Source: a candidate division WOR-1 bacterium RIFOXYB2_FULL_37_13 (GTDB lineage: Bacteria > Margulisbacteria > WOR-1 > XYC2-FULL-46-14 > XYC2-FULL-37-10). Taken from it: a stretch of DNA of 64,000 nucleotides. Location: contig MEUB01000036.1 of the NCBI GenBank assembly GCA_001771535.1, positions 842 to 64,841 of the forward strand, in the 5' to 3' direction. This document shows positions 1 through 64,000 of this stretch, in pieces. The notes under the pieces were generated by a model. It was not told where the DNA came from. It saw only the letters and a program-made list of their open reading frames with translations, and did not search any database. Positions within the stretch are counted from its first letter, which is position 1. Each line of letters opens with the position of its first letter. A program made the translations under genes and the position numbers.

Positions 1-213
1 TTGCATTCGCACCAAACTCTACTTATTTAATTATCAAAGATCGTGAAGCAGACTCAAAAAAGACAAAAAAACCCTTTCTCCTACTTTTAGGATTTTCAGG
101 TGTTTTTCTTTTGAATCAACCTGAGGATTATTACCTCTTAAGCATGTTTAGTATATCATCACTATTCCTTTTGTCAAGAGGGATTTTTATCGCCTTCTAT
201 TTTCTAGGATTCT

Positions 214-822
214 TTGACTAATTTTCGCCACCAGAGTATGATTTACTGTATGGAAACACTTTTAGTTGCTACTTTAAATAAACATAAGCTCTACGAAATC
301 GGAAAAATCTTGAAAGGTTTTAAGATTTACGGCAAAGGAATAGAGGTAAATGAAGATGGTAAAACTTTTGAGGAAAATGCCCTAAAGAAAGCTGCCGCGG
401 TTTTTAAAAAGTTTAAGAAGCTTACGATAGCAGATGATTCAGGGCTAGTTATTGATTGCTTAGACGGAAAACCAGGGATCAAATCCGCAAGGTTTGCAAC
501 TCCGCCAACACCGCAAAATCTTTGCAGGAAAGTTCTTGATAAAATGAAAAAATGCAAAAGCAGGCAAGCTCACTTTGTTTGCTCTATGGCAATAATTTTT
601 CATACAGGCAAAATCAAAATAATAAATGGGTTCGTATACGGAGAAATTGCAAATGAGATGAGAGGAGAAAATGGATTCGGTTATGATTCCATTTTTATTC
701 CGTCTGGTTTTACAAAGACATTCGGCGAGATGACCGATACAGAAAAAAACAAAGTAAGCCACAGAGCAAGAGCCCTCGCGAAAGTTAAAGAAATTTTCAG
801 TAAAGCAGATAAAACAAAATGA
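214..822 (+). CDS. rdgB: non-canonical purine NTP pyrophosphatase (RdgB/HAM1 family); the real start may be an internal Met ~12 codons in
   Basis: Ham1 motifs in the translation: DDSGLVIDCLDGKPGIKSARF, FGYDSIFIP, SHRARALAK. Confidence 0.8.
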   Translation: MTNFRHQSMIYCMETLLVATLNKHKLYEIGKILKGFKIYGKGIEVNEDGKTFEENALKKAAAVFKKFKKLTIADDSGLVIDCLDGKPGIKSARFATPPTPQNLCRKVLDKMKKCKSRQAHFVCSMAIIFHTGKIKIINGFVYGEIANEMRGENGFGYDSIFIPSGFTKTFGEMTDTEKNKVSHRARALAKVKEIFSKADKTK

Positions 823-1391
823 ATCTTTTGCCATTTATTACATCGTTTTTTATAATATCAGCCGCAGAGCTTGGTGATAAAACCCAGCTTTTAATCCTTG
901 GACTCGCCACAAAATACAATCCGATAAAAGTAATTGCAGCAGTAAGTCTCGCTTCAGGAACCCTTATGGCAATAGCTGTTGTTTTTGGCGGAATCGTAAA
1001 TCAATTTATCCCTGACGTTTATTTGCAAATAATTGCGGGTCTTTTATTTATAGGCTTTGGTGTATGGACATTATATGAAAAAGGGAAAGAGGAAGAAGAG
1101 ATCCTTCTAGATAGAGGAAACAAAAATGAATTCCTAATAGTTTTCTCAGCTTTTTTTATTGCGGAACTTGGAGACAAAACACAAATCGCAACCCTTGCCT
1201 TATCAGCACAATACGGAGCTCCTTTTAAAGTCTGGCTTGGCGCAACGCTTGGGATGATCTTCATCAATGCATTAGCCCTTATTGTCGGAATTTATCTCAA
1301 AAAATTTATTCCTGAAGAGAAGATAAAAGTTTTTGGCGGTATAATTTTTGTTGTATTCGGGGTTTTAACTCTTATGCAATTATTGTTTTAA
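819..1391 (+). CDS. UPF0016/GDT1 (TMEM165) family cation transporter
   Basis: two copies of the E-x-G-D-K-T-Q signature (AAELGDKTQ, IAELGDKTQ) in a polytopic hydrophobic protein; 4-bp overlap with the upstream gene. Confidence 0.75.
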   Translation: MNLLPFITSFFIISAAELGDKTQLLILGLATKYNPIKVIAAVSLASGTLMAIAVVFGGIVNQFIPDVYLQIIAGLLFIGFGVWTLYEKGKEEEEILLDRGNKNEFLIVFSAFFIAELGDKTQIATLALSAQYGAPFKVWLGATLGMIFINALALIVGIYLKKFIPEEKIKVFGGIIFVVFGVLTLMQLLF

Positions 1392-1435
1392 TACTTTCAA
1401 AAAAATCAGCATATATTTCTCACGCTCTGATATTT

Positions 1436-1464
1436 TTGAAAAAGAAGTTCCCACATGTTATAAT
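1436..1464 (+). promoter_or_regulatory. sigma70-type promoter TTGAAA-17-TATAAT ending 9 nt before the holB ATG (leaderless-type arrangement)
   Basis: hexamers and spacing read directly; no SD between the -10 hexamer and the ATG. Confidence 0.5.
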
Positions 1465-1473
1465 TTAAAAATA

Positions 1474-2211
1474 ATGCAAACCCGCATGGAAAAAATATTA
1501 TCCGGAATTATTGAAAATCAAAGGATCTCCAACGCATATCTCTTCTGCGGAGGGAACCACAGCCAAAAAGTTGAAGCAGCTGTGAATTTTGCCTCCAAAC
1601 TAAATTGCAAGGGAAATCCATCTCCCTGCCATGAATGTCTGCATTGTGAAAAAATCAAAAAGGGAAAACATCCAGATGTGATTTTCATTCAAAAAGAAAA
1701 TTCATCCATAAAAATAAATCAAATAAGATTTTTAAAAGAAATAACAAAATACGGTCCTTCCGAAGGAGCATGGCAAGTTGTAATTATAGATGAGGCGGAT
1801 ACAATTACAAATGAAGCGGCAAACAGTTTTTTAAAAATACTGGAAGAGCCTTCCTGCAATGTGGTTTTTATTCTAATCAGTGAACGCGAAGGCTCTTTAC
1901 CAAAAACAATTTTGTCAAGATGCCAAAAATTTATTTTTGAAGAGCTCCCTCCCCTGCCTCCATCAGAAATGGCCTGTAAAATACATAAAAAAATAGAAGA
2001 AAAACCTTTTAATTACATTGATATTTCACAAATGCTTTCAGACAAAAAAACAGCTAAAGAAATTTTGCAGGAAATATATAATATTTTCGCTATTGCGAAA
2101 AATGCCCAAAAAGCAAAAGTTGTCTTAGAAACATTAAAAGGAATAGAGAAAAATGCCAATCACAAGCTGGTAATAGATTTTCTCTGCTTTAATTTATGGA
2201 ACAAAAACTAG
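1474..2211 (+). CDS. holB: DNA polymerase III delta-prime subunit
   Basis: AAA+ clamp-loader N-terminus with a Cys4 zinc module (CHECLHC), the IIDEADTIT box, and PSP1/ricT immediately downstream (conserved holB-yaaT linkage). Confidence 0.75.
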   Translation: MQTRMEKILSGIIENQRISNAYLFCGGNHSQKVEAAVNFASKLNCKGNPSPCHECLHCEKIKKGKHPDVIFIQKENSSIKINQIRFLKEITKYGPSEGAWQVVIIDEADTITNEAANSFLKILEEPSCNVVFILISEREGSLPKTILSRCQKFIFEELPPLPPSEMACKIHKKIEEKPFNYIDISQMLSDKKTAKEILQEIYNIFAIAKNAQKAKVVLETLKGIEKNANHKLVIDFLCFNLWNKN

Positions 2212-2858
2212 CAGTTAAACTAAGAAAATTTAATAGGATATGTCCCATAAAGGGATATAAAGAAGACAGCATAAGAATTGGCGCCCCTGTTATTGTCAAA
2301 ACCGACAGAGGAGAAGAATTTGGCACTATTATTTCTTTTGTTAAAAATGTCCCTGAAGGGACTTCTGACGTCAGTCTAAAAAAAGTTCTTCGTTATGCGA
2401 CGGAAAATGATTTAAAAACCGCAAACTTTCTTCCGGAAAAAGAGGCAAAAGCATATCAATTAGCCAATGAGAAGATAAGAGAATATGAACTTCCAATAAA
2501 AATTGTTGAAGTTGAATATTTATTTGATAACAAAAAAATCAACCTCTATTATAAAATCGCTAAAGACAAAAAAATCTCGGATTTAAAGCCATTTAGAAAG
2601 GATTTATCCGGCATCTTAAAAGCTGAAGTCATAATGCGGTCTGTTACCCCCAGAGATGAGGCAAAAATAATCGGAGGGCTTGGCCCATGCGGAAAGACCT
2701 TATGCTGCTGCTCATGGCTGCAAAAGCCCAAACACATAACGGTAAAAATGGTCAAAGATCAAGGGGTTCAAATTTCCCCTACAAAAACATCCGGTATATG
2801 CGGACGCTTAATGTGTTGTTTTGAATATGAATTAGGGAAACAGGATAAAAATATATAA
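2196..2858 (+). CDS. PSP1 C-terminal domain protein (RicT/YaaT-like)
   Basis: C-terminal Cys cluster GPCGKTLCCCSWL...GICGRLMCCFEYE typical of PSP1/YaaT; overlaps holB by 16 bp. Confidence 0.75.
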   Translation: MEQKLAVKLRKFNRICPIKGYKEDSIRIGAPVIVKTDRGEEFGTIISFVKNVPEGTSDVSLKKVLRYATENDLKTANFLPEKEAKAYQLANEKIREYELPIKIVEVEYLFDNKKINLYYKIAKDKKISDLKPFRKDLSGILKAEVIMRSVTPRDEAKIIGGLGPCGKTLCCCSWLQKPKHITVKMVKDQGVQISPTKTSGICGRLMCCFEYELGKQDKNI

Positions 2859-2877
2859 AGGGAAGAAGGCGCAAAAA

Positions 2878-3222
2878 GTGAATGAATGTATTTTTTGTAA
2901 GATGGTCGAAAAAAAAATTCCCGTAGAAATCGTAGATGAAGATGAAGACATTCTTGCTTTTAAAGATATTAAGCCGCAAGCTCCCATACATGTATTGGTT
3001 ATTCCGAAAATTCACATACCATCTATCACATCAATAACAAAAGAACATTCAAGAATTATGATGAAAATAATAAAAAGCATCCAGAATATTGCAAAAAAAA
3101 CTGATATAATAGATAGTGGTTTTAGAATTGTTGTAAACAATGGGGAAAATGCAGGGCAAGCCGTCGACCATTTGCATTTTCATATTCTCGGAGGAAGATC
3201 GTTAAAATGGCCTCCCGGATAA
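2878..3222 (+). CDS. HIT family (histidine triad) hydrolase
   Basis: N-terminal CIFCKM motif and C-terminal HLHFHILGG histidine triad. Confidence 0.85.
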   Translation: MNECIFCKMVEKKIPVEIVDEDEDILAFKDIKPQAPIHVLVIPKIHIPSITSITKEHSRIMMKIIKSIQNIAKKTDIIDSGFRIVVNNGENAGQAVDHLHFHILGGRSLKWPPG

Positions 3223-3276
3223 CAAATAGCAATAATCATAAAAAATGATTTTCTAACAAAGGATGGTGAAATAAAA

Positions 3277-3471
3277 ATGACAAAGATCAATGTTTCAAAA
3301 GATGAATCTATTGATAAAGTTCTTAGAAAATTTAAAATGAAGATGCGGCGTGAAGGGGTTATTGATGAAATCAAGAGAAGAGAATTTTATGAAAAACCCA
3401 GCGATAGACGCCGTAAAAATAAGGCAAAAGCCATTAGAAGAGAACAAAAACGACAACGTGAAGAAGATTGA
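3277..3471 (+). CDS. rpsU: 30S ribosomal protein bS21
   Basis: 64 aa, very basic, KREFYEKPSDRRRK motif characteristic of S21. Confidence 0.85.
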   Translation: MTKINVSKDESIDKVLRKFKMKMRREGVIDEIKRREFYEKPSDRRRKNKAKAIRREQKRQREED

Positions 3472-4541
3472 AAATTCTTGACAGATATTTAATCAAAGAA
3501 ACTTTTGTCCCTTTCCTTTTGGGGATTGTCGGATTTGTTTTGGTAATGATTGTAGATCTGCTTTTTACGTTTGTTGATCTGATAATTAATAAAGGAATTG
3601 ATTTCTCTTCAGTTTTACAACTGATGCTTTATAAACTTCCATATATTATGGTAATGACTTTCCCTGTAGCAACCCTTTTTGGTGTTTCCATGGCAATGGG
3701 AAGAATGGGAAAAGACAATGAAATTACCGCGTTAAGAACGTCAGGAATATCTTTTAAAAGAATCGCAAGACCAATAATAATTTTATCAATTCTTGTATCA
3801 GCCTTGGCTTTTTTAATAAATGAAAAACTTGTTCCATATGCCAACCAACAATCTCAAACAATAATCAGAGAAATAGTAATGAAACAACCGCTTCCCGAAA
3901 TAAAAGAAGATGTTTTTTTTAAAGATGCTTACAACCGTTATTTTTATGTCAAAAAAATAAACAATAAGGATAAAATCCTTGAAAATATTATGGTCTATGA
4001 ATTAACAGGTGAAGATATCCCAAGGATTACAACTGCTCAAAAATCAAAAATTGAAGGGTTGAAAATAATTTTATATAACGGAAGTATCCATAATTTCGAT
4101 AAATCAGGCCGATTGGCTTATGAGGCTATATTTAAAGAAATAGAATTAAACTTAAATGAAGATCCTTTTGCCGTCTCAAATTATAAAACATCCGAACAAA
4201 TGGACTCAACGGAACTTGTAGACAAAATAAACACACTTGAAAAAAGCGGTGTCAGCACGCAAGCATTGAAAACCGATTATCTAATGAAATTTTCTATCCC
4301 ATTAGCTTCGTTTGTATTTGCAATTATCGGGATCCCCCTTTCTCTTCCGACATTAAAAAGCAATCGAGCATGGGGAATGATTGTGACAATTATTATAATG
4401 TTTACTTTTTATGTATTTGCTTCTGTTTTCAGGTCTTTTGGAAGAGGAGGAATTGTTTCTCCACTCTTTGCAGCATGGACACCACAATTTCTTTTTGGTA
4501 TATTAGGAGCAGCTTTGCTTTTTAGAGAGGCCAACAAATGA
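3468..4541 (+). CDS. LPS export ABC transporter permease, LptF/LptG (YjgP/YjgQ) family
   Basis: N-terminus MKILDRYLIKETFVPFLLG... matches the YjgP/YjgQ consensus; polytopic with a large periplasmic loop; ATGA overlap with rpsU. Confidence 0.75.
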   Translation: MKILDRYLIKETFVPFLLGIVGFVLVMIVDLLFTFVDLIINKGIDFSSVLQLMLYKLPYIMVMTFPVATLFGVSMAMGRMGKDNEITALRTSGISFKRIARPIIILSILVSALAFLINEKLVPYANQQSQTIIREIVMKQPLPEIKEDVFFKDAYNRYFYVKKINNKDKILENIMVYELTGEDIPRITTAQKSKIEGLKIILYNGSIHNFDKSGRLAYEAIFKEIELNLNEDPFAVSNYKTSEQMDSTELVDKINTLEKSGVSTQALKTDYLMKFSIPLASFVFAIIGIPLSLPTLKSNRAWGMIVTIIIMFTFYVFASVFRSFGRGGIVSPLFAAWTPQFLFGILGAALLFREANK

Positions 4542-6901
4542 ACGCGGAACAGGAAAATCTGACAAAACAACTGCAAAAACAGCCTCGCAACCCAATGCTT
4601 ATAAAAAACCTGGGCAGGCATTATCTTATAAACGGATATTTCAAGCAGGCCAGAGAAGAGTATAAGCTCGCGCGATTGTTTTCCCCTCATGTCGTATCGG
4701 CAATCATGCTTGACCATGAAGAGGCTATATTTAAAAACCCTTCAAATATACAGGCAAGGCTTTCTATGATAAGTTTTTGCATTGATAATCAGGATATAGA
4801 TGCCGCAATAATTGAAGCAGAAGAACTCCTAGAAATAGATCCGTTAAATTTACAGGCATATAACCTTTTGGGCCGAATTTTTATAAAACAGGAAAAAATA
4901 GACGAAACAATGGCTCTCCTTGAAAATGCCCTTAAGCTTGGAATAAAAGATATTGCTATTTCTGAAATGCTGGCTTCTGTTTATCTTGAAAAAGGCAGAC
5001 TGCATGATGCTATAAAATTTTATGAGGAGCTTCCTTCTGACAAAAAAACCTTAAGAATGCTGGGAGAACTGTATTTAAGAACTGAAGATTATGAAAAAGC
5101 CGCGGAGAAATATTCTTTAATGTATGAAGATGATCCAGAAGTTGCAAATGAAGTTATAACCAAATTAGAAGAGCTTCTTCTTAGAAAAATTGATTCTATC
5201 CGCATACGGGAATTACTCGCAAAAACTTACTGCAAATCCCTAAAACCTGAACCAGCCGTCAAAAAGCTTACCGAAATATTCAAAATTGATCCTCAAAAAA
5301 TAGATGATATTATACATAAATTAAAAGATATTCTGAAAAGCTATCCCACTCATCCTGAAGCAACGCTGGCGCTTGCGGAAGTTTTATCCCACAAAGGAAA
5401 CTATAGTGAAGCCGTTGAAGAATATTACAATTTGATTAAAAGCAAACCGGACTACACAGAAAAAGCAATGGAAGGGAGCAAAAATATAATAAAGAAGTTT
5501 CCCGGACAGTTTTTGGCAAGACAATTTCTTATTGAAAACTATTTGAAAGAAGAAAATTTTACTTTAGCCGCAAAAGAAATAAAAGCTCTTTTACAGTCTT
5601 ATCCCGATTCAGCAGAGTGGATAATAGGCAAATGCAAAAATCTTTCCAAAAAAAACATTGAATTACGCGAATGCCTGGGATATGTATATCTTTCAAAAGA
5701 TGACTTCTTCAATGCAAATATTGAAGTCGAAAAAATATTAAAACTTGATGGACAAAGCATCCAAGCATTGCTCCTTCAGGGAGAAATTTTCCTAAAACAA
5801 AAATTATGTCGTAAAGCAAGTGAAACATTTAATAAAGCGTTAAAAATGTCTCCTTTTAATAAAACCGTCCATGAAAAGCACAGACAAGCCCGCCTTAAAG
5901 AAATAGAATTGGAAGCCGAACAAATAAAAAAACGTATTACTGAAGATGAATGGAAAATATCGCTTCATTTAGAATTAGGCAAGATTTATATTGATCTTGG
6001 AGAAAAGGAAAATGCCATAAGAGAGCTCCAAACAGCAAGTAAAGACACGCAAAGAGCCTCTTATGTTTATTTCGTTTTAGGCGGATTTTATTTTGACGGC
6101 GGATTTTACGACCAGGCTTTGGAGTCTTTCCGAAAAAGCCTGCAATTTGCTTCCAATGATTCTGAAGATCAAAATAAAAAAACAAAATTTAAAACAGCTT
6201 TAACCTATGAAGCCCAGGGCAACGTACGTTCTGCCATAAAAATATTGGAAGAAATATTGCAGGAAGACATAGATTATCCAGACATTAAAGAAAAAATACA
6301 GCTTTTAAAAAGGACGAATTTGGGCTCTTTGCAAAATAAATGCCTTGTCCTCACAATAAAAGATTTGGACAATTGGGACAATAAAGAGCTTATAGGAATG
6401 TGGGGTCAAGAATTAAAGAAGAGTATGGAGAAACAGACCCTTTCAATGTCTTTTGGACAAAACTATAACAATAGCGGCCTGGAATTTTTTATCAAAGGGA
6501 TGCATGAAGCAGCCGAAGAAGAATTCAGCCTTGCTGTACAACTTGATCCGCAATATATAGCAGGGATTAACAATCTTGCAGTAGCGCAACTTTCAAACAA
6601 GAAAATTCCGGAAGCTTTAAGCAATCTTCGAAAAGCCTATGAGATAGAACCAGCCTCCCCTATTATACTTAATAACCTAGGATTAGCATTACTGTTAAAC
6701 GGAGCAACAAATGAAGCTAACCATACACTAAACAGGGCGATTGAACTTAATGAAATGCTTCCCGCAGTTAAAATAAATCTTGCTGATGTCTTTTATGCGT
6801 TAGGAAAAGTTAAAGAAGCTTTTGATATATACAAATCAATCGGCGCTTCAGAAATAACCTATGACATAGCAAAAAGACGCCTGCTTTATAAGTTGCCTTA
6901 A
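4538..6901 (+). CDS. TPR repeat protein (787 aa)
   Basis: many 34-residue helical repeats with the W/LG/Y/A/F/A/P pattern; 4-bp overlap with the upstream permease. Confidence 0.6.
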   Translation: MNAEQENLTKQLQKQPRNPMLIKNLGRHYLINGYFKQAREEYKLARLFSPHVVSAIMLDHEEAIFKNPSNIQARLSMISFCIDNQDIDAAIIEAEELLEIDPLNLQAYNLLGRIFIKQEKIDETMALLENALKLGIKDIAISEMLASVYLEKGRLHDAIKFYEELPSDKKTLRMLGELYLRTEDYEKAAEKYSLMYEDDPEVANEVITKLEELLLRKIDSIRIRELLAKTYCKSLKPEPAVKKLTEIFKIDPQKIDDIIHKLKDILKSYPTHPEATLALAEVLSHKGNYSEAVEEYYNLIKSKPDYTEKAMEGSKNIIKKFPGQFLARQFLIENYLKEENFTLAAKEIKALLQSYPDSAEWIIGKCKNLSKKNIELRECLGYVYLSKDDFFNANIEVEKILKLDGQSIQALLLQGEIFLKQKLCRKASETFNKALKMSPFNKTVHEKHRQARLKEIELEAEQIKKRITEDEWKISLHLELGKIYIDLGEKENAIRELQTASKDTQRASYVYFVLGGFYFDGGFYDQALESFRKSLQFASNDSEDQNKKTKFKTALTYEAQGNVRSAIKILEEILQEDIDYPDIKEKIQLLKRTNLGSLQNKCLVLTIKDLDNWDNKELIGMWGQELKKSMEKQTLSMSFGQNYNNSGLEFFIKGMHEAAEEEFSLAVQLDPQYIAGINNLAVAQLSNKKIPEALSNLRKAYEIEPASPIILNNLGLALLLNGATNEANHTLNRAIELNEMLPAVKINLADVFYALGKVKEAFDIYKSIGASEITYDIAKRRLLYKLP

Positions 6902-6922
6902 TTTCTTGAGGTCTATAATTTT

Positions 6923-7996
6923 TTATTCTTCGAGTGAGTCGGAAATTTTCCCTTTTTTCAACAAACTAATACAAGCCTTGTAAAAATTAATTCCTTTATC
7001 AATTATTTTGTATAAAAGGGGATTATAAACAAGATCATAAGCTCCAATATATTTAACAAGTTCTCCGTTAAAACCTTTTTTGAAACGATATACACCCCAT
7101 AACGGATGCTTTTCGCTGGGATTTGATGGAATTCCAAATAAATCATAATCCTTTAAGCCCTTTTCTTTGGCCCATTGGATTATATGCCAATGCAGTGCAT
7201 GATTAGGCATAACATTTCGATGTTTTGAAAGTGACGCGCCGTACATATACCAGAGTCGGGAACCAAATTTGAAAGTATAAACACCTGCGATCGGCTCATC
7301 ATTTAAATAAGCTATAAAAATATTCGCGAGCCCGTGATCAACAAGAAGTTTTTTTATGTTTTGGTAATATTTCAACGGGTGAATTAAAAAATTATCTCGC
7401 TTGCATGTCTCCTGATATATTTTGTAGAAAACTTCAACCCCATCATCGGTGGAAAGCTCTTTTACAACAACCCCTTTTTTGGCAGCCAAGCGGATATTGT
7501 AGCGAGTTTTTTCTTCAAAACTTTTTAGCAATTCGGCAGGTGCTTTAGTAATATCCAAAATAAAAGTCGACCGCGGCTGAATCTGCTTCTTGCAAACCAC
7601 AAATCCCTTTTCTTTTAAAACATTCTGTACACTTTTCACTGTACACGGTTCACTCTCTTTGACTTGCGGATCAATTTTCAATAAAATAGCATTATGCTTT
7701 TTTGCAACTTTTTTAATTTCTGCCAAGAAAAAATCTAAAGCTTGAGTATTTTGAAAATCAACGATAGGCCCTCTGGGGGCATAAAATAAATTCAGTTTTA
7801 CATAAGGGAGTTTGCGTTTAAGAATTGAAATAGCTGCAACAACTTTATTGTCATCTTCGACTGCTAAACGTAAGGGTTCCCAACCATGAAGAGCTTTAAG
7901 TTCTCCCCATTCGTATGATTGGAGAATCGCGGGTTCATCTTGATTAGCAACAAATTCATTCCAAAATTCTTTTGATATGTTATTTATAAGTCGCAT
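6923..7996 (-). CDS. FemAB family aminoacyltransferase (peptidoglycan interpeptide bridge formation / lipid II aminoacyl transferase-like)
   Basis: length and motifs (WGELK, LKLNLFYAPRGP, KFGSRLWYMYGAS) consistent with the FemABX fold. Confidence 0.6.
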   Translation of the reverse strand: MRLINNISKEFWNEFVANQDEPAILQSYEWGELKALHGWEPLRLAVEDDNKVVAAISILKRKLPYVKLNLFYAPRGPIVDFQNTQALDFFLAEIKKVAKKHNAILLKIDPQVKESEPCTVKSVQNVLKEKGFVVCKKQIQPRSTFILDITKAPAELLKSFEEKTRYNIRLAAKKGVVVKELSTDDGVEVFYKIYQETCKRDNFLIHPLKYYQNIKKLLVDHGLANIFIAYLNDEPIAGVYTFKFGSRLWYMYGASLSKHRNVMPNHALHWHIIQWAKEKGLKDYDLFGIPSNPSEKHPLWGVYRFKKGFNGELVKYIGAYDLVYNPLLYKIIDKGINFYKACISLLKKGKISDSLEE

Positions 7997-8017
7997 TCAA
8001 TCCCTCTTTTGCAATGT

Positions 8018-8092
8018 AGGACAACGGCTTGTCCGTTGCCGTTGCTGCCTATTTCTTCGCATTTGTAGCAAGGAATAAACCTTGCCCTACAT
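8018..8092. repeat. compound imperfect palindrome (ATGTAGGACAACGGCTTGTCCGTTGCCGTTG ... CCTTGCCCTACAT) in the femAB-vapBC intergenic region
   Basis: nested inverted repeats CAACGG/CCGTTG, GGACAA/TTGTCC and ATGTAGG/CCTACAT. Confidence 0.4.
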
Positions 8093-8320
8093 CTATCTAG
8101 AAATATATCTATTTAAAAAATATTTGAATTACAATTAAAGAAATTTGCACAACAATCAGGCTATCATCACATAATTCAATATAAGTGAAGAATCACAATA
8201 CTGTTAGTCCAATGACTATTCCCATACTGTTTTATAACTTTTTCAAGTTTTTGTTTAGAATCACAAGAAAAAACTTCCTCAAGATTTATCGGTTCATCAT
8301 CCTTATCTTTTGACATTTTA

Positions 8321-8716
8321 CTAGAAAATAGTTTTTATTAAGCCAGATTTAATGATCTTTTCATCTTTTGTGACTAAACAAGCTTCTTCTTTGAGGAATT
8401 CTTTATAAACTAGGGCTGTAGCACAAATTATTCCATCATGAATATCTAAATTTAGGGGAAGTTTTTCTATAACCGACAAATCAAGAGGATAAATAGTACA
8501 TCTTGTATCAGACTCTAAAACATTTATAATCTTCTCAAGATTTACACTTATCCTTCCTGACTGGCATAAATATTTTATCTCTGCTAATACAATTGAAGGT
8601 ATAACCAACAAATTAACTTCATCTTCTAATATTTCTTTTACTCTTTGACTTAAACGTTTATTCCCCTCAAAAAACCATACAAGAACATGTGTATCAACAA
8701 CAAAATGCATTGTCAC
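8321..8716 (-). CDS. vapC: PIN domain ribonuclease toxin (VapC-like)
   Basis: N-terminal VVDTHVLVWF (PIN D1) and downstream acidic residues; 4-bp overlap with the upstream small ORF. Confidence 0.65.
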   Translation of the reverse strand: MTMHFVVDTHVLVWFFEGNKRLSQRVKEILEDEVNLLVIPSIVLAEIKYLCQSGRISVNLEKIINVLESDTRCTIYPLDLSVIEKLPLNLDIHDGIICATALVYKEFLKEEACLVTKDEKIIKSGLIKTIF

Positions 8717-8952
8717 TCCTTAGTGAATTCATCTTTAATATTTATTTCTGAAGATTTGATTTCCTCAAATGACAAATCAGATTTATCCTTCCATATACCA
8801 TAAAGGCTAGAAAAAGCTTTATTCCCATTAGATGGTTCAATCAAAGCACTGCTCAAAGAAATTATTTGCATCTTGACTATTTTCATTTCATCTTCTAATC
8901 CCCGAATTTTCGCAAAAACAGAAGATTGATTATTCATCTTAATAAACACCAC
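8713..8952 (-). CDS. putative antitoxin partner of VapC (small, upstream, overlapping)
   Basis: 79-aa ORF overlapping the PIN gene start by 4 bp, the typical type II TA arrangement. Confidence 0.45.
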
Positions 8953-8994
8953 CTATTTGTTAGTAATTATAACATAGTATGTTATAATTTCCTT

Positions 8995-9561
8995 ATGATC
9001 CTGATGATCGATAACTATGATTCGTTTACCTACAATCTGGTTCAATATCTTATGGAGCTTGGGGCAGATATACAAACTTTTCGCAATGATAAGATTACTA
9101 TAGAAGAAATAGAAAAGCTAAAGCCGGAAAAAATCATAATATCCCCCGGCCCTAAAACTCCAAAAGAAGCAGGTGTTTCTGTTGATGTCATTAAACATTT
9201 TGCTGGGAAAATTCCTATTTTAGGAGTTTGTTTAGGGCTTCAATCCATAGGATATGCGTTTGGAGGAAAAATAGTACGGGCAAAAAATCTTATGCATGGA
9301 AAAACTTCCCAAATCTACCATGACGGCAAAACAATTTTCAAAGGGCTTAAAAATCCTTTCACTGCTACAAGATACCATTCTTTAGTTGTTGAAAAAGAAA
9401 GCCTTCCGAAAGTTTTAGAAATATCAGCCTATACAAAAGAAGATGATGAAATTATGGGTCTGCGGCATAAAGAATTAAAAGTTGAAGGGGTTCAGTTTCA
9501 TCCGGAATCTATTTTGACAAGTTCGGGGAAAGAGCTGTTGAAAAACTTTCTTACTGTTTAG
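8995..9561 (+). CDS. trpG: glutamine amidotransferase component of anthranilate/aminodeoxychorismate synthase (TrpG/PabA); start trimmed to the [11 protein letters not shown] Met
   Basis: [18 protein letters not shown] (catalytic Cys) and VQFHPES motifs of class I GATase TrpG. Confidence 0.8.
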
Positions 9562-9568
9562 AAGAAGA

Positions 9569-9832
9569 TTATTTTTTATTGCCTGATTTATTTCCAGAAT
9601 CTTTTTTGCCAGTCTCTTTTACTGGCGTATGATGATGATGCTCTCTTTTGTTTCTATAATCCGTTATATGAAATCCGTCACCTTTAAAAACAATACCGGA
9701 AGCGGAAATTAAACGTTGAACTTTGCCTCCTCCGCACTTTATGCAGCTTTTAAGCGGTTTCTCTGTTATCTTTTGATGGTGCTCGTAAACACCACACTCT
9801 TCACATCTATAATCATAAGCCGGCATATACAT
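9569..9832 (-). CDS. FmdB family zinc-ribbon protein
   Basis: N-terminal YRCEECG...CIKCGG zinc ribbon (CxxC-x-CxxC) followed by a His-rich tail. Confidence 0.6.
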   Translation of the reverse strand: MYMPAYDYRCEECGVYEHHQKITEKPLKSCIKCGGGKVQRLISASGIVFKGDGFHITDYRNKREHHHHTPVKETGKKDSGNKSGNKK

Positions 9833-9866
9833 TAGGATAGCAAAAAAGAGGATAGTTAGTCAAGGC

Positions 9867-10148
9867 TTATATAACATTATCAAAATGTCCAGGTGGCTGA
9901 AAAGTTTGAGTCTCTTTTGTTGAAATGTCAGGCGGATTGTAAAAAACATTATCAGCAACTTTAGTAATATTGGGCGATTGCAAGAAAGCCAAAGAAGCGT
10001 CAAATTGAGTTTGTAAGTCTTTCATTGTGCCAAGAAACGTCATGGGAGGCGCTTCTTCCCCGCCAACTTCATTATCAAGATTATTTGGAATTGTTTTCCC
10101 AACATAATCAATACTGTTAAAAGAAACATTATTAATTGCAGGAAACAT
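9867..10148 (-). CDS. hypothetical protein
   Basis: ORF only; no recognisable motif. Confidence 0.35.
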   Translation of the reverse strand: MFPAINNVSFNSIDYVGKTIPNNLDNEVGGEEAPPMTFLGTMKDLQTQFDASLAFLQSPNITKVADNVFYNPPDISTKETQTFQPPGHFDNVI

Positions 10149-10220
10149 AATTTCCCTCTTTAGCAGATGGCAATCTATTGAACTATATATTTAATCGGAA
10201 TAAAGAATAATATTCTTGCA

Positions 10221-11498
10221 TCAATAAACAGCAGAAATTGCATCAATGCCAAGATAAGGCTTTAAAATTTGAGGGATAAGAACCGCACCATCTTCTCTTT
10301 GGCAGTTTTCCAAAATTGCCGCAAATGTCCTTCCAACGGCAAGACCTGAACCATTTAAAGTATGAACATATTCAGGCTTTGATCCCGCATCTTTCTTGAA
10401 TTTAATGCCAGCCCGGCGAGCCTGAAAATCCTCAAAATTTGAACAGGATGAAATCTCTCTATATCTTCCCTCAGACGGGAACCATACTTCTATGTCATAT
10501 GTCCTGGCAGAAGAAAAGCCCAAATCTCCCGTACAAAGTTCAACAACTCTGTATGGAAGGTTTAATTTTTGCAAGATCATTTCGGCATTTTTTGTCAAAG
10601 ATTCCAATTCATCGTAAGATTTCGCAGGATCGGTAAATTTCACCAGCTCCACTTTATTAAACTGATGCTGGCGGATTATTCCTTTTGTATCTTTGCCATA
10701 AGAACCGGCTTCTCTTCTGAAACATGGAGAATAAGAACAATATTTTATAGGTAACTTTTTGTAGTCAATAATTTCGTCTCTGTGTAAATTCGTAACAGAA
10801 ACCTCCGCGGTGGGAATAAGATAAAAATCATCGCTGCATTTAAAAAGATCTTCTTCAAATTTGGGTAATTGACCTGTCCCCAGCAAAGAATGCGCCTTGA
10901 CCAAAACCGGAGCCAAAACTTCTTCATAGCCATTTTCTTTGGTATGAACATCAATCATAAAACTAATTAAAGCCCTCTCTAGCGCAGCTCCCAATTTATG
11001 ATAAACAACAAAACGAGCTCCCGACAATTTAACTGCTTCTTTAAAATTAAGGATACCCAAAGCCACGCCTATTTCATCATGAGCTTTTGGTTTAAAAGAA
11101 AAGCTGGGAATATTTCCCCATTTACGAATTTCTTTGTTTGATGATTCATCTTTACCTACAGGCACAGAACTAAAAGGAATATTTGGAATTTGAAAAAGAA
11201 TTTGGTTTAATTCAACTTCAATAGCTCCTAAATCTTCTTCAATTTTCTTTATCTCATCACCTATCAACCTCGTCTTTTCAAGTAAATCATCCGCAGCTTT
11301 CCCCTCCTTCTTCAGTTTGCCTACTTCTTTTGAATTTTCGTTGCGTTGTTTTTTTAAGGTCTCTGCTTTAAAGACTGCTTCCCTCCATTTTTTATCAATA
11401 ACAGCAACCTTGTCTATTAAAGATGTGTCAAATTGGCGATTTTTAAGAGCAGACATTACCTTTTTCGGGTTTTCACGCAAAAGTTTTGAGTCAAGCAT
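10221..11498 (-). CDS. serS: seryl-tRNA synthetase
   Basis: N-terminal coiled-coil [11 protein letters not shown], class II motifs ([16 protein letters not shown]). Confidence 0.9.
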
Positions 11499-11504
11499 AA
11501 AAAT

Positions 11505-11533
11505 AGTATACCTTATTGAAAATTCGAGGTCAA
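11505..11533 (-). promoter_or_regulatory. TTGACC-17-TATACT promoter ending 6 nt upstream of the serS ATG (leaderless-type)
   Basis: read from the reverse complement of 11499..11533. Confidence 0.5.
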
Positions 11534-11540
11534 AGAAAAT

Positions 11541-12017
11541 TTAAACTTTTTTATGTATCAAGGCAACCGCATATGCGGCGATTCCTTCTTTTTGCCCCGT
11601 AAACCCCATCCCCTCTTCGGTCTTGCCTTTAATATTGATCCTGCTTGTTTCTATTTCAAGAATTCCTGATAAAATTTCACACATTTTAGAAACATAAAGC
11701 TTGAGCTTGGGTTCTTCACAAACAACAGTTGAATCAATGTTGCTTATCATATAACCATTATCACTAATTTTTCTCACAACTGTTGATAACAGCTCAAGGC
11801 TTGAGATATCTTTATACTTTGGATCGGTATCCGGGAAAAAGTCCCCAATACTACCCAAACCCATCGCACCAATTAAAGCATCGATAATAGCATGAGTTAA
11901 AACATCGGCATCGGAATGTCCAAGTAACCCTTTTTTATGAGGGATTTCAACCCCTCCCAAAATAAGTTTGCGGTCATTTACAAGCTTATGAGCATCGTAG
12001 CCTATCCCTATTCGCAT
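11541..12017 (-). CDS. ispF: 2-C-methyl-D-erythritol 2,4-cyclodiphosphate synthase
   Basis: [21 protein letters not shown] motif set of IspF. Confidence 0.9.
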
Positions 12018-13201
12018 TTAACCCTCACAAATTTTCTTTTACCCACTTGAATCACTTTTTCTGACGTTAAATCAATAACGGTTTTTTCATCGTTTAAAAC
12101 TTTTTCGGAAACTTTTACCCCACCTTGTTTTATAAGGCGCTTAGCTTCACCATTTGATTCAGCCAATCCCGATTCTACGATAATTTTCACAATATCAATA
12201 TTTTTCTCTTTAAACGTCTTCAAAACAATATCCGTCGGCAAATTTTTATTAGAAAATACTTTCTCAAATTCTTTTTGAGCTTTTGTCGCATCATTTTCAG
12301 AATAGAACCTTGCAACAATTATTTTCGCAAGACGTTTCTTTGCTTCCATGGGATGCATTGTTTTAACTTCATCCAAAGAGATATCTGTTAAAAGTTCATA
12401 ATATTTAAGCATTAGTGTATCCGATATAGAAAGCACCTTTCCAAAAATTTCGGAAGGCGGCTCTGTGACTCCAATGTAGTTACCTAGCGATTTGCTCATT
12501 TTCTGAACACCGTCTAATCCCTCAAGAATTGGCATTGTTAAAACAACTTGAGATTTTTTGCCATATTCTCTTTGAAGCTGCCTGCCAACAATCATATTAA
12601 ACTTTTGGTCAGTACCACCAACTTCAACATCAGCATCAAGGACAACGGAATCATATCCTTGCATAAGCGGGTAACTAAATTCATGAACAGCTATCGATTG
12701 TTCGTTTTTGAATCTTTTTTCAAAATCGTCCCTTTCAAGCATTCTCGCGACAGTATATTTGCTTGAAAGCTTGATTGAATCTTCAAAGCTCATTTTTTTG
12801 AACCATTCACTATTGTAAACAACTTTTGTTTTTGATTTGTCTAGTATTTTAAAAACTTGAGACTGATAAGTTTTCGCGTTTTTTTCTATATCTTCTTTTG
12901 ATAAAGGCTTTCTTGTCTCAGATTTTCCGGTAGGATCTCCTATCATCGCGGTAAAATCACCGATTAAAAAAACAACTTCATGACCTAAGTCTTGGAATTG
13001 TTTTAGTTTATTTAAAACAACTGTATGGCCCAAATGAATATCAGGAGCAGAAGGATCGGCACCAAACTTTATACGAAGCGGTCTGTTTTCTTTGAGCTTT
13101 TCTACAAGCGCATTTTCCGGGATAAGCTCAACAATCCCCTTTTTTATTATTTTTAATTGACTATCAATTGAATGTTTCATTAAACTTTTAAATTTTAACA
13201 T
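12008..13201 (-). CDS. tyrS: tyrosyl-tRNA synthetase
   Basis: HIGH-type motif (PDIHLGH), KMSKS motif, C-terminal S4 domain; overlaps ispF by 10 bp. Confidence 0.9.
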
Positions 13202-13239
13202 ATTTAATGAAAGAAATAAAAGATATCATTTATTTATAA

Positions 13240-16200
13240 CTAAAGGTTAATTTCAACATTGCCGGATAATTCAGAAGTTTTATAGCTCGGAAAGGTACTG
13301 ATTTCCGATTCAGCGCGAACTGCTACATGCAAAAAACTGTAAAAATCATACTTCCCCCTCAAGCTTAAATTAGTCTTTTCGGAATTTGTTCCGACATAAG
13401 ATTTGGCATATGAATAGTTTCCATCCAACCTGAATTGCCCCGGCAAAGAAAAGGTAAATCCGGCACCTGGAGCAAGAGTATATGTGTCTCTATTATCCGC
13501 AAGCAGAAAATTTGTAAGTTGTGAATAAGAATAAGAAGCATTTAATGCCAAAAAACTATTAATATTTAATATCCCTTTAAGGGATATCGTTTGAGTTAAC
13601 AGATTTTGGGCATTATCGAAAGATTCTTCCGTCCCTGTTTTTGAAATCTGGTAAGAGTAATTGCTGTCAATAGCAAATTTTTCGGTAAGGGGGGTTTTGA
13701 TTACCGCGGTTAGTCCCCTGTTTTGGATATTATTTTTTTGATAAGCCGCCGCCTCTGAAGTGGAAGTTAGTATCAAGGAAACCCTATCTTCTTTTGTATA
13801 GTCAAATTCACAGGAAAGAAAATTAAGAGGGGCTGTTTTTATTGAATAAATCGCGGTAGTTGAGTCTTCCACGTTTTGGTTCCTTAAATAGGAAGGGAAA
13901 TCGGTCTTATCAATATTAAAACCGTTTACCGTTTGCAAAGAATAACCTAAAACAGTCGAATTAAATATAAACCAATTAGACTCAATTTGATTGGTCAAAT
14001 TGCTGTAAGCTGGCCTTTGTGTCCTAGTTAATAAAGTCATATTGGGTCTGTAATAATATCGCAGCCTCAAATTACTGAAAGGATTTATCTCAAAACGCAA
14101 AGAACCTTCTTCTTTGCGAACTCCTTCCTCTGTCACTCCAAATGTCTCTTTTAAAGAACTTACCGCATATTGTCCGTCTGTTTTTAAAAATCCAAACAAT
14201 TGCGCCTTATAAGAAAAATCACTGACTTGCGTTATTCCATCTTTTGTATCATCAATATAGTTCAAAGAACCCGCAAGCATGTATTCCCTCGTGGGGGAAG
14301 CCGATAATTTCAAGATATATGTCTTTTTATAGGAATCATTATCATTAAAGGTGCCATCTGTCTCTCTTAATTCCACATTACCGGAGGCCAAGAATTTTTC
14401 CTGAGGTGCTAAAGATATTCCCGCATTTAAAGTTTTGTAAACAATAGTTTCTTCAGTCGGAGTTCTGCTAAGCCTCTTTTCTTTATCTCCCGTTACAGCG
14501 GCTTGAAATATTCCCATATCATGCCTTATTTGCAAAGAATCTTTAATCGTTAAACGATCGATCGGGGTTCCTGAAACAGGATCATTGCTTTCCAGTATTT
14601 CCTTGTAAATATATTCAAAAGAAGGATATGCGGGTTGGGAAAGCCTTACCCTTCCCATCTTATCAACTGTCTTATACCTTGTTTCTTCCTGCAAATAATC
14701 TGAGTTGGAAAACGAGCCTTCCGCCAGCAACACAGAATTAGGCTGAAAACTGAGCAAAGTTAAATATTCCGTTAAATCCTGCCTTGGCTTAGCATCTCCA
14801 ACTGCGGCAAAATTCAATCCTACTCTTTTGAATTTTCCTCTAAGATTAAAAGGGCCAAAGGCAGACACAGCATCAAGTTTTGCGGCGCGCCCAATATCTT
14901 TTAAGTCCGGATCTGATAGTAATTTATTTTTCTTCTGAGAATATGCGACCTCTCCCTGCATATTAATTAAATCCTGATAAGCAAAAGCACCATCCGCCCC
15001 AATAATTAAATGGCTTTGAGGCTCTATGGACGCGCTTTGAGCAATATTTGCGGCATTATTTAAGCTATCCAGATCATTTATGTATGTTGCTCCGATTTTA
15101 AGGTTGGGCAAAGGATAAAGTTTTCCGCGAAGAGCATAAGTTGAATGCTGATAAATAGTCTCCCTAAAATCATAATGTATGCTTATGATCGACTCTTTCG
15201 GAATTGTTTTATTTTTAAAGGTTATAGTTCCTGCCTGATAATCTATATCATAATCATTTCCTCGTTTTTGTGAAATGCCGTTAACTTCAACTCTTTCCGA
15301 ATCTATAACAACAGGGAAAAAACCGAGATTATAAGGGCCTTGAGTTCCATTGCCATACATCTTTATAAATTTGGATTCACCTTTTGGAGCAGCGGCAAGC
15401 ATTTTAAATCCCCATTTGTCATATTCACCCTCAACCCTGACACCGGACAAAACATTATTAATAGAAGAAAATTCAAGATCATCCATTTTCGGAGTATAAT
15501 TGCCAAGGTATGCTTCTGTTGACCCATTCTTTAACAAAATACTGACATTTTCTTCTCTTGAAGAGACTTCGTTAATGCCTAAAACTGAAGAAGAAAAAAA
15601 GGTCGCATCTATATCGGTGTCCTGCAATTTGCCGGCGATGCTGACGCGCAAAGATTCTTCACGGCTAACTCCGGGCAAAAACCCTTCTTTTGTCCCTTCA
15701 ATGTTTTTTGACGAGAAAGAAAAAACACGGTCTCCGCTAATAAGTAATGGAGAAGAACCCTGTTGCGTCAAAGTCTCACTTTCTTTTTCCTTTAAAGTAA
15801 AAAGCGTTGGTTGCCCTTCTATTTGAGACTTTTTTGATAAAGTATCTGACAGAACAGATTCTTCCGGCCCAAAAACCGACATAACATCTTTTACTGTTAC
15901 CTCATCCTCCTTTTTTGCTCCCGATTTGAGAACCTCTTTTATTTCAGTATCAATAGGGAACGCACGATACCACATTTTTCCGACAAAAAGCTTTTCTGCC
16001 TTTTTAGAAGGAGATGGAATGCTAAAAAATTGAAGGAATTTATTATAAGCTGATATATTTTCGATTTCTGTCTTGTATTTGATATGGATAGATAAAAGCC
16101 TCCATCCATAAGGAGGTTTTTTGCTGGCAACAAACTTTCCAACCCATTTTTTGCCTTTTTCCTCGAGTTTTATTTTTTCTCCATTACTTAAGGATAGCCA

Positions 16201-16443
16201 AACTTCATTGGCAGCCAAATCGGTTGCAACCCTAACCTGTGTCTCCTGTCCAATAATAAGAGGATAAACAGGTTGAAAGTTTATTGAAAAGTGAGAAGAG
16301 GAATATTCTTCTTTAAAAGGAATATCCCTAAGGTCGGCAAAAGCAAATGAGCCGCATAAAAGGACAAAAAAACCCGTCAATAAGGCCTTTTTTAAAACTC
16401 TTATAATTACACAACTATTTATTGAAAATAAACTACTGGTCAT
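13240..16443 (-). CDS. large secreted/surface protein of unknown function (1067 aa)
   Basis: N-terminal signal peptide (LLTGFFVLLCGSFAFA), beta-rich Ser/Thr/Asn-rich sequence. Confidence 0.55.
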   Translation of the reverse strand: MTSSLFSINSCVIIRVLKKALLTGFFVLLCGSFAFADLRDIPFKEEYSSSHFSINFQPVYPLIIGQETQVRVATDLAANEVWLSLSNGEKIKLEEKGKKWVGKFVASKKPPYGWRLLSIHIKYKTEIENISAYNKFLQFFSIPSPSKKAEKLFVGKMWYRAFPIDTEIKEVLKSGAKKEDEVTVKDVMSVFGPEESVLSDTLSKKSQIEGQPTLFTLKEKESETLTQQGSSPLLISGDRVFSFSSKNIEGTKEGFLPGVSREESLRVSIAGKLQDTDIDATFFSSSVLGINEVSSREENVSILLKNGSTEAYLGNYTPKMDDLEFSSINNVLSGVRVEGEYDKWGFKMLAAAPKGESKFIKMYGNGTQGPYNLGFFPVVIDSERVEVNGISQKRGNDYDIDYQAGTITFKNKTIPKESIISIHYDFRETIYQHSTYALRGKLYPLPNLKIGATYINDLDSLNNAANIAQSASIEPQSHLIIGADGAFAYQDLINMQGEVAYSQKKNKLLSDPDLKDIGRAAKLDAVSAFGPFNLRGKFKRVGLNFAAVGDAKPRQDLTEYLTLLSFQPNSVLLAEGSFSNSDYLQEETRYKTVDKMGRVRLSQPAYPSFEYIYKEILESNDPVSGTPIDRLTIKDSLQIRHDMGIFQAAVTGDKEKRLSRTPTEETIVYKTLNAGISLAPQEKFLASGNVELRETDGTFNDNDSYKKTYILKLSASPTREYMLAGSLNYIDDTKDGITQVSDFSYKAQLFGFLKTDGQYAVSSLKETFGVTEEGVRKEEGSLRFEINPFSNLRLRYYYRPNMTLLTRTQRPAYSNLTNQIESNWFIFNSTVLGYSLQTVNGFNIDKTDFPSYLRNQNVEDSTTAIYSIKTAPLNFLSCEFDYTKEDRVSLILTSTSEAAAYQKNNIQNRGLTAVIKTPLTEKFAIDSNYSYQISKTGTEESFDNAQNLLTQTISLKGILNINSFLALNASYSYSQLTNFLLADNRDTYTLAPGAGFTFSLPGQFRLDGNYSYAKSYVGTNSEKTNLSLRGKYDFYSFLHVAVRAESEISTFPSYKTSELSGNVEINL

Positions 16444-16475
16444 TTAAAACATGATGTGGTTTTTATTTGGATCAG

Positions 16476-17468
16476 TTAATTATCAGAAGAAAAAATCTTT
16501 AATTTCACTATTCTTTGGTTGTCTGTATCAGCAATATAAATTTCACCGTTTTTGGAAACAGTAATTCCTGTCGGGTTATTAAGCTCCCCTTTTTTATATC
16601 CACGCGCGCCAAAGGAATATAAAAATCTGCCCATTTTATCAAACATCTGCACGCGGTTATTTCTGGAATCAGCAACATAAATATATTTATTGTCTATTGC
16701 GATTCCCTTGGGAGCGTTAAATTCCCCCTTCTCTTTTCCAGCCTTTCCAAAAGAAAAAACGGGCTTCCCATATTCGTCAATTTTTTGGATCCTGTTATTC
16801 CCAGTATCTACAACATAGATTGATCCATCTTGGTCAACAACCACATCAAAGGGGGAATCAAAAAAACCATCACCCCGCCCAAAGCCTCCTATAACTTCTA
16901 CAAAATTCCCCATACTGTCAAATTTTTGGATCCTGTCATTGCCTGAATCAGCAACATAAACATGTCCTGAAGTATCAAGTGCCAACCCTTTTGGATAGAT
17001 AAATTGGCCGTTTTGCTTGCCATAATCGCCAAATTCAAGAACAGGGTTTCCCCTTATATCAAATTTTTGGATCCTGTTGTTTTCCTGATCTGCCACATAA
17101 ATGTAAAAATTGAAATCCACAACAATACCTGACGGGATATTAAATTGGCCGCTTGACGAGCCAAACTTGCCAAATTGATAAGAGAAAATGCCATTACGCT
17201 GCAGTCTTTGAATCCGATTATTGCCTGTGTCTGCGACAAAAAGATCCCCGAGCTGAGTCTCAATATCTCCAACAAAAGAGATATAAACATCCTGCGGAAA
17301 ATAGAATTGTCCGTCTCCTGATCCGGGAAAACCGATTTCATCCACATAAACAATCTCTACCTTATCAGTATGAGACAACGTTGCATTATCCAAAGTGGGT
17401 GCAATACCAAGAGAATATACAGGTAAAACCAAAAAACTCATGAAAATAAAAGCAAACAGATTTCTCAT
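16476..17468 (-). CDS. NHL repeat beta-propeller protein, secreted
   Basis: signal peptide plus six repeats of the YVAD-x-NNRIQKFD type. Confidence 0.75.
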   Translation of the reverse strand: MRNLFAFIFMSFLVLPVYSLGIAPTLDNATLSHTDKVEIVYVDEIGFPGSGDGQFYFPQDVYISFVGDIETQLGDLFVADTGNNRIQRLQRNGIFSYQFGKFGSSSGQFNIPSGIVVDFNFYIYVADQENNRIQKFDIRGNPVLEFGDYGKQNGQFIYPKGLALDTSGHVYVADSGNDRIQKFDSMGNFVEVIGGFGRGDGFFDSPFDVVVDQDGSIYVVDTGNNRIQKIDEYGKPVFSFGKAGKEKGEFNAPKGIAIDNKYIYVADSRNNRVQMFDKMGRFLYSFGARGYKKGELNNPTGITVSKNGEIYIADTDNQRIVKLKIFSSDN

Positions 17469-17512
17469 TAACGTTATTTTACCTCTTATGACAGGAAGGT
17501 TGCAACAACATA

Positions 17513-17800
17513 TTATAGGCAGCAGAGGGCGGTAGAAACAGCGCCTTCAATTGAATTAAAAAAACTTTTCAATAAAGGTTTTATATGCGGTTCAGTTTTG
17601 AATTCAGAAAAAATGAAAATATGCTCTTTAAGTTCTAATATAACAGATCTGGCATCTTCCGCGGAATGAGTAATTGATATTTTTGATATTTCTGTAATAA
17701 CCCTATCTTCCAATTCAAACAAATGTTCGGGTTTACTTATTTTAAGCTCTTTTAAAAACTTTACAAACCCTTCTGTCAAACTCTTGTTTTTGGAATTCAT
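17513..17800 (-). CDS. hypothetical protein
   Basis: ORF only. Confidence 0.4.
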   Translation of the reverse strand: MNSKNKSLTEGFVKFLKELKISKPEHLFELEDRVITEISKISITHSAEDARSVILELKEHIFIFSEFKTEPHIKPLLKSFFNSIEGAVSTALCCL

Positions 17801-17862
17801 AATTCTCTCCTTGTTTCCTACATATATATCGTAAAAAACAAGCGAGAATTTCGGTTTTTTTA

Positions 17863-19215
17863 TTACTCAATACACGGAAGATTTTTTAGTGCCTCTTCAA
17901 CGCTTTCTTTAGGATATTCGTAATCTGTTAGTTTCCCTGAAAGATAGGCTTCATAAGAAGCAAGGTCAAAGTTTCCATGACCTGATAAATTAAATACAAT
18001 AACCTTTTCGCCTCCGGTTTTTGCTTCCTCAATTGCCGCCTTAATAGCATGACTGCTTTCAGGCGCAGGGAGGATTCCTTCCGCTTTTGCAAAAAGCACG
18101 GCCGCTTCAAAACATTCTGTTTGATGATAAGCTTTTGCTTCAACTATTTTGTCTTTTACTAAATTTGCAAGAAGCGGAGCTGTTCCATGATAACGAAGTC
18201 CCCCTGCATGAATTCCAGGAGGCATAAAAGAATGTCCAAGAGTATACATTTTAACAAGAGGGGTCAGCCCTACCGTATCACCAAAATCATATCTAAAGTC
18301 TCCCTTTGTAAGACTTGGGCAGGACATCGGTTCTACTGCTATAAGTTTCATGTCAGGATTCGCATATTTATCTTTTAAAAAAGGAAGAGCAATCCCTGCA
18401 AAGTTAGAGCCTCCACCAACACAGGCAATTATAGCGTCCACTTTCTTTTCGCCTGCAAGCTTAAGTTGTTCTTTGGTTTCCAACCCAATTACGGTTTGAT
18501 GAAGCAATACATGATTTAAAACGCTTCCAAGAGTATATTTGGCGCTAGGATCAGAGACCGCGACTTCAACAGCTTCTGATATAGCAATGCCCAAACTTCC
18601 CAAAGAATTTGCGTCAGCTTCAAGGATTTTTCTTCCCGAATTTGTAAGATTTGAAGGAGATGCATGAACGGTAGCCCCCCACACTTGCATTAAATTCTTA
18701 CGATAAGGCTTTTGCTGATAGCTTACCTTTACCATAAAAACTTCGCAAACAAGTCCGAAAATATTACAGGCAAAAGATAACGCAGAACCCCACTGTCCTG
18801 CACCTGTTTCAGTTGTTAATTTTTTTACGCCTTCCTGCTTATTGTAATAGGCTTGAGGAATTGCCGTGTTAACTTTATGCGAACCCGCAGGAGAAAGACT
18901 TTCGTTTTTATAGTAAATGCGTGCTTTGGTCTTTAATGCCTTTTCCAAATTATATGCGCGATGAAGAGGAGACGGTCTCCATAGTTTATAAATTTCGAGA
19001 ACATCATTAGGAATTTCAATCCAAGGTTCGGGAGACATCTCCTGTTTTATAAGCTCCATGGGAAATAGCAGTGCCAAATCCGCAGGTCCTATTGGCTGAT
19101 GTGTCCCTGGATGAAGCGGAGGCGCAAGAGGAGTTTTTAAATCCGGCAGTGCGTTATACCATCTTTTTGGAATCTCATCCTCACGAAGCACTATTCTATA
19201 TTTATCTGACATCAT
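17863..19215 (-). CDS. trpB: tryptophan synthase beta chain, TrpB2 type (start trimmed to the MMSDKY Met; the listed ORF begins at an upstream TTG inside a repeat tract)
   Basis: long TrpB2-type N-terminus ([10 protein letters not shown]...), PLP lysine motif [18 protein letters not shown]; RBS-like AAAGGGGGA precedes the ATG at 19213-19215. Confidence 0.8.
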
Positions 19216-19237
19216 GTCCCCCTTTAAAAAAATACAT

Positions 19238-20038
19238 TCATTGGAAATTGGACATTGGAAATTGGAAATTGTTCCCAAACATCTCTCTCATCTTACCCAA
19301 TACATCTTCACTTTTCAACAAGCTCTCCCCTATTAGGACGGCAGAAAAGCCGGCAGACTTGAGTTCGTCTATTTGAGATTTCTCGCTTATACCGCTTTCA
19401 GAGACCAAAATCCTTGATTTGAGTTCTGGGAATTTATCCAGCAATTTTAAAGAATTATTAAAATCGACTTTTAGAGTATCAAGGTTCCTGTTGTTTATTC
19501 CTACAATATCACAATTTAAAGACAATGCTTTTTCAATATCATATTCATCGTGAGTTTCAAGAAGGACTTGGAGCCCAAGCTCTTTAGCTTTTTCAAGGAA
19601 TCTTGAAAGATCAGGCAATTCTAAAATCCTAGCAATAAGCAGAATTGCATCAGCCCCTGCAATGCGCGATTCTGTTATTTGAAGTTCATCTATTATAAAA
19701 TCTTTGCGGAAAACAGGAAGTTTTACCGCGGCTCTTACCTGTTTTAGAAAGCCTATTTCACCTTGAAAATATGTTTTGTCGGTAAGAACAGATATTGCAA
19801 AGGCACCTGAAGATTCGTACTGTTTGGCAATTGAAACGGGATCAAAGTTTTTGACAATAATACCAGCGGAAGGAGAGGCTTTTTTGATTTCGGCAATAAG
19901 GGAAATTTTATTTTCTTGATTGATGGAAGACTTAAAGTCCCGCAAGTTAGGATCAAACTCCGTCTTAGCTGTTGCCAATCTTTCTTTTAAAGCTTCGATC
20001 TCTTTTCTTTTAGTTAAAATTATTTCATCGAGGATCAT
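19238..20038 (-). CDS. trpC: indole-3-glycerol phosphate synthase; the C-terminal ~11 codons are encoded by the heptanucleotide repeat tract
   Basis: [22 protein letters not shown] motifs of TrpC. Confidence 0.8.
19241..19271 (-). repeat. heptanucleotide tandem repeat (TTGGAMA)x4.5 on the plus strand, i.e. (TKTCCAA)n on the gene strand, at the trpC 3' end / trpB 5' leader
   Basis: ttggaaa ttggaca ttggaaa ttggaaa ttg read directly. Confidence 0.85.
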
Positions 20039-20111
20039 TTAAGGCTATTATAATCAACTTCTTAGCTTGCGTCCATCTCTTATGAAGTTTATAATATATT
20101 AGAGGTGTTTT

Positions 20112-20477
20112 ATGTCAACTTTAGCAGATTATAAAAAGTTTTGGTCAAGAAAATTCAAAGAAGACGAAAAAGCAAAAAAGAAGAAAATAAAACTTTTTAA
20201 GCAGCTTGCATCTGATGCAGCAAATATTTTAATAAAAGATTTTAAAGCCAAAAAGGTTTATCTCTTTGGATCAACTTTGGATGAAAAAATCTTTCATGAA
20301 AAATCAGACATAGATTTGGCAGTTGAAGGATTAAATCCTAAAATACATTTTTCCGCATTATCTGAAATAAAAAAACTGCTTTTTAAAAAAGCAAATGTAG
20401 ATCTTGTCCCTATGGAAGATGCATCGGAAGCACTTAAAGCATTAATTTTCAAAAAGGGAGAAATCTTATATGGCTAA
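20112..20477 (+). CDS. nucleotidyltransferase domain protein (MNT-type, minimal NTase)
   Basis: LFGS...SDIDLAV signature (GS-x9-13-DxD); 8-bp overlap with a downstream HEPN-like partner. Confidence 0.65.
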   Translation: MSTLADYKKFWSRKFKEDEKAKKKKIKLFKQLASDAANILIKDFKAKKVYLFGSTLDEKIFHEKSDIDLAVEGLNPKIHFSALSEIKKLLFKKANVDLVPMEDASEALKALIFKKGEILYG

Positions 20478-20943
20478 ATTTGAAGGACTGATTATAGATA
20501 TAGATTTAGAACTTCAAAATCTTGATCGATTAACTATGGAGCTTGGTCAAACAACACAAGAGATAAAAGAGATTCCGGATTATACGCAGATAAGAGCTAT
20601 TGGCAGTATTTTACATGATTTTTATACAGGACTTGAGAAAATTTTTGAAAGAATCGCGTTAACCATAGATGGAGGAGTTCCTGAAGGTGATGATTGGCAT
20701 ATTCAACTTTTACGCCGAATGCTTGCCAATATTCCAGACCGCAGACCTGCCTTATTTACAAAAAATGTTGGAGAGTCTTTAGGCGAATATCTTAGCTTTA
20801 GACATCTTTTTAGAAATATTTATGGTTTTGAATTAAAATGGGAGCGTATGAGTCCTCTTGTTGAAAAATTCCCTTCTGTTTTCAAAGAAGTTGAATCTCA
20901 ACTTATGAAGTTTATAAACTTCATATCAGAAATACAAAATTAA
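20470..20943 (+). CDS. HEPN domain / nucleotidyltransferase substrate-binding (HI0074-like) partner protein
   Basis: helical ~157-aa protein immediately downstream of the MNT gene with 8-bp overlap; R-x-x-x-x-H-like segment (FRHLFRN). Confidence 0.45.
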   Translation: MAKFEGLIIDIDLELQNLDRLTMELGQTTQEIKEIPDYTQIRAIGSILHDFYTGLEKIFERIALTIDGGVPEGDDWHIQLLRRMLANIPDRRPALFTKNVGESLGEYLSFRHLFRNIYGFELKWERMSPLVEKFPSVFKEVESQLMKFINFISEIQN

Positions 20944-20988
20944 GTATAAGAATCCTCATTCACTTAATACCTTTTTTAAAAAATAACC

Positions 20989-21076
20989 TGAAATTTTTCA
21001 AAAACCATCATGATACTCTCACAAGTTAGGGAGGAAGGGGCCAAGAGGAAAAGAAATCAAGGAGGGAACAATGACA
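20989..21076 (+). repeat. copy A of a duplicated ~85-bp 5' leader (approximately 80% identical to 25954..26033), ending in ATGACA
   Basis: GAAATTTTTCAAAAACCATCATGATACTCTCACAAGTTAGGGAGGAAGGGGCCAAGAGGAAAAGAAATCAAGGAGGGAACAATGACA aligned by eye against copy B. Confidence 0.7.
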
Positions 21077-21881
21077 AAGCCTGTAACAAAAACATCAAGA
21101 CCTAACCAAAGAACTCAAAGATGGCACAAGGAAAACCATAAAATGTTTTAGGTTGGAGAATGTAGAAATATGGGGGATGAAGAGGACTGCCGTTATGTAT
21201 TTTAGCGAAGCATTATATGACGGGCAGGTAAGGGGATGGAAAAAGATTTAAAAAAAGCAATTGAAAATTTGGAAAGTTTCAAGCTATCAGGCATGAAAGG
21301 GAGTTTTTGGCACAAGAGAAAAAAATGTATGTGGACAAAAGAGCTTTTTGAAAGAGAGGCTGAAAAAATAGTTAATAAACAATTTATTAGAGATATCGTT
21401 GATATTAAGTGAAAAAAACAGGCAAGTAATTTATTTAGAATATGAGATTAACACACAAAAAAAGAATTTTTTGAAAAATACAGTTTTAGGGAAAAGAATC
21501 TTAATAACAAGCCGGCAGGACTGGAATAATGAGGAGATAGTTTTAGCTTATCAGGGGCAAAAGGATGTTGAGTTTGCGTTTAGGCAAATAAAAAATCCAT
21601 TTCATACCTGTATCAGACCTCAATATCATTGGACAGATCAAAAGATAAAAGTTCATGTGCTTTGTTCCATTATTGCATTTACTATTTGCGCTTTAATTGA
21701 AAAGACCGCAAGAGAGAATGATTGTCCTTTTATAATAAACGACATTTTGGATCGCTTATCTTCAATACGAAAAGTAAAATACATAATCCCCAAAACTAAA
21801 AATAAATTCAACATTGAATACGGTATGGAAGAAATCGAAGATGAAGCAACAAGAAAATTATTTGAAGTTTTGATGAAATAA
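21070..21881 (+). pseudogene. decayed IS4/IS1634-like transposase (frame-broken fragments; the 21399..21881 ORF carries the C-terminal DDE region)
   Basis: C-terminal motif AFRQIKNPFHTCIRPQYHWTDQKIKVHVLCSIIAFTI resembles the IS4/IS1634 C-terminal consensus (...glRPiyHw...ri.gHlf...A); upstream frames are broken into 26-aa and 58-aa pieces. Confidence 0.55.
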
Positions 21882-22006
21882 TATATTTTTGGTGTATACA
21901 AGCTGTTCTTCTGAAAGTCAACAATGACAAGCCATGCAGGCTTTTTTATTTCTCCAGCAGTAAACTCACGCTAGCCCCGTTTCATAAAAAACAATTGGCT
22001 CTTTCT

Positions 22007-22474
22007 TTACTTAAAATTAAAAGCCACATTTTTTGTATTTTTAGGATCTATTTTAACAGGAAGAATAGCTCCAACCTGCATAAGATGTATAGCATTAAAA
22101 GGTATTACAAACCCATCTTCAACTATATAAGCAGGATACATAGGTGATGATATTTCTAATTTTATATCCATTACAGGCTGATAATTTAATTGGGTTTTTG
22201 ATGTTGCTATGCTTAATATTTCCCCCTTTCCATCAATCCCTTTTTTTAAAATATCTTTATCCCCAACAAAATTCCTCCAAATTACTTTTAATCCCTTGCT
22301 AAAAAACAACAGCAACAAAAGTATAGGCAGTAAAATTATTGCAATATTTATAATAGGAGTTATGCCAAAGTCTGTAATATTGCCAACATTGGAAAAATTC
22401 AAAATGAAAACTGAAGGAAGAACAAAAAAGATCCCAAAAATGACAAAAATAAGTACAAACTTTTCAGATCTCAT
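22007..22474 (-). CDS. DUF3592-like membrane protein, paralog 1 of 3 (N-terminal TM, OB-like core, GAxxPVKxDPKN motif)
   Basis: paralogous to 32879..33739 and to the split gene 29223..29474/31993..32274; shared upstream promoter module. Confidence 0.6.
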   Translation of the reverse strand: MRSEKFVLIFVIFGIFFVLPSVFILNFSNVGNITDFGITPIINIAIILLPILLLLLFFSKGLKVIWRNFVGDKDILKKGIDGKGEILSIATSKTQLNYQPVMDIKLEISSPMYPAYIVEDGFVIPFNAIHLMQVGAILPVKIDPKNTKNVAFNFK

Positions 22475-22679
22475 TTTCCCACCTCAAGAACAGCTTAAGC
22501 TAGTAGATATGCTTTGTCAATAAGGGCTTAAGCCCCAAGAACCAATTTTTCCTCCAAAATAAATGAAATTTTTTAAAAATGATAATGATAAGGTACTATA
22601 GATATTGTCAGTTTTTGTTTGAAAAATAATTTTCAGGGAGGCATATTTATTATGGTTATAAGTTTAGGTACTATTGTAA

Positions 22680-23900
22680 ATGACTCAAAGTGGAGCAATT
22701 ATTATTCATAATCTCAAAAAAGCGGATGAAGCAGGAGATAATGACGGAGAGATTGATCAGTTGCCAGAAAATGATGAAGTTCAAGCCGCTTTTCGTCAGT
22801 TTCAATTGGAGCATTTAAATGATACAAATGCCTGGTTAGGGTTTTTGGGAATAATGAAAAGTGAAGATTACTCAGAACCAAAAGAGATTATTCCAGAAGT
22901 ATCAACAGAAGAGTTGTATACTATTTTATCTCAAGCAAGCTCTCCTATTGTTGTTGATACGGGAGCATTAGCTTGGTGCGCTGCGTGCAGAAAAGTGTCG
23001 AAAGCCTTAAATGAAATTATTCATAAAGTTACAATAACTGCGAAAAACAATCCATGTAATCCTATTTTGCTAATACAGCCCCCTTCTATAACAATAAAGC
23101 TTCCTCTAATTACAGGAAACAATGTTTTTGAAATTGCAGTAGAAGATATTTATGGGAATGTTCGCAGTCAAAGCTTCAATGCCAATGGAGGAAGATTGGT
23201 TGATGAAAGCAAACAATATATCGCAGAAGCGCTGCCTTCTGGAAACAATTTACCGCTATTACCTGTAATGATATTTGAATTTTCAGATGTAATAAAGTTC
23301 TCTTACTCAAAAGACTTTTCAGAAAAATTTCATTCTGATGCTGAGTTAAAGCAAAGGATGGATATGCTTAAAGCTTTAGTTTTACAATTAAATACAACTA
23401 TCCCGGGATGTAATATTTCTGGTGTAGAAATCGACCCTTCAAAAGAAAATTCTCTTTTTGCCGGAATTATTCCCGACATGAATGACCCAAATAAACAAGT
23501 AATTTTAATATCAGCCTCTAAGCTTGCCATCTATACAGGGGAAAATGAATTGTTGAGCCTGATGGTTGCTGTGGCTGTCGCAAAAAATTTATATGGCAAT
23601 TTAATTTCAGGGAAAGAAAGCGAATGGAATAACTTGGCAATAAAAGCAAGGCAAAACGAAGTGATCCCTTTTTTAGATTGGCCTATATGGGGATTTAAAA
23701 CCCTTGATAGAGCCTATTTCGTAGGAAGAAACACAGAAAAACTTTTTGTAAACGCTTTGAGCCTGATTTTAGTAATGGGAAAGAAATTCGGTGAAACAAT
23801 AGATGATCCAACAACGCTAATAAACAAAATCCCTCTTTCAGAAGAGCAAAAAAAAGTTTTAAGAGAAATAGAAAAATTTGTCAAAGAAATTTTAAAGTGA
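22680..23900 (+). CDS. hypothetical protein (406 aa)
   Basis: long ORF with an RBS; first gene of a 4-gene plus-strand cluster. Confidence 0.55.
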   Translation: MTQSGAIIIHNLKKADEAGDNDGEIDQLPENDEVQAAFRQFQLEHLNDTNAWLGFLGIMKSEDYSEPKEIIPEVSTEELYTILSQASSPIVVDTGALAWCAACRKVSKALNEIIHKVTITAKNNPCNPILLIQPPSITIKLPLITGNNVFEIAVEDIYGNVRSQSFNANGGRLVDESKQYIAEALPSGNNLPLLPVMIFEFSDVIKFSYSKDFSEKFHSDAELKQRMDMLKALVLQLNTTIPGCNISGVEIDPSKENSLFAGIIPDMNDPNKQVILISASKLAIYTGENELLSLMVAVAVAKNLYGNLISGKESEWNNLAIKARQNEVIPFLDWPIWGFKTLDRAYFVGRNTEKLFVNALSLILVMGKKFGETIDDPTTLINKIPLSEEQKKVLREIEKFVKEILK

Positions 23901-25951
23901 TAAACATCTCTTTTGCAATCCCTCGTTCTCTTGCAAGCCTCGTCCACGAACCCAAGCAAGGAAAAAACGAAGAAGAAACAGCAATCAAAGCACTTATGCA
24001 AAATGGGTTTTCCAGAGAAGAGGCAATTGCGGTAATCAATGCTTTAGTAAAAATTCATTTTGGAGAGTTTGACACAGAAGGTGAAAAAAGATTTTTAAGA
24101 AATATGCCCGATTTTTTGAAAGTTTTAAAACGGCCCGCCCTCTTTAGAAGCACATTCCCTAATGGCGTGCACGATGAAAATCTAATAAATTCTTTTATTG
24201 ATTTCTTAATAGCTTTTGGAACAATAAAAAAGGGTTCTAAAGATTTAAAAAATTGCTTGAGCTGTCTAACAATGGACAATAATATTCCCCAAGAAATTAG
24301 CCTTGTTGCTGGTTATTTGTTAGACAGAAAAACTTCTTCTAATTTTGAGCTTATACGCCCTGTAAAAATAAATGGTAAGATTTACCTCCAAATTGAGGCT
24401 TCCTATATGAGAAAGGGAATTTCTCTTCCAGGCAACAATGTTTTAGAAGAGGGTTCTGTGCTATACAGAGATGGAAATTGGTTTTTTACTCCCCCGGTAA
24501 ACAACCAAAGAGACATAAGAACTCTTCCCACTATAAGTGGCGTTAGAATTCGTTCTCTTGCCCTTGCTGTTTCTGCCCCCAAACCAGGCAAATCGTTAGG
24601 TCATGAACTGCTCGCAAATCAACCGATGATCCCAATTTATTTCGATGGTCTGCCCAAAAATGCGCCGGAATATATCTCTTTAAGCCCAACAACAAAAGAA
24701 GTTGCCTTTAGTCTAAGCCAAGGGACTTATCTTGTTTTTGAAATAGGAAATCCATTCATAAAAAATTTTAGGGGTGCCGAAATAACTGTTCATTACACTC
24801 TTTTCCAAAAAGATGGAAATTTAGCCCTTAACCCAACCCTACTGCCCTCTTTTCATATAACAACTCCTGACCGCAAGCCTGTCTCATCCTTATCTATCAA
24901 TCCTCCATCTTTGTCTACGGGAGAACTGTTAAGGATCCAAATAGAGGATGAATTCTCAAGAATTTTTGTTGAATACGGAACTGGGAAAACCGGTTTTTAT
25001 GCAGAAGAAAATTTGGCATTAAATGAGCAAAACACAATCCCTCTTGAAATAAGATTGCAGAATGAAAGCTTTGTTATAAATGAATTTGGGGAATTTATTG
25101 TATTTAATGGGGGAGAAGAAAAAAGAAGAGGTTTCCCATATAACTCAAATTACAATCTGGATTTTACTTTGCCAGTAAGCCTCGAAAAAATCAGAAGTCC
25201 CTATGATCATCTTTCAAGATCAATTTTCGACAATAAAAAAGTAGCTGTTTTCTATGAGAGGGCGCCTATGACAAGAGGCCAAACCTTAGCTCATTTAGCC
25301 CATGCTTATTTATTGCTTCCCCCAATACTGCAAAGACAGATAAAAGTCATTAGATTTTCTTATAAAGAAGGACAAAGGAATAAGAGTGCAACATACAGCT
25401 TGCCAAATACAAGAGAAATAAGAATCAATGAAGGATTTTTCTTCCCCTCTCTTTCCTATCTGTCTGAAAAATTCGAAGCTTTTCGTAAAGAATGGGAAGA
25501 AGGGGTTCCTTCTTATGTAAAATCAGAAGCGCAAACTTTGGGGCTCGGATTTTGTGGCAGGCTTGAACTTATGCCTTTCGGTAACATGCCTAAAGGTTAT
25601 TCAGGAACAAAATCATCTGGCGAAAAAGGAGCTCCTTTCATCGTTACCACAAGACCCGCTTCTGGATTAGTAACTCGAGAACCGATAGATGTGGTAAATT
25701 TATATGCTGAAGCGGCTTACATTCTAGCAAGCAGAGAGCCAAATAGATTTTCTGGGTGGGAAAGAACAGATAAAAAAATAACAATTGCGGAAGATGTAAA
25801 AAACTTTCTTCTTGGGATAATAAGGCTCGAATTTGTATACAGCAAAAAACCTTCTCAAGCAACTTTTATCAAGAATCTGACAATCTTAAAAAGTAACGGC
25901 ATAATTACTGAAACTCAAGAAATACGAGCCAAGGCTTTGATGAAAAAATAA
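23897..25951 (+). CDS. hypothetical protein (684 aa)
   Basis: 4-bp overlap with the upstream gene; no recognisable motif. Confidence 0.55.
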   Translation: MINISFAIPRSLASLVHEPKQGKNEEETAIKALMQNGFSREEAIAVINALVKIHFGEFDTEGEKRFLRNMPDFLKVLKRPALFRSTFPNGVHDENLINSFIDFLIAFGTIKKGSKDLKNCLSCLTMDNNIPQEISLVAGYLLDRKTSSNFELIRPVKINGKIYLQIEASYMRKGISLPGNNVLEEGSVLYRDGNWFFTPPVNNQRDIRTLPTISGVRIRSLALAVSAPKPGKSLGHELLANQPMIPIYFDGLPKNAPEYISLSPTTKEVAFSLSQGTYLVFEIGNPFIKNFRGAEITVHYTLFQKDGNLALNPTLLPSFHITTPDRKPVSSLSINPPSLSTGELLRIQIEDEFSRIFVEYGTGKTGFYAEENLALNEQNTIPLEIRLQNESFVINEFGEFIVFNGGEEKRRGFPYNSNYNLDFTLPVSLEKIRSPYDHLSRSIFDNKKVAVFYERAPMTRGQTLAHLAHAYLLLPPILQRQIKVIRFSYKEGQRNKSATYSLPNTREIRINEGFFFPSLSYLSEKFEAFRKEWEEGVPSYVKSEAQTLGLGFCGRLELMPFGNMPKGYSGTKSSGEKGAPFIVTTRPASGLVTREPIDVVNLYAEAAYILASREPNRFSGWERTDKKITIAEDVKNFLLGIIRLEFVYSKKPSQATFIKNLTILKSNGIITETQEIRAKALMKK

Positions 25952-25953
25952 AG

Positions 25954-26033
25954 TGAAATTTTTCGAAAACCATTATGATACTCTTGCAAGTTAGGGAGAA
26001 AGAGGTCAAGCATTCAAGGAGAAAAAAATGACA
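25954..26033 (+). repeat. copy B of the duplicated leader, upstream of 26028..26540
   Basis: GAAATTTTTCGAAAACCATTATGATACTCTTGCAAGTTAGGGAGAAAGAGGTCAAGCATTCAAGGAGAAAAAAATGACA. Confidence 0.7.
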
Positions 26034-26540
26034 CAAACTTCCAGCAAAAGCTGTTTACTTTTGGCAATGAGTCGTCACGCTTTTTATGAAATTAACAGGC
26101 ATATTCCCACCACACAAAAAGGTTTGCCAAAAATCTTGAAAAGAAAATTGTATGGCGATGTAATTCCAAGAATAGAAAGAACTCTTTCCACAGCCGACAC
26201 AATAAAAGCCAAAGAAATAATTTCTATCGTTATTGAAACTGTAATGGATTTTTGGAAAAAAGACCCTTCTTTAGAAACGGCAAAAAAATTATCAGAAGAG
26301 CTAGACAATGTTATGTTAATAATCGAAACAGCACACTTTTTTAATCAAGTTATAGGAGAAAATATAGTTAATTTTTCATCTTTGTCTCCCTGTTTAAAAA
26401 TGTTCTCAAATCTACCGATAATAAGGAGATTAAGTCGTATGGTGGAAGATATTAAAGCAACAGCCCAAAAAAGCCCACCTGATTTCGCAATAACACCTGC
26501 TCTTTGGACTGGTTTCAAATCTTCAGAATACGACAATTGA
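26028..26540 (+). CDS. hypothetical protein (170 aa)
   Basis: preceded by a duplicated ~85-bp leader with an AAGGAG RBS. Confidence 0.5.
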   Translation: MTQTSSKSCLLLAMSRHAFYEINRHIPTTQKGLPKILKRKLYGDVIPRIERTLSTADTIKAKEIISIVIETVMDFWKKDPSLETAKKLSEELDNVMLIIETAHFFNQVIGENIVNFSSLSPCLKMFSNLPIIRRLSRMVEDIKATAQKSPPDFAITPALWTGFKSSEYDN

Positions 26541-26558
26541 AAAAAGGGGGAATAAAAA

Positions 26559-28661
26559 ATGGCAATGGAAATGGCAGCCTCTGCAATAGCACATGCTAGA
26601 CAACTCGGACAAACAGCTTTAAAAACAGTTTCCCAAGGTCAACACACTGCATCTCTTCGACAACAAGAAGCTTTTTTCCAAGTAATGTTTGATGCAAGTT
26701 TCCCTGCTGCAAAAAGAGTAGCTTACCAACTATATCCAAACAAAACATTGGTTGACAGTCCAAAATATAGGGCAAACTTAGAATTTCAACTGAGAAGAAT
26801 CCCTCCTGCACTACGAACAGCAATTTTCGCTGTATTGCATGCTATGCAACATCCAGTTGTTTTTAATAATATAGTAAACCCTCCAACAAATATACCCCAA
26901 ATAGCAAATTTATTAGGTGTTATTGAATTGGCAGGAAGAATGACGCTTCCATCGCTACTAGATAATCCTCAAATAAGTCCTAATCACTTTTCTATAGTCC
27001 AAAGAAATACTAGCAGAGTTGATTTGACACAATTTGACACCTTTTTTAAAGATGGGAGAATCCCTCGTCAATTTAGAAAAAATGATTTTGTTATAGTCGG
27101 ATCAGGCCCAGGAGGGATAATGACAGCACATATTTTACATGAAAAATACCCAGATGCTCAAATTCTAATAATTGAAGAAGGAGATTATTATCCTGGTAAA
27201 ATTTTCGGCAATTCAACTCCTATAAGAGCTACAGGTGAGTTCTATTCAGAAGGAGGAGTAACTGCTGCTATTGATTTAAAAAATGCAAGTGGAACAGCTG
27301 CCCCTACTGGCAAAGCGGTTGGAGGAAGCATGGAAATTTTTAGTACAACTGCGGCAAGAGTCAGAACCAGCGAGGAGTTTGAGCTTTATGGTTTAAGTAA
27401 ATATATGACTTGGGAAAAATATCAGAAGACAGTTGCTTGGGTAGAAGAGATACATGATGTTGCTGAAAACCCACAGGAAATAATCAACACAATAACCAAG
27501 GAAATGATCAGAGCCGCACAAAATATGCCTAAAGAATCTGGGATTAGAAATGCTGGTCCTACAAAATCATTTAGTGCTCATAAGTGTGGTGGCCTAGGAA
27601 AATGTCCTGTTGGCTGTGATACGGGAGGAAAAGAGACAACAGCTATGGTTCTTTTGCCTGCGCTTTTGGCATCTGGAAAAGTAGGATTAGTTTCAGGAGC
27701 AAAAGTTACTCAAACTATTTTAAGATCAGACAACAGCCCTAAGGCTGTAAAAATATTTTCAATGGAAGGCGTCTCTACCATTGGAATAGAAGATGGTATT
27801 ATTTCAAGTGCCGGTACATTTGGTTCCCCAGTTATAGTACATAACGCAGGGATTCGACTCCCTATGTTAGGCAAAAAATATACTGGGCAAGCAGCATTTG
27901 AACTTTTTGCATTTAATCCAAACAAAAAAATTGATCCCCCTCAACATGTAGGAAAGCCTCAATCTGGTTATATTGAGGTTTACAACACAGATAATGCGTT
28001 AGCTGATCTTGTTGCCACAGTAGACGGATTTATCGGGCTTGGTGAAGGGGCACGTCCTGCTACAGGAATTCTTGCAATGGCAAGGAGACGCTTATATGGA
28101 ACAAATTTAAGAGATTCAATAGAAGGACTTCCTTACACTGGCGTTTTTGGAGGAGTTCTCACTGAAAACATGGAAGATGTTAGGGCCGGTCTTTCAGGAG
28201 GAAATGTATATCCTGGATTGAGTAATATTTTTGGACAAAAAGTGCTAACATACTCATTATCTGAAAGAGATAGAATGAGAAGAAAATTGCTTGCATTAGC
28301 CCTCTTAAAAGTAGCCGCAAATACTCCTCAAGGAGAATATTTAGGAATAGGCCTCAATCATTTTTTTCCAAGTAAAAGCAAGTATGCTAGTTGGGGATTA
28401 TTCCTTTCTTCAGAATTACCTGAATTCGAAAGATATTTATTGCCAAATAAAAAAGTCGACTTGAGTGAAGAAATATTTTTTCATCCTATGGGATCAATGG
28501 GAGATTGTGTCGATAACGAAGGGAAGGTAATAGGCTCAAAAGATTTTTATGTAATAGATGGATCTTTATTTAAGGGCCCTGGAGTAAATCCTACAATTTC
28601 AATATTAACAGTTGCTGCTGAATTAGCTTCAAAAATAAAAAGGAGAAAAAGAATACATTAA
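26559..28661 (+). CDS. GMC-family FAD oxidoreductase-like protein with a ~170-aa N-terminal extension
   Basis: DFVIVGSGPGG dinucleotide-binding motif and C-terminal HPMGSMGDCVDNEGKV...VIDGSLFKGPGVNPTISI (GMC_oxred_C-like). Confidence 0.65.
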   Translation: MAMEMAASAIAHARQLGQTALKTVSQGQHTASLRQQEAFFQVMFDASFPAAKRVAYQLYPNKTLVDSPKYRANLEFQLRRIPPALRTAIFAVLHAMQHPVVFNNIVNPPTNIPQIANLLGVIELAGRMTLPSLLDNPQISPNHFSIVQRNTSRVDLTQFDTFFKDGRIPRQFRKNDFVIVGSGPGGIMTAHILHEKYPDAQILIIEEGDYYPGKIFGNSTPIRATGEFYSEGGVTAAIDLKNASGTAAPTGKAVGGSMEIFSTTAARVRTSEEFELYGLSKYMTWEKYQKTVAWVEEIHDVAENPQEIINTITKEMIRAAQNMPKESGIRNAGPTKSFSAHKCGGLGKCPVGCDTGGKETTAMVLLPALLASGKVGLVSGAKVTQTILRSDNSPKAVKIFSMEGVSTIGIEDGIISSAGTFGSPVIVHNAGIRLPMLGKKYTGQAAFELFAFNPNKKIDPPQHVGKPQSGYIEVYNTDNALADLVATVDGFIGLGEGARPATGILAMARRRLYGTNLRDSIEGLPYTGVFGGVLTENMEDVRAGLSGGNVYPGLSNIFGQKVLTYSLSERDRMRRKLLALALLKVAANTPQGEYLGIGLNHFFPSKSKYASWGLFLSSELPEFERYLLPNKKVDLSEEIFFHPMGSMGDCVDNEGKVIGSKDFYVIDGSLFKGPGVNPTISILTVAAELASKIKRRKRIH

Positions 28662-28800
28662 TAAAATTTATTTCTATTCGATAAAAACATATGCGTATAG
28701 TTTTTATAAACACTCTTCCTCCGTATAGAGTTATATAAAACTCAATTGCCCTTCTATCCAAAATCCTATATAATCCCAAACAAGAAAAGGAGTAATTAAT

Positions 28801-29226
28801 ATGTCAGACAAATTATTGATAATTTCAGTTATAATCGCAGGTTTAATTGTTTCTTTATTTATCGTATTTAATAACAACCCTATAAGTAAAACTGTATCCA
28901 CTTTTATGACAGATATAAACAGAATAAAGATTCCAAACAGTTTCCCCAAAGATATTCCAATTTACCCAAATGCAAAAGTTGAAACCTTATCAATTAAAAA
29001 AAGCCAGACCCTTCTTGTCCTTATTTCCAAAGATAGCCCGACACAAATAAACAACTTCTATGCTTTAGAAATAAAAAAATACGGCTGGACATATACATCA
29101 AAAGACATTAATTTCTATGCGTCAACCAAAGAACATCGTGAATTATTTGTTTCTATATCCAAACTCCCTGAAGAGATAAACAAAAATGGACATTATATAG
29201 TAATCAATGAAACAACTAAAGATTAA
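28801..29226 (+). CDS. small N-terminally anchored secreted protein, paralog of 32372..32872
   Basis: N-terminal TM/signal; shared motifs FPKD(I/L)P(I/V)Y.N.K and NFY...K.GW. Confidence 0.55.
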   Translation: MSDKLLIISVIIAGLIVSLFIVFNNNPISKTVSTFMTDINRIKIPNSFPKDIPIYPNAKVETLSIKKSQTLLVLISKDSPTQINNFYALEIKKYGWTYTSKDINFYASTKEHRELFVSISKLPEEINKNGHYIVINETTKD

Positions 29227-29474
29227 AGCGCAGTTTTTTCCCCTGAAGGATTAATATTCCAGGCATTTATAGCTACCCTTTTTGGGTTTTTTGGATCAAC
29301 CTTAACGGGGATAACGGCTCCCAACTGGATAAGAGAAAGCCCCATTAAAGGAATCAAAAATTTGTTTTCTATAATATAATATTCGAGCTTGTCCGTCAAC
29401 TCCCAGTCTTGTCTAATGCAAGATGTCCCTGAAGTAAAGACTGTTTCTAACGCAAAATGTCCCTGAAATGTCAT
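29223..29474 (-). pseudogene. C-terminal fragment of a DUF3592-like paralog split by IS insertion
   Basis: ...LIPLMGLSLIQLGAVIPVKVDPKNPKRVAINAWNINPS matches the intact paralog; the N-terminal residues are encoded by the IS inverted repeat. Confidence 0.7.
29228..29375 (-). repeat. ~150-bp tract nearly identical to 33229..33378 (3' region of the DUF3592-like paralogs)
   Basis: CTGAAGGATTAATATTCCAGGCATTTATAGCTACCCTTTTTGGGTTTTTTGGATCAACCTTAACGGGGATAACGGCTCCCAAC(T/C)GGATAAGAGAAAGCCCCATTAAAGGAA shared with only a few mismatches, while the flanks are diverged. Confidence 0.75.
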
Positions 29475-29484
29475 TATCGAGCTT

Positions 29485-30000
29485 ATGAATAAGCTAATAA
29501 TGATGGATCATAAAATAAAAACTGTTTCGAATCTTGAAAATCTTCTAAAAGCTGTGGTGAATTTAGATTTTCAACTAATTGACAAAAAAACTACCTACGA
29601 TTGGATTGATGATATTTTAAAAAGATTCAATTACATGTCTGCTTCAAAGAAACATAAAGGAATTTTAAAGCGTTACATTATGAAAATGACTGGTTATAGC
29701 GGTCGACAAGTTAAAAGGCTCATCAAAAAGCAATTTCAAACTGGAAAATTGACAATAAGTAAAAGTTCTAACCGTTGCAAATTCAAAAATATATACACCA
29801 AAAAAGATATCGCTTTGCTGGTTAAAACGGATAATCTTCACAATCGCTTAAATGGGTTAGCCACTAAAAAGATTTTTGAAACCGAGCATTTTACTTATGG
29901 AAAAAAGAAATATGAAAGGTTAAGTAAAATCTCTATAGCTCATATTTACAACTTGCGAAAAACTACGACATTGATCTTCCCCCCAAAAAGTAGACAGTAA
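29485..30000 (+). pseudogene. N-terminal (HTH) part of the IS481-like transposase, truncated by IS3 insertion
   Basis: KRYIMKMTGYSGRQVKRLIKK HTH-like segment; the ORF terminates inside the IS3 left inverted repeat. Confidence 0.6.
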
Positions 30001-30001
30001 A

Positions 30002-30862
30002 TTATGCATTCACGAACTTTTTTTCAAAGTTGTCTGGCGACAGAAACCCTATGGACGAGTGCCTTCTCTGTCGATTATAGAACACTTCGATGTAATTGAA
30101 AATGGACTGCCGCGCCTCCTTTCTTGTGGCATATCTTTCAAAATAGACTTGTTCAGTCTTCAATGAATGAAAGAAACTCTCGGTTATAGCATTATCGTAA
30201 CACCTCCCTTTGCGACTCATGCTTTGAATGAAACCATAATTGTTAAGCAATAGTCTCGTATCTCTGGCCGCATATTGAATACCTCGATCAGAATGAAATA
30301 TTATATTTTTGCCTGGCTGGCGGCTCAAGATAGCACCCTTTATGGCCTTGACCACCAATTGGCTTTCTAGGTGCTTTCCCATAGACCATCCGACAATCTT
30401 TCTGGAAAAGACATCAAGAACAACTGCAAGATAAAGCCAGCCCTCCAATGTCCAGATGTATGTAATATCTGATGTCCAGACTCGATTGGCTGATGCTGAA
30501 ACAAAGTTTTGCTTTAGAATATTTGGAGCTACTGGCAAAGTGTGCTGAGAATCAGTTGTCACTCTAAATTTTCTTCTTGTCTTAGCCACAAATTTGCCTT
30601 TCATAAGACGCTCAATCCTTTTTTTATTGTAATGATAACCTTGGCTCTTAAGTTCGGCACAAACTCTGGGCCGACCATAAAGCTCATGGTTTTCAAAAAA
30701 AATCTTCTTGATCTTATCCAGCAAAACCTCATTTTCTGTTTCTCTTTGGCTTTTCTCTCCCCTTAGCCATTTGTAATAGCCGCTTCGTGATACATCTAAC
30801 AACTGGCACATCTTCTCAACCGGAAAGTCGAAGCATTGCTCTCTTACAAACATAAATCTCAT
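30002..30862 (-). CDS. IS3 family transposase OrfB (DDE integrase core), expressed by -1 frameshift from OrfA
   Basis: rve-type core: WTSDITYIW, HSDRGIQY, YDNAITESFF; IS3 DDE(35)E spacing. Confidence 0.8.
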   Translation of the reverse strand: MRFMFVREQCFDFPVEKMCQLLDVSRSGYYKWLRGEKSQRETENEVLLDKIKKIFFENHELYGRPRVCAELKSQGYHYNKKRIERLMKGKFVAKTRRKFRVTTDSQHTLPVAPNILKQNFVSASANRVWTSDITYIWTLEGWLYLAVVLDVFSRKIVGWSMGKHLESQLVVKAIKGAILSRQPGKNIIFHSDRGIQYAARDTRLLLNNYGFIQSMSRKGRCYDNAITESFFHSLKTEQVYFERYATRKEARQSIFNYIEVFYNRQRRHSSIGFLSPDNFEKKFVNA

Positions 30863-31158
30863 CTCGGTTGTTTGGAGAAGATGGCCACTGCTTTTTTTAA
30901 AATATCTCGCTCCAACCTGGCCTCTGCCAACTCTTTTCTTAAACGCCTGATTTTAAGAGATTCCTCAATCCCTCCGCTTGTTTCTCCGTCTTCTCCCTCT
31001 CTTCGATCACGTTTTTGCCATCCATACAGCGTACTCGATGACACTCCTAAATCTTTAGCAATTGAGGCTACAGGTCGCTTGCTGGTATTAATTAAATCCA
31101 GCGTTTCCCTAATGAAGTCCTTATCACACCGTTTATATGGTCCTTTCTTTTTCCCCAT
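30859..31158 (-). CDS. IS3 family transposase OrfA (HTH)
   Basis: IS3/IS911-type HTH (VASIAKDLGVSSSTLYGWQK) and leucine zipper. Confidence 0.8.
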   Translation of the reverse strand: MGKKKGPYKRCDKDFIRETLDLINTSKRPVASIAKDLGVSSSTLYGWQKRDRREGEDGETSGGIEESLKIRRLRKELAEARLERDILKKAVAIFSKQPR

Positions 31159-31227
31159 AAAATCCCCCCCCTCTAATATATTATCAAAATCTCTAATTAC
31201 TGTGTCTACTAAAAGGGGGGAGGGTCA

Positions 31228-31985
31228 CATATCGTGACAGATCAATTACTTTCACCAAGACTAATCCAAGGAAAATTAATATCGGCGAAAGAAAACGCCC
31301 TGAACCTCAAGGCAAGCCAGGCTATATCCGCGTAGATACTGTGCATCAGGGCGATTCCGACAAACAAAAAGGGGTCTATTATATAAATACTGTCGACGAA
31401 GTTACCCAATGGCAGGCAATTGCCGCTGTAGAAAAAATATCTGAAACATATTTACTCGAGGCTCTCTTAGGCTTGCTCAATCAATTTCCATTTGAAATCA
31501 TTGAATTTCATAGCGACAATGGTTCAGAATACATCAACAGACAAGTCGCAGAACTTTTAAACAGACTTTTAATTAAACTTACGAAATCTCGAGCTAGACA
31601 CTGTAATGATAACGCTTTAGTAGAGTCAAAAAATGGGGCTGTAATTAGAAAATGGATGGGCTATGCTCATATTCCTCAGAAACATGCCCAAGACATCAAC
31701 AAATTCTTTAAAAAATATTTTAATTTATATTTAAACTACTACAGACCTTCTATTTTCCCTGAAATTGTATTTTCTGCAAAAAGAAAAGAGGTCAAAAAAT
31801 ACAGATATGAGAATACAATGACCCCTTTCGCAAAACTAAAATCCATTTTTGAATACAAAAAGTTCCTCAAAAAGAATACTTCCGTCGTTGACTTAGAATT
31901 GTTTTTAAGCAATGATAGTCCTAATGAGTTTGCTGAAAAGGTGGTGAAGGCTCAAGATTGTCTCTTTAATGGCATTTCTACCTAA
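31228..31985 (+). pseudogene. C-terminal (DDE catalytic core) part of the IS481-like transposase, downstream of the nested IS3
   Basis: HSDNGSEY and CNDNALVESKNGAVIRKWMGY motifs (rve family); same frame as 29485..30000 once the 1256-bp IS3 and its 3-bp duplication are removed. Confidence 0.6.
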
Positions 31986-31992
31986 CCCTTTT

Positions 31993-32274
31993 TCAGGGAC
32001 ATTCTTGCATTAGAAAATACTCTCCCTTTTCACGAAGCTCCTGATCACTAACCAATGAAGTCCACAGAATCTTAAGAACAGAAATTATAAAAGGAAGAAA
32101 AATCAAGATCGACACAACAGGAATAGCTACGGGTAAAATATCACTCGGTCGCGAACCAAACCCCATAGCAACTCGGCTTCTATACATATCCAAAAAAACA
32201 GCTGGAATTATACCAAAAAAAGCAACGGTAAAAATAAAAATAGAAAAAATAATTATAAATTTTGCTGATCTCAT
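31993..32274 (-). pseudogene. N-terminal fragment of a DUF3592-like paralog split by IS insertion
   Basis: MRSAKFIII..RSRVAMG..SDQELREKGEY then FLMQECP-stop encoded by the IS right inverted repeat. Confidence 0.7.
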
Positions 32275-32371
32275 CTCTCCACCTCAATAACAGCTTAAAT
32301 TAGGAGAAATGCTTTGTCAATAAAGGTTTAAGTAGTATAATGCCTATACATTTAGTAAAAGGAGTTGTCAT

Positions 32372-32872
32372 ATGAATAAAGGTTTATTGATTGGCGTCAT
32401 AGTTTTGGGATTGATCGCATCTCTGTTTGTAGTCTTTAATTACAACTCAATGTTCGGTCTAGTCGTAGGTTTTATGACAGGGGGAGAAACTACTTGGAAC
32501 AACAATGCTTTAGGAACTAACCAGGGAGGCATAATTCACTTAGCCGCAATGCCGGGGAAAGGAATAAATCCCCCAAAACAGTTTCCAAAAGATTTACCTG
32601 TATATTCAAACAGTAAAATTATTACTCTGCATATAGATACAACACAAACTCCAAACTTGATCAATATAATAATGGAATCTGACGATGATGCAAATACAGT
32701 ACACAATTTTTATAAATCTGAAATGCAAAAGAATGGATGGGCGTTGAAAAGTGAAAATGGTTCAGTTTTTATGACAGATTGGACAAAAGACATCCGCAAA
32801 TTGAGCATTATGATATCTCAAGGCAAACGGGGAAATCCAAATACGCCAGGATGTTCTATAATGATTAATTAA
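32372..32872 (+). CDS. small N-terminally anchored secreted protein, paralog of 28801..29226
   Basis: TM/signal N-terminus, PKQFPKDLPVYSNSKI and NFYKSEMQKNGW motifs shared with the paralog; RBS AAAGGAG. Confidence 0.55.
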   Translation: MNKGLLIGVIVLGLIASLFVVFNYNSMFGLVVGFMTGGETTWNNNALGTNQGGIIHLAAMPGKGINPPKQFPKDLPVYSNSKIITLHIDTTQTPNLINIIMESDDDANTVHNFYKSEMQKNGWALKSENGSVFMTDWTKDIRKLSIMISQGKRGNPNTPGCSIMIN

Positions 32873-32878
32873 GCCTTA

Positions 32879-33739
32879 TTATATAGGCTTTTGTATACTT
32901 CCAGTCATAGCTATCATGACATGTGTTGGATCATTGTTGTCTATTTCACAAGGATATACAGCTCCCACTCTAATAAGTTGTAAGGCAACATCCGGCAAAG
33001 GCATCTCTTTATCAAGAACATATGGAGTTATTCCTTCTCCGGTTACCTCATATTTAAGAGAATAAACTTTTTGACCATTTTTTGTCTTTTCCGCATCGGC
33101 AAAACCCATTATCCTAGCCTGGCCTTTTTTTCCATTAACCACAACGCCTCGCTCCACATTCCCAGCAACCCCTAAATTTTGAAAATTTACAGGCATCCCT
33201 TGCATTATGGGTTGTCCTTGAAAATTTTGCGCAGTTCTTTTTTCTGAAGGATTAATATTCCAGGCATTTATAGCTACCCTTTTTGGGTTTTTTGGATCAA
33301 CCTTAACGGGGATAACGGCTCCCAACCGGATAAGAGAAAGCCCCATTAAAGGAACCATAAATTTGTCTTCTACAATATAAGGAGGCTGGTTTGAGGTCGA
33401 CACTTCCAGTTTCAGTTTCATCATCGGTTGATTGTTTATTTGCGTTCCGGTCTGAATAACCTCCAAAATTCGCGCTTGCCCGTCAACTCCTTTTTCACGA
33501 AGTTCTTGATCACTAAATATCATTTTCCAGATTATTTTAATAGGGCCAATCAAAGAAGGAATAACAAAAAAAATAATCGCAATAATAAATACTATCGGCA
33601 AAAAATCTATCGGACGCAAACTAAGTCCCATATCGACTCTACTTCTATAAATATTCAGAAAAACGGCCGGAAGAACACCAAAACAAACAACAATAAAAAC
33701 AAAAACAGAAGAAATAATTGCAAATTTTACTGATCTCAT
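32879..33739 (-). CDS. DUF3592-like membrane protein, intact two-domain paralog (286 aa)
   Basis: MRSVKFAII..RSRVDMG..SDQELREKG..GAVIPVKVDPKNPKRVAI, then a second degenerate copy (VGAVYPCEIDNNDPTHVMI); RBS GAGGTG. Confidence 0.65.
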   Translation of the reverse strand: MRSVKFAIISSVFVFIVVCFGVLPAVFLNIYRSRVDMGLSLRPIDFLPIVFIIAIIFFVIPSLIGPIKIIWKMIFSDQELREKGVDGQARILEVIQTGTQINNQPMMKLKLEVSTSNQPPYIVEDKFMVPLMGLSLIRLGAVIPVKVDPKNPKRVAINAWNINPSEKRTAQNFQGQPIMQGMPVNFQNLGVAGNVERGVVVNGKKGQARIMGFADAEKTKNGQKVYSLKYEVTGEGITPYVLDKEMPLPDVALQLIRVGAVYPCEIDNNDPTHVMIAMTGSIQKPI

Positions 33740-33756
33740 TTTTTCACCTCAATGAC

Positions 33757-33785
33757 AGCTTAAAATAGTAGAACTGCTTTGTCAA
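33757..33785 (-). promoter_or_regulatory. minus-strand promoter (TTGACA-17-TAAGCT) plus a GAGGTG RBS for the DUF3592-like paralog; conserved upstream of all three paralogs
   Basis: conserved block CACCTCAA..ACAGCTTAA...TGCTTTGTCAATAA.GG.TTAAG at 22480..22530, 32280..32330 and 33745..33795. Confidence 0.4.
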
Positions 33786-33806
33786 TAAGGGTTTAAGAAG
33801 TATAAT
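33779..33806 (+). promoter_or_regulatory. TTGTCA-16-TATAAT promoter ending 9 nt before the rsmH ATG; its -35 hexamer overlaps a minus-strand TTGACA serving the divergent paralog gene
   Basis: GCTTTGTCAATAAGGGTTTAAGAAGTATAATG; the same module recurs at 32296..32335 and partly at 22495..22530. Confidence 0.5.
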
Positions 33807-33815
33807 GTTTATTAT

Positions 33816-34715
33816 ATGGATACATTCCACCTGCCTGTAATGGCAAAAGAGATAGTTAATTTTCTCTCCCCTCTTAACGGAAAAACAATCGTCGATTGTA
33901 CGGTGGGTGGAGGGGGACACATCTCAAAACTAATATCCAATATCCAATTTCCAATTTCCAATGTCCAATGTCCAATGTCCAATTTCCACATCATAGCTAT
34001 CGACCAAGACCAGGAAGCTCTTGAGTTTGCTAAAAAACGATTGGCTAAATATGACAACATTGAATATATCCATGACAATTTTGGCAACTTGGCAAATATA
34101 ATAAAAGAGTCTGTTGATGCTTTTCTCTTTGATCTTGGCATTTCATCATACCAGATAGACCAGGCTTCCCGCGGTTTTAGCATACGATACGATGCGCCTC
34201 TTGATATGCGAATGGACAAAAGTAAACAGACATCCGCTCGCGAAATAATCCACAATTCAAGCGAGGATGAATTAGCGCAAATTTTCAAAGAGTATGGTGA
34301 AGAGCGGTTTTCAAGAAGAGTTGCCCGCGCGATTGTCTTGGAAAGAGACAAAAAAGAGATAAACACAACATTTGAGCTGAAAGATATAATAGAGAAAGCA
34401 ATCCCCACATGGAAAAAGAGAGAGTCTGTTACCCGCATATTCCAAGCACTCCGAATTGCTGTTAATTCAGAGCTTGATGTTTTAAAAAAAGCTCTGGAAT
34501 CAACAATCCCTTTACTTAAACCGGAAGGGAAAATAATCGTAATGTCGTATCATTCATTGGAAGATCGAATTGTTAAATGGTTTTTCAGAGATAAAGCTAA
34601 AAATGGTATACTTAATATACTTACAAAAAAGCCTGTTCTTGCGACAGAAGAAGAGACTGCAATTAATCCAAGGGCAAAAAGCGCTAAGTTGCGGTGCGCT
34701 GAAAAGAACAACTAA
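33816..34715 (+). CDS. rsmH: 16S rRNA (cytosine1402-N4)-methyltransferase RsmH, with a ~10-residue in-frame insertion encoded by a heptanucleotide repeat
   Basis: GGGGH, IAIDQD, FDLGISSYQID, DMRMD motifs of MraW/RsmH. Confidence 0.85.
   Translation: MDTFHLPVMAKEIVNFLSPLNGKTIVDCTVGGGGHISKLISNIQFPISNVQCPMSNFHIIAIDQDQEALEFAKKRLAKYDNIEYIHDNFGNLANIIKESVDAFLFDLGISSYQIDQASRGFSIRYDAPLDMRMDKSKQTSAREIIHNSSEDELAQIFKEYGEERFSRRVARAIVLERDKKEINTTFELKDIIEKAIPTWKKRESVTRIFQALRIAVNSELDVLKKALESTIPLLKPEGKIIVMSYHSLEDRIVKWFFRDKAKNGILNILTKKPVLATEEETAINPRAKSAKLRCAEKNN
33935..33990 (+). repeat. heptanucleotide tandem repeat (NTCCAAT)x8 in frame inside rsmH
   Basis: atccaat atccaat ttccaat ttccaat gtccaat gtccaat gtccaat ttccaca read directly. 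Confidence 0.85.
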
Positions 34716-34716
34716 A

Positions 34717-35004
34717 ATGAAAAAAATAAACGACAAATCAAAATATATAATACTTTTAATAGTAATTTTATTTTTGGTTCTGCTTCATTTATACATTCAA
34801 ACAAAAAGCATTACATTAAAATATGAGGGTACAAATTTAAAAATAAAACTTAAAGATATAAAAATTAAAAACAGAATCCTAGCAAGCATGCTGGCAAAGG
34901 AAGAATCCCTGTATAGAATCGAAAAAAGAGCAAAAGAAGAACTCGGCATGTCTTACCCAAAAGATATCAATTACATAATAATCAGGGAGGAAAATAAAAA
35001 ATGA
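34717..35004 (+). CDS. FtsL-like small bitopic cell-division protein
   Basis: 95 aa with an N-terminal TM then a coiled coil; lies directly after rsmH as in mraZ-rsmH-ftsL clusters. Confidence 0.45.
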   Translation: MKKINDKSKYIILLIVILFLVLLHLYIQTKSITLKYEGTNLKIKLKDIKIKNRILASMLAKEESLYRIEKRAKEELGMSYPKDINYIIIREENKK

Positions 35005-36428
35005 CAGTCCGCACAAGATTTGCTCCAAGCCCCACAGGGGCGCTTCACGTGGGAGGAGCCCGCACCGCTTTGTTTAACTGGTTGTTCGCAAGAAGCCAGG
35101 GCGGAAAATTTATTTTAAGAGTTGAAGATACTGATCAACTCCGATCGACAGATGAAGCTGTAAAAGCAATATATGACGGGATGGACTTTTTAGGCCTTGA
35201 TTGGGACGAAGGACCAAAAGCAGACGGCAGTTTTGGACCATACATGCAAACCGAGCGGCTGCATATTTACAAAGAATATGCCGATAAGCTACTAAAAGAA
35301 GGAAAAGCTTACTATTGTTTTTGTACAACCGAAGAATTGAATAAACAACGAAAAGAAGCGGCAGAAAAAAAAGAAGCTCCAAAATACAACAAGACATGCA
35401 CTAAACTTACGCAGGAAGAAGTACAAAACAGAATAAAAAACGGCCTTCCTTATGTTATAAGATTTGCAATGCCCGAATCAGAAAAAATAGAAATAGACGA
35501 TTTAATAAGAGGAAAAGTTGTCTTTGAAAGCGACCTGCTTGATGATTTTGTCATTATGAAATCGGATGGTTTTCCAACTTACAACTTTGCGGCAGTAGTA
35601 GACGACCACCTGATGCAAATAACCCACATTATCCGTGGAGATGATCATCTGTCAAATACGCCAAGGCAGATTGCCCTTTATGAAGCATTTGCTTTTGAAC
35701 TTCCCAAATTTGCGCATATCCCTATGATTTTGGGAAATGATAAAAAAAGATTATCAAAACGCCATGGTGCAACATCAGTTATTGCTTACAAAGACATGGG
35801 GTATCTACCGGAAGCAATGATAAATTATTTAGCGCGGCTTGGATGGGGACACAAGGATGAAGAAATATTTTCAAGGGAAGAGCTTCTTAAAATGTTCTCA
35901 TTGGATGGAGTTACAAAAAATCCCGCAGTTTTTGATGTTGAAAAATTAAACTGGCTGAATGGGCAATATATAAGAAAAGCCATTCCTGAAAGGATTGTAG
36001 ATTTTTGCGAACCTCTTTTGATAAACGCATATGGAGATCACGACATAAAACACATTTCAAAAATAGTGAGCCTCTTTTTAGACAGGCTTGTTGTTATTCC
36101 CGACATTGTAGAATTGACAGAATATTTTTTTAAAGATAATTTCACATTTACAGAAAAGGCTTTAAATAATTTAAAAAAAGAAGGGGCGCTCCAAATTTTA
36201 AAAGAGCTAAAAGAGAAAATTTCAAATGCTGAATCTTTCAACAAAGAGGAACTTGAGAAGGCTTTTAAAGGTCTTGCGGCGGAAAAAGGGGTAAAACTCG
36301 GAGTAATTATTCACCCCTGCCGCGCCGCTATAACCGGCCGGACAGAATCTCCCGGAATTTACGATGTTATAGAGGTTCTAGGCAAAGAAAAAGTTTTGGA
36401 GAGGATTGATAAGGCGTTGGTTAGTTGA
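35001..36428 (+). CDS. gltX: glutamyl-tRNA synthetase
   Basis: RFAPSPTGALHVGGARTAL (HIGH region), KLSKRHG (KMSKS). Confidence 0.9.
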   Translation: MTVRTRFAPSPTGALHVGGARTALFNWLFARSQGGKFILRVEDTDQLRSTDEAVKAIYDGMDFLGLDWDEGPKADGSFGPYMQTERLHIYKEYADKLLKEGKAYYCFCTTEELNKQRKEAAEKKEAPKYNKTCTKLTQEEVQNRIKNGLPYVIRFAMPESEKIEIDDLIRGKVVFESDLLDDFVIMKSDGFPTYNFAAVVDDHLMQITHIIRGDDHLSNTPRQIALYEAFAFELPKFAHIPMILGNDKKRLSKRHGATSVIAYKDMGYLPEAMINYLARLGWGHKDEEIFSREELLKMFSLDGVTKNPAVFDVEKLNWLNGQYIRKAIPERIVDFCEPLLINAYGDHDIKHISKIVSLFLDRLVVIPDIVELTEYFFKDNFTFTEKALNNLKKEGALQILKELKEKISNAESFNKEELEKAFKGLAAEKGVKLGVIIHPCRAAITGRTESPGIYDVIEVLGKEKVLERIDKALVS

Positions 36429-36473
36429 TGATTAAATTGATAATTAGGTTGATGATTAGCAAAGCGTTTATTT

Positions 36474-38045
36474 TTAAACATGATAATCCTGCAACGCTTT
36501 CACACTAAAGCCTTTTTTCTTGAACGATTCAAGGCCGTTTACAGTCGCACGGGCTCCCGAGAGGGTCGTAACGATTGGGATCATGCGCATGATGACTTCT
36601 GACCTGATTTTTGATTCGTCTACTTTTGTCTTTTTGTCTCCGGGAGTGTTTATGACAAGCTTAATTTCGTTGTTTTTTATAAGATCCAAAATGTCGGGCC
36701 TGCCCTCCCCCAGTTTTTCAACAACTTCAACCTCCAAGCTGTTCTTTCGCAAAACATCGGCGGTTCCTGATGTTGAAACAATTTTGTAGCCCAAAGTATC
36801 TATCCGTTTTGCAAACCCCACTATCGAACGCTTGTGCTTATCATCAACAGAGATAAATATTTTCCCTTCCATTGGAAGCTTTTGCCCTGCCGCAATTTGA
36901 GCTTTCATATAAGCAAGCCCCAAATCAGGATCAATTCCCATAACCTCTCCGGTCGACTTCATTTCGGGACCAAGAACTGGATCAACCCCAGGAAAACGAC
37001 TAAATGGAAAAACAGCCTCTTTAACAGAAAAATAAGAAGGAATAACTTCTTTTTCAATGCCAAGCTCTTTTAAAGTTTTTCCGATCATAACTTTTGTAGC
37101 AATTTTTGCCCATGGGATCCCTGTCGCTTTGCTTACAAATGGAACAGTTCGAGAGGCTCTCGGATTTACCTCAAGAACATAGAGAATATCCCCTTTTACC
37201 GCATATTGTATGTTCATCAAGCCGACAACGTTTAATTCTTTAGCAAGAGCGTGTGTCGCTTTGCGGATTTTATCCAACATAGTTTTTGAAAGGGAAAAAG
37301 TGGGTAGTGCGCAAGCAGAATCGCCTGAATGGATTCCAGCTTCTTCTATATGCTCCATGACACCGCAAATCACAGTCTCTTTACCGTCTGATACGCTATC
37401 AACATCAACTTCTATTGCGTCTTCTACAAATTTATCGACTAATATAGGCCTTTCTGGAGAAGCTATCACCGCTTTATTCATGTATTCTTCAAGATCTGCG
37501 TCATCATAAACAATCATCATCGCCCGACCACCCAAAACATAAGAAGGCCTAACAATAATAGGGAATCCTATCTCTTCAGCCACTTTTTGAGCCTCAATAA
37601 AAGAGATAGCTGTCCCGTTTGGCGGCTGGGTAAGTTTTAATTTTTTAAGAAGGACTTGAAATAATTTTCGGTCTTCTGCCCTATCTATGGAATCTACAGA
37701 AGTTCCGAGAATAGGCACTCCCGCCTTGTCAAGCCGCCATGATAAGTTGAGCGGGGTTTGCCCTCCAAATTGGACAATAACGCCTGTGGGGTTTTCTTTT
37801 TGCACTACATGGAGAACGTCTTCATATGTTAAAGGCTCAAAATAAAGCCGGTCTGAAGTATCAAAATCGGTGGAAACCGTTTCGGGGTTTGAGTTTATCA
37901 TAATAGCTTCATACCCCTCTTCTTTTAAAGCAAAAGAAGCGTGGCAGCAACAGTAATCAAATTCAATCCCCTGCCCTATGCGATTGGGTCCTCCACCTAA
38001 AACGATAACCCTTTTTTGATTTTGCAGGGGGGAGTAATTGGACAT
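36474..38045 (-). CDS. carB: carbamoyl-phosphate synthase large subunit, C-terminal half only (split carB: second ATP-grasp plus MGS-like domain)
   Basis: starts KRVIVLGGGPNRIGQGIEFDYCCCHASFALKEEGYEAIMINSNPETVSTDFDTSDRLYFEPLT, which matches the beginning of the second half of CarB; no N-terminal half adjacent. Confidence 0.8.
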   Translation of the reverse strand: MSNYSPLQNQKRVIVLGGGPNRIGQGIEFDYCCCHASFALKEEGYEAIMINSNPETVSTDFDTSDRLYFEPLTYEDVLHVVQKENPTGVIVQFGGQTPLNLSWRLDKAGVPILGTSVDSIDRAEDRKLFQVLLKKLKLTQPPNGTAISFIEAQKVAEEIGFPIIVRPSYVLGGRAMMIVYDDADLEEYMNKAVIASPERPILVDKFVEDAIEVDVDSVSDGKETVICGVMEHIEEAGIHSGDSACALPTFSLSKTMLDKIRKATHALAKELNVVGLMNIQYAVKGDILYVLEVNPRASRTVPFVSKATGIPWAKIATKVMIGKTLKELGIEKEVIPSYFSVKEAVFPFSRFPGVDPVLGPEMKSTGEVMGIDPDLGLAYMKAQIAAGQKLPMEGKIFISVDDKHKRSIVGFAKRIDTLGYKIVSTSGTADVLRKNSLEVEVVEKLGEGRPDILDLIKNNEIKLVINTPGDKKTKVDESKIRSEVIMRMIPIVTTLSGARATVNGLESFKKKGFSVKALQDYHV

Positions 38046-38147
38046 ATAAGCATCCTACCAGATTGCGCCATTGCCAGTCAAGATTCGCTTGACAACATAT
38101 AAGCTCAAACAATATACTTAAGGCAATTAAACAAGGAGGGAAAAAGA

Positions 38148-38633
38148 ATGAAAAAATTTGTTATGCTGCTATCTATTTTTGTCGCTGGGGTTATTGTTTT
38201 GGGTTTACCGGTATCTGCCGCATGGAGAGGCACTGAAGGAAGAGAAGCTACGAGGCGAACCGTTGGGAAAGCTGCTGTAAAAGAATCTGGAAAAACAACA
38301 GAAGATATCAGAGGAAGATCAGGGAGAACTGAAGGAAGAAGAGCTGTTGGAAAAGCAGCTGTAAAACAGTCCGGGAAAACAACAGAAGATATCAGAGGCG
38401 TTGAAGGAAGACAGGAGACAAGAAGAACCACCAGTAAAGCGATTCTTAAAGAATCTGGAAAAACAACAGAAGATATCAGAGGAAGATCAGGGAGAACTGA
38501 AGGAAGAAGAGCTGTTGGAAAAGCAGCTGTAAAACAGTCAGGGAAAACAACAGAAGAGATAAGAGGGGTTGAAGGAAGACAAGAATTCAGACAAGAGGTA
38601 GGCAAAGACGTCTACGAAGAGACAAAAGAATAA
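38148..38633 (+). CDS. secreted basic tandem-repeat protein (about five 28-aa repeats ...GKAAVKxSGKTTEDIRG...)
   Basis: strong RBS AAGGAGGG, signal peptide MKKFVMLLSIFVAGVIVLGLPVSAAW, repeat-encoded body; the antisense ORF 38105..38605 is a shadow. Confidence 0.7.
   Translation: MKKFVMLLSIFVAGVIVLGLPVSAAWRGTEGREATRRTVGKAAVKESGKTTEDIRGRSGRTEGRRAVGKAAVKQSGKTTEDIRGVEGRQETRRTTSKAILKESGKTTEDIRGRSGRTEGRRAVGKAAVKQSGKTTEEIRGVEGRQEFRQEVGKDVYEETKE
38245..38600 (+). repeat. tandem DNA repeat, 84-bp unit in a 168-bp higher-order period, coding
   Basis: GAAGATATCAGAGGAAGATCAGGGAGAACTGAAGGAAGAAGAGCTGTTGG... recurs 168 bp apart (38301 and 38469). Confidence 0.8.
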
Positions 38634-38660
38634 AAGAACTTAGCGTTATGATGATAAAAA

Positions 38661-38690
38661 AGGCCGGCTTAAAAGCTGGCCTTTTTATTT
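38661..38690 (+). terminator. rho-independent terminator after the repeat-protein gene
   Basis: AGGCCGGC-TTAAAA-GCTGGCCT stem-loop followed by TTTTTATTT. Confidence 0.7.
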
Positions 38691-38715
38691 GATAAAATGG
38701 TATAATAGTATCGTT

Positions 38716-39342
38716 ATGAAAAAGCTGATTTTGTTTGTATTGCTATTTTGTTTTTCTTCCGCATGTATTGCTATTACTCCTGCTGACACGCAATATGCAA
38801 ATGAATTAAAATATAAGCGAAATAAGATAGAAATTCTCGTAAAAAAGAGATTTGTTAAAGAGGACTCAGGGTATTCGTCAACTAATTATTCCGCAACAAC
38901 CTACACGCAGGAAGCATATTCGACCACCTGGGGTTATGGGGCGACAACATCAAATCAACGGTCAGAAGTAAAAGAGATAGAAGACTGGATTATAGTTAAA
39001 GGAGGTATTCGAAATCTTTCAGACGATGAATTCCTCTCTATTATAGGAAAACCACGGGAAGCCATTGAAATAAAAGAAAAAGAAGAACACAAAGGAAGAA
39101 TCAGGCTGGCAGGCAATGTTATAAGCTTATTGGGCATAGGATATATGCTGATGGCCGCCGGAACCGGAAATTCTTCGGCATCAATTTCCGCAGGAGGAGT
39201 TGTTACAGCTATTGGTTTTTTAATCAGCGCGTTTAATTCTTCCCAAAAACATTATTTAAATCCTGACTATGCTCAGGAAGAAGCAGATAATTACAATATT
39301 AACCTTAAAAAAGAGCTCAATCTGCCTATCAACTTCGAATAG
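38716..39342 (+). CDS. hypothetical secreted protein or lipoprotein
   Basis: MKKLILFVLLFCFSSAC lipobox-like signal; start trimmed to the internal Met. Confidence 0.5.
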   Translation: MKKLILFVLLFCFSSACIAITPADTQYANELKYKRNKIEILVKKRFVKEDSGYSSTNYSATTYTQEAYSTTWGYGATTSNQRSEVKEIEDWIIVKGGIRNLSDDEFLSIIGKPREAIEIKEKEEHKGRIRLAGNVISLLGIGYMLMAAGTGNSSASISAGGVVTAIGFLISAFNSSQKHYLNPDYAQEEADNYNINLKKELNLPINFE

Positions 39343-39346
39343 TTAA

Positions 39347-39742
39347 CTATTTGCAAAAGGAACACCACGGTAAAAATTTGGGTTCTTCAAAATAATCCAA
39401 TAACGGATAATTCCTGCAAATAGGCGGCCTTAAAAAATAATTCTTACACTTTCCGTCTTCCCCTCTGTGACTGCAGGAAAATGCCAAATAGTTTCTTTCA
39501 TAATCAACATACAAGAGATAAAAACCGTAGAGCCAGGAAATCCAACGGATTGCGATATTTCTAAAAAACGGATTATTTATCTGCCTGTTTGTCCCGCGAA
39601 GAAGTATTTCTTCACAGCATTTGCCGCACTGTTTGCAATTTCCCCTTATTTTATAACGAGTCGGAAATAACCGCTTGAAACCTTGGACAATAAAATTATC
39701 CAAAAGCATAAATGAAATAATAATACGTTTTAGAATAACCAC
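39347..39742 (-). CDS. YkgJ family cysteine-cluster (UPF0153) protein
   Basis: CKQCGKCC ... C..C motifs. Confidence 0.6.
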   Translation of the reverse strand: MVILKRIIISFMLLDNFIVQGFKRLFPTRYKIRGNCKQCGKCCEEILLRGTNRQINNPFFRNIAIRWISWLYGFYLLYVDYERNYLAFSCSHRGEDGKCKNYFLRPPICRNYPLLDYFEEPKFLPWCSFCK

Positions 39743-39803
39743 AATTTATATGGTAGCAGGTACAAGCAGGAAAGTGCAAGAAATTCTGATATAATTATAA
39801 ATA

Positions 39804-40346
39804 ATGATAAATTTTTTAAAATCTTTATTCAGGAAAAAGCAAACTCCCAAAAGAATAGAAATTGACGATAGCGGGTCAGGAGCCCTTTATGGAGGGGTTA
39901 TAATTCTTGTTACAGACGGAAAAAATGATTTTTATCGGGAAATTCCTTTAAAAATCTTCAATATAAAAGATAAAAAGAAAAGGTCTGCCTCTGTCCAAAA
40001 AAATATATACAAAATCATCAGAAAAGGTATTAGAAAATTAAACGCGAAAAAAGAGGCAACTGAAATCTTTATCTGTCAGGGTAATGTATTTGATTTTGCT
40101 GAAAAAGAGCTGAAAAAACAAAAATACATTATCAAAAGAGGCCAAATAAAAGGAAGAACAAATGACCTTGCGGAAGAAATTTTCCATAAACTCCTCAAAG
40201 AAAAATACAACATAAAAACTTATAACCATAAAGATTATAAAGGTGAAAATTTGCGGCAGTACGCTACCTTAAAAAACCGAAGAGATTTTAAAAACGTCAA
40301 GCAAAGCGCTAGAGGCGTAAAAGAGATTGAGACCTTCGGGGAATAA
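39804..40346 (+). CDS. hypothetical basic protein
   Basis: ORF only. Confidence 0.4.
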   Translation: MINFLKSLFRKKQTPKRIEIDDSGSGALYGGVIILVTDGKNDFYREIPLKIFNIKDKKKRSASVQKNIYKIIRKGIRKLNAKKEATEIFICQGNVFDFAEKELKKQKYIIKRGQIKGRTNDLAEEIFHKLLKEKYNIKTYNHKDYKGENLRQYATLKNRRDFKNVKQSARGVKEIETFGE

Positions 40347-40424
40347 TTTTCGAAATTTTAGGTGGCATAATAATTGTAGCTATTATATAATAGCTCAAAG
40401 TAAATTTATACTTTTTAAATTATA

Positions 40425-41642
40425 ATGAAAATTTTATTTATCTCAAATTATTTGTATTTAGACGGTCCTCCGATAGCCCTTTTCCGAATAGTGCGAGAAC
40501 TTGCTAAAATAAGCGGCCTTGAAATAGCCGTATTATCTTACCTTGATGGTTCCATAAAGAAATGGTATGAAAATATAGGGATAAGCCCAATAATTGCGAA
40601 CTGTTATGAGCCGATAATAGAGAATATAAACTCGCTTGTAAAAACAATAAAAGAAGAAAAGCCTGATCTTGTCGTTTCAAATATGCTGGACACGATTAAC
40701 GGATGCTTTGCAGCAAACATTTGCAATCTCCCTTCTGTTTTATATGTTCATGAAGATTGGCCGGCAATTAATTTTTCCACTCTGCATCTGTTTGCATATA
40801 AATTGTCAGACCTAATAGTTTTTCCGTCAAAATACCAGCTGGACGTATACAAACCACTTCTTGACGGGGTAAAAACAAAAGTAATAACAAACGGAATTCC
40901 ATTATCTGAGTTCAGTGCAGCTTCAATAAAACAATCGAAAGAAGAGATAAAAAATAAATACAAACTCCCACTTGATAAAAAAATCGTTTCAACAATAGGG
41001 CTTGTATGCAACCGCAAACGGCAGGATCTTTTTATTTTTGCCGCGCATGAAATCTTAAAATTACGGGATGACATCATCTTTCTTATTGTTGGCAGATACC
41101 ATGAAGATGATAATTATTACAAACTATTAAAAAAATACGTGCAAACAGGGGGGCTGGAAAATAAAATCATATTTGCAGGCGAAAAAGAAGCTATAGGAGA
41201 AATTTACCATATATCCGATTTAATTGCCCACCCTACAAGCAATGATGTCTCCCCTCTTGCAATATCAGAAGCACTTGCTTTCAAAAAGCCTGTCATTGCA
41301 ACTTCGATAGATGGGATTCCTGAACTCATAGAAAACGGACAAAACGGGCTTTTAATTGAACAAAACAATTCCCAACAATTAAAAGAAGGCATCATAAAAA
41401 TTATCGACAATTATCTTTTTTTTCAAAATAATCTGGAAAGAACGCATAAAGAAATACAAAACATAACAACAGCTTCTTCCGATTTTTTTGATGTGATTAA
41501 AAATCTGAAATTCAAAAAGAAAGAGTTTGATGTCAAAATGCTGAAAGATGAAATAGAATTTACAGTTAAAAAAGGCTTTTCATTAAAATTCAAAGAGATT
41601 ACCCCGCTGATAGTCAGAAAACCGGCTTCAAAATTCAAATAA
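40425..41642 (+). CDS. glycosyltransferase family 4 (GT-B, RfaG-like)
   Basis: EALAFKKPVIATSIDGIPELIENGQNGLL matches the GT4 E-x7-E region. Confidence 0.75.
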   Translation: MKILFISNYLYLDGPPIALFRIVRELAKISGLEIAVLSYLDGSIKKWYENIGISPIIANCYEPIIENINSLVKTIKEEKPDLVVSNMLDTINGCFAANICNLPSVLYVHEDWPAINFSTLHLFAYKLSDLIVFPSKYQLDVYKPLLDGVKTKVITNGIPLSEFSAASIKQSKEEIKNKYKLPLDKKIVSTIGLVCNRKRQDLFIFAAHEILKLRDDIIFLIVGRYHEDDNYYKLLKKYVQTGGLENKIIFAGEKEAIGEIYHISDLIAHPTSNDVSPLAISEALAFKKPVIATSIDGIPELIENGQNGLLIEQNNSQQLKEGIIKIIDNYLFFQNNLERTHKEIQNITTASSDFFDVIKNLKFKKKEFDVKMLKDEIEFTVKKGFSLKFKEITPLIVRKPASKFK

Positions 41643-41654
41643 GCATACCCTGCT

Positions 41655-42758
41655 TTATTTTGAAAGCGCTTCAATTATCTTATCTATGCGATGCCCGCAT
41701 GTATGGCGCGAAAGGACTTTCTTTTGAGCGGCAGATGATATAGTTTGCCTTTCTTTATCGTGTTCCATATAAAAAGCTATCTTTTCTTTTAAATCCTGAG
41801 GTCCTGAAAAAGTAACAATCTCTTTTCCAATCTCAAATAAATCACCAAGATCAGGCCTTAAGTCATCAACCAATTGAAAAGCCCCCAAGCCTCCAAGGAT
41901 AAAAGTCCTGTCATTGGGTGATTTAGCCATAATTTTGTTATTATTGCGATCCATATTGTGGCTAAAGCTGTCACGATGTATATTAAGATTTATTTTTGAT
42001 GCCAATTGATACTTTACGCTTTCTTCATAAGGAACAAACTCTTCTTTTATAAAGCTTTTCAACGTTTCATAATTGCTTAAAGCCCCCTGCCAAGAATCAG
42101 AAAGAACATGCGACCCCAGAAGCTTAACTTTATAGTTTTTTAAAAAACCAGAAAGCTCATCAATTACTTTAACCCTGTAAGAATTTTTAAACGGTGTGCC
42201 GACAAAACAAATATCGCTTTCATAGCTTTTTTCTTTTTGAAAGTTCTCAAATTTTGAAGGAAACGCCAATGGCAAAAAGAAAACATTTTTACACCCATTT
42301 TCCTGATATATAGGAACTGCAGCAGAATCAACCGTAAAAATAAACTCACAAATAGGAGCCATCTCCACGCTCAAATCAGTCCAATATGGGTCGTCAATCT
42401 GCCACATAACCATTTTTCTGCCCAAATCTTTTATTATTTTCAAAACAACCCTGTTTAAATGATGCCCATTCATAAAAAATATAAAATTAGACTTTGAAGA
42501 ATATATCTTTTGAGGGATAAGGGCAGAAGCATATTCTCTTGCAATTTTTATTAACTGATTTAAAGGAGTATCCTTAAATGAGGATTGTAAAAGCTGCCTA
42601 AAAACCAGAGTCTGTTTTGCAAAATCAAAAACTTCAACTTTAATCCCTTTCTCCAAAAAGGCAGCATAAATTACTTCATCCCAAAACTTTTCAACAGGGG
42701 TAATGCCATGCTTTATATAAAAAATTTCCATTTGTGGAGATTCTATCATAAGAATCAA
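41655..42758 (-). CDS. CgeB-family (DUF3880-like) glycosyltransferase-like protein
   Basis: architecture and C-terminal GT-B-like region resemble the spore-maturation CgeB family; convergent with the GT4 gene. Confidence 0.5.
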   Translation of the reverse strand: MILMIESPQMEIFYIKHGITPVEKFWDEVIYAAFLEKGIKVEVFDFAKQTLVFRQLLQSSFKDTPLNQLIKIAREYASALIPQKIYSSKSNFIFFMNGHHLNRVVLKIIKDLGRKMVMWQIDDPYWTDLSVEMAPICEFIFTVDSAAVPIYQENGCKNVFFLPLAFPSKFENFQKEKSYESDICFVGTPFKNSYRVKVIDELSGFLKNYKVKLLGSHVLSDSWQGALSNYETLKSFIKEEFVPYEESVKYQLASKINLNIHRDSFSHNMDRNNNKIMAKSPNDRTFILGGLGAFQLVDDLRPDLGDLFEIGKEIVTFSGPQDLKEKIAFYMEHDKERQTISSAAQKKVLSRHTCGHRIDKIIEALSK

Positions 42759-43181
42759 TTAAACAACAACACCATTTCCTGATGTATCAGGATTAATCAA
42801 TTGACTGCGCATTTGTTTTGCCTTTGATGAAATATTTTCCAACGCGATTAACATTTTATCTATTTCTTTTTTAACAGCGGGATCCGACGAATCCTGTTTT
42901 ATTGTTCGAAGGACACAAATCGCATCTTCTAAATTATTTCCATCCTTAGAACCAGTTAAAAGAGCAACAGCATTTCTTATTTTTTTAGCAATTTCCTTTA
43001 ATTTTTGCTGATTTTCCAGTTTTGCTTCCCCTGTTTCTTTTAAAATCTGAGCCAAAATTTCGTGAAGATCGCGCAATATTTTATTTACCGCCTCGTTGGG
43101 GTCGTTTTTTTCAAAGGCAACCGCAATGTTATTAAGTGACGAAGGATTTATCATTTTACTCATCTCCCTTTGTAATCTCAA
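42759..43181 (-). CDS. hypothetical helical protein (140 aa)
   Basis: ORF, butts up to the upstream gene. Confidence 0.45.
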   Translation of the reverse strand: MRLQREMSKMINPSSLNNIAVAFEKNDPNEAVNKILRDLHEILAQILKETGEAKLENQQKLKEIAKKIRNAVALLTGSKDGNNLEDAICVLRTIKQDSSDPAVKKEIDKMLIALENISSKAKQMRSQLINPDTSGNGVVV

Positions 43182-43187
43182 ACATTA

Positions 43188-44807
43188 TTAAACCGCTTCT
43201 CTTATGTCCTGTGGTCCTCCCGGAATCTGAGAATCAAGATGCGATTCGACTTTCAAGCGTTTCATTAGTTTTAAAATTAAAGACAATCTCTTTTCCAAGT
43301 TTGGATTTTGTGCCCCTTTCACCCTATATTCCAAAGACAAAAACTCATCTTTTGCCGCGTCAAATACTTTAATATTGGCAGAGTCGCGCAAACTATTGAA
43401 TTCTGTTTCATCTATTTCCCAACCCAAACGTTTAAGGTTGCTTAAAATACCTTTAATTTTCTGTTCAACCAGCTTAAATGCCGGCCCGGCCAATTCGTAA
43501 AGAGTTCCTCTTTCTTCCAGCGCGGACGAAAGCATGTCAACCAATCTGAGCCTTGCGGCGGCTATCCCCTCTTTTTCTATATCTTTAAATTCATCGCTTG
43601 AAACACCAAGCTTAATTAATCCGTTCTTTAATTTTGTAACTTTAAAATAGGTCGAAAGAACAGTTGCCATATCTCCGGAAATAGCGCGATGCATGTAAAT
43701 GGCCCGTAATCTGTTTATAAAAAGATCTTTTTCGTCTTCTTTTGAAAACTCATAGGGATTCTTTTTGTTTTTTGACTGTGATCCTAAATCCATATCCCCG
43801 GTTCCTAATGGGATATTGGGCGCAAACATACCGATATCAAATTTCTTTACCTGCCAGTCCTGAGAAAATTCGTTTAAATTAACTCCTACCTTTGTAGCAA
43901 GCTTAAGAAGTTCTTTTAATTCATTTGTAATTTTCTTGTCTGTTTCGGCATCGGCAGCCAAATGTTTGCCAATTAACTTTTCTGCCATCTTCTCTTTGGT
44001 GAAATCTTTAAGGTCAGAAAGCATCTCTTTCTTAATTTCGTCCGCGACCCCTTGCAAAGATTCATTGTCATGCAAGCCGGAAAGCAAGGCAGAATCCAAT
44101 ACAGTGTTTAAAGTTTTGTCTCTGATTATAAGGCCAACACTCTTTTCTTTTGTCAATATCTTTTTAAAAAAAGCGTCCTTTATCTGTTCTCTGACATCCT
44201 GGCGCATGGAATTTTTTACAGTTGTTCTTATGGAAATAAGGTCTTTATTGGTAAATCCTTTTTCGCTGAGCAATTTCTCCAAAGTTTCAAGCTTCTTCTT
44301 AATATCCTGTGAATCATTTACGGCGTATTGGGAATAAAGGGCGGCATATTCTTTGACTGCTTCCTGTGTCTTTGCATCAACTGTAATTTTTAATGCCTGG
44401 TCCTGTCCTTTTTGTCCCTTGCCTCCCTGCTGTTTCTTTTGCTCCCCTGCCTTGCCGACAACATTATTTAATTCTACAAAATCATCAAACTTTTCATCTC
44501 CACGGAACAACTGGCTAAGTTCGTCCTCAAGCTCTCCTTTTGTCTTATCAGATAAACGGTCAGGCTTAAGAGAAACACCGGCTGTTGCCAGTTTTGTAGC
44601 CAATCCGGCCAAGATGTCGAGTCCGGCCTTGCTTGCCGTAACCCCGCTTTGAAGGAGTTTGTCGACATCTGATTTCGCCTCAACTTTTCGAGTTGGAAAA
44701 TCAGATGCCGTTTTTTTATCTATCTGTTTAAGTTCAACAGACAAACTATTGCTCAACGCGACAGCCATTTGCTGCGAAGACGCGTTATCTACAATGTTAA
44801 CTCCCAT
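43188..44807 (-). CDS. hypothetical protein (539 aa, K/E-rich helical)
   Basis: ORF only. Confidence 0.5.
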   Translation of the reverse strand: MGVNIVDNASSQQMAVALSNSLSVELKQIDKKTASDFPTRKVEAKSDVDKLLQSGVTASKAGLDILAGLATKLATAGVSLKPDRLSDKTKGELEDELSQLFRGDEKFDDFVELNNVVGKAGEQKKQQGGKGQKGQDQALKITVDAKTQEAVKEYAALYSQYAVNDSQDIKKKLETLEKLLSEKGFTNKDLISIRTTVKNSMRQDVREQIKDAFFKKILTKEKSVGLIIRDKTLNTVLDSALLSGLHDNESLQGVADEIKKEMLSDLKDFTKEKMAEKLIGKHLAADAETDKKITNELKELLKLATKVGVNLNEFSQDWQVKKFDIGMFAPNIPLGTGDMDLGSQSKNKKNPYEFSKEDEKDLFINRLRAIYMHRAISGDMATVLSTYFKVTKLKNGLIKLGVSSDEFKDIEKEGIAAARLRLVDMLSSALEERGTLYELAGPAFKLVEQKIKGILSNLKRLGWEIDETEFNSLRDSANIKVFDAAKDEFLSLEYRVKGAQNPNLEKRLSLILKLMKRLKVESHLDSQIPGGPQDIREAV

Positions 44808-44819
44808 CTTATTTTCACC

Positions 44820-44996
44820 CTATCCTTTTTTCTTGCCTTCCTCTCCCCAAATGATTTTATTGACCGAGTTTGATTTTAGTTTTTCTGTAAGCCTTGCCAT
44901 CACCACGTTTGACCACTGATTCTGCTGGGCTTTGGAAAGTTTTTCATCAGTAGGTTTCACAGAATCCGAAAGTTTAGGATTATAAGTGCTCGCCAT
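44820..44996 (-). CDS. small hypothetical protein (58 aa from MASTYNP...)
   Basis: AAGGAGG RBS 9 nt upstream of the ATG at 44994-44996; fills an otherwise empty gap. Confidence 0.4.
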   Translation of the reverse strand: MASTYNPKLSDSVKPTDEKLSKAQQNQWSNVVMARLTEKLKSNSVNKIIWGEEGKKKG

Positions 44997-46086
44997 TTGA
45001 ATCAACCTCCTTTTTTAATTGTTCAATCCTAGCCTTTAATTTTGGATCAGGATAAAAATCGTAAGCAATTGTAAATTCCCTCAATGCGTCTTGTTTTTTT
45101 TGACCCATTAAATATGCGCTACCAAGATAAAAATGCGGAAAATAAGTATAATCTTTGATATTAAAACCGTTTAAAGCATTTTTGGGCGGGGATAATTTAC
45201 TTGCGTGCTCAAAAACATGGATAGCATCTTTGGTCTGTTTTGTGAACAGGTAAATAACACCCATCATGTTATAAGCCTCGGCATTAAACGGCTCCAACGC
45301 GATAACTTCTTTTAAGGTTTCAAAAGCTTGCGCGTATTTGCTCTGTTCCATAAGCATCTTTGACATCCTCATCCTTGAGACAACCGAGATAGGATCTTTG
45401 GGCGCAATTGAGACAACCGTAGAATATTCAGAAAACGCGGTTGTCTTGTCTCCAACGTCAAAATAGTTATTTGCCAAAAGGAAGTGGCAATGAAAATCAT
45501 TTTGGTCTTTTTGCAAAGCCTCTTTTAGTATCCGGAAATTTCTCTCCTTCTTTTCCTTTGCCTTCTCCTCACCCAAATCCTTCCCCCAATGAAAAACTTT
45601 AATATCTTGCAAAAATTCCCCTTTGAGCAATTCTCCCGAGGCAGCATAAACCTGCTCATTAAAAGAACGCCCAAAATGAATTCCTTTATTATTTTTAAAA
45701 ACTTTCAGCCTTGAATAAAATCTGGAGCCTTCCTCTGTTCCGAATTGAGCCTGATATATAGGCAAATAATATGCCTCTTTGTCACTCTTCTCTAAAATCT
45801 GGCGAAGCGTATCAAGCGTTTTCTCATTTATAAACTCATCAGCGTCTACCCATATAATCCAATCACCCAAAGCGTGTTTGAGCGATTCATTTCTAGCCGC
45901 CGAAAAATCATCGATCCAAGAAAAAGTATGAATTTTCGCCCCCAGTTTTTTGGCGATTTCAATTGTATTGTCCGTTGATCCGGTATCAACCAAAACAATT
46001 TCATCAACTTTTTTTGCAAGAAGAGGCAAAGTTTTTTCAAGAACTTTTTCTTCGTTTTTTACTATCATACAAACTGAGAGTTTCAT
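44980..46086 (-). CDS. glycosyltransferase family 2 with C-terminal TPR repeats
   Basis: CMIVKNEE..DEIVLVDTGSTDNT..VDADE (GT2 DxD) then TPR-like helices. Confidence 0.7.
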   Translation of the reverse strand: MKLSVCMIVKNEEKVLEKTLPLLAKKVDEIVLVDTGSTDNTIEIAKKLGAKIHTFSWIDDFSAARNESLKHALGDWIIWVDADEFINEKTLDTLRQILEKSDKEAYYLPIYQAQFGTEEGSRFYSRLKVFKNNKGIHFGRSFNEQVYAASGELLKGEFLQDIKVFHWGKDLGEEKAKEKKERNFRILKEALQKDQNDFHCHFLLANNYFDVGDKTTAFSEYSTVVSIAPKDPISVVSRMRMSKMLMEQSKYAQAFETLKEVIALEPFNAEAYNMMGVIYLFTKQTKDAIHVFEHASKLSPPKNALNGFNIKDYTYFPHFYLGSAYLMGQKKQDALREFTIAYDFYPDPKLKARIEQLKKEVDSNGEHL

Positions 46087-46476
46087 TTAATTTTCTCCTA
46101 CAGAAACCGATATTCTACTCTTAGTCAAAAATTTTTCTATTTTCTCCTTTTCTTCATTCTGAGTCTTAAAAACTTTCCCAAAATATTTCTTGTACATATC
46201 AAGCAGCCTTTCAGCCCGCTTTATATATATTTCAAGTTTTTCAAGTTTTATCAAAACTTCTTTTTTATCTGTCCCCAATACTTGCATCTCATATTCAATA
46301 TTTGACCTTTCAGAATAAAAAGATAAAAGATGATTCTTTAACGCGTCATATTCCATCTCTTTTATTTTTATCGGATTATAATCATCTTTCACTCCCAGCT
46401 TGTCGGCTTGGATCAAAAGCTGATTTTCAAGCTCTTGAAAAACTCTCATTTGAGCTTTTATTTTTTTACTGCTCAT
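46087..46476 (-). CDS. hypothetical helical protein (129 aa), chaperone-like size
   Basis: ORF butts up to the downstream GT2 gene; 4-bp overlap with the upstream ORF. Confidence 0.45.
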   Translation of the reverse strand: MSSKKIKAQMRVFQELENQLLIQADKLGVKDDYNPIKIKEMEYDALKNHLLSFYSERSNIEYEMQVLGTDKKEVLIKLEKLEIYIKRAERLLDMYKKYFGKVFKTQNEEKEKIEKFLTKSRISVSVGEN

Positions 46477-47024
46477 ACAATTTTTGCCCCCGTAACAATC
46501 CCAAACAATGCCTTTTCACTTGCGACCTGTGCCAGGCCATTTTTAACAGCAATATTTTTTTCTTCTCTTGCTTTTGACATTAATTTTTCTATTTCAGCAG
46601 GGCTTATGCCAAGCAATCCCATTTGAAAAGTAATTACCCCAACCCCCATTTTAGAAAGTTCGGCCACAAAAAAATTATGGCTGAAAGTATCCATTGCAAG
46701 CTTAACCATCTTATTTTTAAGAACCTGCAAAGTTTTATCCCTGAATCTCAAATTATTATTTTTTGATAACGATTCAACTTCATCTTCTGCCAAAGCCGAA
46801 GATGCGGCGGCAAGATAGACGGTATCCTGCATTCCGACTTTATAAGTTTTGCTTCCATCTTTTCCCTCAACTGTTTCCCACACTAAAGAGGACATTTGTT
46901 GTGTCCCTTCGTTCTGTTTTTCTTTGGGAACTTCTTCTTTTAATTTTTGGTATGCGGCTTTTTGCGCCGAGAACATTTTGTCCTGGCTTAAATTAGCCGC
47001 AATTGTTGGCGCTTCATATGCCAT
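46473..47024 (-). CDS. hypothetical protein (183 aa)
   Basis: ORF only. Confidence 0.45.
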   Translation of the reverse strand: MAYEAPTIAANLSQDKMFSAQKAAYQKLKEEVPKEKQNEGTQQMSSLVWETVEGKDGSKTYKVGMQDTVYLAAASSALAEDEVESLSKNNNLRFRDKTLQVLKNKMVKLAMDTFSHNFFVAELSKMGVGVITFQMGLLGISPAEIEKLMSKAREEKNIAVKNGLAQVASEKALFGIVTGAKIV

Positions 47025-47108
47025 AAATTATACCTTCCCCTATGTATAAATCGTATTAAATAGGGAAAAACTTGCATTTAAACTAAGAAATAAAAAGAGG
47101 ATTAACCT

Positions 47109-49388
47109 TTACTTGTTTTTCTTTTTCTGGCCGCCCTTACGTTCTTCCATCCGTTTTCGCTGCACTTTAGAACTTGACTCCTTATTTCCCATTTTTTGTA
47201 ATTCTTCTCTTCGTTTTTGGGCTTTGGCCGCGGATTGAGCAATTCCGGCCCTGATCTCGGCATCCTTTTTTTGTTCTTGACCTTTATCAATGGCTTCCTG
47301 ATATCTCAACTCCATTTTTCTCTCATGGTAGGCTGCCATATCTTTTTTATAATCCAGGCGGTCTCTCCTATTGCGGACATTGTTAGCAATTGTTCTGCCG
47401 ACATCCTTGTCACCAAATCTTAAAAGCCCCATAACATCGTAAACCGCCCAGTTATTCATATTAACAGCTTCATTGCCATTTTCATCATAAGCAATTCCTG
47501 ACCTATTTCCTGAAAGATTTATTCCCATAAGCTGTGAAGGAAAATATTTTGGATGAGGCCCTCCGGAATCACTGGCTATTTTATTGTTGTTTGGGCCATC
47601 TTTAATCGTTGACGATGTTTCACTATCAGGATTCCAGATACTGCCTTTAGCGCTGTAAAAATCCCACCCCGCACGTTTTCCCAGTTCGTTGTCATCATTT
47701 TTCGTTCTTATGTAAGGCTGAGAATCATAAACACTACCATAACTATCGGTATTAGGGTTTGGATTGTCTATTCCAAAATATTCATACATCAGATTTTGAA
47801 CGTCACCTTGATATTCATCTATTCCGTAATAATCGTCATCATCTACTCCTTGATAATTTTCATCTTTCGCAAGCGACCCAAGATAATTTTTATATGTTTG
47901 CGTATTATTATATAGCCAGTCGTTAAATCTTATAAACGCCAGCTGATCTTTACCCGAAAAGAGCCATCCCGGAAGTCCTCCGCTTTTATCGGTCGGCTTA
48001 AAAAGAAATTCCGAGGGATTAAATCCATACGCGGGAAAAACTGATCTGAAAGAATGCTGCATAGAAATAAAAAGGTTAAGAAAAGCAAGATTATGCGAAT
48101 CTGCCATAAGCCCTCGCATAGGATCAGAACGCCATTTATCAAAAGAGCCGCGCAACGCGGCATCATCTGGAGTTGCTGTTACTGTTACCGTCCCATCGCT
48201 ATTGGTAACATATGTCAAACGGCCTATATCGCTATTGCTCCCAAAGATCTCTGTCATGGCGCTATAAATTCTACGGCGTGATTCGAGCATTCCAAGCATC
48301 AGCTTAAATGCCCCTTCCCCATGATCTCCAGCTTGCAGGTCATAATCAAATAGGCCGCTATTAAAAGAATCGCGTCCTGTGGTAAATGTTTCGCCATCTC
48401 CGCTTTTCCAGTTATTATTGTTATTCCAGTCACTGTCTCCCTTCCATCTTATGTTTTCCCCATCGGTAACCCCATCGCTCCCTGCCTCAATTTTTGCCCC
48501 TTTTTTAAATCCCGACATTATAATTTCATAGTAACTTTCGTCTCCATAATCTTCAAGATTTTTTAAAATACCGTCAGATAATGCTTTAATCGGAGTTCCT
48601 TTTTTTTCTTTATCTTCTTTATTGTAAAAATTGAGCCCTTCATCCCAAATATCAGAATAGGTTTCTGGATTAAAAATTCCCAGTGATAATGGGTTTAAAA
48701 AATGAAATAAATTATCGTAATTTATAGGGCCATTAAGAGATGAGCCCTGATACGTCTCAATAAGATCATGAGCTTTTTTTTCAATTCCATAATGTTTCTT
48801 GTCATTTTGATTAACATCGAAGTGGTTGAATTGGGATACTGACGGATGAAAATCTAGGTTTTCCGCCCTACTCCCTTCAAAAAATCCCCAAGGCAACCCA
48901 TCCCCCTGAGTTCTTGGAACTCTATGCCATGAGCCAAAGTTATCTCTTGTATATCCACGCCCTGCATCGCTATCCCAGACATCGTTAAAACGGGTATGCA
49001 CAGGATTTCCATCTTCATCCAACAGATAATACGGATTTTTATCGTCAGTCCCGTTCCATTGCGGAATATCCTCAGGATCTCCTTCCCATAAAGTCGGAAG
49101 TGGATCGTTGCCCTCCCAAAATGAAGAGCCTTCCGCATATCCGAATTCCGTCAAAGCATCGTAAAACTCTTCTGATGATTCTCCCGCGTAACCTACCTGT
49201 TCAAATCTTGGCAGAAATTTCATCATCTCCATAAGAAAATTAACGCGGCTGCCCAGCCATTGGAAAGAAGAGGGAGTTTCAACCCCATCATGGAGATAAA
49301 ATCTGGAATAATCAGGATTGTCTACTTTCAACGGCTTACGAGGTTTTGGCAGTGTCTCACTATTTCCAAAGGAGTTCATAAAAAACAT
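47109..49388 (-). CDS. hypothetical large protein (759 aa), D/N/G/W/Y-rich with a K/R/E/Q-rich C-terminal tail
   Basis: ORF only; no signal peptide obvious. Confidence 0.5.
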   Translation of the reverse strand: MFFMNSFGNSETLPKPRKPLKVDNPDYSRFYLHDGVETPSSFQWLGSRVNFLMEMMKFLPRFEQVGYAGESSEEFYDALTEFGYAEGSSFWEGNDPLPTLWEGDPEDIPQWNGTDDKNPYYLLDEDGNPVHTRFNDVWDSDAGRGYTRDNFGSWHRVPRTQGDGLPWGFFEGSRAENLDFHPSVSQFNHFDVNQNDKKHYGIEKKAHDLIETYQGSSLNGPINYDNLFHFLNPLSLGIFNPETYSDIWDEGLNFYNKEDKEKKGTPIKALSDGILKNLEDYGDESYYEIIMSGFKKGAKIEAGSDGVTDGENIRWKGDSDWNNNNNWKSGDGETFTTGRDSFNSGLFDYDLQAGDHGEGAFKLMLGMLESRRRIYSAMTEIFGSNSDIGRLTYVTNSDGTVTVTATPDDAALRGSFDKWRSDPMRGLMADSHNLAFLNLFISMQHSFRSVFPAYGFNPSEFLFKPTDKSGGLPGWLFSGKDQLAFIRFNDWLYNNTQTYKNYLGSLAKDENYQGVDDDDYYGIDEYQGDVQNLMYEYFGIDNPNPNTDSYGSVYDSQPYIRTKNDDNELGKRAGWDFYSAKGSIWNPDSETSSTIKDGPNNNKIASDSGGPHPKYFPSQLMGINLSGNRSGIAYDENGNEAVNMNNWAVYDVMGLLRFGDKDVGRTIANNVRNRRDRLDYKKDMAAYHERKMELRYQEAIDKGQEQKKDAEIRAGIAQSAAKAQKRREELQKMGNKESSSKVQRKRMEERKGGQKKKNK

Positions 49389-49411
49389 AATCTGCCTTCC
49401 TCCTGATTTTT

Positions 49412-49735
49412 CTACATTGAACTTAAGCGATCTTCAAGTTTGCGCACATTATTCCAAATATCCAAAATCGCGGATTGCGCCTGATCTATTTTTGCCATGC
49501 GATCTTCAAGCAGCAATGATGTTGAAGAAGAATTTACATTTGCTCCGTTTACATAATTATTTCCTATTTTCAAAGTTTTAGTAGGATCCGGATTCACTGA
49601 TAATTCCGCGTAATTTTTTATAAGATCAGCCATTTCAGTATAAAAACTTTTAACAGTTTTTATAACGTCCACATCAGGTGAATGATTGATCTCCCCTCCC
49701 AACGGTGAAAAAAATTTAACATTAAAAAATGCCAT
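49412..49735 (-). CDS. hypothetical small helical protein (107 aa)
   Basis: ORF only. Confidence 0.4.
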   Translation of the reverse strand: MAFFNVKFFSPLGGEINHSPDVDVIKTVKSFYTEMADLIKNYAELSVNPDPTKTLKIGNNYVNGANVNSSSTSLLLEDRMAKIDQAQSAILDIWNNVRKLEDRLSSM

Positions 49736-49760
49736 TTTTTTATTCCTCCTTTTATATCCT

Positions 49761-49817
49761 CTTCTAAAAAATCAATTATCTGTTTTTTTAGAAGAGCCCC
49801 CCGGCAAGCCGGGGGGC
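49761..49817 (-). other. tandem stem-loops between two small genes of the locus: an AT-rich hairpin (CTTCTAAAAAA/TTTTTTAGAAG) then a perfect GC hairpin (GCCCCCCG-GCAAGC-CGGGGGGC)
   Basis: inverted repeats read directly; the GC stem is exceptional in this AT-rich sequence; no U-tract follows on either strand. Confidence 0.5.
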
Positions 49818-49836
49818 TAGAAAAAAGTTTATAATA

Positions 49837-50145
49837 TTAGCTTCTAACAATTTGACGGGTCCTTTCCGCCATTTGATTCTTCTTGGATACAGCGCTTGCA
49901 GCTGTCTGCTCAATTGTCGATAGTTTACTAAGATAACTATCTAAAACAAGAGCCCCTCCACCACTTGATACGTCTATGTCTGTCCCTCCAACATTCACAT
50001 TTATTGTTGTGTCTTCAATCGTATCATTCTCCCCATCAACTGCAATAGCACTTTTGATATCTTCCATCAGTTGATCTATGCTATTATCACAAGAACTTGC
50101 CACATCATAAGCATTCTGTTCAATCGTATTAGGAGTATCTGCCAT
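49837..50145 (-). CDS. hypothetical small acidic protein (102 aa)
   Basis: ORF only. Confidence 0.4.
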   Translation of the reverse strand: MADTPNTIEQNAYDVASSCDNSIDQLMEDIKSAIAVDGENDTIEDTTINVNVGGTDIDVSSGGGALVLDSYLSKLSTIEQTAASAVSKKNQMAERTRQIVRS

Positions 50146-50186
50146 ATATTCTCACCTCCTTTTACACACATATAGTCTTAAACCGT

Positions 50187-50444
50187 CTACACCAATGTAT
50201 TAACATTAAAGCCCCGCATACCAAGTTTATCTGCTATCGCGTGAAATCTGTTAACTGAGATATGTCCTTCCTGTACAAGGTTTTGCATAATTTCAAACTT
50301 ACCAGCCTTGCTGGTAGAAGAATCTTTGGCCAGATAGGAGGAAAGATCGGAAGTCACGCTTGAATTGGAATAAGTAGACCCGCCGGATTCTTCCATATCC
50401 ATCTGCGGCATAGTTACTGTTGAATTTGAAGCTGGGTTTATCAT
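50187..50444 (-). CDS. small protein with a FlgM-like (anti-sigma-28-like) C-terminal helix; identification is tentative
   Basis: C-terminus KFEIMQNLVQEGHISVNRFHAIADKL resembles the FlgM C-terminal consensus (..I..L...I..G.Y.V....IA.K.) as recalled from Bacillus FlgM; disordered S/T-rich N-terminus, as in FlgM. Confidence 0.35.
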   Translation of the reverse strand: MINPASNSTVTMPQMDMEESGGSTYSNSSVTSDLSSYLAKDSSTSKAGKFEIMQNLVQEGHISVNRFHAIADKLGMRGFNVNTLV

Positions 50445-50491
50445 TGCATTACATATATCGTAGCGGGGTAAAAAAAACTTGCATGAAAAAA

Positions 50492-50785
50492 TTATTTGTA
50501 GGATTTATCATTTAAAATATTTTTTATTTTTGAAAGGCGCTTAAAAATATTTTTAAGACACTCTTCTTCTTCGTCTATTTTCGGCTCTTTTTCCCAATCA
50601 GCCTTTAATCTAGCCTTGCTCATGTCTGACGCGTAAATTTCGTTGCCGCGAACAACTTTATCGGCGCGCAAAATAAATCCGCGCAGACTTTGCAGAAAAT
50701 TTTGTCCGTTTATTTCCTGCGGCTGGCTTTGTTTTGTTTTTATATCATTTAAATTAAGTGCTGCGTTTATTTTATTTACTTCCAT
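50492..50785 (-). CDS. hypothetical small protein (97 aa)
   Basis: ORF only; 1-bp overlap with the giant upstream gene. Confidence 0.4.
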   Translation of the reverse strand: MEVNKINAALNLNDIKTKQSQPQEINGQNFLQSLRGFILRADKVVRGNEIYASDMSKARLKADWEKEPKIDEEEECLKNIFKRLSKIKNILNDKSYK

Positions 50786-53700
50786 TATACTAGCCCTCCT
50801 CCGATTGTAGGCCTGTTTTTCTGCTCTAAAGATGAAAGAGCCGCCATTTCTCCTGTTTGCGCTAAATAGAGCTCATAAGGATTCTGCCTTCTTCTGTTGT
50901 TGTCCTGGCCTTTAGATGGAGATGGCGCTGAGTTTACAGATATCCCAGCATCTTGTGAGCCGCTTAAATCAACAGGGATTACTATTTTGTCTTTGTCATC
51001 ATCCCTCGCAACTTTAAGATGAATATCCCTTTGTTTGACAGAGTCCTTGATATAATCAGCCGAGCTTTTGGAGGTATCCCAAATATTGTTTAATATATCA
51101 TCATTTTGTTGAGAGGTAATCTCGCGAGCCTCCATTTCAAGATCAATAGCGCCGGATGTGAGCGCGCTTGCGAGAGAATTGCTTTCTGACTTATTAACTC
51201 CCGCGGCCCATCCCTTTTGGTTTGAGCCTGAAGTTTCTGATCTGATTTCAGATAAATAGGCCTCTCTTCTTTCTATCCTCTCTTCTCTTGCCTCTTTAAC
51301 ACTCTTGCGCTTTCCACCGCTTGCGAACCCTGAATCATAAATAATACCAGCCAGTAAAACCGCTATATTCTCCGTTAACCCTCCTATAAACTGGTATAGT
51401 CCTAAGTCCTCGTACTGCTTAATATGTTCATTATACGCAAACATTTTTTTATCATTTTCGGACTTAATGTTTTCTATATCAGCATTAATTTTTCTATACT
51501 CATTAGCAAGTTTTTTATATGAAGACTCATCCCCTCTCGAATAAGCCTCATCCGCGAATTTCCTTTTTTCTTCCGCCAAAATTTTCTTGTCTCGCGCGAC
51601 TTTTTCAGCTGTTTTCATGTTTTCTATATTCTCCCGATAGTCCTCTCTAAGCGCCGCTGTTTTATATACAAAAACCAGATTAACCAAAGAGATTGACGCG
51701 GCAATCAAGCTCTGTACCATTGCCCGCTTTGCAAAATTCATCTGGTTATGGCGCTCAACAATTGTCAAGACATTCTGATAAAGGGTACCTATATTTGCCA
51801 TAGCAGAAGCCTGTTCCGATGAAAAAGCGTCTGTCGCGTTTCCAACTCGCCCTCCCGCACCAGATAAAGTAGCGTGAATTGAGGCTCTCATTTCTGCCTT
51901 TGCTTCCTGCAATTTTGCCAACACGTCACGAATATTAAAAATCCTCTCCATTTTATGACGAAATAATTCTACTACTCCGCTATTTACACCCCATCTGCCC
52001 GCCCCCAAATCTTCTATAATATCCATTGACATATCTTTGTATAATTCCATTTCCATCAATTCAAGATCATCAAGTGTCGAATCTCCAGAATGTTCTTCTT
52101 TTAATCTTTCGGCAATTTTTTCAGGGTCGTATTTTTCTATTTCACGCCCTCGCCTGCTGCGGATTGAATTGATGATAAAATCATAACCGGCATTAGCAAT
52201 CCCCATCATAGGAGAAATAAAGGCAAAAGCTATTTGCGAGTAATTTATCCCAACACCGGCGCAAGCGGTAAGAATCGCAATATCAATTCCCAGTTTAAAT
52301 GAAGCATCAATTATATTTTTTCTTGAATCTAAGGCTCTCTTTTGAGTTTCAATTCTTTCTCCCAAGAACTGCACTAAATTATCAAAAACTTTCAGCTTCC
52401 CTTCAAATTCAGCTCTGTTAACATCGTGAGAAAGCTTCCCTTCTCTTCTTCCGGAAACGCCTGTCATTTCGAGATGGACAAGATTTCTCATTTCTGTTCT
52501 TGCTTCATTTAGAGTCGCCAAAATATTTTGGATGTTGGCAAGGCGGGTTAAAATATCTCTAAGCTTGGCAACATATCCTCCATTTAAACCCCAATATCCG
52601 TCACCAATATCTTTATTTATCCCGTTGGTAAATAACTCTTCATAAACTCGCGCTTCAAGGCTTGCCATACGGGCTTGCGTTGAATTCGGGTTATTTTTTC
52701 TAAGGGTTCTTAGATAGGCGGGAACGCCATCATCCCCATAACTTGAGCCAAAAGAGCCCATCGTCAATTCATATAACAGACTGGAAGTAAATCCGCCTAA
52801 AGCGCCACCGACCCCCCAGCCTATATAAAAAAGTCTTGTTGAAAGACTTGCCGTAGCTTCTGTAGCAGCCCTTGTCCCAGCTTCCAAACCTTCTTCAGCA
52901 AGTTTGCCGCCTTTATCTAAAAGTTTCCCTAATAACCCTCCAAAGGCAGCGCAGACCCCTTGAATAACAAGCGAAAGAGCAAAACTGTTTACGGCGCCTG
53001 CCATTTTTTTATCTTTTGCAATCGCCATATTTTCGGCGTTTTTATATTCATTTAACATAAAAGTCAAAGTATCAAATTTAAACTGAGCTAAGCGCGCATC
53101 AGATTCAACCGCGGCATCAACATAGGCAGAAGATTCCCTACCTCCAACTCCTGTCATTTCCATATGAACCAGATTTCGCATGGAATTTTTTTCTTTACTT
53201 AAGGCAACAATAACTCTTCTTATATTTTGAATTTTTACCAATTGGGTTTGCAGTCTTGCTATCTCCTCAAAGTCTATTTTCTTGAATTCTTCGGATGCCC
53301 TATCTGTAAACCAGTTGCCGGGGTTTGCATTAGACTGTGTCCACCACGATCTAACCCTGCCTTCATCGCTATCCTCATCCTGAATCATACTCTCATCATT
53401 TTGAACAATAATGCCATCTTCCATATTGGAAGTACTATTCATAATATCAAGCATGTCGTTTCCTGTATCTGTATCAGCTTGATCTCCCGTATCGTATGAA
53501 GGAATATCCGGCACATATCCCTCTGTCATAGAATTTGCGACAATTGCGCCTGCCAGTTTTACTCCCGCAGCCAATACGCCAAGTATCAAGCCCGCAACAG
53601 GAACAAAAAATCCGACTACTATCGCAGCTACAGAAAGAAAATTCGAAATAACATTAAAAACCCGCTGTACTTTGGCTTTTTCTATTTCTCCTTCCAGATA

Positions 53701-55356
53701 TTTGACATTGTTTTCAAGCTGCATCTTTTGCTGAGTAAGCCTGATATTTGTCTCAAAAAGTTGAGTTTTATGCTGGTCTTCCATTTCTTGAAGTCTTTGC
53801 GCGTTACTGTTGCTCTCTCTGCCTCCGACCCCTGTCATCTCTTTGTGAACCATGTTGCGCGTTTCCTGTTTCGCGCCTCTTAACATGTTTAACGCTTTTC
53901 TTATATTTTGCAAACCATAAAATTGTTTGCGTATTTTAACAAGTTCATCTTCATCAAGTTCCCAATAACCATTATCCCCTTTATAGACAATATTCGGGAT
54001 ATCAGCAAAGATAGCCATTTCTCCATTTTGCAACGCCTCATCAATTTTTGCGGGGTCACTTTCTATCTGCAAAGAGCCATCTTCCTCTTTATCAGTCGTT
54101 TTATTTAACAAGTCAAGAACTGTACTCATCGCTCTTAAATATTTTTCAACAGCTCTTTTTTGCATTTCAAGACTCATTTCCGTGTTGCTGCCGCCGGTTA
54201 TGGCATCTGTTGCCTGATTCCAGAGGCCATCCGTTGTTGCCTGCGCCGCGGCGACCTCCGCATCAACAATGGCCTGGTTATAATCCATCATCTCTTCAAG
54301 AAGTTTGCCAAACGCCACGCTGACTCTTGCCAGCCTGTTTTGTACTTCTTTGGCAATAATTGTTTTGGTATCCATTCCTTTCATGGGAGTAAGGCCAAGC
54401 AGCTCTTCCACCACAAGATTATACATATCATCTTTCGCTTCCGTCAGCATTTGGAACATAATAAGCAGCCCGCAAAGAAAGCTGACTTTTTCATACCAAT
54501 CAGCCAAACGATCCGTATCAACAACCATCATTCCATCATCGTTGTAATAATAAAAATCATCAGGATCATAATTATTTACCGCGTTATCCAGCTCGTTGCT
54601 GACAGCAACCACAGTCTCCGCTGTTGAACTATTTTCATCTAAGGCCGCAAGATACGAATATTCATAAACATAAGAGGTATCCCCATTTTCATATTGTTGC
54701 TGATGCAGCCATTGGTCAAAATTATATTGGGCGGAATGCTGAGTATTGGCATCCCATGATTCTTCAAATGTTTCGATCTCTTTGCCGTCCTGATAAACCA
54801 GTATTGCATCTTCTTCTCTAGTTGAGGCAGAGGTATCTTTTCTATAGTGGGAATTTACAACCATATAACCGTCATATTTTTTTGATTCTTCTTCCAGATA
54901 AGCCTGCGCCGCTTCTTCACTGTCAAACGTAACTGTAGTTCCATCAGGGTTTGTAATTGTTACCGTAGTCTCTCCTGTAGTATCCACATAAGTAGTCATA
55001 TCATATTCAGCTGAAACATCGGTACTGGCAGATTGGCTCTCAGTTGTAGAAGTTGACGAAGTTGTTGATGTCGTTGATGCAGTTGAAGCAGTCTCCGCAG
55101 ACTGAGAAGATGAAATATAATTAGGGTTATCTTCCGCAAGATTTAAAACTGGCTCACCAAAAACAACCTGACTTTGCGCACTGTTCAAGCTTGAACGAAT
55201 TGAAGAAACATCAACAGATATAGAAGAATCAACTTCAGGCACTTCTATCTTTTCATCAAGAAGGTATGGAGGAGTTACACCCGCGCCACCAATTTGGTCA
55301 GATTCAAGCTGGTCAGAAAACTTTTGTACTTCAACAATTTGATAGAGGTTTCCCAT
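50785..55356 (-). CDS. giant repeat-containing membrane protein (1523 aa) of unknown function
   Basis: four internal repeats, each with the motif NIR..L..L.EAK.EMRNLVH.EMTGVGGR followed ~60-80 aa later by a ~40-aa Gly/Ala-rich hydrophobic hairpin; acidic S/T-rich N-terminus. Confidence 0.6.
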   Translation of the reverse strand: MGNLYQIVEVQKFSDQLESDQIGGAGVTPPYLLDEKIEVPEVDSSISVDVSSIRSSLNSAQSQVVFGEPVLNLAEDNPNYISSSQSAETASTASTTSTTSSTSTTESQSASTDVSAEYDMTTYVDTTGETTVTITNPDGTTVTFDSEEAAQAYLEEESKKYDGYMVVNSHYRKDTSASTREEDAILVYQDGKEIETFEESWDANTQHSAQYNFDQWLHQQQYENGDTSYVYEYSYLAALDENSSTAETVVAVSNELDNAVNNYDPDDFYYYNDDGMMVVDTDRLADWYEKVSFLCGLLIMFQMLTEAKDDMYNLVVEELLGLTPMKGMDTKTIIAKEVQNRLARVSVAFGKLLEEMMDYNQAIVDAEVAAAQATTDGLWNQATDAITGGSNTEMSLEMQKRAVEKYLRAMSTVLDLLNKTTDKEEDGSLQIESDPAKIDEALQNGEMAIFADIPNIVYKGDNGYWELDEDELVKIRKQFYGLQNIRKALNMLRGAKQETRNMVHKEMTGVGGRESNSNAQRLQEMEDQHKTQLFETNIRLTQQKMQLENNVKYLEGEIEKAKVQRVFNVISNFLSVAAIVVGFFVPVAGLILGVLAAGVKLAGAIVANSMTEGYVPDIPSYDTGDQADTDTGNDMLDIMNSTSNMEDGIIVQNDESMIQDEDSDEGRVRSWWTQSNANPGNWFTDRASEEFKKIDFEEIARLQTQLVKIQNIRRVIVALSKEKNSMRNLVHMEMTGVGGRESSAYVDAAVESDARLAQFKFDTLTFMLNEYKNAENMAIAKDKKMAGAVNSFALSLVIQGVCAAFGGLLGKLLDKGGKLAEEGLEAGTRAATEATASLSTRLFYIGWGVGGALGGFTSSLLYELTMGSFGSSYGDDGVPAYLRTLRKNNPNSTQARMASLEARVYEELFTNGINKDIGDGYWGLNGGYVAKLRDILTRLANIQNILATLNEARTEMRNLVHLEMTGVSGRREGKLSHDVNRAEFEGKLKVFDNLVQFLGERIETQKRALDSRKNIIDASFKLGIDIAILTACAGVGINYSQIAFAFISPMMGIANAGYDFIINSIRSRRGREIEKYDPEKIAERLKEEHSGDSTLDDLELMEMELYKDMSMDIIEDLGAGRWGVNSGVVELFRHKMERIFNIRDVLAKLQEAKAEMRASIHATLSGAGGRVGNATDAFSSEQASAMANIGTLYQNVLTIVERHNQMNFAKRAMVQSLIAASISLVNLVFVYKTAALREDYRENIENMKTAEKVARDKKILAEEKRKFADEAYSRGDESSYKKLANEYRKINADIENIKSENDKKMFAYNEHIKQYEDLGLYQFIGGLTENIAVLLAGIIYDSGFASGGKRKSVKEAREERIERREAYLSEIRSETSGSNQKGWAAGVNKSESNSLASALTSGAIDLEMEAREITSQQNDDILNNIWDTSKSSADYIKDSVKQRDIHLKVARDDDKDKIVIPVDLSGSQDAGISVNSAPSPSKGQDNNRRRQNPYELYLAQTGEMAALSSLEQKNRPTIGGGLV

Positions 55357-55439
55357 TGATCATTATATCGAAACAAAAAGGGGAAAACTTGTATGGTTTT
55401 TATTGATTTACAGGGGAAAACAAAACCTGTTTTAATTAG

Positions 55440-55658
55440 TTATTTTTGCAGGTTTTTCAACTGTTCCTGCAAGGTTTTTTTCGCATTTTCAAGCTCTTTG
55501 TTGACGGAGGCAATTTTATTGTCAAGTTTTTTGATATCTTCTTCGGCTTTTTTCTTTATGAGTGTATAGCGTATAATTTGAAAAGTATTATATATTATAA
55601 AGGCGACTCCCACCCCGACAAAAAATGTCACCCAATTTATAGTTGTTAAAAATTCCAT
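55440..55658 (-). CDS. small bitopic membrane protein with a coiled-coil tail (72 aa)
   Basis: N-terminal TM (WVTFFVGVGVAFIIY) then KKLDNKIASVNKELENAKK heptads. Confidence 0.45.
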   Translation of the reverse strand: MEFLTTINWVTFFVGVGVAFIIYNTFQIIRYTLIKKKAEEDIKKLDNKIASVNKELENAKKTLQEQLKNLQK

Positions 55659-55680
55659 TTTGTTCTCCTATTTTACTCCA

Positions 55681-56037
55681 TCACACATTACTGTCAACTA
55701 CGGGATTATCCGCCGTAGGATTGCCGGCCATAGGGATAGAAAGGTCGCCGGATTCTTTTTCTTCTCTTTCAACTTTAACACGTGATTCATGCGCGCCAAA
55801 TAAAAATTCCGCCACAAGATCAAGAAGGCTTTTAGTCGCGGTCGCATGCATTTTAAATTCCAAGGTATCTATTTCTGCTCCTTCAGGAGTATACCTGTTA
55901 GTCACAGAAGTTTGTAACGGCTCATCAACAAGTTTCCGTTTAGCAGCCTTAATTTCACCGGCAAGGTCAGGCTCATATTTAATTGCTTTACTATTTCCAC
56001 TCTTCGGATTCATTGATATCGGCGATGTATAAGCCAT
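55681..56037 (-). CDS. hypothetical protein (118 aa)
   Basis: ORF only. Confidence 0.4.
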   Translation of the reverse strand: MAYTSPISMNPKSGNSKAIKYEPDLAGEIKAAKRKLVDEPLQTSVTNRYTPEGAEIDTLEFKMHATATKSLLDLVAEFLFGAHESRVKVEREEKESGDLSIPMAGNPTADNPVVDSNV

Positions 56038-56060
56038 TTCCCTTCACGCTCCTTTTTTCC

Positions 56061-64000: not shown

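Follow-up and report, generated by a model that had tools for sequence, protein, structure and literature searches.

The minus strand of the window (the whole 64,000-nt stretch of WOR-1 DNA analysed here) carries trpC and, next to it, a trpB2-type gene for which the gene callers give a product of 449 or 450 aa (Table 1). The product of trpC scores 309.6 bits against NCBIfam NF001377 (cut-off 260); the Pfam IGPS profile spans residues 3-252, and the NCBIfam TrpC models finish at 252-256 of 266. On this strand the 3' end of the gene reads ...GGGAACAATTTCCAATTTCCAATGTCCAATTTCCAATGAATGTATTTTTTTAAAGGGGGACATGATG, and the suggestion of the sequence-only reading that the tract extends TrpC past its usual end was borne out, as all but one of 120 homologues end no more than a few residues from ...ELxG and a tail like residues 256-266 was absent from the 119 TrpC homologues compared. 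The nearest homologue (L137, 72% identical) and a second TrpC (L143) end at ...ELF(A) with no tail. In the AlphaFold model of TrpC (mean pLDDT 94.7) the last helix covers residues 246-257 and the tail is a low-confidence coil (mean pLDDT 53 for residues 261-266), so that the 11 residues are predicted to be unstructured and floppy and, given this coil and the homologues that lack them, to be dispensable. The trpC array copy appears to be recent, because it is absent from all relatives.

Table 1 Features at the trpC-trpB junction and in rsmH, in window coordinates
Feature	Position	Strand	Evidence or remark
trpB2-type gene (TrpB-like PLP enzyme)	17863..19212	-	NCBIfam PRK12391, 717.9 bits
Shine-Dalgarno AAGGGGGA of trpB	19217..19224	-	read from sequence; kept in variant strain L002; 13 nt after trpC stop
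trpC (indole-3-glycerol phosphate synthase), 266 aa	19238..20038	-	Pfam PF00218 E = 9e-82; NCBIfam NF001377
trpC TGA stop at array 3' edge (…CCAATGA)	19238..19240	-	sequence; reused with 1, 4 or 7 units
Heptanucleotide array AATTTCC AATTTCC AATGTCC AATTTCC AATG	19239..19271	-	4.6 units AATNTCC
TrpC codons 256-266 (array-encoded tail)	19241..19273	-	translation; beyond IGPS profile ends
rsmH (16S rRNA m4C1402 methyltransferase)	33816..34715	+	TIGR00006, 296 bits
Sibling array in rsmH, 8.1 units (AATATCC x2, AATTTCC x2, AATGTCC x3, AATTTCC)	33932..33988	+	TRF score 79

The trpC tract is a true tandem heptamer array, well over chance. Tandem Repeats Finder reported it at 19240-19271 of the window, with a period of 7, 4.6 copies, 92% matches and a score of 57, and among unit sizes of 7-12 nt near-perfect arrays of at least three units occurred in the window for period 7 only (two observed, against 0.25 in shuffles). 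Allowing up to two mismatches, the 14-mer TTCCAATTTCCAAT matches the window 11 times and shuffled versions 3.1 ± 1.6 times; none of 100 shuffles gets to 11, and nine of the 11 fall within the trpC and rsmH tracts. With at least three head-to-tail 7-nt units above chance, the array is a heptanucleotide SSR; the heptamer described by the sequence-only reading is present as a tandem array and needs one refinement, in that only the hexamer TCCAAT is constant, with T, G or A as seventh base. The earlier concern that the tract might be an assembly artefact of collapsed reads is ruled out, because an identical tract stands in JGI, ENA (two pipelines) and Logan assemblies of different samples, and its DNA is the same on every contig spanning it, across samples and assemblers. 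One of these contigs (L002) represents a variant strain with nearby SNPs and an unchanged array, and the exact 266-aa TrpC, found on 22 contigs, forms a single-sequence cluster.

The sibling array encodes the RsmH loop after the GGGGH motif, as seen in a loop comparison of 120 homologues. Of all inverted repeat pairs in the window, the one that these two tracts form is the best (33 nt, 97% complementary); both tracts are sense to their host genes and both translate to the same heptad peptide, as had been noticed before. The host genes had been called unrelated, a description that does not hold, since trpC and rsmH are adjacent and divergent in two other Margulisbacteria. Beyond the window, the exact 20-mer TCCAATTTCCAATGTCCAAT was found on contigs L315 (mutL linker), L293 (mnmA loop) and L268 (ahead of a solute-binding-protein gene), which exact protein look-ups place in WOR-1 RIFOXYC2_FULL_37_10 / RIFOXYB2_FULL_37_13 (Saganbacteria/Margulisbacteria) of the Rifle aquifer. 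AATNTCC arrays consequently stand at no fewer than five loci of the species (trpC tail, rsmH loop, mnmA loop, mutL linker and the spacer before the binding-protein gene), all five of them sense-oriented and, among the matches listed, four of the five translated in frame. They form a dispersed family, with the same unit at many unlinked loci (at least five) of one genome, and are not mainly intergenic.

In Margulisbacteria at large, these rsmH and mnmA loops also hold related heptamer arrays, and presence and absence at orthologous sites of relatives was observed for the trpC tail, the mnmA site and the RsmH loop (the last at protein level only). The closest relative (mnmA 83% nt identity) carries an octamer array, (CAAGGGAT)x3, at the mnmA array site between near-identical flanks; an 86%-identical RsmH has an unrelated loop at the array site (protein comparison only); and between mnmA orthologues of 54% identity the array DNA and its site agree but the reading frame does not. 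The proposal that the repeat is mobile or recombinationally seeded is strengthened in so far as the same 20-mer recurs at five loci or more and relatives differ at these sites, whereas terminal inverted repeats, target duplications and shared flanks were all missing between the trpC and rsmH copies, which have nothing in common outside the repeat units. Judged from these comparisons, transfer between loci would be favoured over in-place origin, because the mnmA site of the closest relative holds (CAAGGGAT)x3 and the loop of the 86%-identical RsmH is unrelated.

The unit is by no means confined to this phylum. TCCAATN arrays were found at more than 120 genome loci among the matches listed, in Patescibacteria, Chloroflexota, Bacteroidota, Acidobacteriota and others, with both gene-internal and intergenic placements. 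This spread across phyla is weakened as something special by viral contigs, where TCCAATN arrays stand at 54 loci and composition-matched, stop-free control heptamers, at 30 and 27 loci, are only ~2-fold rarer. Inside ORFs, the ratio of sense to antisense arrays was 43:18 in the genome set (p = 0.002; among the matches listed), 14:14 in the metagenome set (among the matches listed) and 9:8 in the viral set, and a general sense-strand bias is not established, because the metagenome and viral sets are even and ORF calling was crude. The sequence-only reading had named a tract that is common and random as an outcome that would speak against it; this came out half true, since tracts built from this unit are frequent in many phyla and favour neither strand consistently. 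The AATNTCC unit is stop-free in all six frames, which we considered as a reason for its occurrence in genes, yet this property explains little, because 50% of all heptamers share it.

Taken together, we lean towards reading the trpC tract as a member of a dispersed, slippage-prone (AATNTCC)n heptanucleotide family that is tolerated at a permissive gene end, and its array there as most likely a neutral passenger and not a regulator of trpB. The species would carry dispersed (AATNTCC)n tandem repeats at five or more loci, with the trpC tract as one copy, probably seeded from another array of the family via ectopic recombination or template switching. With stop codons absent from every frame of the unit, the array at the trpC end would be read through, and TrpC would gain an unstructured 11-residue tail that stops at the TGA of the array 3' edge, leaving the spacing from stop to trpB Shine-Dalgarno and start unchanged relative to a single unit. 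Such an array could persist at this end because every frame there would be harmless to the enzyme; selection would retain arrays solely at permissive sites, namely gene termini, inter-gene spacers, surface loops and linkers. On the same reading the TrpC tail would be a harmless appendage, which annotators should take neither for a functional extension nor for a sequencing error.

Array length would shift in 7-nt steps through slipped-strand mispairing, as the contigs suggest for rsmH. Unit-number alleles at both loci were read from contig consensus sequences, and in three assemblies the rsmH array has 7 units instead of 8, a frameshift that truncates RsmH at residue 57; over 3.7 kb these assemblies match the window at 100%, except that one GTCCAAT unit is missing, and the 7-unit allele comes from one assembler (MEGAHIT), whose pipeline also yields the 8-unit allele (L014). 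Whole-unit length change was found at the rsmH array only; all contigs spanning the trpC tract carry a single 4-unit allele, with no length polymorphism, and slippage at trpC is inferred. The expectation that copy-number change would alter the TrpC tail is correct in principle, by simulation of unit numbers: an array of 1, 4 or 7 units gives ...NFQ and a stop, 2, 5 or 8 units give ...PMNVFF and a stop, and 0, 3 or 6 units give an in-frame TrpC-TrpB fusion with no stop, the IGPS domain being intact at every simulated number.

These simulated states bear on the reading of the array as a phase-variation contingency switch, in which units would toggle between separate TrpC and TrpB and an in-frame fusion, or alter coupling, and thereby create heterogeneous tryptophan synthesis. 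The stop-free fusion at 0, 3 or 6 units, the existence of natural bifunctional TrpC/TrpB proteins (NCBIfam PRK13802 among the profile matches) and the ON/OFF-type 7-nt polymorphism of the sibling rsmH array in consensus contigs speak for it; a change of unit number that switches the gene, with both states present, was found at rsmH in consensus contigs and not at trpC. Against it, the contigs show only the 4-unit trpC allele, with TrpC as one single-sequence cluster on its 22 contigs, an array at the 3' end cannot turn TrpC off, and trpB retains its own Shine-Dalgarno and start in every frame, which leaves a switch at trpC barely credible. A role at the RNA level, with the array as a cis-acting element of the trpB leader that tunes TrpB translation, is improbable as well. 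It could take the form of base pairing to the Shine-Dalgarno that is undone once a ribosome completes trpC (translational coupling), of an unstructured U/A-rich landing pad, or of a binding site for a heptamer-recognising protein (cold-shock protein or S1), as proposed for TAACTGA repeats. The tract does lie directly upstream of the trpB ribosome-binding site, as first described, with an array-formed stop and then the Shine-Dalgarno after 13 nt, a position just 5' of a start codon that fits the TAACTGA pattern in Beggiatoaceae (PMC4679880), and several arrays on other contigs stand 1-60 nt upstream of same-strand genes. The start of trpB is placed at the second ATG (19212), because the first (19215) is missing in L002, where the start region reads GGGGGATATTATG. 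Both the MFE and the centroid fold pair AUGUCC and UCC of units 3-4 with GGGGGACAU (Shine-Dalgarno plus first AUG), but shuffled sequence folds more strongly than the trpC-trpB stretch (z = +1.44; 188 of 200 shuffles do as well), and in L002 the pairing partner GGACAU is changed to GGAUAU with the array unchanged. A hairpin sequestering the Shine-Dalgarno was accordingly rejected as a coupling device, and the proposed trpC-trpB coupling through the tract found no evidence. The same array also stands inside rsmH, mnmA and mutL, where no start codon follows, and its sense bias is inconsistent between data sets; in the trpC tract we found no promoter or terminator, no Rfam match at E <= 1 and no conserved RNA structure. 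Trp-specific regulation by leader peptide, TRAP, T-box or attenuator is unsupported, the same array being present in unrelated genes. A layout akin to trpC-trpB, with a stop, an array, a T-rich stretch, GGGGGA and ATG, also occurs on an unrelated contig (L333).

Other explanations concern how the array came to be where it is. It might be an independent local microsatellite that grew in place by slippage from a single ...AACAATTTCCAATGA 3' end, with AATTTCCAATGA as the seed and the likeness to rsmH as coincidence or shared mutational bias. One unit would give a 259-aa TrpC (…MFGNNFQ*), the usual homologue length, trpC of the Margulisbacteria genome L249 also ends in CAATGA with a different heptamer array (AATGACG type) beginning at the stop, and heptamer arrays of many units are common in Margulisbacteria genomes. 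This is nevertheless distinctly improbable: one species holds an identical 20-mer, T-then-G unit order included, at no fewer than five loci, five separate convergences on it are very unlikely, and the closest relative differs at the mnmA site (DNA) and the rsmH site (protein only). Alternatively, a discrete mobile element of ~30-60 nt could insert, or be pasted by an enzyme of its own or a hijacked one, into many sites including coding ones, the trpC copy being an insertion at the stop codon; we regard this as unlikely, if well worth keeping in view. Its unit would be AAT[G/T] + TCCAAT-T-TCCAAT-G-TCCAAT-T-TCCAAT + GA(A/T)GGTAT, followed in some genomes by the hairpin ATCGCTTCGCGAT and a T run, with AATGAAGGTAT as a candidate shared flank and with cyanobacterial small dispersed repeats and Rickettsia palindromic elements (RPE) as analogues. 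The 4-unit form in the order x,T,G,T plus AATG is the commonest in low-GC metagenome contigs among the matches listed, and the trpC copy is exactly such a form; the 3' flank TGAAGGTAT / TGAATGTAT recurs with position-specific conservation of 45-96% in 56 low-GC loci among the matches listed, and trpC carries TGAATGTAT. Furthermore, a ThiL gene (L252) contains an array with hairpin in frame, inverted array pairs stand on either side of a hairpin between convergent genes (L285, L334, L341, L352), arrays are present or absent between close relatives, the same array DNA occupies the same mnmA site in different frames in the 54%-identical orthologues, and RPEs are known to colonise housekeeping genes in frame (PMC10969869). 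Against an element of this kind stand the restriction of the likeness between trpC and rsmH copies to the repeat units, the lack of terminal inverted repeats and target duplications, array lengths that vary from 3 to 15 units among the matches listed, and flanks that resemble decayed heptamer units (AAT at -11..-9 and +6..+8), as an SSR predicts. The subfamily 3' flank and hairpin were not found at the rsmH, mutL or mnmA copies, the only transposase in the window (IS3-type) has no link to the arrays, no candidate enzyme came to light, and the control heptamers in viral contigs are merely ~2-fold rarer. Rather doubtful, finally, is the idea that AATNTCC/AATGNNN arrays are the product of an unrecognised process, in Margulisbacteria as well as other uncultivated bacteria, that repeatedly writes short tandem arrays into a few fixed housekeeping-gene sites, which could be gene junctions, the linker of MutL and two loops, one behind GGGGH in RsmH and one that separates TGHYAR from KLLKG in MnmA. 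Under such a process the sequence could be kept at the DNA level and not at the protein level, because orthologues of 54% identity carry the same array in different frames and the 83%-identical relative has another array at that site. If true, it would imply a new, very small site-seeking element, or recurrent break-and-templated repair at fixed sites, and, as side effects, frameshifts that switch rsmH (ribosome decoding) and mutL (mutation rate) reversibly.

Margulisbacteria are the sister group of Cyanobacteria, in which Mazel et al. in 1990 reportedly described short tandemly repeated repetitive (STRR) heptanucleotides. Heptameric SSRs are over-represented in bacteria, and GGGNATC arrays occur genome-wide in Xanthomonas and Nostoc, where four-unit arrays are preferred and the arrays sit close to stop codons and between ORFs of the same direction (Rehm et al. 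2015, PMC4692102). AATNTCC belongs to this already known class of bacterial heptanucleotide repeats. Like STRR, GGGGA(T/C)T and GGGNATC of Nostoc and Xanthomonas, it forms tandem 7-nt units at many loci of one genome, with a family-specific unit that has one variable position, in short arrays with four units favoured, often placed close to stop codons and between co-directional ORFs; in reverse complement the Nostoc unit (AATCCCC) is one base from AATCTCC. Unlike GGGNATC it is not G-rich, and its four GG runs would give at best a weak two-tetrad quadruplex. AATNTCC equals none of the described family units (CCCCAGT, TTGGTCA, CAACAGT, GGGNATC, TAACTGA), and two consecutive AATNTCC units were not found as a described repeat in the literature searched. 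The sister phylum of the Cyanobacteria would thereby also have dispersed heptanucleotide repeats, and in this case the repeats are translated within core genes, at sites that recur.

TAACTGA direct repeats of marine Beggiatoaceae, some Cyanobacteria and Bacteroidetes, whose arrays sit just 5' of start codons (MacGregor 2015, PMC4679880), resemble AATNTCC in that one heptamer forms arrays (2-6 units for TAACTGA) at many loci, is common to distant phyla with no known transfer mechanism, and has occasional copies at gene ends; they often lie in sense a few nt upstream of starts, and the trpC array is likewise 5' of the trpB start. TAACTGA contains forward stop codons and is nearly excluded from coding sequence, whereas AATNTCC, free of stops in six frames, is translated, and its arrays show no sign of enrichment upstream of starts. 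Among long SSRs (LSSRs), heptanucleotide units are the most abundant class in many genomes, with slippage proposed (Mrazek et al. 2007, as cited in PMC4679880 and PMC4692102); as far as these citing papers relay it, whole-unit length change is shared with AATNTCC (here at rsmH), and units whose length is not divisible by three would be expected to stay out of coding sequence, whereas AATNTCC stands in frame in housekeeping genes at orthologue-shared sites. RPE and intragenic MITEs (PMC10969869) are similar as short repeats in frame in unrelated housekeeping genes, with peptides at tolerant positions and copies present or absent between relatives, but RPE are palindromic, 100-150 bp long and have defined ends, whereas AATNTCC is a direct tandem array of 20-57 nt with no inverted termini and unit-wise length change. 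The heptanucleotide repeats of hmw1A in Haemophilus influenzae (PMC8262952) share the 7-nt unit and its gain and loss by slippage, and the rsmH array likewise shows frameshift ON/OFF polymorphism in a near-clonal population; the trpC copy differs from such loci in standing at a 3' end, where it cannot switch the gene off, and in showing no variation. Contingency loci hit surface or restriction-modification genes, whereas the targets of AATNTCC are housekeeping enzymes with no host-pathogen context. If the arrays slip as rsmH suggests, reversible knock-outs of an rRNA methyltransferase, and potentially of MutL, would arise in a natural aquifer population, and AATNTCC arrays make the spread of one specific heptamer, inside a genome and from one genome to another, a tractable problem.

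The heptamer tract at the trpC 3' end (gene strand (-), window 19300-19190: ...ATGTTTGGGAACAATTTCCAATTTCCAATGTCCAATTTCCAATGAATGTATTTTTTTAAAGGGGGACATGATGTCAG) encodes, as its translation confirms, the last 11 TrpC residues and the TGA stop, with the trpB Shine-Dalgarno sequence (AAGGGGGA) following 13 nt past that stop. A two-unit probe (up to two mismatches) matched 11 times in the window vs 3.1 ± 1.6 times in shuffles, nine of the 11 matches falling within the trpC and rsmH tracts, which are also the only near-perfect arrays of at least three units with unit sizes of 7-12 in the window (0.25 expected) and together form its best inverted repeat (33 nt, 97%). The feature, also reported by Tandem Repeats Finder (TRF), is real, and the sequence-only reading, in which the tract supplies the TrpC tail and stop next to the trpB ribosome-binding site, was correct. 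The exact TrpC protein, on record as candidate division WOR-1 bacterium RIFOXYC2_FULL_37_10 (Saganbacteria/Margulisbacteria, Rifle aquifer), was found in JGI, ENA and Logan assemblies (22 contigs in all), and its 90% protein cluster is a single sequence. All contigs spanning the tract carry it identically, including that of the variant strain L002 with adjacent SNPs, which excludes an assembly artefact; the contig consensus sequences show no unit-number variation at trpC. Within window 17863-20038 the trp genes are trpC and a TrpB2-type gene only; downstream of the pair the window holds no trpA or other trp gene, the next ORFs encoding an unknown protein of 95 aa and one with NHL repeats.

Coordinates of arrays, genes and repeats in the window and on compared contigs
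Feature	Contig	Position	Strand	Remarks
trpC array	window	19240-19271	-	4.6 copies of 7-nt unit, 92% matches, TRF score 57
rsmH array	window	33932-33988	+	8.1 copies of trpC-array unit, TRF score 79
trpC	window	19238-20038	-	Pfam IGPS, residues 3-252; NCBIfam TrpC models stop at 252-256 of 266
TrpB2-type gene	window		-	directly 3' of trpC; PRK12391, 718 bits
trpC to rsmH, both genes included	window	19238-34715		genes 13.8 kb apart
MNT/HepT toxin-antitoxin pair	window	20112-20943		within trpC-rsmH interval
IS3-type transposase genes	window	30859-31158, 31341-31985		within trpC-rsmH interval
Dispersed direct repeat	window	32061-32347 / 33526-33812		287 nt, 75%; rsmH lies just downstream of one copy
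Dispersed direct repeat	window	22421-22532		112 nt
Dispersed direct repeat	window	29228-29379 / 33229-33380		152 nt, 94%
Tandem repeat	window	38226-38566		84 nt, 3.6 copies, TRF score 363; presumably 28-residue protein repeat
Split trpB	L002	about 2613-3936		296-aa and 120-aa ORFs; may be frameshift or assembly error
mutL array	L315	1414-1433		MutL linker, ...GDKFPISNVQS...SFPISNGG...; 3 units, decayed second array about 40 nt downstream
Binding-protein array	L268			spacer or 5' end of solute-binding-protein gene, 542 aa
mnmA array	L293			in MnmA, between ATGHYVQI and EIQKAKYKLLKG
Adjacent, divergent trpC and rsmH	L143	2185-3870		other Margulisbacteria
Adjacent, divergent trpC and rsmH	L249	9195-10885		other Margulisbacteria
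AATGNCG-family arrays	L249	9167-9199, 18755-18787, 19528-19560		AATGACG / AATGCCG / AATTACG
Array-hairpin module	L252	1216-1290, 1686-1711		in frame in ThiL gene; antisense array in same gene
Longer repeat, three copies within 8 kb	L045	743-776, 1912-1945, 6914-6947		Candidatus Haliotispira prima

Among 120 TrpC homologues, 119 finish within a few residues of ...KIKELxG and only the focal TrpC extends further; the nearest (72%, L137) terminates in ...KELF* and that of L143 in ...ELFA*. In an AlphaFold model (34 sequences, mean pLDDT 94.7) the last helix spans residues 246-257 and the tail is coil with a pLDDT of about 53, so that the tail is extra and, as modelled, unstructured. When unit number was simulated, one unit gave a normal-length TrpC of 259 aa (...MFGNNFQ*), and the stop codon was unchanged from that state with the observed four or with seven units; two, five or eight units led to ...PMNVFF* with a TAA ahead of the Shine-Dalgarno sequence, and zero, three or six to in-frame trpC-trpB read-through of about 720 aa. 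The IGPS domain is undamaged in any frame, and the trpC 3' end is a site that tolerates a 7-nt repeat without cost.

A role in trpC-trpB translational coupling, proposed from the sequence, found no backing in the leader. A fold in which units 3-4 pair with the Shine-Dalgarno sequence and the first AUG is predicted, but shuffled sequences fold more stably (z = +1.44), and in L002 (99.7% identical to the window) the pairing partner is altered from GGACAU to GGAUAU with the array unchanged. There the first trpB ATG is lost (CATGATG to TATTATG), which is why trpB is taken to begin at the second ATG (19212). On the gene strand the tract contains neither a sigma-70-like promoter nor an intrinsic terminator, and an Rfam search of it gave no match. 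With the trpC stop at the array's 3' end, the distance from stop to start is the one that a single unit would give. On these grounds, the trpC array is read as a passenger, with no regulatory role assigned to it.

The trpC array belongs to a dispersed family and not to a pair. The 20-mer that the trpC and rsmH tracts share (TCCAATTTCCAATGTCCAAT) matched at least 117 loci when metagenomes were scanned with it, and three contigs (L315, L268, L293) were assigned to the focal species via exact protein look-ups, the assignment of L293 being inferred from accession ranges. The species thus has arrays at five loci or more (trpC, rsmH, mutL, mnmA and the binding-protein gene), each sense to its gene. 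A slip of ±1 unit in the mutL array would truncate MutL, with a reversible mutator switch as a possible consequence; no MutL length variant was seen, all four cluster members being 575 aa long.

Slippage appears visible at the rsmH array at contig-consensus level: three MEGAHIT contigs from different samples (L140, L141, L142), otherwise identical to the window over 2.9-3.7 kb, have one GTCCAAT unit fewer (seven units), and one of them also bears the unchanged trpC tract. The seven-unit allele ends RsmH at residue 57, the ON states being 5, 8 and 11 units. A systematic artefact is improbable, as a further sample run through the same pipeline gave eight units (L014). The 7/8-unit difference may be a natural ON/OFF polymorphism of this 16S rRNA methyltransferase. 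This frameshift polymorphism, together with the reuse of sites across the phylum, constitutes the main value of the data.

Site reuse was apparent in other Margulisbacteria. The rsmH codons after GGGGH consist of (AATGTCA)x4.4 in L143 (RsmH 60% identical), of (AAATGTC)x4.6 with one unit TTTCCAA in L249 and of a decayed AANNTCA series in L250, and across 116 Margulisbacteria RsmH loops residue identity reaches 0.183 at lag 7 vs 0.04-0.09 at other lags. Margulisbacteria MnmA has a hypervariable loop of 5-49 residues between TGHYAR and KLLKG (P0278-P0396), which shows the same periodicity (118 loops, 0.148 vs 0.04-0.09) and is filled by heptad-periodic peptides (MTNDKCLMSNEG, MPNAECRMPNEG, KSEILNPKSE and others) or by GC-rich palindrome-like ones (PSPSGRGG, PLPEGEG); two mnmA orthologues with 54% identity are alike in array DNA and site and differ in reading frame. 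All these inserts occupy a single mnmA site (L293, L331, L368), whether they are heptamer arrays with differing units, an octamer array or GC-rich palindrome-like stretches. In L249, 20 kb contain five near-perfect period-7 arrays (nine according to TRF), of which three belong to its own AATGNCG family: one past the trpC stop (TGA) codes for the N-terminal residues of the next gene product (MPNDEL...), one at a second gene junction supplies the start codon and first residues of ArgC (MPNAELRMTN...), and the third lies inside ArgC. Judged from the arrays in L143, L249 and L250 and from the RsmH and MnmA loops, heptamer arrays at gene junctions and in permissive loops are a phylum trait, with a genome-specific unit and reused sites.

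Regarding origin, it is possible that the trpC array grew in place from a ...AATTTCCAATGA end, but five loci share one 20-mer, and in RIFOXYD2_FULL_36_8, which is the closest relative at 83% nt identity, the mnmA site is occupied by an octamer array, (CAAGGGAT)x3, between near-identical flanks, while an 86%-identical RsmH has an unrelated loop (protein only). The shared 20-mer and the other sequence at the relative's sites argue for a putative transfer of array sequence between loci. A small element as source is hinted at by a subfamily in related low-GC contigs, which has a common 3' flank (TGAAGGTAT; trpC has TGAATGTAT), often carries the hairpin ATCGCTTCGCGAT and a T run, and lies once in frame inside ThiL; however, flanks are not common to the window copies (trpC, rsmH), and neither inverted termini nor target duplications nor an enzyme came to light. 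The seeded or mobile microsatellite suggested earlier is partly supported.

The order in unbinned low-GC contigs is array, TGAAGGT, hairpin and T run; in L285, L334, L341 and L352 inverted array pairs flank this hairpin between convergent genes.

In a species-representative genome set, TCCAATN x3 occurs at more than 120 loci in many phyla; in viral contigs it has 54 occurrences, against 30 and 27 for two control heptamers that are likewise stop-free and of matched composition. Considering these control counts, that 50% of all heptamers lack stops in all six frames, and that strand bias relative to genes is inconsistent across data sets, cross-phylum presence is largely to be expected of heptamer SSRs in a large database and is not evidence for function. 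Among the closest known cases are the cyanobacterial STRR and the GGGGA(T/C)T / GGGNATC arrays, the latter genome-wide with a preference for four units, located close to stop codons and between co-directional ORFs (PMC4692102), the TAACTGA arrays, which lie upstream of start codons in several phyla with no known vector (PMC4679880), and the general excess of heptanucleotide long SSRs, as summarised in two papers (PMC4679880, PMC4692102). In-frame AATNTCC arrays within housekeeping genes also recall Rickettsia palindromic elements (PMC10969869). Our literature search found neither AATNTCC as a described repeat unit nor a link between Margulisbacteria and heptamer repeats; the class is already known, and the AATNTCC family in Margulisbacteria is an addition to it.

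Further arrays were observed elsewhere. In L323 an array replaces about 18 TrpA residues between PPEE and IFMVAPTT, and in L298 one supplies the N-terminal 10 residues (MSNVQFPMSNEG...) of an RsmG-like protein. In Patescibacteria and Saprospiraceae genomes (L018, L022, L056, L069, L079), (AATTTCC)3-4 lies directly 3' of a G+C-rich hairpin, resembling a terminator with its T run swapped for a heptamer array. In Candidatus Haliotispira prima (L045, L114), (ATCCAAT)x5 is part of a longer repeat whose flanks (…aaacggtataata / atccataccaag…) are conserved.

What the first reader, a model, noticed from the sequence alone, without database searches (positions are those of the whole stretch)
28801..33739. 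Three-copy cassette family: DUF3592-like membrane protein plus small anchored secreted partner, sharing a bidirectional promoter module
Membrane proteins 22007..22474, the split gene 29223..29474/31993..32274, and 32879..33739 share the motifs MRS.KF.II, RSRV.MG, SDQELREKG, and GAVIPVKVDPKNPKRVAI. The last is a two-domain version. Next to two of them lie paralogous small proteins (28801..29226 and 32372..32872) with the motifs FPKD(I/L)P(I/V)Y.N.K and NFY...K.GW. A ~55-bp block (CACCTCAA..ACAGCTTAA...TGCTTTGTCAATAA.GG.TTAAG) is conserved upstream of all three membrane genes. It contains a GAGGTG RBS and overlapping divergent -35 hexamers (TTGACA on one strand, TTGTCA on the other), and the same block is reused as the rsmH promoter. 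Tandemly amplified membrane/secreted pairs in an IS-rich region suggest a diversifying surface or defence (for example abortive-infection-like) function.
Basis: partly seen in the sequence, partly recalled or inferred. Interest (0 to 1): 0.55.

Follow-up and report, generated by a model that had tools for sequence, protein, structure and literature searches.

The report
Duplicated DUF3592-like membrane gene family
In a Saganbacteria (WOR-1) genome, an uncharacterised membrane-protein gene and the small periplasmic-protein genes beside it were duplicated locally along with their promoter; one copy is already dead, the others evolve like ordinary conserved genes, and nothing points to defence or surface variation.

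Summary
The sequence observations hold. Three membrane-protein genes (22007-22474, split 29223-29474/31993-32274, 32879-33739) are paralogues. So are the two small anchored proteins (28801-29226, 32372-32872). A ~60-nt block precedes all three membrane genes. The "cassette" reading is weaker. The window is Saganbacteria RIFOXYC2_FULL_37_10. A sister species has one membrane gene (two-domain, 297 aa) plus both small genes between trpC and rsmH, so the extra copies are recent local duplications. The split copy is a pseudogene: it carries a nested IS insertion and a frameshifting 86-nt deletion. A near-identical strain appears to lack it. The membrane proteins are a divergent DUF3592-superfamily branch, with two TM helices and one or two OB-like barrels predicted to be cytoplasmic. 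The partners belong to a broad family (1,485 representative clusters) of anchored periplasmic alpha/beta domains (PF27226; fold nearest PA1624). The two families are adjacent only in these two species, not in 84 other loci. Their dN/dS (0.13-0.17) equals that of rsmH and trpC, and PADLOC and PHROGs find nothing. The block carries a near-consensus promoter facing p166 and rsmH, back-to-back with a weaker one for the membrane gene. This is an ordinary lineage-specific duplication of orphan envelope genes; their function is unknown.

The parts
22007..22474 (-). mem155: intact single-domain paralogue (2 TM helices plus one OB-like barrel). It has no partner and sits in a strain-specific island.
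   Evidence: 41% aa identity to mem286; family HMM E = 2.4e-73; no counterpart in the 16.5-kb sister locus apart from the mem297 D1 region.
22475..22532 (-). Block 1: conserved promoter/leader of mem155 (TTGACA-17-TAAGCT, GAGGTG SD). It has no plus-strand -10.
28801..29226 (+). p141: small N-terminally anchored periplasmic alpha/beta-domain protein (partner paralogue 1).
   Evidence: BLASTP to p166 E = 9e-23; orthologue in the sister genome 89.6% nt identical.
29223..29403 (-). 3' fragment of the pseudogene psi-memB (end of domain 1). The last 152 nt are 94% identical to mem286.
29404..32021 (+). Outer IS (rve/DDE transposase, itself split) inserted in psi-memB. It has imperfect terminal inverted repeats ..TCTAATGCAAGA(A)TGTCCCTGAA.. 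and a 4-bp CTCC target duplication (29400-29403 / 32022-32025).
29978..31233 (-). Inner IS3-family element (orfA 30859-31158, orfB 30002-30862) nested in the outer IS. Boundaries are approximate, taken from its own inverted repeats.
32022..32274 (-). 5' fragment of psi-memB (TM hairpin up to ...SDQELREKG).
   Evidence: 76% nt identity to mem286. After precise IS excision the frame breaks at an 86-nt deletion.
32275..32341 (.). Block 2. Minus strand: TTGACA-17-TAAGCT plus GAGGTG for psi-memB. Plus strand: TTGTCA-16-TATAAT (32314-32341) for p166.
32372..32872 (+). p166: partner paralogue 2 (PF27226 'AF_1845' family by precomputed annotation).
32879..33739 (-). mem286: the intact, ancestral two-domain membrane gene (2 TM helices, D1, disordered linker, D2).
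   Evidence: Orthologue is the 297-aa gene of the sister genome, 67% aa identity, dN/dS 0.17; AF2 model; D1 vs D2 E = 1e-15.
33740..33806 (.). Block 3. Minus-strand promoter/leader of mem286. Plus-strand TTGTCA-16-TATAAT (33779-33806) lies 9 nt before the rsmH ATG.
   Evidence: the same arrangement occurs in the sister genome.
33816..34715 (+). rsmH (context): divergent neighbour that shares block 3. It contains a heptanucleotide repeat tract at 33932-33988.

Best explanation
This is a lineage-specific local expansion, already decaying, of two orphan envelope-protein gene families. It is not a multi-copy functional cassette.

The basic unit, shared with a sister species, lies between trpC and rsmH. 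It consists of one two-domain DUF3592-superfamily membrane gene transcribed divergently from rsmH, plus two paralogous genes for small anchored periplasmic proteins (p167/p166 and p141).

In the window's lineage the unit was most probably duplicated in tandem, carrying its promoter/leader block. Differential deletions then left p141 with copy B, and p166 with copy C. Copy B was then destroyed by loss of D2, an 86-nt frameshifting deletion, an IS insertion, and a second IS inside the first. Part of it was later homogenised against copy C (a 94% identical stretch). An older single-domain paralogue (mem155) sits in a strain-specific island and carries the same leader block.

Protein level (inferred). 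The membrane protein is an N-in/C-in hairpin that tethers one or two OB-like beta-barrels to the cytoplasmic face of the inner membrane. It most likely acts as an accessory or scaffold subunit of some membrane process, as has been predicted for one mycobacterial DUF3592 protein. The partners are single-pass proteins that present a PA1624/DcrB-like alpha/beta domain to the periplasm.

The block is the membrane gene's promoter plus Shine-Dalgarno leader. Its -35 hexamer overlaps, back-to-back, the -35 of a stronger near-consensus promoter that drives p166 (block 2) or a nearly leaderless rsmH (block 3).

Shown: paralogy, pseudogenisation, synteny, purifying selection, fold classes, lack of wider co-occurrence. 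Inferred: duplication history, membrane topology, promoter activity, biochemical role.
For: - Organism and sister-species synteny.
- Only one membrane gene in the sister locus.
- Pseudogene: IS inverted repeats with a CTCC duplication, an 86-nt frameshifting deletion, and mosaic 94%/76% identity.
- Nested IS.
- Deletion junctions consistent with tandem duplication and reciprocal loss. Window 32307-32879 joined to 32877-33763 corresponds to sister 7946-8511 joined to 9123-10044. Window 28675-28705 corresponds to sister 7762-7792..
- A variant strain lacks block 2 and psi-memB upstream of p166.
- Independent assemblies reproduce the window at 100% identity.
- DUF3592 superfamily. It is the top or only Pfam hit for all 9 relatives (13.8-29.1 bits). 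P0003 passes the cut-off and matches mem286 at E = 2.6e-6.. Giant-virus DUF3592 proteins appear among the fold hits.
- Membrane-protein fold: 2 TM helices plus two OB-like barrels.
- Partner family breadth and fold.
- Purifying selection equal to housekeeping genes.
- No co-occurrence elsewhere.
- No defence or phage signal.
- Promoters. No RNA family or fold signal.
- Literature: DUF3592 function is unknown (PMC12482557). ML2271 is predicted to be an MptB cofactor (bioRxiv 10.64898/2026.07.15.738315).
Against: - The duplication history is not unique. The sister genome already has a half-block upstream of p167, so an ancestral two-copy state with loss in the sister cannot be excluded.
- Both partner paralogues are retained next to the membrane gene in both species. 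Their TM helix is far more conserved than the rest (pN 0.22 vs 0.43, with synonymous sites saturated, pS 0.90; GxxxS motif). That hints at a specific intramembrane interaction, which would make the adjacency functional.
- The membrane-protein model has only moderate confidence (pLDDT 60.7, 4-sequence alignment).
- Topology rests on charge counting only.
- Sigma-70 consensus rules are unverified for Saganbacteria.
- In the sister genome an 82-nt insert splits the block between the -35 and the SD, yet the gene stays under purifying selection. The block therefore cannot be strictly required in its intact form.
Confidence: 0.62

Rival explanations
1. A genuine two-component envelope module. The partner's conserved TM helix packs against the TM hairpin of the DUF3592-like protein. 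This links a periplasmic alpha/beta 'sensor' domain to cytoplasmic OB-like 'output' domains. Two partner paralogues would serve one two-domain membrane protein.
For: - Adjacency is kept in two species with dS of about 1.
- Duplication and loss left one partner beside each membrane copy.
- In the partner TM helix, 16 of the first 25 residues are invariant between paralogues that are 34-41% identical overall. It contains a GLIxS motif. Synonymous sites are saturated, so this is not gene conversion.
- There are two partners and two beta-domains.
Against: - The genes are convergent and lie 6 nt apart or overlap by 4 nt, so they are not co-transcribed.
- There is no co-occurrence in 6 + 78 loci of distant relatives.
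- The soluble domains are predicted to lie on opposite sides of the membrane.
- mem155 has no partner.
- Synteny between such close relatives is expected by default.
Confidence: 0.22
2. One reading: a diversifying surface or anti-phage (abortive-infection-like) cassette, amplified in a mobile-element-rich hotspot.
For: - The locus lies in a variable interval that also holds an MNT/HepT toxin-antitoxin pair (its MNT component matches the PADLOC candidate PDC-S09), IS elements and orphan genes.
- Copy number differs between strains and species.
- Elsewhere a DUF3592 protein is encoded in LXG toxin loci (PMC12482557).
Against: - No PADLOC or PHROGs hits for any cassette protein.
- Purifying selection at housekeeping level, strongest in D1 (dN/dS 0.08).
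- The beta-domains are predicted to be cytoplasmic, not surface-exposed.
- The extra adjacent copy is a pseudogene.
- The core pair sits in a conserved chromosomal position next to rsmH-ftsL.
Confidence: 0.05
3. The conserved block is mainly something other than a promoter, such as an operator for a shared regulator or a cis-regulatory leader RNA that co-ordinates the paralogues.
For: - The block is conserved as much as or more than the adjacent coding sequence: 85% for blocks 2/3 against 76% for the 343-nt alignment that spans the block and the 5' CDS.
- It contains a CTTAA...TTAAG symmetry.
Against: - No Rfam match and no folding signal (z = +0.30, -0.15 and -1.06).
- The conserved positions coincide with the -35, the -10-like hexamer and the SD.
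- The sister copy tolerates an 82-nt insertion in the middle.
Confidence: 0.08
4. A metagenome mis-assembly: the repeated genes and the nested IS are chimeric joins.
For: The window comes from a MAG, and repeats and IS elements are typical break points.
Against: At least five independently assembled contigs from different samples and pipelines match the window at 100% across p141 / psi-memB / IS / p166 / mem286 / rsmH.
Confidence: 0.02

Closest known systems
DUF3592 (Pfam PF12158) membrane proteins
   Same: A small beta-barrel domain ending in the V-K/R-x-D-P-x-N-P-K-x-V motif, attached to TM helices. DUF3592 is the top or only Pfam hit for every member of this branch. One relative (P0003) passes the curated cut-off.
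   Different: The window proteins score only 14.6-14.8 bits against a cut-off of 25.3, and mem155 gives no hit. Both TM helices precede the domain. The domain is duplicated in tandem in mem286, mem297, P0003 and L011. The function of DUF3592 is itself unknown (PMC12482557).
ML2271, a mycobacterial DUF3592 protein predicted to be a cofactor of the mannosyltransferase MptB (bioRxiv 10.64898/2026.07.15.738315)
   Same: It is the only functional lead for the superfamily: a DUF3592 membrane protein acting as an accessory subunit of an inner-membrane enzyme complex, together with a small single-TM protein.
   Different: That claim is an AlphaFold3 prediction plus phenotype correlation. No MptB-like gene lies near the window locus. 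Homology to ML2271 was not tested here.
PF27226 'AF_1845' family / PA1624 of Pseudomonas aeruginosa (PDB 6td9)
   Different: Sequence identity to PA1624 is 5%. PA1624 is a two-domain protein of unknown function (PMC7716261). p141 has no precomputed Pfam hit. The model is absent from the local Pfam copy, so membership could not be rescored here.
NfeD-type proteins such as YuaF: a TM hairpin plus a C-terminal OB-fold (recalled from memory, not tested)
   Same: The overall architecture is the same: an N-terminal membrane anchor followed by a soluble OB-like barrel on the cytoplasmic side.
Back-to-back divergent sigma-70 promoters with overlapping -35 hexamers
   Same: TTGACA (minus strand) and TTGTCA (plus strand) occupy the same 7 bp. 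The plus-strand partner scores 11/12 against consensus in blocks 2 and 3.
   Different: Activity is untested. The minus-strand -10 (TAAGCT) matches only 3/6. Block 1 has no plus-strand -10.

Membership tests
DUF3592 (PF12158) | Score at or above Pfam's gathering cut-off (25.3 bits) | tested here: not met
   mem286 14.6 bits, psi-memB C-terminal fragment 14.8, mem155 no hit, sister mem297 16.3. Relatives score 13.8-21.4 bits; only P0003 passes, at 29.1.
DUF3592 (PF12158) | Significant sequence homology to a protein that is a member (transitive membership at superfamily level) | tested here: met
   mem286 vs P0003: E = 2.6e-6 in a 5.8-billion-sequence search. P0003 scores 29.1 bits on PF12158. 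The family HMM links all nine sequences.
DUF3592 (PF12158) | C-terminal strand motif (G-x4-V-K/R-x-D-P-x-N-P-K) and a small beta-barrel fold attached to TM helices | tested here: met
PF27226 (AF_1845) | Match to the Pfam model | tested here: inconclusive
   The precomputed annotation lists PF27226 for P0004 and P0005, which are p166 and its orthologue, but not for p141. The model is not in the local Pfam copy, where p166 gets no family.
PA1624 / DcrB / Mog1-PsbP-like periplasmic alpha/beta domains | Shared fold | tested here: met
Known anti-phage defence systems (PADLOC-DB v2) | HMM match of any component | tested here: not met
   No hit at E <= 0.01 for either membrane protein, either partner, or the four island proteins. 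Only the unrelated MNT matches candidate PDC-S09. PHROGs also gave nothing.
Conserved two-gene system (membrane protein + partner) | Co-occurrence of the two families in unrelated genomes | tested here: not met
   0 of 6 loci with distant membrane relatives hold a partner-like ORF. 0 of 78 loci with distant partner relatives hold a DUF3592-like ORF. None of 96 immediate neighbours hits DUF3592.
Conserved two-gene system (membrane protein + partner) | Physical interaction | not testable with these tools

The most novel reading that the evidence does not exclude
The small anchored proteins and the DUF3592-like hairpin form a Saganbacteria-specific trans-membrane relay. The GxxxS TM helix conserved between p141 and p166 docks onto the hairpin. 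A periplasmic PA1624-like domain would then control one or two cytoplasmic OB-like barrels. The module is wired by overlapping divergent promoters to rsmH-ftsL, the start of the division/cell-wall cluster. That would give the first functional handle on DUF3592.
Probability: 0.12. Interest if true: 0.5.

Novelty: new member of a known kind. Interest (0 to 1): 0.25.

Why it matters
The value is mainly in annotation and evolution. The analysis turns several 'hypothetical proteins' of a candidate phylum into a divergent DUF3592 branch with an unusual layout: two TM helices first, then tandem barrels predicted to be cytoplasmic. It also places the partners in a large, scattered periplasmic domain family. 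It gives a clean small example of duplication with promoter carry-over, reciprocal loss, gene conversion and IS-driven decay, seen in an uncultivated lineage across two species and several strains. It removes a candidate from the list of possible new defence systems. If the TM-helix conservation does reflect a real complex, the locus would be a compact system for asking what DUF3592 domains do.

Tried and rejected
- Curated family searches (Pfam, NCBIfam, PADLOC, PHROGs) gave nothing above threshold for any cassette protein.
- PDB sequence searches with profiles of both families gave nothing below E = 0.65.
- Word-indexed homology searches found only the same two species plus P0003. They even missed the in-window paralogue mem155, so they understate family size.
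- Pfam scan of 55 partner relatives showed no shared family in the local copy.
A 6-sequence alignment worked.
- Rfam and RNA folding of the block were negative, so the idea of a leader RNA was dropped.
- Literature searches for AF_1845 / PF27226 found nothing.
- The assembly-artefact idea was rejected after independent contigs matched at 100%.
- An NfeD/SPFH-type relationship was considered from memory, but no supporting hit or neighbouring gene was seen.

Full report
1. What is there.
Formal alignment confirms that mem155 (22007-22474, -), the two fragments 31993-32274 / 29223-29474 (-) and mem286 (32879-33739, -) are paralogues at about 40% identity. A family HMM finds only these pieces in all 64 kb. 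The small proteins p141 (28801-29226) and p166 (32372-32872) are homologous: 34% identity, E = 9e-23. mem286 is an internal duplication: D1 vs D2 is 36% identical, E = 1e-15. The upstream block is real. The exact core TTATTGACAAAGCA occurs only three times, each about 36 nt before a membrane-gene ATG.

2. Origin and comparison with relatives.
mem286 is 100% identical to a hypothetical protein of candidate division WOR-1 bacterium RIFOXYC2_FULL_37_10, which belongs to Candidatus Saganbacteria. A sister species, RIFOXYA2_FULL_36_21, is seen in many assemblies (L001-L005, L007, L008). It has the interval trpC / unrelated 270-aa gene / p167(+) / p141(+) / mem297(-) / rsmH(+). So it holds one membrane gene, of the two-domain type, and both partners. 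In the window the same interval is 13.7 kb long. It also holds an MNT/HepT pair, an IS fragment, mem155 and four orphan genes, none of which has a counterpart in the sister locus.

Nucleotide matches show precise junctions:
- Window p166 plus its leader corresponds to sister 7946-8511. It is joined directly to mem286, which corresponds to sister 9123-10044. That is exactly a deletion of p141.
- Window p141 corresponds to sister 8672-9103. It is joined to the end of D1 of the middle copy (sister 9516-9659), which is a deletion of D2.
- A 31-nt tag upstream of window p141 corresponds to sequence upstream of sister p167.

The most economical history is a tandem duplication of [p167 / p141 / mem / block] followed by reciprocal losses. 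This is an inference. The sister genome already carries a half-block upstream of p167, so an older two-copy state cannot be excluded.

3. The middle copy is dead.
The insertion at 29404-32021 has imperfect terminal inverted repeats and a 4-bp CTCC target duplication. Its rve-type transposase is itself split by an IS3-family element at about 29978-31233. After removing the IS precisely, the gene reads MRS...SDQELREKGVDGQARIL and then leaves the frame. An 86-nt stretch that encodes the core of D1 is missing. The 152 nt after the deletion are 94% identical to mem286, while the 343-nt alignment spanning the block and the 5' CDS is 76% identical. That mosaic points to recent recombination or gene conversion.

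Five or more independent contigs reproduce this arrangement exactly, so it is not an assembly artefact. Contigs from a strain with 99.5% identical p166 and mem286 (L100-L102, L106) diverge completely from 18 nt upstream of the p166 ATG. They carry another promoter-like sequence, with no block 2 and no psi-memB in the ~200 nt available, after which the contigs end. Copy number therefore varies between strains.

4. What the proteins are.
No curated family passes threshold. DUF3592 is nevertheless the top or only Pfam hit for mem286, the pseudogene fragment, mem297 and five distant relatives. Those relatives come from Parcubacteria, a Methanobacteriaceae archaeon, Ignavibacteriae, Patescibacteria and Yeosuana (13.8-21.4 bits). 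P0003, which matches mem286 at E = 2.6e-6, passes at 29.1 bits. The motif G..V(K/R).DP.NPK is invariant across all nine sequences.

Every family member has a short basic N-terminus and a strongly basic segment right after TM2, for example 6 K/R in mem155 against 0 in its loop. By the positive-inside rule the barrels are cytoplasmic. This is an inference.

5. Is it a system?
Six loci with distant membrane relatives contain no partner-like ORF. Seventy-eight metagenomic loci with distant partner relatives (281 kb) contain no DUF3592-like ORF. Their 96 immediate neighbours show no DUF3592 and no recurrent theme. Membrane and partner genes are convergent, 6 nt apart or overlapping by 4 nt, so they are not co-transcribed. 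The soluble domains are predicted on opposite sides of the membrane.

One observation favours a link. The partner TM helix has 16 of its first 25 residues invariant between paralogues that are otherwise 34-41% identical. It contains a GLIxS motif. Its pN is 0.22 against 0.43 for the rest, although synonymous sites are saturated (pS 0.90), so this is selection and not gene conversion. I keep a TM-mediated complex as the main rival, at about 0.2.

6. Selection and defence.
Between the two species dN/dS is 0.17 for mem286 (D1 0.08), 0.13 for p166 and 0.37 for p141, against 0.12 for both rsmH and trpC. PADLOC and PHROGs give nothing for any cassette protein. 'Diversifying surface or defence function' is therefore not supported.

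7. The block.
On the minus strand it reads TTGACA-17-TAAGCT-7-GAGGTG-5-ATG. On the plus strand, blocks 2 and 3 read TTGTCA-16-TATAAT. These are the two best sigma-70 matches (11/12) in 12 kb. They sit 30 nt before the p166 ATG, which has an AAGGAG SD, and 9 nt before the rsmH ATG, which has no SD. In the sister genome the rsmH spacing is 6 nt, which implies a leaderless or nearly leaderless rsmH mRNA. The two -35 hexamers share the same 7 bp.

However, the stronger promoter serves the neighbour, not the membrane gene. In the sister genome an 82-nt MITE-like insert flanked by TTAA splits the block between the -35 and the SD without any sign of relaxed selection on mem297. No Rfam family matches and no folding signal is seen. 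Promoter activity is inferred throughout.

8. Verdict.
The locus is an ordinary lineage-specific duplication, already decaying, of orphan envelope genes from two known but uncharacterised families. Its function remains unknown. The best guess is that the membrane protein is a cytoplasm-facing accessory or scaffold subunit, by analogy with the predicted ML2271-MptB complex (bioRxiv 10.64898/2026.07.15.738315). Interest is low to moderate (0.25).

Noticed in passing
window 33932-33988 (+, inside rsmH) and 19240-19271 (-, 3' end of trpC): A heptanucleotide tandem repeat (CCAATNT)n occurs only at these two sites: 10 pattern matches against 0.03 expected. The two tracts are in inverted orientation and bracket the whole variable trpC-rsmH interval. 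The repeat is absent from the sister genome and from all 93 loci fetched by then. In rsmH it encodes an in-frame 19-aa insert just after the GGGGH SAM loop. Independent assemblies carry either 8 units (in frame: window, L094/L103, L105) or 7 units (frameshift, stop at codon 57: L095, L104, L106), on two different strain backgrounds. This could be slipped-strand ON/OFF switching of a 16S rRNA methyltransferase. Caveat: all three 7-unit alleles come from MEGAHIT k141 assemblies.
   Followed up: partly
window 28801-29226 vs L001 8677-9102: p141 has dS = 0.23 between the two species, whereas its neighbours have 0.67-1.9 (p166 1.06, mem286 1.09, rsmH 0.67, trpC 1.88). This suggests a recent exchange of just this gene between the lineages, or an unusual constraint on its synonymous sites.
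   Followed up: no
window 20112-28661: This is a strain-specific island with no counterpart in the sister locus. It holds an MNT (Polbeta) / HepT-like toxin-antitoxin pair (20112-20943; the MNT matches PADLOC candidate PDC-S09), a transposase fragment (21236-21881), and a four-gene orphan operon of 406, 684, 170 and 700 aa. The last has GMC-oxidoreductase N and C domains behind a 170-aa unknown N-terminus.
   Followed up: partly
window 20978-21045, 25943-26010, 22556-22590: A second repeated intergenic module (68 nt, 87% identical, plus a 35-nt partial copy) lies upstream of three plus-strand genes in the island. It may be another duplicated promoter element.
   Followed up: no
L001 10045-10126 and about 7830-7930: The sister genome has MITE-like short elements with CCCCGATT...AATCGGGG hairpins. 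One, flanked by a TTAA duplication, is inserted in the middle of the promoter block upstream of mem297. A related unit lies upstream of p167.
   Followed up: no
window 33797-33818; L001 10165-10184: rsmH appears to be leaderless or nearly so. A consensus TATAAT lies 9 nt (window) or 6 nt (sister) before the ATG, and there is no Shine-Dalgarno sequence.
   Followed up: partly
window 38226-38566: An 84-nt tandem repeat of 3.6 copies (72% matches) lies in a coding region about 4.5 kb downstream of the locus. It was not examined.
   Followed up: no

Follow-up and report, generated by a model that had tools for sequence, protein, structure and literature searches.

The locus described here raises the question of how the separated parts of two genes came to lie on either side of foreign coding sequences, one pair of parts being enclosed within the other. 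It belongs to a window of 64,000 nucleotides (the whole stretch of DNA that was analysed, and to which all positions refer) from a metagenome-assembled genome of candidate division WOR-1 (Saganbacteria), an uncultured lineage recovered from groundwater of the Rifle aquifer.

Our analysis confirms a nested arrangement, in which an insertion sequence (IS) of the IS3 family is located inside the transposase gene of an outer DDE IS, itself located inside a membrane-protein paralog. We regard as highly probable an account in three events (first the paralog, then the outer IS, then the IS3 element), including an ISLbi1-like clade for the outer element, frameshifting in the inner one and a paralog reduced to a pseudogene. 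Nested IS insertions are frequent in IS-rich genomes, and the present nesting is ordinary genome wear that calls for no new mechanism. Below, the locus is examined from the innermost layer outwards.

The inner IS3-family element

The inner element and its parts are as follows.

29972..31227, minus strand (genes): inner IS3-family insertion sequence, 1256 bp, recognised by its inverted repeats, related copies and NCBIfam IS3 matches
29969..29971, no strand: IS3 target-site duplication, left CAT (sequence inspection)
31228..31230, no strand: IS3 target-site duplication, right CAT (sequence inspection)
29972..29996, no strand: IS3 terminal inverted repeat, orfB-distal side (TGATCTTCCCCCCAAAAAGTAGACA), from the inverted-repeat search
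31203..31227, no strand: IS3 terminal inverted repeat, orfA-proximal side (…GGGGGGAGGGTCA), from inverted repeats and related copies
30859..31158, minus strand: IS3 orfA, 99 aa, with HTH_Tnp_1 (Pfam PF01527, E 1.6e-7)
30002..30862, minus strand: IS3 orfB, 286 aa, with HTH_21, rve and rve_2/rve_3 (Pfam; NCBIfam IS3)
30892..30898, minus strand: heptamer A_AAA_AAA, a slippery site whose X_XXY_YYZ register is that of orfA, the -1 frame being open from 30952
30798..30891, minus strand: predicted frameshift-stimulating stem-loop, core GGCCAUCUUCUC / GAGAAGAUGUGCC, directly 3' of the slippery site

The two ends (TGATCTTCCCCCCAAAAAGTAGACA / TGTCTACTAAAAGGGGGGAGGGTCA) are imperfect inverted repeats (IRs) of 25 nt, 76% complementary and beginning with TGA. 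A preliminary description of this DNA had given the extent of the element, its TGA ends and its CAT/CAT flanks exactly, while the terminal IRs, which are indeed present, had been credited with a length of 28–30 bp. Both the IRs and a short (3–5 bp) duplication, as expected of IS3-family members, are thus found here. The IR at 29972..29996 occurs only once in the 64-kb window and is nearly identical in 10 related copies (L014-L023), among which L014 and L019 are flanked by 3-bp CTT/CTT duplications. Moreover, at least 24 contigs of the same aquifer metagenomes contain a variant of 1253 bp with ~90% identity and the same termini, between several different flanks and with CTT/CTT duplications. 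Chimeric flanks are plainly visible in the contigs of related multi-copy elements.

Both reading frames are open, in line with the earlier remark that neither orfA nor orfB shows an inactivating lesion, and the product of orfA shares 93% amino-acid identity with that of the multi-copy variant. With respect to orfA, which it overlaps by an ATGA, orfB lies in the -1 frame; alone, it scores 340.4 bits against the NCBIfam IS3 profile NF033516 (cutoff 160), above the family threshold, and the frameshift fusion OrfAB (385 aa) reaches 402.9 bits over model positions 2–369 of 369. The A7 slippery site announced at 30893..30899 does exist, but at 30892..30898, and the locus displays the organisation expected of the IS3 family, with two overlapping ORFs in frames 0 and -1 and an in-register slippery heptamer. 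The stem-loop (30798..30891) has a predicted energy of -32 kcal/mol (z -4.27), a stability equalled in none of 200 shuffles, and it has no covariation support because its sequence is identical in the ~90% variant. OrfA and OrfAB would be produced via programmed -1 frameshifting at A_AAA_AAA, before this stem-loop, and transposition would follow the copy-out/paste-in pathway of IS3-type elements. Judged by its sequence, the inner element looks fully functional and may be active at the present day. Finally, the IS2 TnpB model yields a weak match (37.7 bits against 597), which argues against a placement in the IS2 group.

The outer element and its transposase

Once the inner element is set aside, a second IS becomes legible around it.

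29405..32021, plus strand: outer IS, distant ISLbi1/ISNCY-like, with termini from relatives L003-L010, L024 and L030, from the duplication and from frame restoration
29400..29404, no strand: outer IS target-site duplication, left CTCCC (perfect 5-bp direct repeat)
32022..32026, no strand: outer IS target-site duplication, right CTCCC (perfect 5-bp direct repeat)
29405..29433, plus strand: outer IS left terminal inverted repeat (AGTCTTGTCTAATGCAAGATGTCCCTGAA), from repeat searches and relatives
29446..29467, plus strand: second, subterminal occurrence of the IR core on the left side, from repeat searches, kept across the clade
31992..32021, minus strand: outer IS right terminal inverted repeat (…TTCAGGGACATTCTTGCATTAGAAAATACT), the single site at the right end
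29485..29971, plus strand: 5' portion of the gene for the outer transposase (codons 1–162 plus the first nucleotide of codon 163), with the N-terminal DNA-binding region
31231..31985, plus strand: 3' portion of the same gene, with the rve DDE core (rve residues 192–287) and the C-terminal region

Deletion in silico of 29972..31230 (the IS3 element and one CAT) leaves a continuous ORF of 413 aa. A fusion of this kind had been proposed before, with 29485..30000 joined to 31228..31985 for a product of ~415 aa; a single frame is indeed restored, but from 29485..29971 and 31231..31985. The catalytic triad of the restored transposase (D198/D258/E294) is invariant in alignments, ISLbi1 included. Its homologues are numerous: the matching database proteins exceed 7000, the majority deriving from metagenomes of groundwater and sediment, and thousands of them (~408–430 aa) can be aligned over 98–100% of its length. 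In a 91%-identical relative, the reading frame runs without interruption through the IS3 site, and the same continuity is seen in L028, a DNA relative (87% identical, 5'-truncated) that is a different element in another context. A degenerate 38-mer covering the IS3 insertion point, searched in metagenome contigs, retrieved only L028, and the same outer IS was not encountered in an IS3-free state. A scan of a genome collection with the restored transposase, covering species representatives other than the source genome, returned three loci, in Ignavibacteria (71%), in Saganbacteria CG08 (53%, partial) and in Endozoicomonas, the last being a spurious fragment. Because the IS3 element parts the N-terminal DNA-binding region from the DDE core, the outer IS is not self-mobile, even though its ends are intact.

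These ends could be positioned precisely. In its present state the outer IS measures 2617 bp, reduced to 1358 bp once the IS3 element and one CAT are subtracted; its true limits are 29405 (AGTCTTGTC...) and 32021 (...GAAAATACT), since related copies diverge from their flanks at these points and a perfect CTCCC direct repeat lies there. The preliminary description, in which this 5-bp duplication was overlooked, had stopped 4–5 nt short on each side (29409..32016). The terminal strings read AGTCTTGT… on the left and …AATACT on the right, and termini of the form AGTCTTGTCCAAT… / …ATACT are common to eight related loci (L003-L010) and L030, so that the IRs of the outer IS do recur at the ends of other copies. 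L030, a copy at 50% identity in a 3.84-Mb genome, has a clean 5-bp duplication (TTATT), and duplications (GGCCG, TCATC) also accompany the L003-L008 relatives, where they were recovered only via flank pairing across contigs, most L003-L010 contigs being chimeric at multi-copy IS flanks. The 22-nt IR core (TCTAATGCAAGATGTCCCTGAA) is found at 29412–29433 and again, with two mismatches, at 29446–29467, for a chance expectation of none according to shuffles; relative to the left copy, the inverted one on the right has a 1-nt indel. The extra subterminal copy had been noticed early on, yet it is a feature conserved across the clade rather than a peculiarity of one copy, the doubled left-end site being common to relatives of the outer IS. 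Presumably, it provides the transposase with a second binding site.

The family placement of this element is less straightforward than that of the IS3 element. It had at first been labelled IS481-like, and IS481 is indeed the curated NCBIfam profile that the restored transposase matches best (NF033577, E 1e-14, residues 57–334), IS481 elements being likewise single-ORF rve DDE elements. However, the score is only 54.7 bits for a cutoff of 224 (51.3 bits, also sub-threshold, for the close relative P0003), and a genuine ISNCY/ISLbi1 transposase behaves in the same way (47.7 bits). Moreover, the IS481 model spans the core only, whereas the pairwise match with ISLbi1 spans residues 50–411, and the outer IS ends in AGT…ACT, whereas IS481 elements typically end in TGT…ACA. 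A bona fide IS481-family member is thus an improbable identity for the outer element. The ISNCY alternative, which the wording of the preliminary description also allowed, fits better: ISLbi1 is the nearest named relative (BLASTP, 25% identity over 385 aa, E 3e-22, query residues 50–411) and a tblastn match bears the name ‘ISNCY-like element ISLbi1 family transposase’. The alignment with an IS481/ISNCY member that had been looked for is provided by ISLbi1 over almost the whole protein, and the homology is clear; whether an identity of 25% suffices for a shared ISfinder group would be for curators to decide. On these sequence comparisons, the outer IS appears to be a member of a large, mostly metagenomic clade to which ISLbi1 (ISNCY) is the nearest, yet distant, named relative. 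This clade has termini conserved even at 50% transposase identity, asymmetric sites (two on the left, one on the right) and 5-bp duplications. We tentatively entertain the idea that it is a very large and essentially undescribed IS clade, possibly a group or family of its own within the ISNCY ‘not classified yet’ bin.

The interrupted paralog and the order of events

The outermost layer is a gene of which two parts flank the outer IS.

32022..32274, minus strand: fragment encoding the N terminus of the interrupted paralog, 73% identical in nucleotides to the intact paralog
29223..29404, minus strand: C-terminal part of the interrupted paralog, with an 86-nt frameshifting deletion (29228–29379 are 94% identical to 33229–33380)
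32879..33739, minus strand: intact paralog with two domains (286 aa), serving as reference in the reconstruction by alignment

When 29405..32026 (the outer IS and one CTCCC) is deleted, the sequence “…SDQELREKGVDGQARIL” is restored, colinear with the intact paralog, in which the 17 residues of the junction are identical. That a single paralog was split by the outer IS, as originally claimed, is borne out by the two fragments and by this junction; nevertheless, the gene was not simply split, since it also bears an internal deletion of 86 nt, with a junction at ~29380/29381, about 24 nt from the left end of the outer IS. Because of this separate frameshifting deletion, an exact loss of the IS would not restore the paralog, which is a pseudogene irrespective of the IS. 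An IS-mediated adjacent deletion was considered as the origin of the gap and discarded, 24 nt of colinear paralog sequence lying between the gap and the IS end. The idea that the IRs donate terminal codons to both fragments proved accurate, the N-terminal fragment ending in nine codons and a stop from the right IR and the ORF of the C-terminal fragment beginning at an ATG within the left end of the outer IS. The DUF3592-like label attached to the protein family corresponds to a sub-threshold match: PF12158 (DUF3592) matches the 286-aa paralog weakly (E 0.055, 14.6 bits, cutoff 25.3) over residues 138–158 only, and a Pfam profile search gave no PF12158 match in the 155-aa paralog. The resemblance to DUF3592, which consists of N-terminal TM segments and a ‘G-A-V-x-P-V-K-V-D-P-K-N-P’ motif, is suggestive only. 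Among JGI metagenome contigs, an exact 34-mer over the restored junction retrieved no empty-site allele of the paralog.

At the outset, this site would have contained a short paralog with one domain, from a family of small proteins anchored in the membrane by their N terminus. The 1358-bp single-ORF DDE IS would then have inserted at codon ~85 of the paralog, generating the 5-bp CTCCC duplication, and the 1256-bp IS3-family element would finally have entered the outer transposase gene at codon 163, generating the 3-bp CAT duplication. This order, already advanced from the first reading of the sequence, is upheld by the perfect 3-bp and 5-bp target-site duplications and by the two in silico excisions, both of which restore frames. 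At face value, the unequal similarity of the fragments to the intact paralog (73% for the N-terminal part, 94% for the C-terminal part) and the 86-nt discontinuity might rather evoke fragments of two different genes, joined when two copies of the outer IS underwent homologous recombination. Yet such a recombination would leave unrelated flanks, whereas removing the IS and one repeat restores the 17 junction residues; furthermore, the perfect CTCCC direct repeat falls exactly at the termini set from other copies, and the deletion is located 24 nt off the IS end, not at the end. We therefore deem this scenario very improbable. A mis-assembly, i.e., a chimeric join via repeats, which could be suspected from the metagenomic source of the window, from the visibly chimeric flanks of related multi-copy element contigs and from an alternative join (33228 to 29380) through a 152-bp hybrid repeat in L039 and L040, is hardly credible, as both junction pairs combine exact duplications with restored frames (unexpected from a mis-join), contigs of many independent assemblies, obtained from different samples and with different assemblers, agree at 99.9–100% identity (L035 and L037 over the whole nested structure, L001, L002, L036 and L042 over the whole structure or single junctions), the ORF across the paralog/IS junction is present on 19 contigs and a second copy of either element is absent from the 64-kb window.

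The value of these results is mainly one of annotation. Four ‘hypothetical protein’ calls of the deposited WOR-1 genomes (OGC21737-OGC21740 and neighbours) become two mobile elements and one pseudogene, exact ends and duplication lengths are provided for two uncatalogued insertion sequences of a candidate phylum, and a relative chronology of the insertion events is obtained. In addition, the widespread ISLbi1-like clade now has sequence-defined termini that ISfinder curators can use.

Comparison with known insertion sequences

The inner element resembles members of the IS3 family (IS3, IS911, IS407) in its size (~1.25 kb), in its imperfect TGA… IRs and 3-bp target duplication and in its gene organisation, with orfA (HTH) and orfB (rve DDE) in frames 0 and -1, overlapping by an ATGA, and an A-rich slippery heptamer followed by a stem-loop. 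It does not depart from the family in structure; its host is an uncultured WOR-1/Saganbacteria lineage, and it shares only ~50% identity with the nearest annotated plasmid-borne IS3 transposases.

For the outer element, the likeness to the IS481 family, whose profile is its best-scoring curated HMM, lies in a single ORF combining an N-terminal HTH and an rve DDE core, but the outer transposase is longer, with a C-terminal extension outside the model. Its architecture is also analogous to that of the IS1202 family (ISAjo2/ISAba32 subgroup), in which IS of ~1.4–1.5 kb with a large rve transposase and a 5-bp duplication have an extra internal transposase-binding site duplicating the inner portion of the IR (PMC10132070); the ends nevertheless differ (TGT…ACA vs. 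AGT…ACT). Membership in IS1202, prompted by the 5-bp duplication and the internal site, was examined and rejected: ISAba32 is matched by BLASTP with an E value of only 0.096, and the outer transposase has no match to NF033594 (transpos_ISNCY_2), against which ISAba32 scores 481 bits.

The closest parallel is ISLbi1 itself (Leptospira biflexa p74, WP_012476869.1), likewise endowed with a single-ORF rve DDE transposase of ~410–440 aa, in which the D/D/E residues and many flanking ones are invariant in a joint alignment with the outer transposase. In ISfinder, elements of the ISLbi1 group measure ~1.4–1.5 kb and have IRs and a 5-bp target duplication, and the outer IS (1358 bp, CTCCC) conforms to this description. 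Scored against the IS481 and IS3 models of NCBIfam, the two transposases behave alike, remaining below threshold in the same pattern, and in both elements IR-core motifs are repeated near the ends. In contrast, the terminal sequences are different and the identity is only 25%, while ISLbi1 apparently has two motif copies per end, where the clade of the outer IS has two on the left and one on the right.

The split membrane-protein gene

The nested arrangement comprises the features listed below, in window positions.

Features of the nested insertion
29400-29404 and 32022-32026: perfect 5-bp direct repeat CTCCC, directly outside the outer-element ends
29405..32021, plus strand: outer element, 1358 bp without IS3; ends set by relatives
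29969-29971 and 31228-31230: 3-bp duplication CAT, on both flanks of IS3
29972..31227, genes on minus strand: inner IS3 element, 1256 bp; starts TGATCTTCCCCCCAAAAAGTAGACA, ends TGTCTACTAAAAGGGGGGAGGGTCA
31158..30859, minus strand: orfA, 99 aa; Pfam HTH_Tnp_1
30862..30002, minus strand: orfB, 286 aa; HTH_21, rve, rve_2/rve_3
30898..30892, minus strand: slippery A7 run in the X_XXY_YYZ register, TT A_AAA_AAA GCA

Once 29405..32026 is removed, the minus strand translates as MRSAKF…SDQELREKGVDGQARIL, and the 17 residues across the restored junction are identical to those of the intact 286-aa paralog (32879..33739), the DNA being colinear and gap-free there. The preliminary description, in which the outer element had split a single paralog, is thereby borne out, while a joining of two fragments by recombination between IS copies is ruled out. 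The host gene is also a pseudogene independently of the outer element, because an 86-nt deletion relative to the intact paralog, 24 nt beyond the junction (breakpoint ~29380/29381), shifts the frame; these 86 nt are also kept in a third family member (155-aa protein, 22007..22474). This 155-aa protein and the interrupted copy are both short forms with one domain, whereas the 286-aa paralog has a second, repeated domain. Both fragment ORFs indeed take codons from the IS ends, as noted earlier, and the ORF of the C-terminal fragment translates the VDGQARIL-coding bases out of frame. For the label “DUF3592-like”, Pfam offers no more than a sub-threshold match of the 286-aa paralog (E 0.055; 14.6 bits vs. 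25.3).

The similarity between the interrupted and intact paralogs is mosaic, with 94% identity over the C-terminal 152 bp (29228-29379 vs. 33229-33380) and only 73% over the N-terminal 278 bp (32022-32299 vs. 33487-33764), which suggests that gene conversion or recombination may have occurred between neighbouring paralogs. Three convergent gene pairs are observable (21399-22474; 28801-29404 with 32022-32274; 32372-33739), in each of which the plus strand encodes a small protein with an N-terminal anchor and the minus strand a membrane-anchored paralog reminiscent of DUF3592. The plus-strand proteins of 141 and 166 aa are 34% identical, the latter having a precomputed match to PF27226 (AF_1845), while tblastn revealed no similarity between the 160-aa ORF at 21399-21881 and the 166-aa protein.

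Ends and transposase of the outer element

Eight relatives with transposases ~70% identical (L003-L010) match the window out to AGTCTTGTC(C/T)AATGCAAGATGTCCCTGAA on the left and …TTCAGGGACATTCTTG(C/T)ATT(A/G)GAAAATACT on the right, and are mutually divergent past both limits; moreover, the alignment of an Ignavibacteria contig (1383 bp) to the restored element runs from first base to last. Both observations place the element at 29405..32021, its true ends lying 4-5 bp further out on each side than first proposed (29409..32016). L030, a 50%-identical member from a 3.84-Mb genome, agrees with the element in its terminal motifs and in the doubling of the left-end site, and is flanked by a 5-bp TTATT duplication; two more 5-bp duplications, GGCCG and TCATC, can be paired only across the chimeric contigs L003-L008. 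The extra subterminal copy of the inverted repeat reported earlier is present (29446-29467) and conserved, with unchanged offset, among relatives of ~72% nucleotide identity. The two sites at the left end, against a single one at the right, are putative transposase-binding sites. In a 259.7-kb ENA/NCBI contig (L011, ctg136983, 3001-4872), the homologue P0012 reaches 623 aa, much above the usual ~410 aa; its left-end motif is doubled (TTCCAATATGAAATGAGCC twice) and its right terminus reads …TTGGAAAATACT, so the terminal motif is conserved even with a changed inner inverted-repeat sequence.

Deleting 29972..31230 in silico fuses 29485..29971 to 31231..31985 in frame, which re-forms the predicted transposase as a 413-aa protein; thousands of proteins of ~408-430 aa align with it end-to-end (98-100% of its length), the best at 70% identity. 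At the IS3 insertion point, neither the fragment P0019 (91% identical) nor the DNA relative L028 (87% identical) is interrupted. Since this point (codon 163) precedes the catalytic triad (D198, D258 and E294, spaced D-60-D-36-E and invariant in the alignment including ISLbi1), neither leftover ORF (171 and 214 aa) can be a competent transposase. The outer element is thus now non-autonomous, its ends and duplication intact and its transposase gene split. The L028 sequence (JGI Ga0210017_1040794, 115-1059) is itself a 5'-truncated relic in an unrelated context, devoid of ~the first 426 bp, left end included; this lineage therefore leaves decayed copies elsewhere too.

The inner IS3 element

The inverted repeats of IS3 (25 nt each) are 76% complementary, and its orfB reaches 340 bits on the IS3 model of NCBIfam (cutoff 160). 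From orfA to orfB the frame is -1, with a stop/start overlap ATGA. The A7 run exists, one position off its initial coordinates, and the orfB frame is open already from 30952, ahead of it; with a -1 shift at the run, OrfAB would be 385 aa long, matching NCBIfam IS3 positions 2-369 of 369 (402.9 bits). Directly 3' of the run, a long RNA stem-loop is predicted (-32 kcal/mol, z = -4.27, equalled by 0/200 shuffles), without covariation support because the stretch is identical in the related ~90% variant. By all sequence criteria the copy is intact, in keeping with the absence of inactivating lesions first noticed. OrfAB production by -1 frameshifting and copy-out/paste-in transposition through a circular intermediate are the rule in the IS3 family, and this element presumably transposes likewise.

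The variant (1253 bp; DNA ~90%, OrfA 93% and OrfB 92% identical) has the same termini, confirming the ends proposed at first, and is present on no fewer than 24 metagenome contigs of this aquifer. Several distinct flanks adjoin these copies, and two of the contigs (L014 and L019) have legible 3-bp CTT/CTT duplications. The element's family has moved within this aquifer community. A 90.8%-identical copy (L018, 319-1574) has the window's outer-element sequence TGTCACGATATG on its orfA side and a RhuM-family gene on the other; this is probably an assembly chimera in which the multi-copy variant was joined to the window copy.

Contiguity, order of events and affinities

Independent assemblies from different samples (L001, L002, L035, L036, L037, L041 and L042) reproduce the junction ORFs as well as the entire nested structure at 99.9-100% identity, and 19 contigs carry the paralog/IS junction ORF; L038 only looks like an exception, owing to a 127-N scaffold gap. 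An assembly artefact is rejected on these grounds, all the more as mis-joins would not produce exact duplications together with restored frames at both levels. Exact searches of JGI metagenome contigs returned neither an empty-site paralog allele nor an IS3-free copy of the same outer element. In two independent metagenome contigs (L039 and L040), the outer left end and C-terminal fragment (29625/29744→29380) are joined to 33228→31853, the link being a hybrid between the 152-bp repeats at 29228-29379 and 33229-33380 with the crossover within an 83-nt identical run; such a junction is what repeat recombination would leave by creating a tandem duplication or excising a circle, but a path switch of the assembler would explain it equally well.

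The order first proposed, i.e., paralog, then outer element, then IS3, stands, as it is fixed by the nested topology. The initial observation is correct and can be neatly resolved, nested insertion being a common phenomenon. The G+C content is 36.6% in the window, 40.9% in the inner element and 33.4% in the outer one. Exact matches of nine window proteins assign the window to metagenome-assembled genomes of candidate division WOR-1 (Saganbacteria) from the Rifle aquifer (RIFOXYC2_FULL_37_10 and RIFOXYB2_FULL_37_13), whose deposited annotations name all these pieces “hypothetical protein” or “integrase catalytic domain-containing protein”.

Regarding the family of the outer element, “IS481-like” holds only loosely: IS481 is the nearest curated NCBIfam profile, but the restored transposase scores 54.7 bits for a cutoff of 224 (IS3: 46.7 bits). 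With the IS1202 family (PMC10132070) the outer element has in common the 5-bp duplication and one more, internal binding site (putative here); membership is excluded, ISAba32 of that family being devoid of significant similarity and its model not matched. In annotated plasmids, the nearest homologue (L013, Polaromonas sp. P1-6 plasmid CP087967, 509647-511499; 42.7% identity) is annotated “integrase” and adjoins an upstream “TniQ family protein” gene, which may reflect a link between this clade and TniQ-type target selectors, or mere adjacency. Named tblastn matches there are an “ISNCY family transposase” of Acidithiobacillus and the “ISNCY-like element ISLbi1 family transposase” of Leptospira biflexa p74. 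The latter aligns over residues 50 to 411 (25% identity, E 3e-22) and likewise stays below threshold on the IS481 and IS3 models of NCBIfam, so that the outer element is best described as a distant ISLbi1-like (ISNCY) element. Both elements are of known kinds, though uncatalogued, and only the fact that the ISLbi1-like clade of the outer element is so large and coherent is mildly novel.

Follow-up and report, generated by a model that had tools for sequence, protein, structure and literature searches.

Can a conserved enzyme of rRNA modification be switched on and off by a repeat inside its own gene? The question is raised by the predicted gene for the 16S rRNA m4C1402 methyltransferase RsmH (rsmH or mraW; 33816..34715, forward strand) in a 64,000-nucleotide stretch of DNA, which we refer to as the window. 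The reading frame of this gene contains a simple tandem repeat with a period of 7 and 8.1 copies, and thus with a unit length that is not divisible by three. Repeat-driven ON/OFF switching is textbook knowledge in host-adapted pathogens, where it concerns surface and restriction genes. To our knowledge, it has hardly been documented in core translation genes or in uncultured environmental lineages, and we know of no phase-variable rRNA-modification enzyme described before.

The heptamer tract and the gene that carries it

The 299-aa product of the ORF matched the Pfam family PF01795 (MraW/RsmH) with an E-value of 6.4e-98 and 328.5 bits (cut-off 27) over profile positions 2–308 of 309, and the homologous structures 1M6Y, 1WG8 and 3TKA were recovered from the PDB, each with E ≤ 1e-49. 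The SAM-binding motif I, GGGGH, is encoded 5' of the tract at 33906..33920 (+), and the motif IIAIDQD, which represents strand β2 and contains conserved acidic residues, follows 3' of the tract at 33990..34010 (+). In an alignment of 94 RsmH sequences, G31, G33, G34 and H35 as well as D63 and D65 were invariant, and G32 was conserved in at least 90%. An AlphaFold2 model built on 94 homologs reached a mean pLDDT of 92.4 and placed a strand at residues 58–63. The full-length profile match, the motifs and a modelled fold like that of the solved RsmH structures indicate that the ORF codes for a member of the RsmH/MraW family. The nearest RsmH and TrpC proteins are annotated as belonging to candidate division WOR-1, Saganbacteria or Margulisbacteria; a TrpC identical to that of the window is from candidate division WOR-1 bacterium RIFOXYC2_FULL_37_10, and the sister species RIFOXYA2_FULL_36_21 contains an RsmH with 86% identity to that of the window. 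The Margulisbacteria/Saganbacteria are a sister lineage of the Cyanobacteria.

Analysis with TRF detected a period-7 array at 33932–33988 (8.1 copies, 94% matches, score 79), corresponding to an imperfect heptanucleotide microsatellite (AATNTCC)x8.1 on the forward strand that covers residues ~40–58 and lies within the PF01795 ORF. This agrees with the eight NTCCAAT units which the original prediction had read at 33935–33990 inside rsmH. In the TCCAATN register, the tract consists of seven full units starting at 33936, with A, T, T, G, G, G and T at the variable position, followed by a partial TCCA; a scan for perfect arrays identified the 27-nt core (TCCAATG)3TCCAAT at 33957..33983 (+) as the longest perfect stretch. 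The period-7 autocorrelation of the tract was 0.85. A two-unit pattern with at most one mismatch occurred 10 times in the 64-kb window, compared to 0.97 expected occurrences, and none of 100 shuffles reached 10; all but one of the matches fell into the rsmH tract or into a second tract at 19240–19271. As had been claimed, the tract is located between the GGGGH and IAIDQD motifs and encodes the 19 residues given for it. No inverted repeats were found in the rsmH tract, no single-strand structure was predicted for it (DNA fold of −0.2 kcal/mol, z = +1.2), and no duplications flanking it were found. A hairpin or other structural role of the tract was considered and found no support.

The loop between the two motifs was proposed to be lengthened by roughly ten residues, and this proved correct: the segment between GGGGH and the β2 motif comprises 23 residues in the window, compared to 12–13 residues in 43 of 47 RsmH proteins from other phyla, and the alignment with T. 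maritima MraW (1M6Y) contained an 11-residue gap exactly at the repeat-encoded segment. In the AlphaFold2 model, residues 41–57 form a coil between a helix at 34–40 and the strand at 58–63, with mean pLDDT values of 56 and 74 in blocks of 10 residues. Because of this low-pLDDT coil and the gap relative to 1M6Y, the repeat appears to encode a permissive surface loop, which is disordered in the model. The labelling of rsmH as an essential-type gene was overstated, because an E. coli ΔrsmH strain is viable with a doubling time that is ~15% longer, and shows increased non-AUG initiation and decreased read-through of UGA (PMC2831307). By analogy, the gene is probably conserved yet not essential, and the viability of the deletion strain makes null alleles at high frequency plausible.

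Copy-number alleles in a near-clonal population

More assemblies of the locus were gathered via the neighbouring ftsL-like gene, whereas searching a collection of JGI metagenome contigs for the flank specific to this species yielded 0 matches, as these samples are missing from that collection even though the locus is present in other JGI contigs. The copy number of the tract varied among them and is not fixed: judged from consensus assemblies, 8 units were present in six of nine (the window, L003, L013, L015, L017 and L018) and 7 units in the other three (L001 from ERZ27254852, L002/L012 from ERZ27254812, and L014 from ERZ27254748). The 67-kb contig L001 aligned with the window over 6748 bases without any mismatch, the only difference being one gap of 7 bases; the same pattern was seen for L012 and L014, which differ from the window by one 7-nt unit. 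The unit missing from the 7-unit alleles is one of the three identical TCCAATG (aligned as 33957–33963). A natural, near-clonal groundwater population is therefore found to hold intact and frameshifted versions of rsmH that differ by one repeat unit, and the suspicion of a slipped-strand frameshift site in the original prediction is supported by this difference between near-clonal assemblies and by the truncation of RsmH in the 7-unit allele.

Translated from the rsmH start codon, the 7-unit allele of L001 yields a peptide of 57 aa ending in ...NVQCPISTS*, with an in-frame TAG stop at codon 58 (33994..33996, +). The 7-unit allele thus truncates RsmH before β2 and would represent an rsmH null allele, presumably with loss of activity. 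The repeat also supplies an in-frame ATG (Met54; 33975..33977, +), which serves as the start of the gene call P0003 in the 7-unit contigs. P0003 is encoded on L001 and L002, consists of 246 aa and matches the C-terminal portion of the window RsmH with 100% identity. Because this fragment lacks SAM motif I, the 246-aa frame starting from Met54 is expected to be inactive. As a practical warning, heptamer tracts cause genes in metagenome-assembled genomes to be called in pieces or cut short, as exemplified by this 246-aa "RsmH".

The assembly L003 represents a slightly diverged strain, whose substitutions are clustered at 34315–34468, and several of its residues from this cluster agree with the sister species. 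Because this diverged strain also contains 8 units, we take 8 units as the probable ancestral in-frame state. The population shows essentially no SNPs, and for this reason the repeat appears to mutate far more readily than any other site nearby. It also means that the SNP background could not be used to separate a single from a recurrent origin of the 7-unit allele, and one origin and recurrent slippage would be indistinguishable in so clonal a population.

Two allele states were seen among the consensus assemblies. All three 7-unit contigs belong to one MEGAHIT k141 assembly series, which might suggest that the 7-unit allele arose through faulty assembly or sequencing and that the tract is in fact an in-frame insertion of fixed and stable length. 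We regard such an artefact as very improbable and assembler collapse as unlikely, because three separate samples agree on an identical 7-unit sequence, a fourth sample from the same k141 series (L015, ERZ27254750) has 8 units, and the 57-nt tract is shorter than the k-mer of 141 and is spanned by single k-mers and reads; moreover, the deleted unit is one of the three perfect repeats in a row, and it is there that slippage would be expected.

Heptamer arrays at the orthologous site and the proposed switch

In 120 close homologs of the window RsmH, the loop mostly consisted of 12 low-complexity residues, e.g., TENIKIQNPKSK, AENVKCQMSNVK or SLQIKNQKSKIK. Four distant Margulisbacteria/Saganbacteria relatives with 57–60% protein identity to the window RsmH (L146, L147, L148 and L149) were compared at the DNA level, and all four contained a heptamer array at the matching position of rsmH. 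The array is a perfect (AATGTCA)x4 in L146, a Saganbacteria MAG, and consists of (AAAATCC)x3 plus a partial unit in L147 and of four degenerate heptamer units each in L148 and L149; the period-7 autocorrelation of these arrays was 0.51–0.79. As an outgroup, we used 80 rsmH loci from other phyla (37–47% identity), 47 of which were used for the comparison because the motifs were located in them. The loops of these 47 outgroup genes are usually of a SEAILxxLxxxGR-like type and contained no heptamer array, their period-7 autocorrelation averaged 0.26, and none of them reached 0.5. The two groups also differed in a peptide test, in which we determined the minimum number of mismatches for any perfect heptamer array to encode the last 9 residues of the loop (27 nt). 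At most 3 mismatches were needed for 38 of 89 distinct ingroup loops and for none of 46 outgroup loops, with medians of 4 and 8, respectively. The units derived for the ingroup form one family, NTC(A/C)AA(A/T), which is one substitution away from TCCAATN. The window loop with its 23 residues is ~3–4 units longer than the usual 12 or 16 residues, with 7 additional residues corresponding to 3 additional units.

The tract is not identical in all relatives, since the loop DNA of the sister species, with its 86% identity, differs in sequence and has lost the periodicity. This loop DNA contains a 14-nt direct repeat, GGAAGGCAAT(G/A)TCC, on either side of a small palindrome. A truncated gene call from the sister species (P0125) was considered as a second frameshift case and rejected, because its cause is a scaffold gap of Ns together with the contig end.

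Judged from the relatives sampled at the DNA level (four distant homologs and the sister species, which has lost the periodicity) and from the loop peptides, the heptamer-encoded rsmH loop appears to be a clade character. Because arrays of differing units occupy the same rsmH site in distant relatives, the window tract probably arose in place, as a local expansion of an old homogenised array and not as an inserted element. The simple insertion implied by the original prediction does not fit these data, as the segment is already heptamer-encoded in the relatives and was expanded here. The homogenisation of the units within lineages suggests that slippage is continuing.

We consider it probable that the tract is a slippage-prone coding microsatellite which persisted and was homogenised in a permissive loop, and whose expanded form toggles rsmH on and off. 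The Margulisbacteria/Saganbacteria rsmH loop would be encoded by a short array, typically of ~4 units of NTC(A/C)AA(A/T), and replication slippage would keep the units alike within each lineage. In the window species, the array would have grown to 8 units, adding ~10–11 residues while the frame was kept. As a unit of 7 nt does not make up whole codons, any one-unit slip would cause a frameshift: the loss of one identical TCCAATG would lead to the stop at codon 58, before β2 and the remaining enzyme, and the frame would be restored if the unit is regained or if the net change amounts to a multiple of three units. In principle, m4C1402 methylation of 16S rRNA could therefore be turned on and off reversibly at this site. 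The tract and its position, the copy-number polymorphism, the truncation and the arrays across the clade are seen directly in the sequences, whereas we infer that slippage is the mechanism, that it can be reversed and that m4C1402 is lost in the OFF state.

We read the on/off variation as most likely being tolerated, as a by-product of a microsatellite that perpetuates itself in a gene the cell can do without, and not as a proven contingency locus under selection. We lean towards tolerated switching because similar arrays occur in essential genes elsewhere and because the typical arrays of the clade are short. One point against this explanation is that a periodic array is kept across RsmH proteins of ~57% identity, which is hard to account for by neutral slippage alone and could indicate selection for the repeat.

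Such selection is the core of the principal alternative, in which rsmH is a lineage-wide contingency gene whose heptamer tract is kept across the Margulisbacteria/Saganbacteria as a means of bet-hedging, with m4C1402 methylation at the ribosomal P site being switched ON and OFF stochastically. Its proposed effects, via ribosome heterogeneity, concern start-codon stringency, growth and possibly the susceptibility to ribosome-targeting compounds. The retention of the array at one site in relatives of 57–60% identity, with perfect units in some lineages, and the clear contrast between ingroup and outgroup in period-7 signal and loop peptides are compatible with this idea; however, the typical clade arrays of ~4 units are often degenerate and would switch slowly, and the repeat has been lost in the sister species. 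The OFF allele is the consensus in three of nine independent assemblies of a clonal population and hence was not quickly purged, the loss of RsmH in E. coli leads to a mild and specific translational phenotype (PMC2831307), and reversible frameshifts in housekeeping genes occur elsewhere, e.g., in M. tuberculosis glpK. Against this, the in-frame arrays in essential genes of other phyla indicate that a tract may be present without implying selection. We therefore rate a lineage-wide contingency gene as unlikely, although it deserves to be kept in mind. If true, RsmH would be the first rRNA-modification enzyme known to us to be phase-variable, and phase variation would extend to uncultured environmental bacteria with a free-living lifestyle. 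If switching is selected, it would provide heritable, reversible ribosome heterogeneity via rRNA modification; if it is not, the locus would be a clean case of a coding microsatellite that persists and is homogenised over deep time in a permissive loop.

The rsmH tract resembles the SSR contingency loci of Haemophilus, Neisseria and Mycoplasma (mod/lic/opa-type) in having a tandem unit whose length is not divisible by three, in the gain or loss of units by slipped-strand events (presumed for rsmH) with ON/OFF frameshifts, and in the copy-number polymorphism among near-identical genomes. Repeats of 7 bp are present at hmw1A of H. influenzae (PMC8262952). The known loci affect surface, restriction-modification or LPS genes of host-adapted bacteria, whereas a conserved rRNA-modification enzyme of a free-living, uncultured groundwater bacterium is affected here. 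In addition, the rsmH tract is an imperfect repeat in which no more than three consecutive units are identical, and its array position is conserved in the sampled relatives. Compared to known SSR-mediated frameshift variation, the locus stands out by the class of gene, by the habitat and by how deeply the repeat site is conserved. Another parallel is the homopolymer tract in glpK of M. tuberculosis, for which reversible frameshifts are described (bioRxiv 10.1101/717272; PMC10334774). Both cases share an indel-prone repeat in a core, non-surface gene and a heritable but reversible loss of function, with reversibility being presumed for rsmH. For the glpK homopolymer, reversibility and phenotype were reportedly proven by experiment, whereas the heptamer array of rsmH was read from sequences.

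TCCAATN arrays outside rsmH

The second tract of the window, (TCCAATN)x4.6 at 19240..19271 on the reverse strand, was detected by TRF and the pattern scan and encodes the 11-residue C-terminal tail of TrpC, running into the TGA stop codon. The TrpC protein with this tract matches Pfam PF00218. These two arrays are the only TCCAATN arrays within the 64-kb window, and both are translated. The heptamer-peptide pattern was present in the tails of 2 of 120 TrpC homologs, namely the window species' own and P0229; the homolog tails printed end in approximately KIKELFG, and the TrpC of the sister species has 254 aa. The trpC tract was looked up twice with 22 contigs each, once anchored on the neighbouring gene to counter a bias from selecting by the tail. 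It contained 4 units in all contigs examined (~22) with TrpC always having 266 aa, and no copy-number variation was found among these contigs. The trpC tract thus appears to be species-specific and stable, and the stability of a short tract of mixed units next to the instability of a long rsmH tract with three identical units is as slippage predicts.

A scan of one genome per species revealed arrays of (TCCAATN)≥3 in at least 120 DNA stretches. Among the matches listed, Patescibacteria, Chloroflexota, Bacteroidota, Acidobacteriota, Gemmatimonadota, Proteobacteria, Verrucomicrobiota and a spirochaete are represented, and the arrays contain 3–25 units with a usually uniform seventh base. In Patescibacteria, they encode in-frame ISNFQFPISN inserts in a GT4 glycosyltransferase, LeuRS, Fmt, MnmA, PGM/PMM, a Mur ligase, UvrD and DprA, and in Chloroflexota a C-variant of the array encodes SNLQSPI. 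An on/off switch in LeuRS or the Mur ligase of Patescibacteria with such in-frame arrays is implausible. Patescibacterial ORFs of ~1 kb with TCCAATT arrays were considered as further rsmH genes and rejected, as phmmer gave low-complexity matches only. In viral contigs, a collection other than the host genome, TCCAATN had 54 matches, compared to 30, 27, 112 and 91 for four composition-matched heptamers, and was therefore not over-represented there. Because control heptamers were as frequent in these contigs, the idea of TCCAATN as a special cross-phylum element is not supported, and the simplest reading of its arrays across phyla is independent microsatellite formation.

The original prediction had concluded from the recurrence of the repeat that it is a propagating element. 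The recurrence itself stood, with the second tract at 19240–19271, but the conclusion drawn from it fared poorly. A mobile or homing repeat element inserted in rsmH and elsewhere could explain why TCCAATN with matching T/G variation of the seventh base recurs in trpC and why the arrays extend to many phyla, where they often lie within the reading frame of housekeeping genes, and TAACTGA represents a precedent of a cross-phylum favoured heptamer whose mode of spread is not known (PMC4679880). Such an element is hardly compatible with the orthologous arrays of other units at the same rsmH site in distant relatives, with the lack of inverted repeats, predicted structure and flanking duplications, or with frequencies in viral contigs that do not exceed those of the controls. 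A mobile palindromic or MITE-like element in particular is contradicted by the four distant orthologs, which all carry arrays and offer no empty site, and by the many loop peptides of the clade that fit an array. Judged from these comparisons, the propagating-element reading appears largely refuted for rsmH, and we give it very little credence.

The in-place expansion preferred here also separates the tract from the palindromic elements of Rickettsia, which were reportedly found by Ogata and co-workers in 2000 to be inserted in frame in protein genes. In both cases, repetitive DNA adds an extra surface-loop peptide to a housekeeping enzyme, and the fold tolerates it. The Rickettsia elements are dispersed, palindromic and mobile, whereas the rsmH tract is a direct tandem repeat without inverted repeats that probably arose in place.

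Heptamers are the most abundant class of long SSRs in many prokaryotes (Mrazek et al. 2007, as cited in PMC4679880 and PMC4692102), and several lineages favour particular ones, such as TAACTGA in Beggiatoaceae, Cyanobacteria and Bacteroidetes (PMC4679880), GGGAATC in Xanthomonas and GGGGAYT in Nostoc (PMC4692102) as well as the STRR heptamers of Calothrix, as cited in PMC4692102. The mechanism by which TAACTGA and GGGAATC spread is not known (PMC4679880, PMC4692102). TCCAATN shares with these repeats a 7-nt tandem unit at more than one locus per genome. The lineage-favoured heptamers are mainly intergenic and reach tens to hundreds per genome, whereas the window contains its two translated arrays in 64 kb, and TCCAATN differs from them in showing no over-representation relative to control heptamers. 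As a general property, any 7-nt unit gives rise to an identical periodic peptide of 7 residues whichever of the three frames is read. On both strands and for every N, TCCAATN is free of stop codons, which holds true for only 4 of the 90 orderings of its hexamer.

The heptamer repeat in trpC and its position relative to rsmH

The window carries a second heptamer tract, (TCCAATN)x4.6, on the minus strand at 19240-19271, within the trpC gene (19238-20038). This tract encodes a species-specific C-terminal tail of 11 residues of the TrpC protein and also supplies the stop-codon context of the gene. It showed no variation across about 22 contigs, and among 120 TrpC homologs, the heptamer-peptide pattern was matched in only one other tail (P0229). 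The trpC gene is adjoined by a nucleotidyltransferase (Polbeta/NTP_transf_2) and HepT-like gene pair (20112-20950, plus strand), which looks like a toxin-antitoxin module of the MNT-HEPN type.

In the loci of two distant relatives (L146 and L148), rsmH and trpC are immediate divergent neighbours, whereas in the window, where both genes contain the TCCAATN repeat, trpC is separated by 14 kb from rsmH (33816-34715). Because transposase fragments (HTH_Tnp_1 and rve, ca. 30968-31985) are also present just upstream of the rsmH region, a rearrangement is suggested. A hypothetical gene for 286 amino acids upstream of rsmH (32879-33739, minus strand) contains a segment of 152 nt (33229-33380) with 94% identity to positions 29228-29379, about 4 kb distant; this may reflect a paralogous relationship between genes or the duplication of a domain.

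Repetitive inserts in the RsmH loop

In the rsmH loop of the sister species (L019:1501-1720), a small palindrome is located between copies of a 14-nt direct repeat, GGAAGGCAAT(G/A)TCC. Listed together with this species are the RsmH homologs P0008, P0018, P0048, P0057, P0069, P0105, P0027, P0031 and P0060, which contain 'SPSPSGRGG…' or '(S/L)PAG' peptides in the loop that look like translated palindromic elements. Other lineages carry different kinds of repetitive inserts at the same position, and this part of RsmH appears to act as a general hotspot of repetitive DNA.

The slightly diverged strain represented by L003 differs from window positions 34315-34468 by 15 substitutions within about 150 nt of rsmH. 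Several of the residues changed are the same as in the sister species, and the cluster resembles what a brief stretch of recombination between the two co-occurring species would leave.

TCCAATN arrays in other phyla

Arrays of at least three TCCAATN units occurred in many phyla among the matches listed (L026-L145; e.g., L027, L029, L034, L042, L051, L065, L070, L095 and L110). Among these matches, the arrays of Patescibacteria form in-frame 'ISNFQFPISN' inserts of housekeeping genes, including those for LeuRS, a Mur ligase, Fmt, MnmA, UvrD and DprA, and a TCCAATC variant in Chloroflexota encodes the peptide 'SNLQSPI'. Because control heptamers were about as common as TCCAATN arrays in viral contigs, the occurrence of these arrays in many phyla is probably a general heptamer-SSR phenomenon. 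The window additionally contains a tandem repeat with an 84-nt period at 38262-38566 (3.6 copies, 72% matches, TRF score 363), which is probably a coding repeat with a period of 28 residues.

Follow-up and report, generated by a model that had tools for sequence, protein, structure and literature searches.

A GmaR-like GT2-TPR glycosyltransferase is a fixed component of an operon of orphan proteins in two uncultured phyla

A GT2-TPR glycosyltransferase is the core glycosyltransferase, and a fixed component, of an operon of orphan proteins found across two uncultured phyla. We propose that it is a soluble, cytoplasmic protein O-glycosyltransferase of the GmaR type, which acts on one or more proteins of its own operon of about 17 genes, a reading to which we assign a probability of roughly 0.55. 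Judged by homology and gene context, at least one operon protein is probably glycosylated. The window analysed is a stretch of 64,000 nucleotides from a genome that was assembled from metagenomes of the Rifle aquifer and belongs to the Saganbacteria (WOR-1).

Layout of the operon and its glycosyltransferases

Seventeen minus-strand genes form an array that runs from 57230 to 41655, in which every gap is at most 101 bp and several genes overlap. GT2-TPR and a CgeB-like glycosyltransferase are encoded by co-directional members of this array, while the gene of a GT4 glycosyltransferase is a separate transcription unit on the plus strand, convergent with the array end (the stop codons lie 12 bp apart). 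The features are as follows.

40425-41642, plus strand: GT4 glycosyltransferase, 405 aa (Pfam Glycos_transf_1, 111 bits)
41655-42749, minus strand: CgeB-like glycosyltransferase, 364 aa, last gene of the array (Pfam Glyco_trans_1_2 and DUF3880)
42759-43154, minus strand: 131-aa orphan protein (orthologues in loci L006, L008 and L011)
43188-44807, minus strand: N539, all-helical orphan protein of 539 aa, directly downstream of GT2-TPR (alignments A2, A5, A7)
44820-44996, minus strand: small basic protein of 58 aa, whose gene overlaps that of GT2-TPR at the 3' end of the latter (called in L001-L005)
44980-46086, minus strand: GT2-TPR glycosyltransferase, 368 aa (Pfam, PDB phmmer)
46087-46476, minus strand: K129, conserved coiled-coil protein of 129 aa (alignments A4, A6)
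46473-47024, minus strand: J183, 183-aa orphan protein (alignment A3)
47109-49388, minus strand: 759-aa orphan protein (word-seeded homologues)
49412-50785, minus strand: block of four small orphan genes, namely
49412-49735, minus strand: 107-aa orphan
49837-50145, minus strand: 102-aa orphan
50187-50444, minus strand: 85-aa orphan with an S/T-rich N-terminus
50492-50785, minus strand: 97-aa orphan
50785-55356, minus strand: 1523-aa giant membrane protein (putative), its N-terminal region acidic and S/T-rich
55440-57230, minus strand: operon-proximal gene block, namely
55440-55658, minus strand: 72-aa protein with an N-terminal hydrophobic segment
55681-56037, minus strand: 118-aa protein
56061-57230, minus strand: 389-aa protein with an S/T-rich N-terminus

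A preliminary description of this DNA had noted three glycosyltransferases embedded in or abutting a locus of unknown function, and this observation is confirmed for all three, whose Pfam scores exceed the curated cut-offs by a wide margin. The GT4 protein matches Glycos_transf_1 (cut-off 26.4 bits) and Glyco_transf_4. The CgeB-like ORF (41655-42758, minus strand; the database protein begins at the ATG at 42749) matches Glyco_trans_1_2 with 94.5 bits (cut-off 25) and DUF3880 with 45.4 bits (cut-off 25.2), and bears the UniRef name 'Spore protein YkvP/CgeB glycosyl transferase-like domain-containing protein'. Residues 4-130 of GT2-TPR match Glycos_transf_2 with 82.5 bits (cut-off 23.3), and TPR families match over about residues 174-350. 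Hydrophobic segments are absent from all three enzymes, which we count in favour of cytoplasmic action.

Relatives and catalytic motifs of GT2-TPR

The GmaR-like GT-A domain of GT2-TPR covers about residues 1-195 and is followed by the TPR repeats. Its top PDB match (phmmer) is the GT domain of GmaR (22ao_A, E 7.3e-34, 36% identity over 191 aa); the next-best enzymes are the SunS/ThuS peptide glycosyltransferases (7msk, 7msn, 7msp, E about 1e-16), and the best NCBIfam model is that of the SunS family peptide S-glycosyltransferases (TIGR04195, E 1.6e-22, 80 bits versus a cut-off of 350). GmaR of Listeria monocytogenes has two functions, as a flagellin O-GlcNAc transferase and as the MogR antirepressor; its GT domain puts GlcNAc on flagellin, and substrate recognition is the proposed task of its TPR (PMC9638930). 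GT2-TPR has the same order of an N-terminal GT-A/GT2 domain and TPR repeats, is likewise predicted to be soluble and cytoplasmic, and shares the motifs DTGS.D, ARN, DADE and H(Y/W)G. Across 18 GT2-TPR orthologues and GmaR, the first three of these motifs are invariant, and F..ARN and H(W/Y/F)G are invariant or nearly so. The enzymes of Saganbacteria and Margulisbacteria, about 350 aa long, make up a subfamily of their own. Unlike GmaR, GT2-TPR adjoins neither flagellin nor any flagellar gene, and its TPR region matches consensus TPRs only, not the TPR of GmaR specifically (PDB search). Sequence relationships thus support the assignment of the GT2-TPR family to the protein/peptide glycosyltransferases. 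The preliminary description had held that GT2-TPR and CgeB types are used on proteins, a view borne out for GT2-TPR by these relatives, whereas no protein acceptor could be assigned to the CgeB-like or GT4 enzymes.

As GmaR has a double role (PMC9638930), TPR domains are protein-binding modules and two lineages lack the gene (see below), GT2-TPR might be mainly a non-catalytic scaffold, chaperone or regulator, an echo of GmaR moonlighting. We consider this very improbable: the linker and antirepressor domains of GmaR are missing (368 aa versus 637 aa), and the 18 orthologues, at 35-56% overall identity, show no variation in the nucleotide-sugar-binding and DxD motifs, which indicates selection on catalysis. 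Barely credible is a SunS-like glycocin synthase that would turn a small operon peptide (57-107 aa) into a secreted glycopeptide bacteriocin. Several small ORFs do surround GT2-TPR, and the SunS/ThuS S/O-glycosyltransferases have a homologous GT-A domain followed by a helical C-terminal region, as well as the closest NCBIfam model and the PDB rank given above. However, the score is far below the family cut-off; unlike in SunS/ThuS systems there is no Cys-containing precursor, the 0-1 Cys of the small proteins making the S-linkage and nested disulfides of glycocins impossible; neither a C39-peptidase ABC transporter nor a thiol-disulfide oxidoreductase was found; and the genes of the small proteins are chromosomal and conserved across two phyla, unlike those of variable bacteriocin precursors. 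The glycocin proposal is thereby largely refuted.

Conservation of the locus and its glycosyltransferases

Loci were retrieved independently via the 759-aa, K129 and GT families (K129 as a query yielded 14 loci from GTDB representative genomes), and dereplication left 24, belonging to Saganbacteria, Margulisbacteria and further MAGs. GT2-TPR directly follows K129 in 22 of them, and an N539-type gene (~540 aa) comes after GT2-TPR wherever the locus DNA continues. The gene junctions around GT2-TPR abut or overlap; in the window the K129 stop abuts the GT2-TPR start, and the K129 start overlaps the stop of the 183-aa gene by 4 bp. Pairwise identities of GT2-TPR and N539 are correlated (r = 0.86, Mantel test, 0/2000 permutations). 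For this enzyme, the fixed position and the co-divergence speak against a distribution independent of the rest of the locus, which the preliminary description had named as refuting its reading. Two natural variants, L018 and the distant L031, keep K129 and N539 and lack the glycosyltransferase, which means that GT2-TPR is not indispensable.

All three metagenome matches with at least 37% full-length identity to GT2-TPR have K129 upstream and N539 downstream. The remaining, more distant metagenomic relatives show no operon genes, and 25 of these 76 have a flagellin, FliD or FliS gene at a distance of no more than 3 kb; in a Bacillales relative (L032) the gene order is six flagellins, GT2-TPR, GT4, GT2, FlaG, FliD, FliS, FliT. 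Together with GmaR as the closest characterised relative, these neighbourhoods raise the alternative that GT2-TPR is an ordinary flagellin glycosyltransferase, its acceptor being a flagellin encoded elsewhere, or that the operon is an unrecognised flagellum-associated module; if so, the operon position would not imply that the orphan proteins are glycosylated. Margulisbacteria are listed among the phyla with flagellins and FlgV, and some of them have canonical flagellins (PMC7018530, PMC11607428). The operon proteins are moreover Cys-poor and devoid of signal peptides, as are flagellar export substrates. Flagellin glycosyltransferases normally adjoin their flagellins, however, and flagellin, FliD, FliS and other flagellar Pfam families are absent from the 81 operon proteins; the gene tables that were read list no flagellar gene in the locus flanks, and there is none among the scanned window ORFs; and in 22 of 24 lineages GT2-TPR shows translational coupling to K129 and N539, with the latter of which it also co-diverges. 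We judge the flagellin alternative distinctly unlikely. The operon does resemble the flagellin islands of Firmicutes and other phyla (e.g. L032), where a GT2-TPR gene is accompanied by other GT4 and GT2 genes and where the flanking genes encode small helical proteins and Cys-poor proteins that lack signal peptides. It differs from them in that the neighbours are 14 orphan proteins without a flagellin, FliD, FliS or FlaG signature, and in that the Saganbacteria operon encodes a putative multi-pass membrane protein of 1523 aa.

The three glycosyltransferases do not form one unit across lineages: GT4 and the CgeB-like enzyme are lineage-limited accessories, not equivalent to GT2-TPR. GT4 orthologues are confined to the five closest lineages among about 19 loci (the window, L006, L008, L009 and L011), and those outside the window occupy the corresponding position and are about 50% identical, a level equal to that of the core genes. 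The CgeB-like gene occurs in about 6 of 19 loci (the window, L006, L016, L022, L027 and L033), near the distal end of the operon; in the window it is co-directional with the 131-aa gene and starts 9 bp after it. Its product shares Pfam Glyco_trans_1_2 and DUF3880, families named for YkvP/CgeB, with the Bacillus subtilis spore-crust glycosyltransferase CgeB, a likeness at the level of Pfam membership only. In a preliminary assay, the crust protein CgeA appeared to be glycosylated by CgeB (PMC13577073). Unlike the B. subtilis locus, the present one contains no CgeA and no further spore gene, and this organism does not form spores. The CgeB-like protein has no sequence relative in the PDB, and GT4 finds generic GT4 matches only in PDB and NCBIfam; neither comparison links the two enzymes specifically to protein substrates.

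It is unlikely, on balance, that the glycosyltransferases, especially GT4 and the CgeB-like one, build a polysaccharide, glycolipid or LPS-core glycan and are mere neighbours of the orphan genes. The nearest NCBIfam models (teichuronic-acid, exopolysaccharide, bacillithiol and LPS enzymes for GT4, WaaS/CpsH for the CgeB-like enzyme) point that way, although all these matches are far below cut-off, as do the patchy distribution of both genes, the convergent transcription of GT4, the LPS export genes (LptF/G) of the organism and the sugar-nucleotide genes about 5 kb away in L016. Against it, an initiating transferase, flippase, polymerase or exporter is encoded in or near the operon at none of the loci, and the Wzx, Wzy, WbaP and ABC-exporter families are missing among the 81 locus proteins, in agreement with the non-polysaccharide role initially proposed; GT4 holds its spot in five lineages, the CgeB-like gene is closely linked to the 131-aa gene, and for GT2-TPR the GmaR/SunS affinity contradicts such a function.

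Orphan proteins and their proposed glycosylation

The 14 non-GT operon proteins match no known family. K129 has 63-73% mean column identity in its two alignments and no Pfam or PDB match, and the 58-aa protein is conserved in five lineages with 63% mean column identity. N539 has 261 relatives among 1.84 billion representatives; nine scanned relatives of unusual length contain no Pfam domain, and its AF2 model (mean pLDDT 60, all alpha) gave no fold match. We regard N539 as a candidate partner or acceptor of GT2-TPR. The 131-aa protein matches no family above cut-off and J183 has no PDB match. The 759-aa protein is rich in W, Y, G, N and D and has a basic, helical C-terminal tail; seven homologues were found by word seeding, both of those with an organism name coming from WOR-1 (Saganbacteria) MAGs, there is no PDB match, and the AF2 model (mean pLDDT 40) is unusable. 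For both N539 and the 759-aa protein, as candidate clients, the models thus lend the proposal no structural support. The 1523-aa protein, which has no Pfam, PHROG or PDB match, contains four repeats, each with NLVHxEMTGVGGRE at its end; hydrophobic (putative transmembrane) segments follow repeats one, two and four.

The preliminary description of these unknowns as secreted- or membrane-protein-like is right in part. N-terminal signal peptides are absent from every locus protein, and hydrophobic segments occur, among the non-GT proteins, only in the giant and 72-aa proteins. Cys, however, makes up 0.16% of the 14 non-GT proteins versus 0.98% of the rest of the window, a strong, six-fold depletion (P = 3e-11) of the kind expected for proteins leaving the cytoplasm. 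In lacking signal peptides the operon proteins are like the flagellar substrates of GmaR-type enzymes, and we read them as client-like.

We propose that the TPR repeats of GT2-TPR dock one or more operon-encoded proteins and that its GT-A domain, whose DxD motif is intact, would use a nucleotide sugar to glycosylate Ser or Thr residues before the client assembles or exits the cytoplasm. If GmaR is a guide, this sugar may be a HexNAc such as GlcNAc, taken from UDP-GlcNAc. In FlmG (Caulobacter) and OGT-type enzymes a TPR module also recruits an intact protein to a fused cytoplasmic GT domain (PMC7591256, PMC9638930), but there the TPR is N-terminal and the catalytic fold unrelated (GT-B or GT41), and the likeness is one of analogy, not homology. 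In some lineages the CgeB-like enzyme and GT4 would probably extend or vary the same glycan, comparable to the GT4/GT2 genes beside GmaR-like genes in Firmicute flagellin islands. The original interpretation, that the locus products are glycosylated, is thus partly supported: the context and homology of GT2-TPR speak for it, those of GT4 and the CgeB-like enzyme do not.

The S/T-rich tracts that had been suggested as O-glycosylation targets do exist but are poorly conserved. In the richest 30-aa windows, S and T account for 73% of the residues in the 1523-aa protein (at residue 82), 53% in the 389-aa protein (at residue 36) and 47% in the 85-aa protein (at residue 16). No acceptor motif could be defined, and the N-terminal tract of the giant protein is absent from many orthologues; only the 85-aa family keeps its S/T-rich N-terminus, in five of six close lineages.

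Glycosyltransferase genes and the orphan operon

The preliminary description had located three glycosyltransferase (GT) genes in or beside a group of genes without a known family, and Pfam searches bore out the three enzymes and their positions:

40425-41642, plus strand: GT4 (405 aa)
41655-42749, minus strand: CgeB-like GT (364 aa)
44980-46086, minus strand: GT2-TPR (368 aa)

GT2-TPR and the CgeB-like gene are members of a co-directional minus-strand array of about 17 genes, which we call the orphan operon, with the following order of products:

57230 to 41655, minus strand: proteins of 389, 118, 72, 1523 (the giant membrane protein), 97, 85, 102, 107, 759, 183 and 129 aa, GT2-TPR, proteins of 58, 539 and 131 aa, CgeB-like GT

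No gap within the array exceeds 101 bp, and several stop and start codons abut or overlap, including the stop codon of the 129-aa gene and the start codon of GT2-TPR. GT4 is convergent with the end of the array, from which it is separated by 12 bp. Since shuffled controls scored as well as the window in the promoter and terminator scans, we infer the operon from gene spacing alone. By exact-sequence look-up the proteins of the window were traced to the WOR-1 (Saganbacteria) bacterium RIFOXYB2_FULL_37_13 and to Rifle aquifer assemblies nearly identical with it, and the gene order of the operon is kept across Saganbacteria and Margulisbacteria (in the window and in loci L006, L008, L009, L011 and L014-L035, which come from other genomes and metagenomes). 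The common order is the giant, four to five small proteins, a protein of ~600-770 aa, one of ~150-190 aa, the 129-aa protein, the GT, and proteins of ~540 aa and ~130 aa. In one lineage (L011, 7887-8252) a 121-aa 23S_rRNA_IVP gene (PF05635) is inserted among the small genes. Saganbacteria and Margulisbacteria are uncultured phyla, siblings of Cyanobacteria; in a literature search on their glycosyltransferases, flagella and motility we met no account of this cluster.

GT2-TPR and its place in the operon

GT2-TPR has a Glycos_transf_2 domain (82.5 bits in Pfam, which together with NCBIfam served as a proxy for dbCAN/CAZy class assignment) directly followed by matches to several TPR families (TPR_2, TPR_19, TPR_8 and others, at about residues 174-350). 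Its top PDB match by phmmer is the GT domain of GmaR from Listeria (22ao_A, E 7.3e-34), with 36% identity over 191 positions (residues 3-195 of GT2-TPR against 11-203 of 22ao_A), while the TPR part resembles generic TPRs only. GmaR and 18 orthologues of GT2-TPR share the motifs DTGS.D, F..ARN and DADE (DxD) without variation, and H(W/Y/F)G with little or none. That these motifs are intact despite an overall identity of only 35-56% among the orthologues argues, at the level of sequence, for GT2-TPR being a working enzyme; a role solely as a scaffold, for which its TPR part might be invoked, appears very improbable.

In GmaR the N-terminal ~180 of 637 residues are responsible for GlcNAc transfer to flagellin; substrate recognition was proposed for the TPR domain, and the domains at the C-terminus counteract MogR (PMC9638930). 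GT2-TPR differs from it in stopping after the TPRs at residue 368, thus lacking the C-terminal linker and the MogR-binding antirepressor domains. A second difference lies in the genomic context: the flagellar gene association of GmaR-type enzymes is absent at the orphan operon (0 flagellar families among 81 operon proteins), and the gene tables read for related loci contain no flagellar gene in the flanks either.

In the PDB ranking GmaR is followed by some designed TPR proteins and then by the glycocin synthases ThuS and SunS (~1e-16), and the best NCBIfam model is that of the SunS family (TIGR04195), where GT2-TPR obtains 79.9 bits and does not reach the cut-off of 350. SunS systems comprise a cysteine-containing precursor, a C39 ABC transporter and thiol-disulfide oxidoreductases, none of which was found beside GT2-TPR by Pfam, and its small neighbours have 0-1 Cys. 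With the cysteines and the transporter missing, we rejected the possibility that the operon is a glycocin system.

The membership of GT2-TPR in the locus was approached from three independent directions: (i) the 759-aa orphan has only seven word-seeded homologues, and their contigs show an identical gene order with GT2-TPR between the 129-aa and ~540-aa genes in all cases; (ii) the best ~100 homologues of GT2-TPR itself are ~350 aa long and, where the organism is named, belong to Saganbacteria, Margulisbacteria and, in one case, Omnitrophota, the operon being present in all four further contexts sampled, including that of a Margulisiibacteriota genome; and (iii) a scan for the 129-aa family in one genome per GTDB species yielded 14 loci, from Saganbacteria/WOR-1 or Margulisiibacteriota where named. 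Dereplication left 25 distinct loci, 24 of them assessable, and in 22 of these GT2-TPR directly follows the 129-aa gene. The two exceptions have no GT. In L018 (10001-12011) the counterpart of the 129-aa gene, of 126 aa, directly overlaps a 546-aa gene. The distant L031 (GCA_023249195, 8928-11782) lacks the giant and has a fused 183/129-like gene of 274 aa, one of 79 aa, and a gene for a 593-aa protein related to the 539-aa one. Between loci, the pairwise identities of GT2-TPR correlate with those of the 539-aa family (r = 0.86; Mantel test, 0/2000 permutations), and a reciprocal scan of metagenomes gave three hits of at least 37% identity over the full length, all with operon neighbours. The near-constant position, the correlation and the reciprocal scan together imply that GT2-TPR is a core, co-inherited gene of the operon.

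More distant relatives of GT2-TPR are found in other surroundings. Seventy-six metagenome relatives with 26-42% identity have no operon genes beside them, and a 77th (L072) has a gene distantly related to the 539-aa one. In at least 25 of the 76 (a lower bound, as the flagellar queries were a single Bacillales set) a flagellin, FliD or FliS gene lies within 3 kb. A 638-aa relative from Bacillales, for example, is encoded after six flagellins and is followed by GT4, GT2, FlaG, FliD, FliS and FliT. These flagellar contexts indicate that the usual task of the family is the cytoplasmic glycosylation of exported proteins that have no signal peptide. Family members are often accompanied by extra GT4 and GT2 enzymes, and the enzyme combination of the window matches that of the flagellin islands, where GT2-TPR is joined by additional GTs.

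So far, enzymes of the GmaR type with GT2 and TPR parts have been known for modifying flagellin. We regard GT2-TPR of the window as a minimal enzyme of this type recruited to a non-flagellar orphan operon; it is new as such, the GmaR-type enzymes themselves being known. Its acceptor might alternatively be a flagellin encoded elsewhere in the genome, and some Margulisbacteria do have flagellins (PMC7018530, PMC11607428). Considering the core position of GT2-TPR and the absence of flagellar genes from the operon proteins and from the flanks of the loci read, we find this unlikely.

Accessory glycosyltransferases and orphan proteins

The preliminary description had placed all three GTs in or beside the locus and had suggested that its products are glycosylated, S/T-rich tracts being plausible targets. 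A shared distribution with the locus holds for GT2-TPR, but GT4 and the CgeB-like GT vary between lineages. Orthologues of GT4 (~50% identity) are confined to the window and the four lineages nearest to it, and in each case the gene is convergent with the operon at its distal end. The protein scores 111 bits with Glycos_transf_1 (cut-off 26.4) and 30.6 bits with Glyco_transf_4 (cut-off 28.5), its best PDB relatives are generic GT4s (E ~1e-12), and it has no equivalog such as the protein O-GT SdgA/B, TuaC or BshA, all NCBIfam hits being 5-15 fold below their cut-offs. A second GT4 is found in L008 and L011, and two plain GT2 genes are added in L009. The CgeB-like gene is present in the window, L016, L022, L027 and L033 and, at a different position, in L006. 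Its product matches Glyco_trans_1_2 (PF13524, 94.5 bits, cut-off 25) and DUF3880 (PF12996, 45.4 bits, cut-off 25.2); a relative with a solved structure was not found, and in NCBIfam the best model, WaaS/CpsH, remains below the cut-off. CgeB of Bacillus subtilis was suggested to glycosylate the crust protein CgeA (PMC13577073). The likeness of the CgeB-like GT to that protein is at the family level only, and neither the window nor the related loci contain a cgeA-like or sporulation gene. We treat both genes as lineage-variable accessories to neither of which a particular acceptor can be attached. A non-protein glycan as product, mainly of these two enzymes, is doubtful, as no gene for polysaccharide initiation, flipping, polymerisation or export was found in any locus; in its favour, LPS export genes are located elsewhere in the window.

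In the stretch just downstream of the operon, five related loci have HisF-like (His_biosynth), HisH-like (GATase) and ROK-family genes, apart from other his genes:

L008, 19448-21668: HisF-like, HisH-like and ROK-family genes
L009, 19880-22037: the same set
L014, 16378-18568: the same set
L015, 14819-17426: the same set
L033, 14567-16751: the same set

The set is absent from the window. In certain glycan clusters, HisF/HisH-type pairs are responsible for acetamidino sugars; the downstream genes could also be ordinary hisF and hisH.

The 14 non-GT products of the operon and 81 orthologues from nine loci matched no family in Pfam, NCBIfam, PHROGs or PADLOC at a meaningful level, and searches of the PDB by sequence and profile returned nothing credible. 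As no orphan protein matched any family, readings of the operon as a prophage, a defence system, or a flagellar, pilus, gas-vesicle or polysaccharide locus were dropped. The AlphaFold2 model of the 539-aa protein (11-sequence alignment) is all-helical with a mean pLDDT of 60, and in Foldseek nothing matched it at E below 0.04; that of the 759-aa protein (7 sequences, mean pLDDT 40) is unusable. A whole-library HMMER search with the 539-aa profile retrieved 261 relatives; ten were looked up, the one named source being Margulisbacteria, and the nine relatives of unusual length that were scanned have no Pfam domain. The 58-aa basic ORF at 44820-44996 (minus strand), which overlaps the 3' end of GT2-TPR, has the pattern QQ..W...A...K..S.N...W, invariant in at least five lineages.

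No N-terminal signal peptide was found among the operon proteins, and hydrophobic segments are confined to the 72-aa and giant proteins. The giant (50785-55356, minus strand) contains four repeats at about residues 470-1200 ending in NLVHxEMTGVGGRE, a motif that is kept in the orthologues and carried by no known family; hydrophobic, putatively transmembrane segments, partly Gly-rich, follow repeats 1, 2 and 4, an arrangement that the orthologues keep as well. Tandem giants with a ~95-aa gene between them replace the single giant in L009 (1-8857; 1734+ and 1549 aa) and L033 (1-5861; 1791+ and 1476 aa). Cysteine accounts for 7 of the 4292 residues of the 14 non-GT proteins (42759-57230, minus strand), that is 0.16%. 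The GTs have 0.88%, and the 27 other ORFs of the window 0.98%, so that the depletion is six-fold (binomial P = 3e-11). This depletion fits a function outside the cytoplasm or export in an unfolded state.

The S/T-rich tracts named in the preliminary description as plausible glycosylation targets are present in the window proteins but poorly conserved across loci. The window, L022 and L030 have a strong N-terminal tract in the giant; it is modest in L008, L011 and L016, and many other loci lack it. In the 85-aa family the N-terminus is S/T-rich in 5/6 close lineages, and S/T-richness shows no consistent pattern with GT content across loci. Since the substrate of GmaR is not a low-complexity tract, the S/T tracts neither support nor undermine the proposed glycosylation much.

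Proposed role, and other features of the window

We propose, with a probability of roughly 0.55, that at least one operon protein is O-glycosylated by GT2-TPR in the cytoplasm, and that in some lineages this glycan is altered by GT4 and the CgeB-like GT. More tentatively, the operon may encode a structure, so far unrecognised and Sec-independent, on the surface or in the envelope of Saganbacteria and Margulisbacteria, with a giant repeat-bearing membrane anchor and Cys-free orphan subunits; a dedicated enzyme whose ancestors were flagellin GTs would O-glycosylate these subunits in the cytoplasm. If this structure is real, GmaR-type GTs would have in it their first client system outside flagella, and the accessory GTs would diversify its glycan between lineages. 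The ~350-aa GT2-TPR subfamily is compact and fixed in a family-less cluster of ~17 genes of two phyla, and glycosylation of an operon protein would widen the client range of cytoplasmic bacterial O-glycosylation. As the only gene of the cluster with an interpretable biochemical activity, the GT is an experimental handle and a tractable entry point: finding the modified orphan protein would reveal what the cluster mainly builds and whether this is a surface structure.

Further features were noted outside the operon:

13240-16443, minus strand, and 22680-25951, plus strand: large ORFs of 1067, 406 and 684 aa without a Pfam match
30002-30862, minus strand, and 31341-31985, plus strand: transposase/integrase-core (rve) ORFs, one complete with HTH and one a fragment
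36474-38045, minus strand: carbamoyl-phosphate synthase large-subunit-like ORF of 523 aa
38148-38633, plus strand: 161-aa ORF with a hydrophobic N-terminus, overlapped by an equally long antisense ORF
38262-38566: 3.6 copies of an 84-bp (28-aa) tandem repeat, GKAAVK(E/Q)SGKTTEDIRG..., within the 161-aa ORF

The rve ORFs imply insertion-sequence activity ~10 kb from the operon. The 523-aa ORF comprises one ATP-grasp half and MGS only, which suggests a split or shortened carB.
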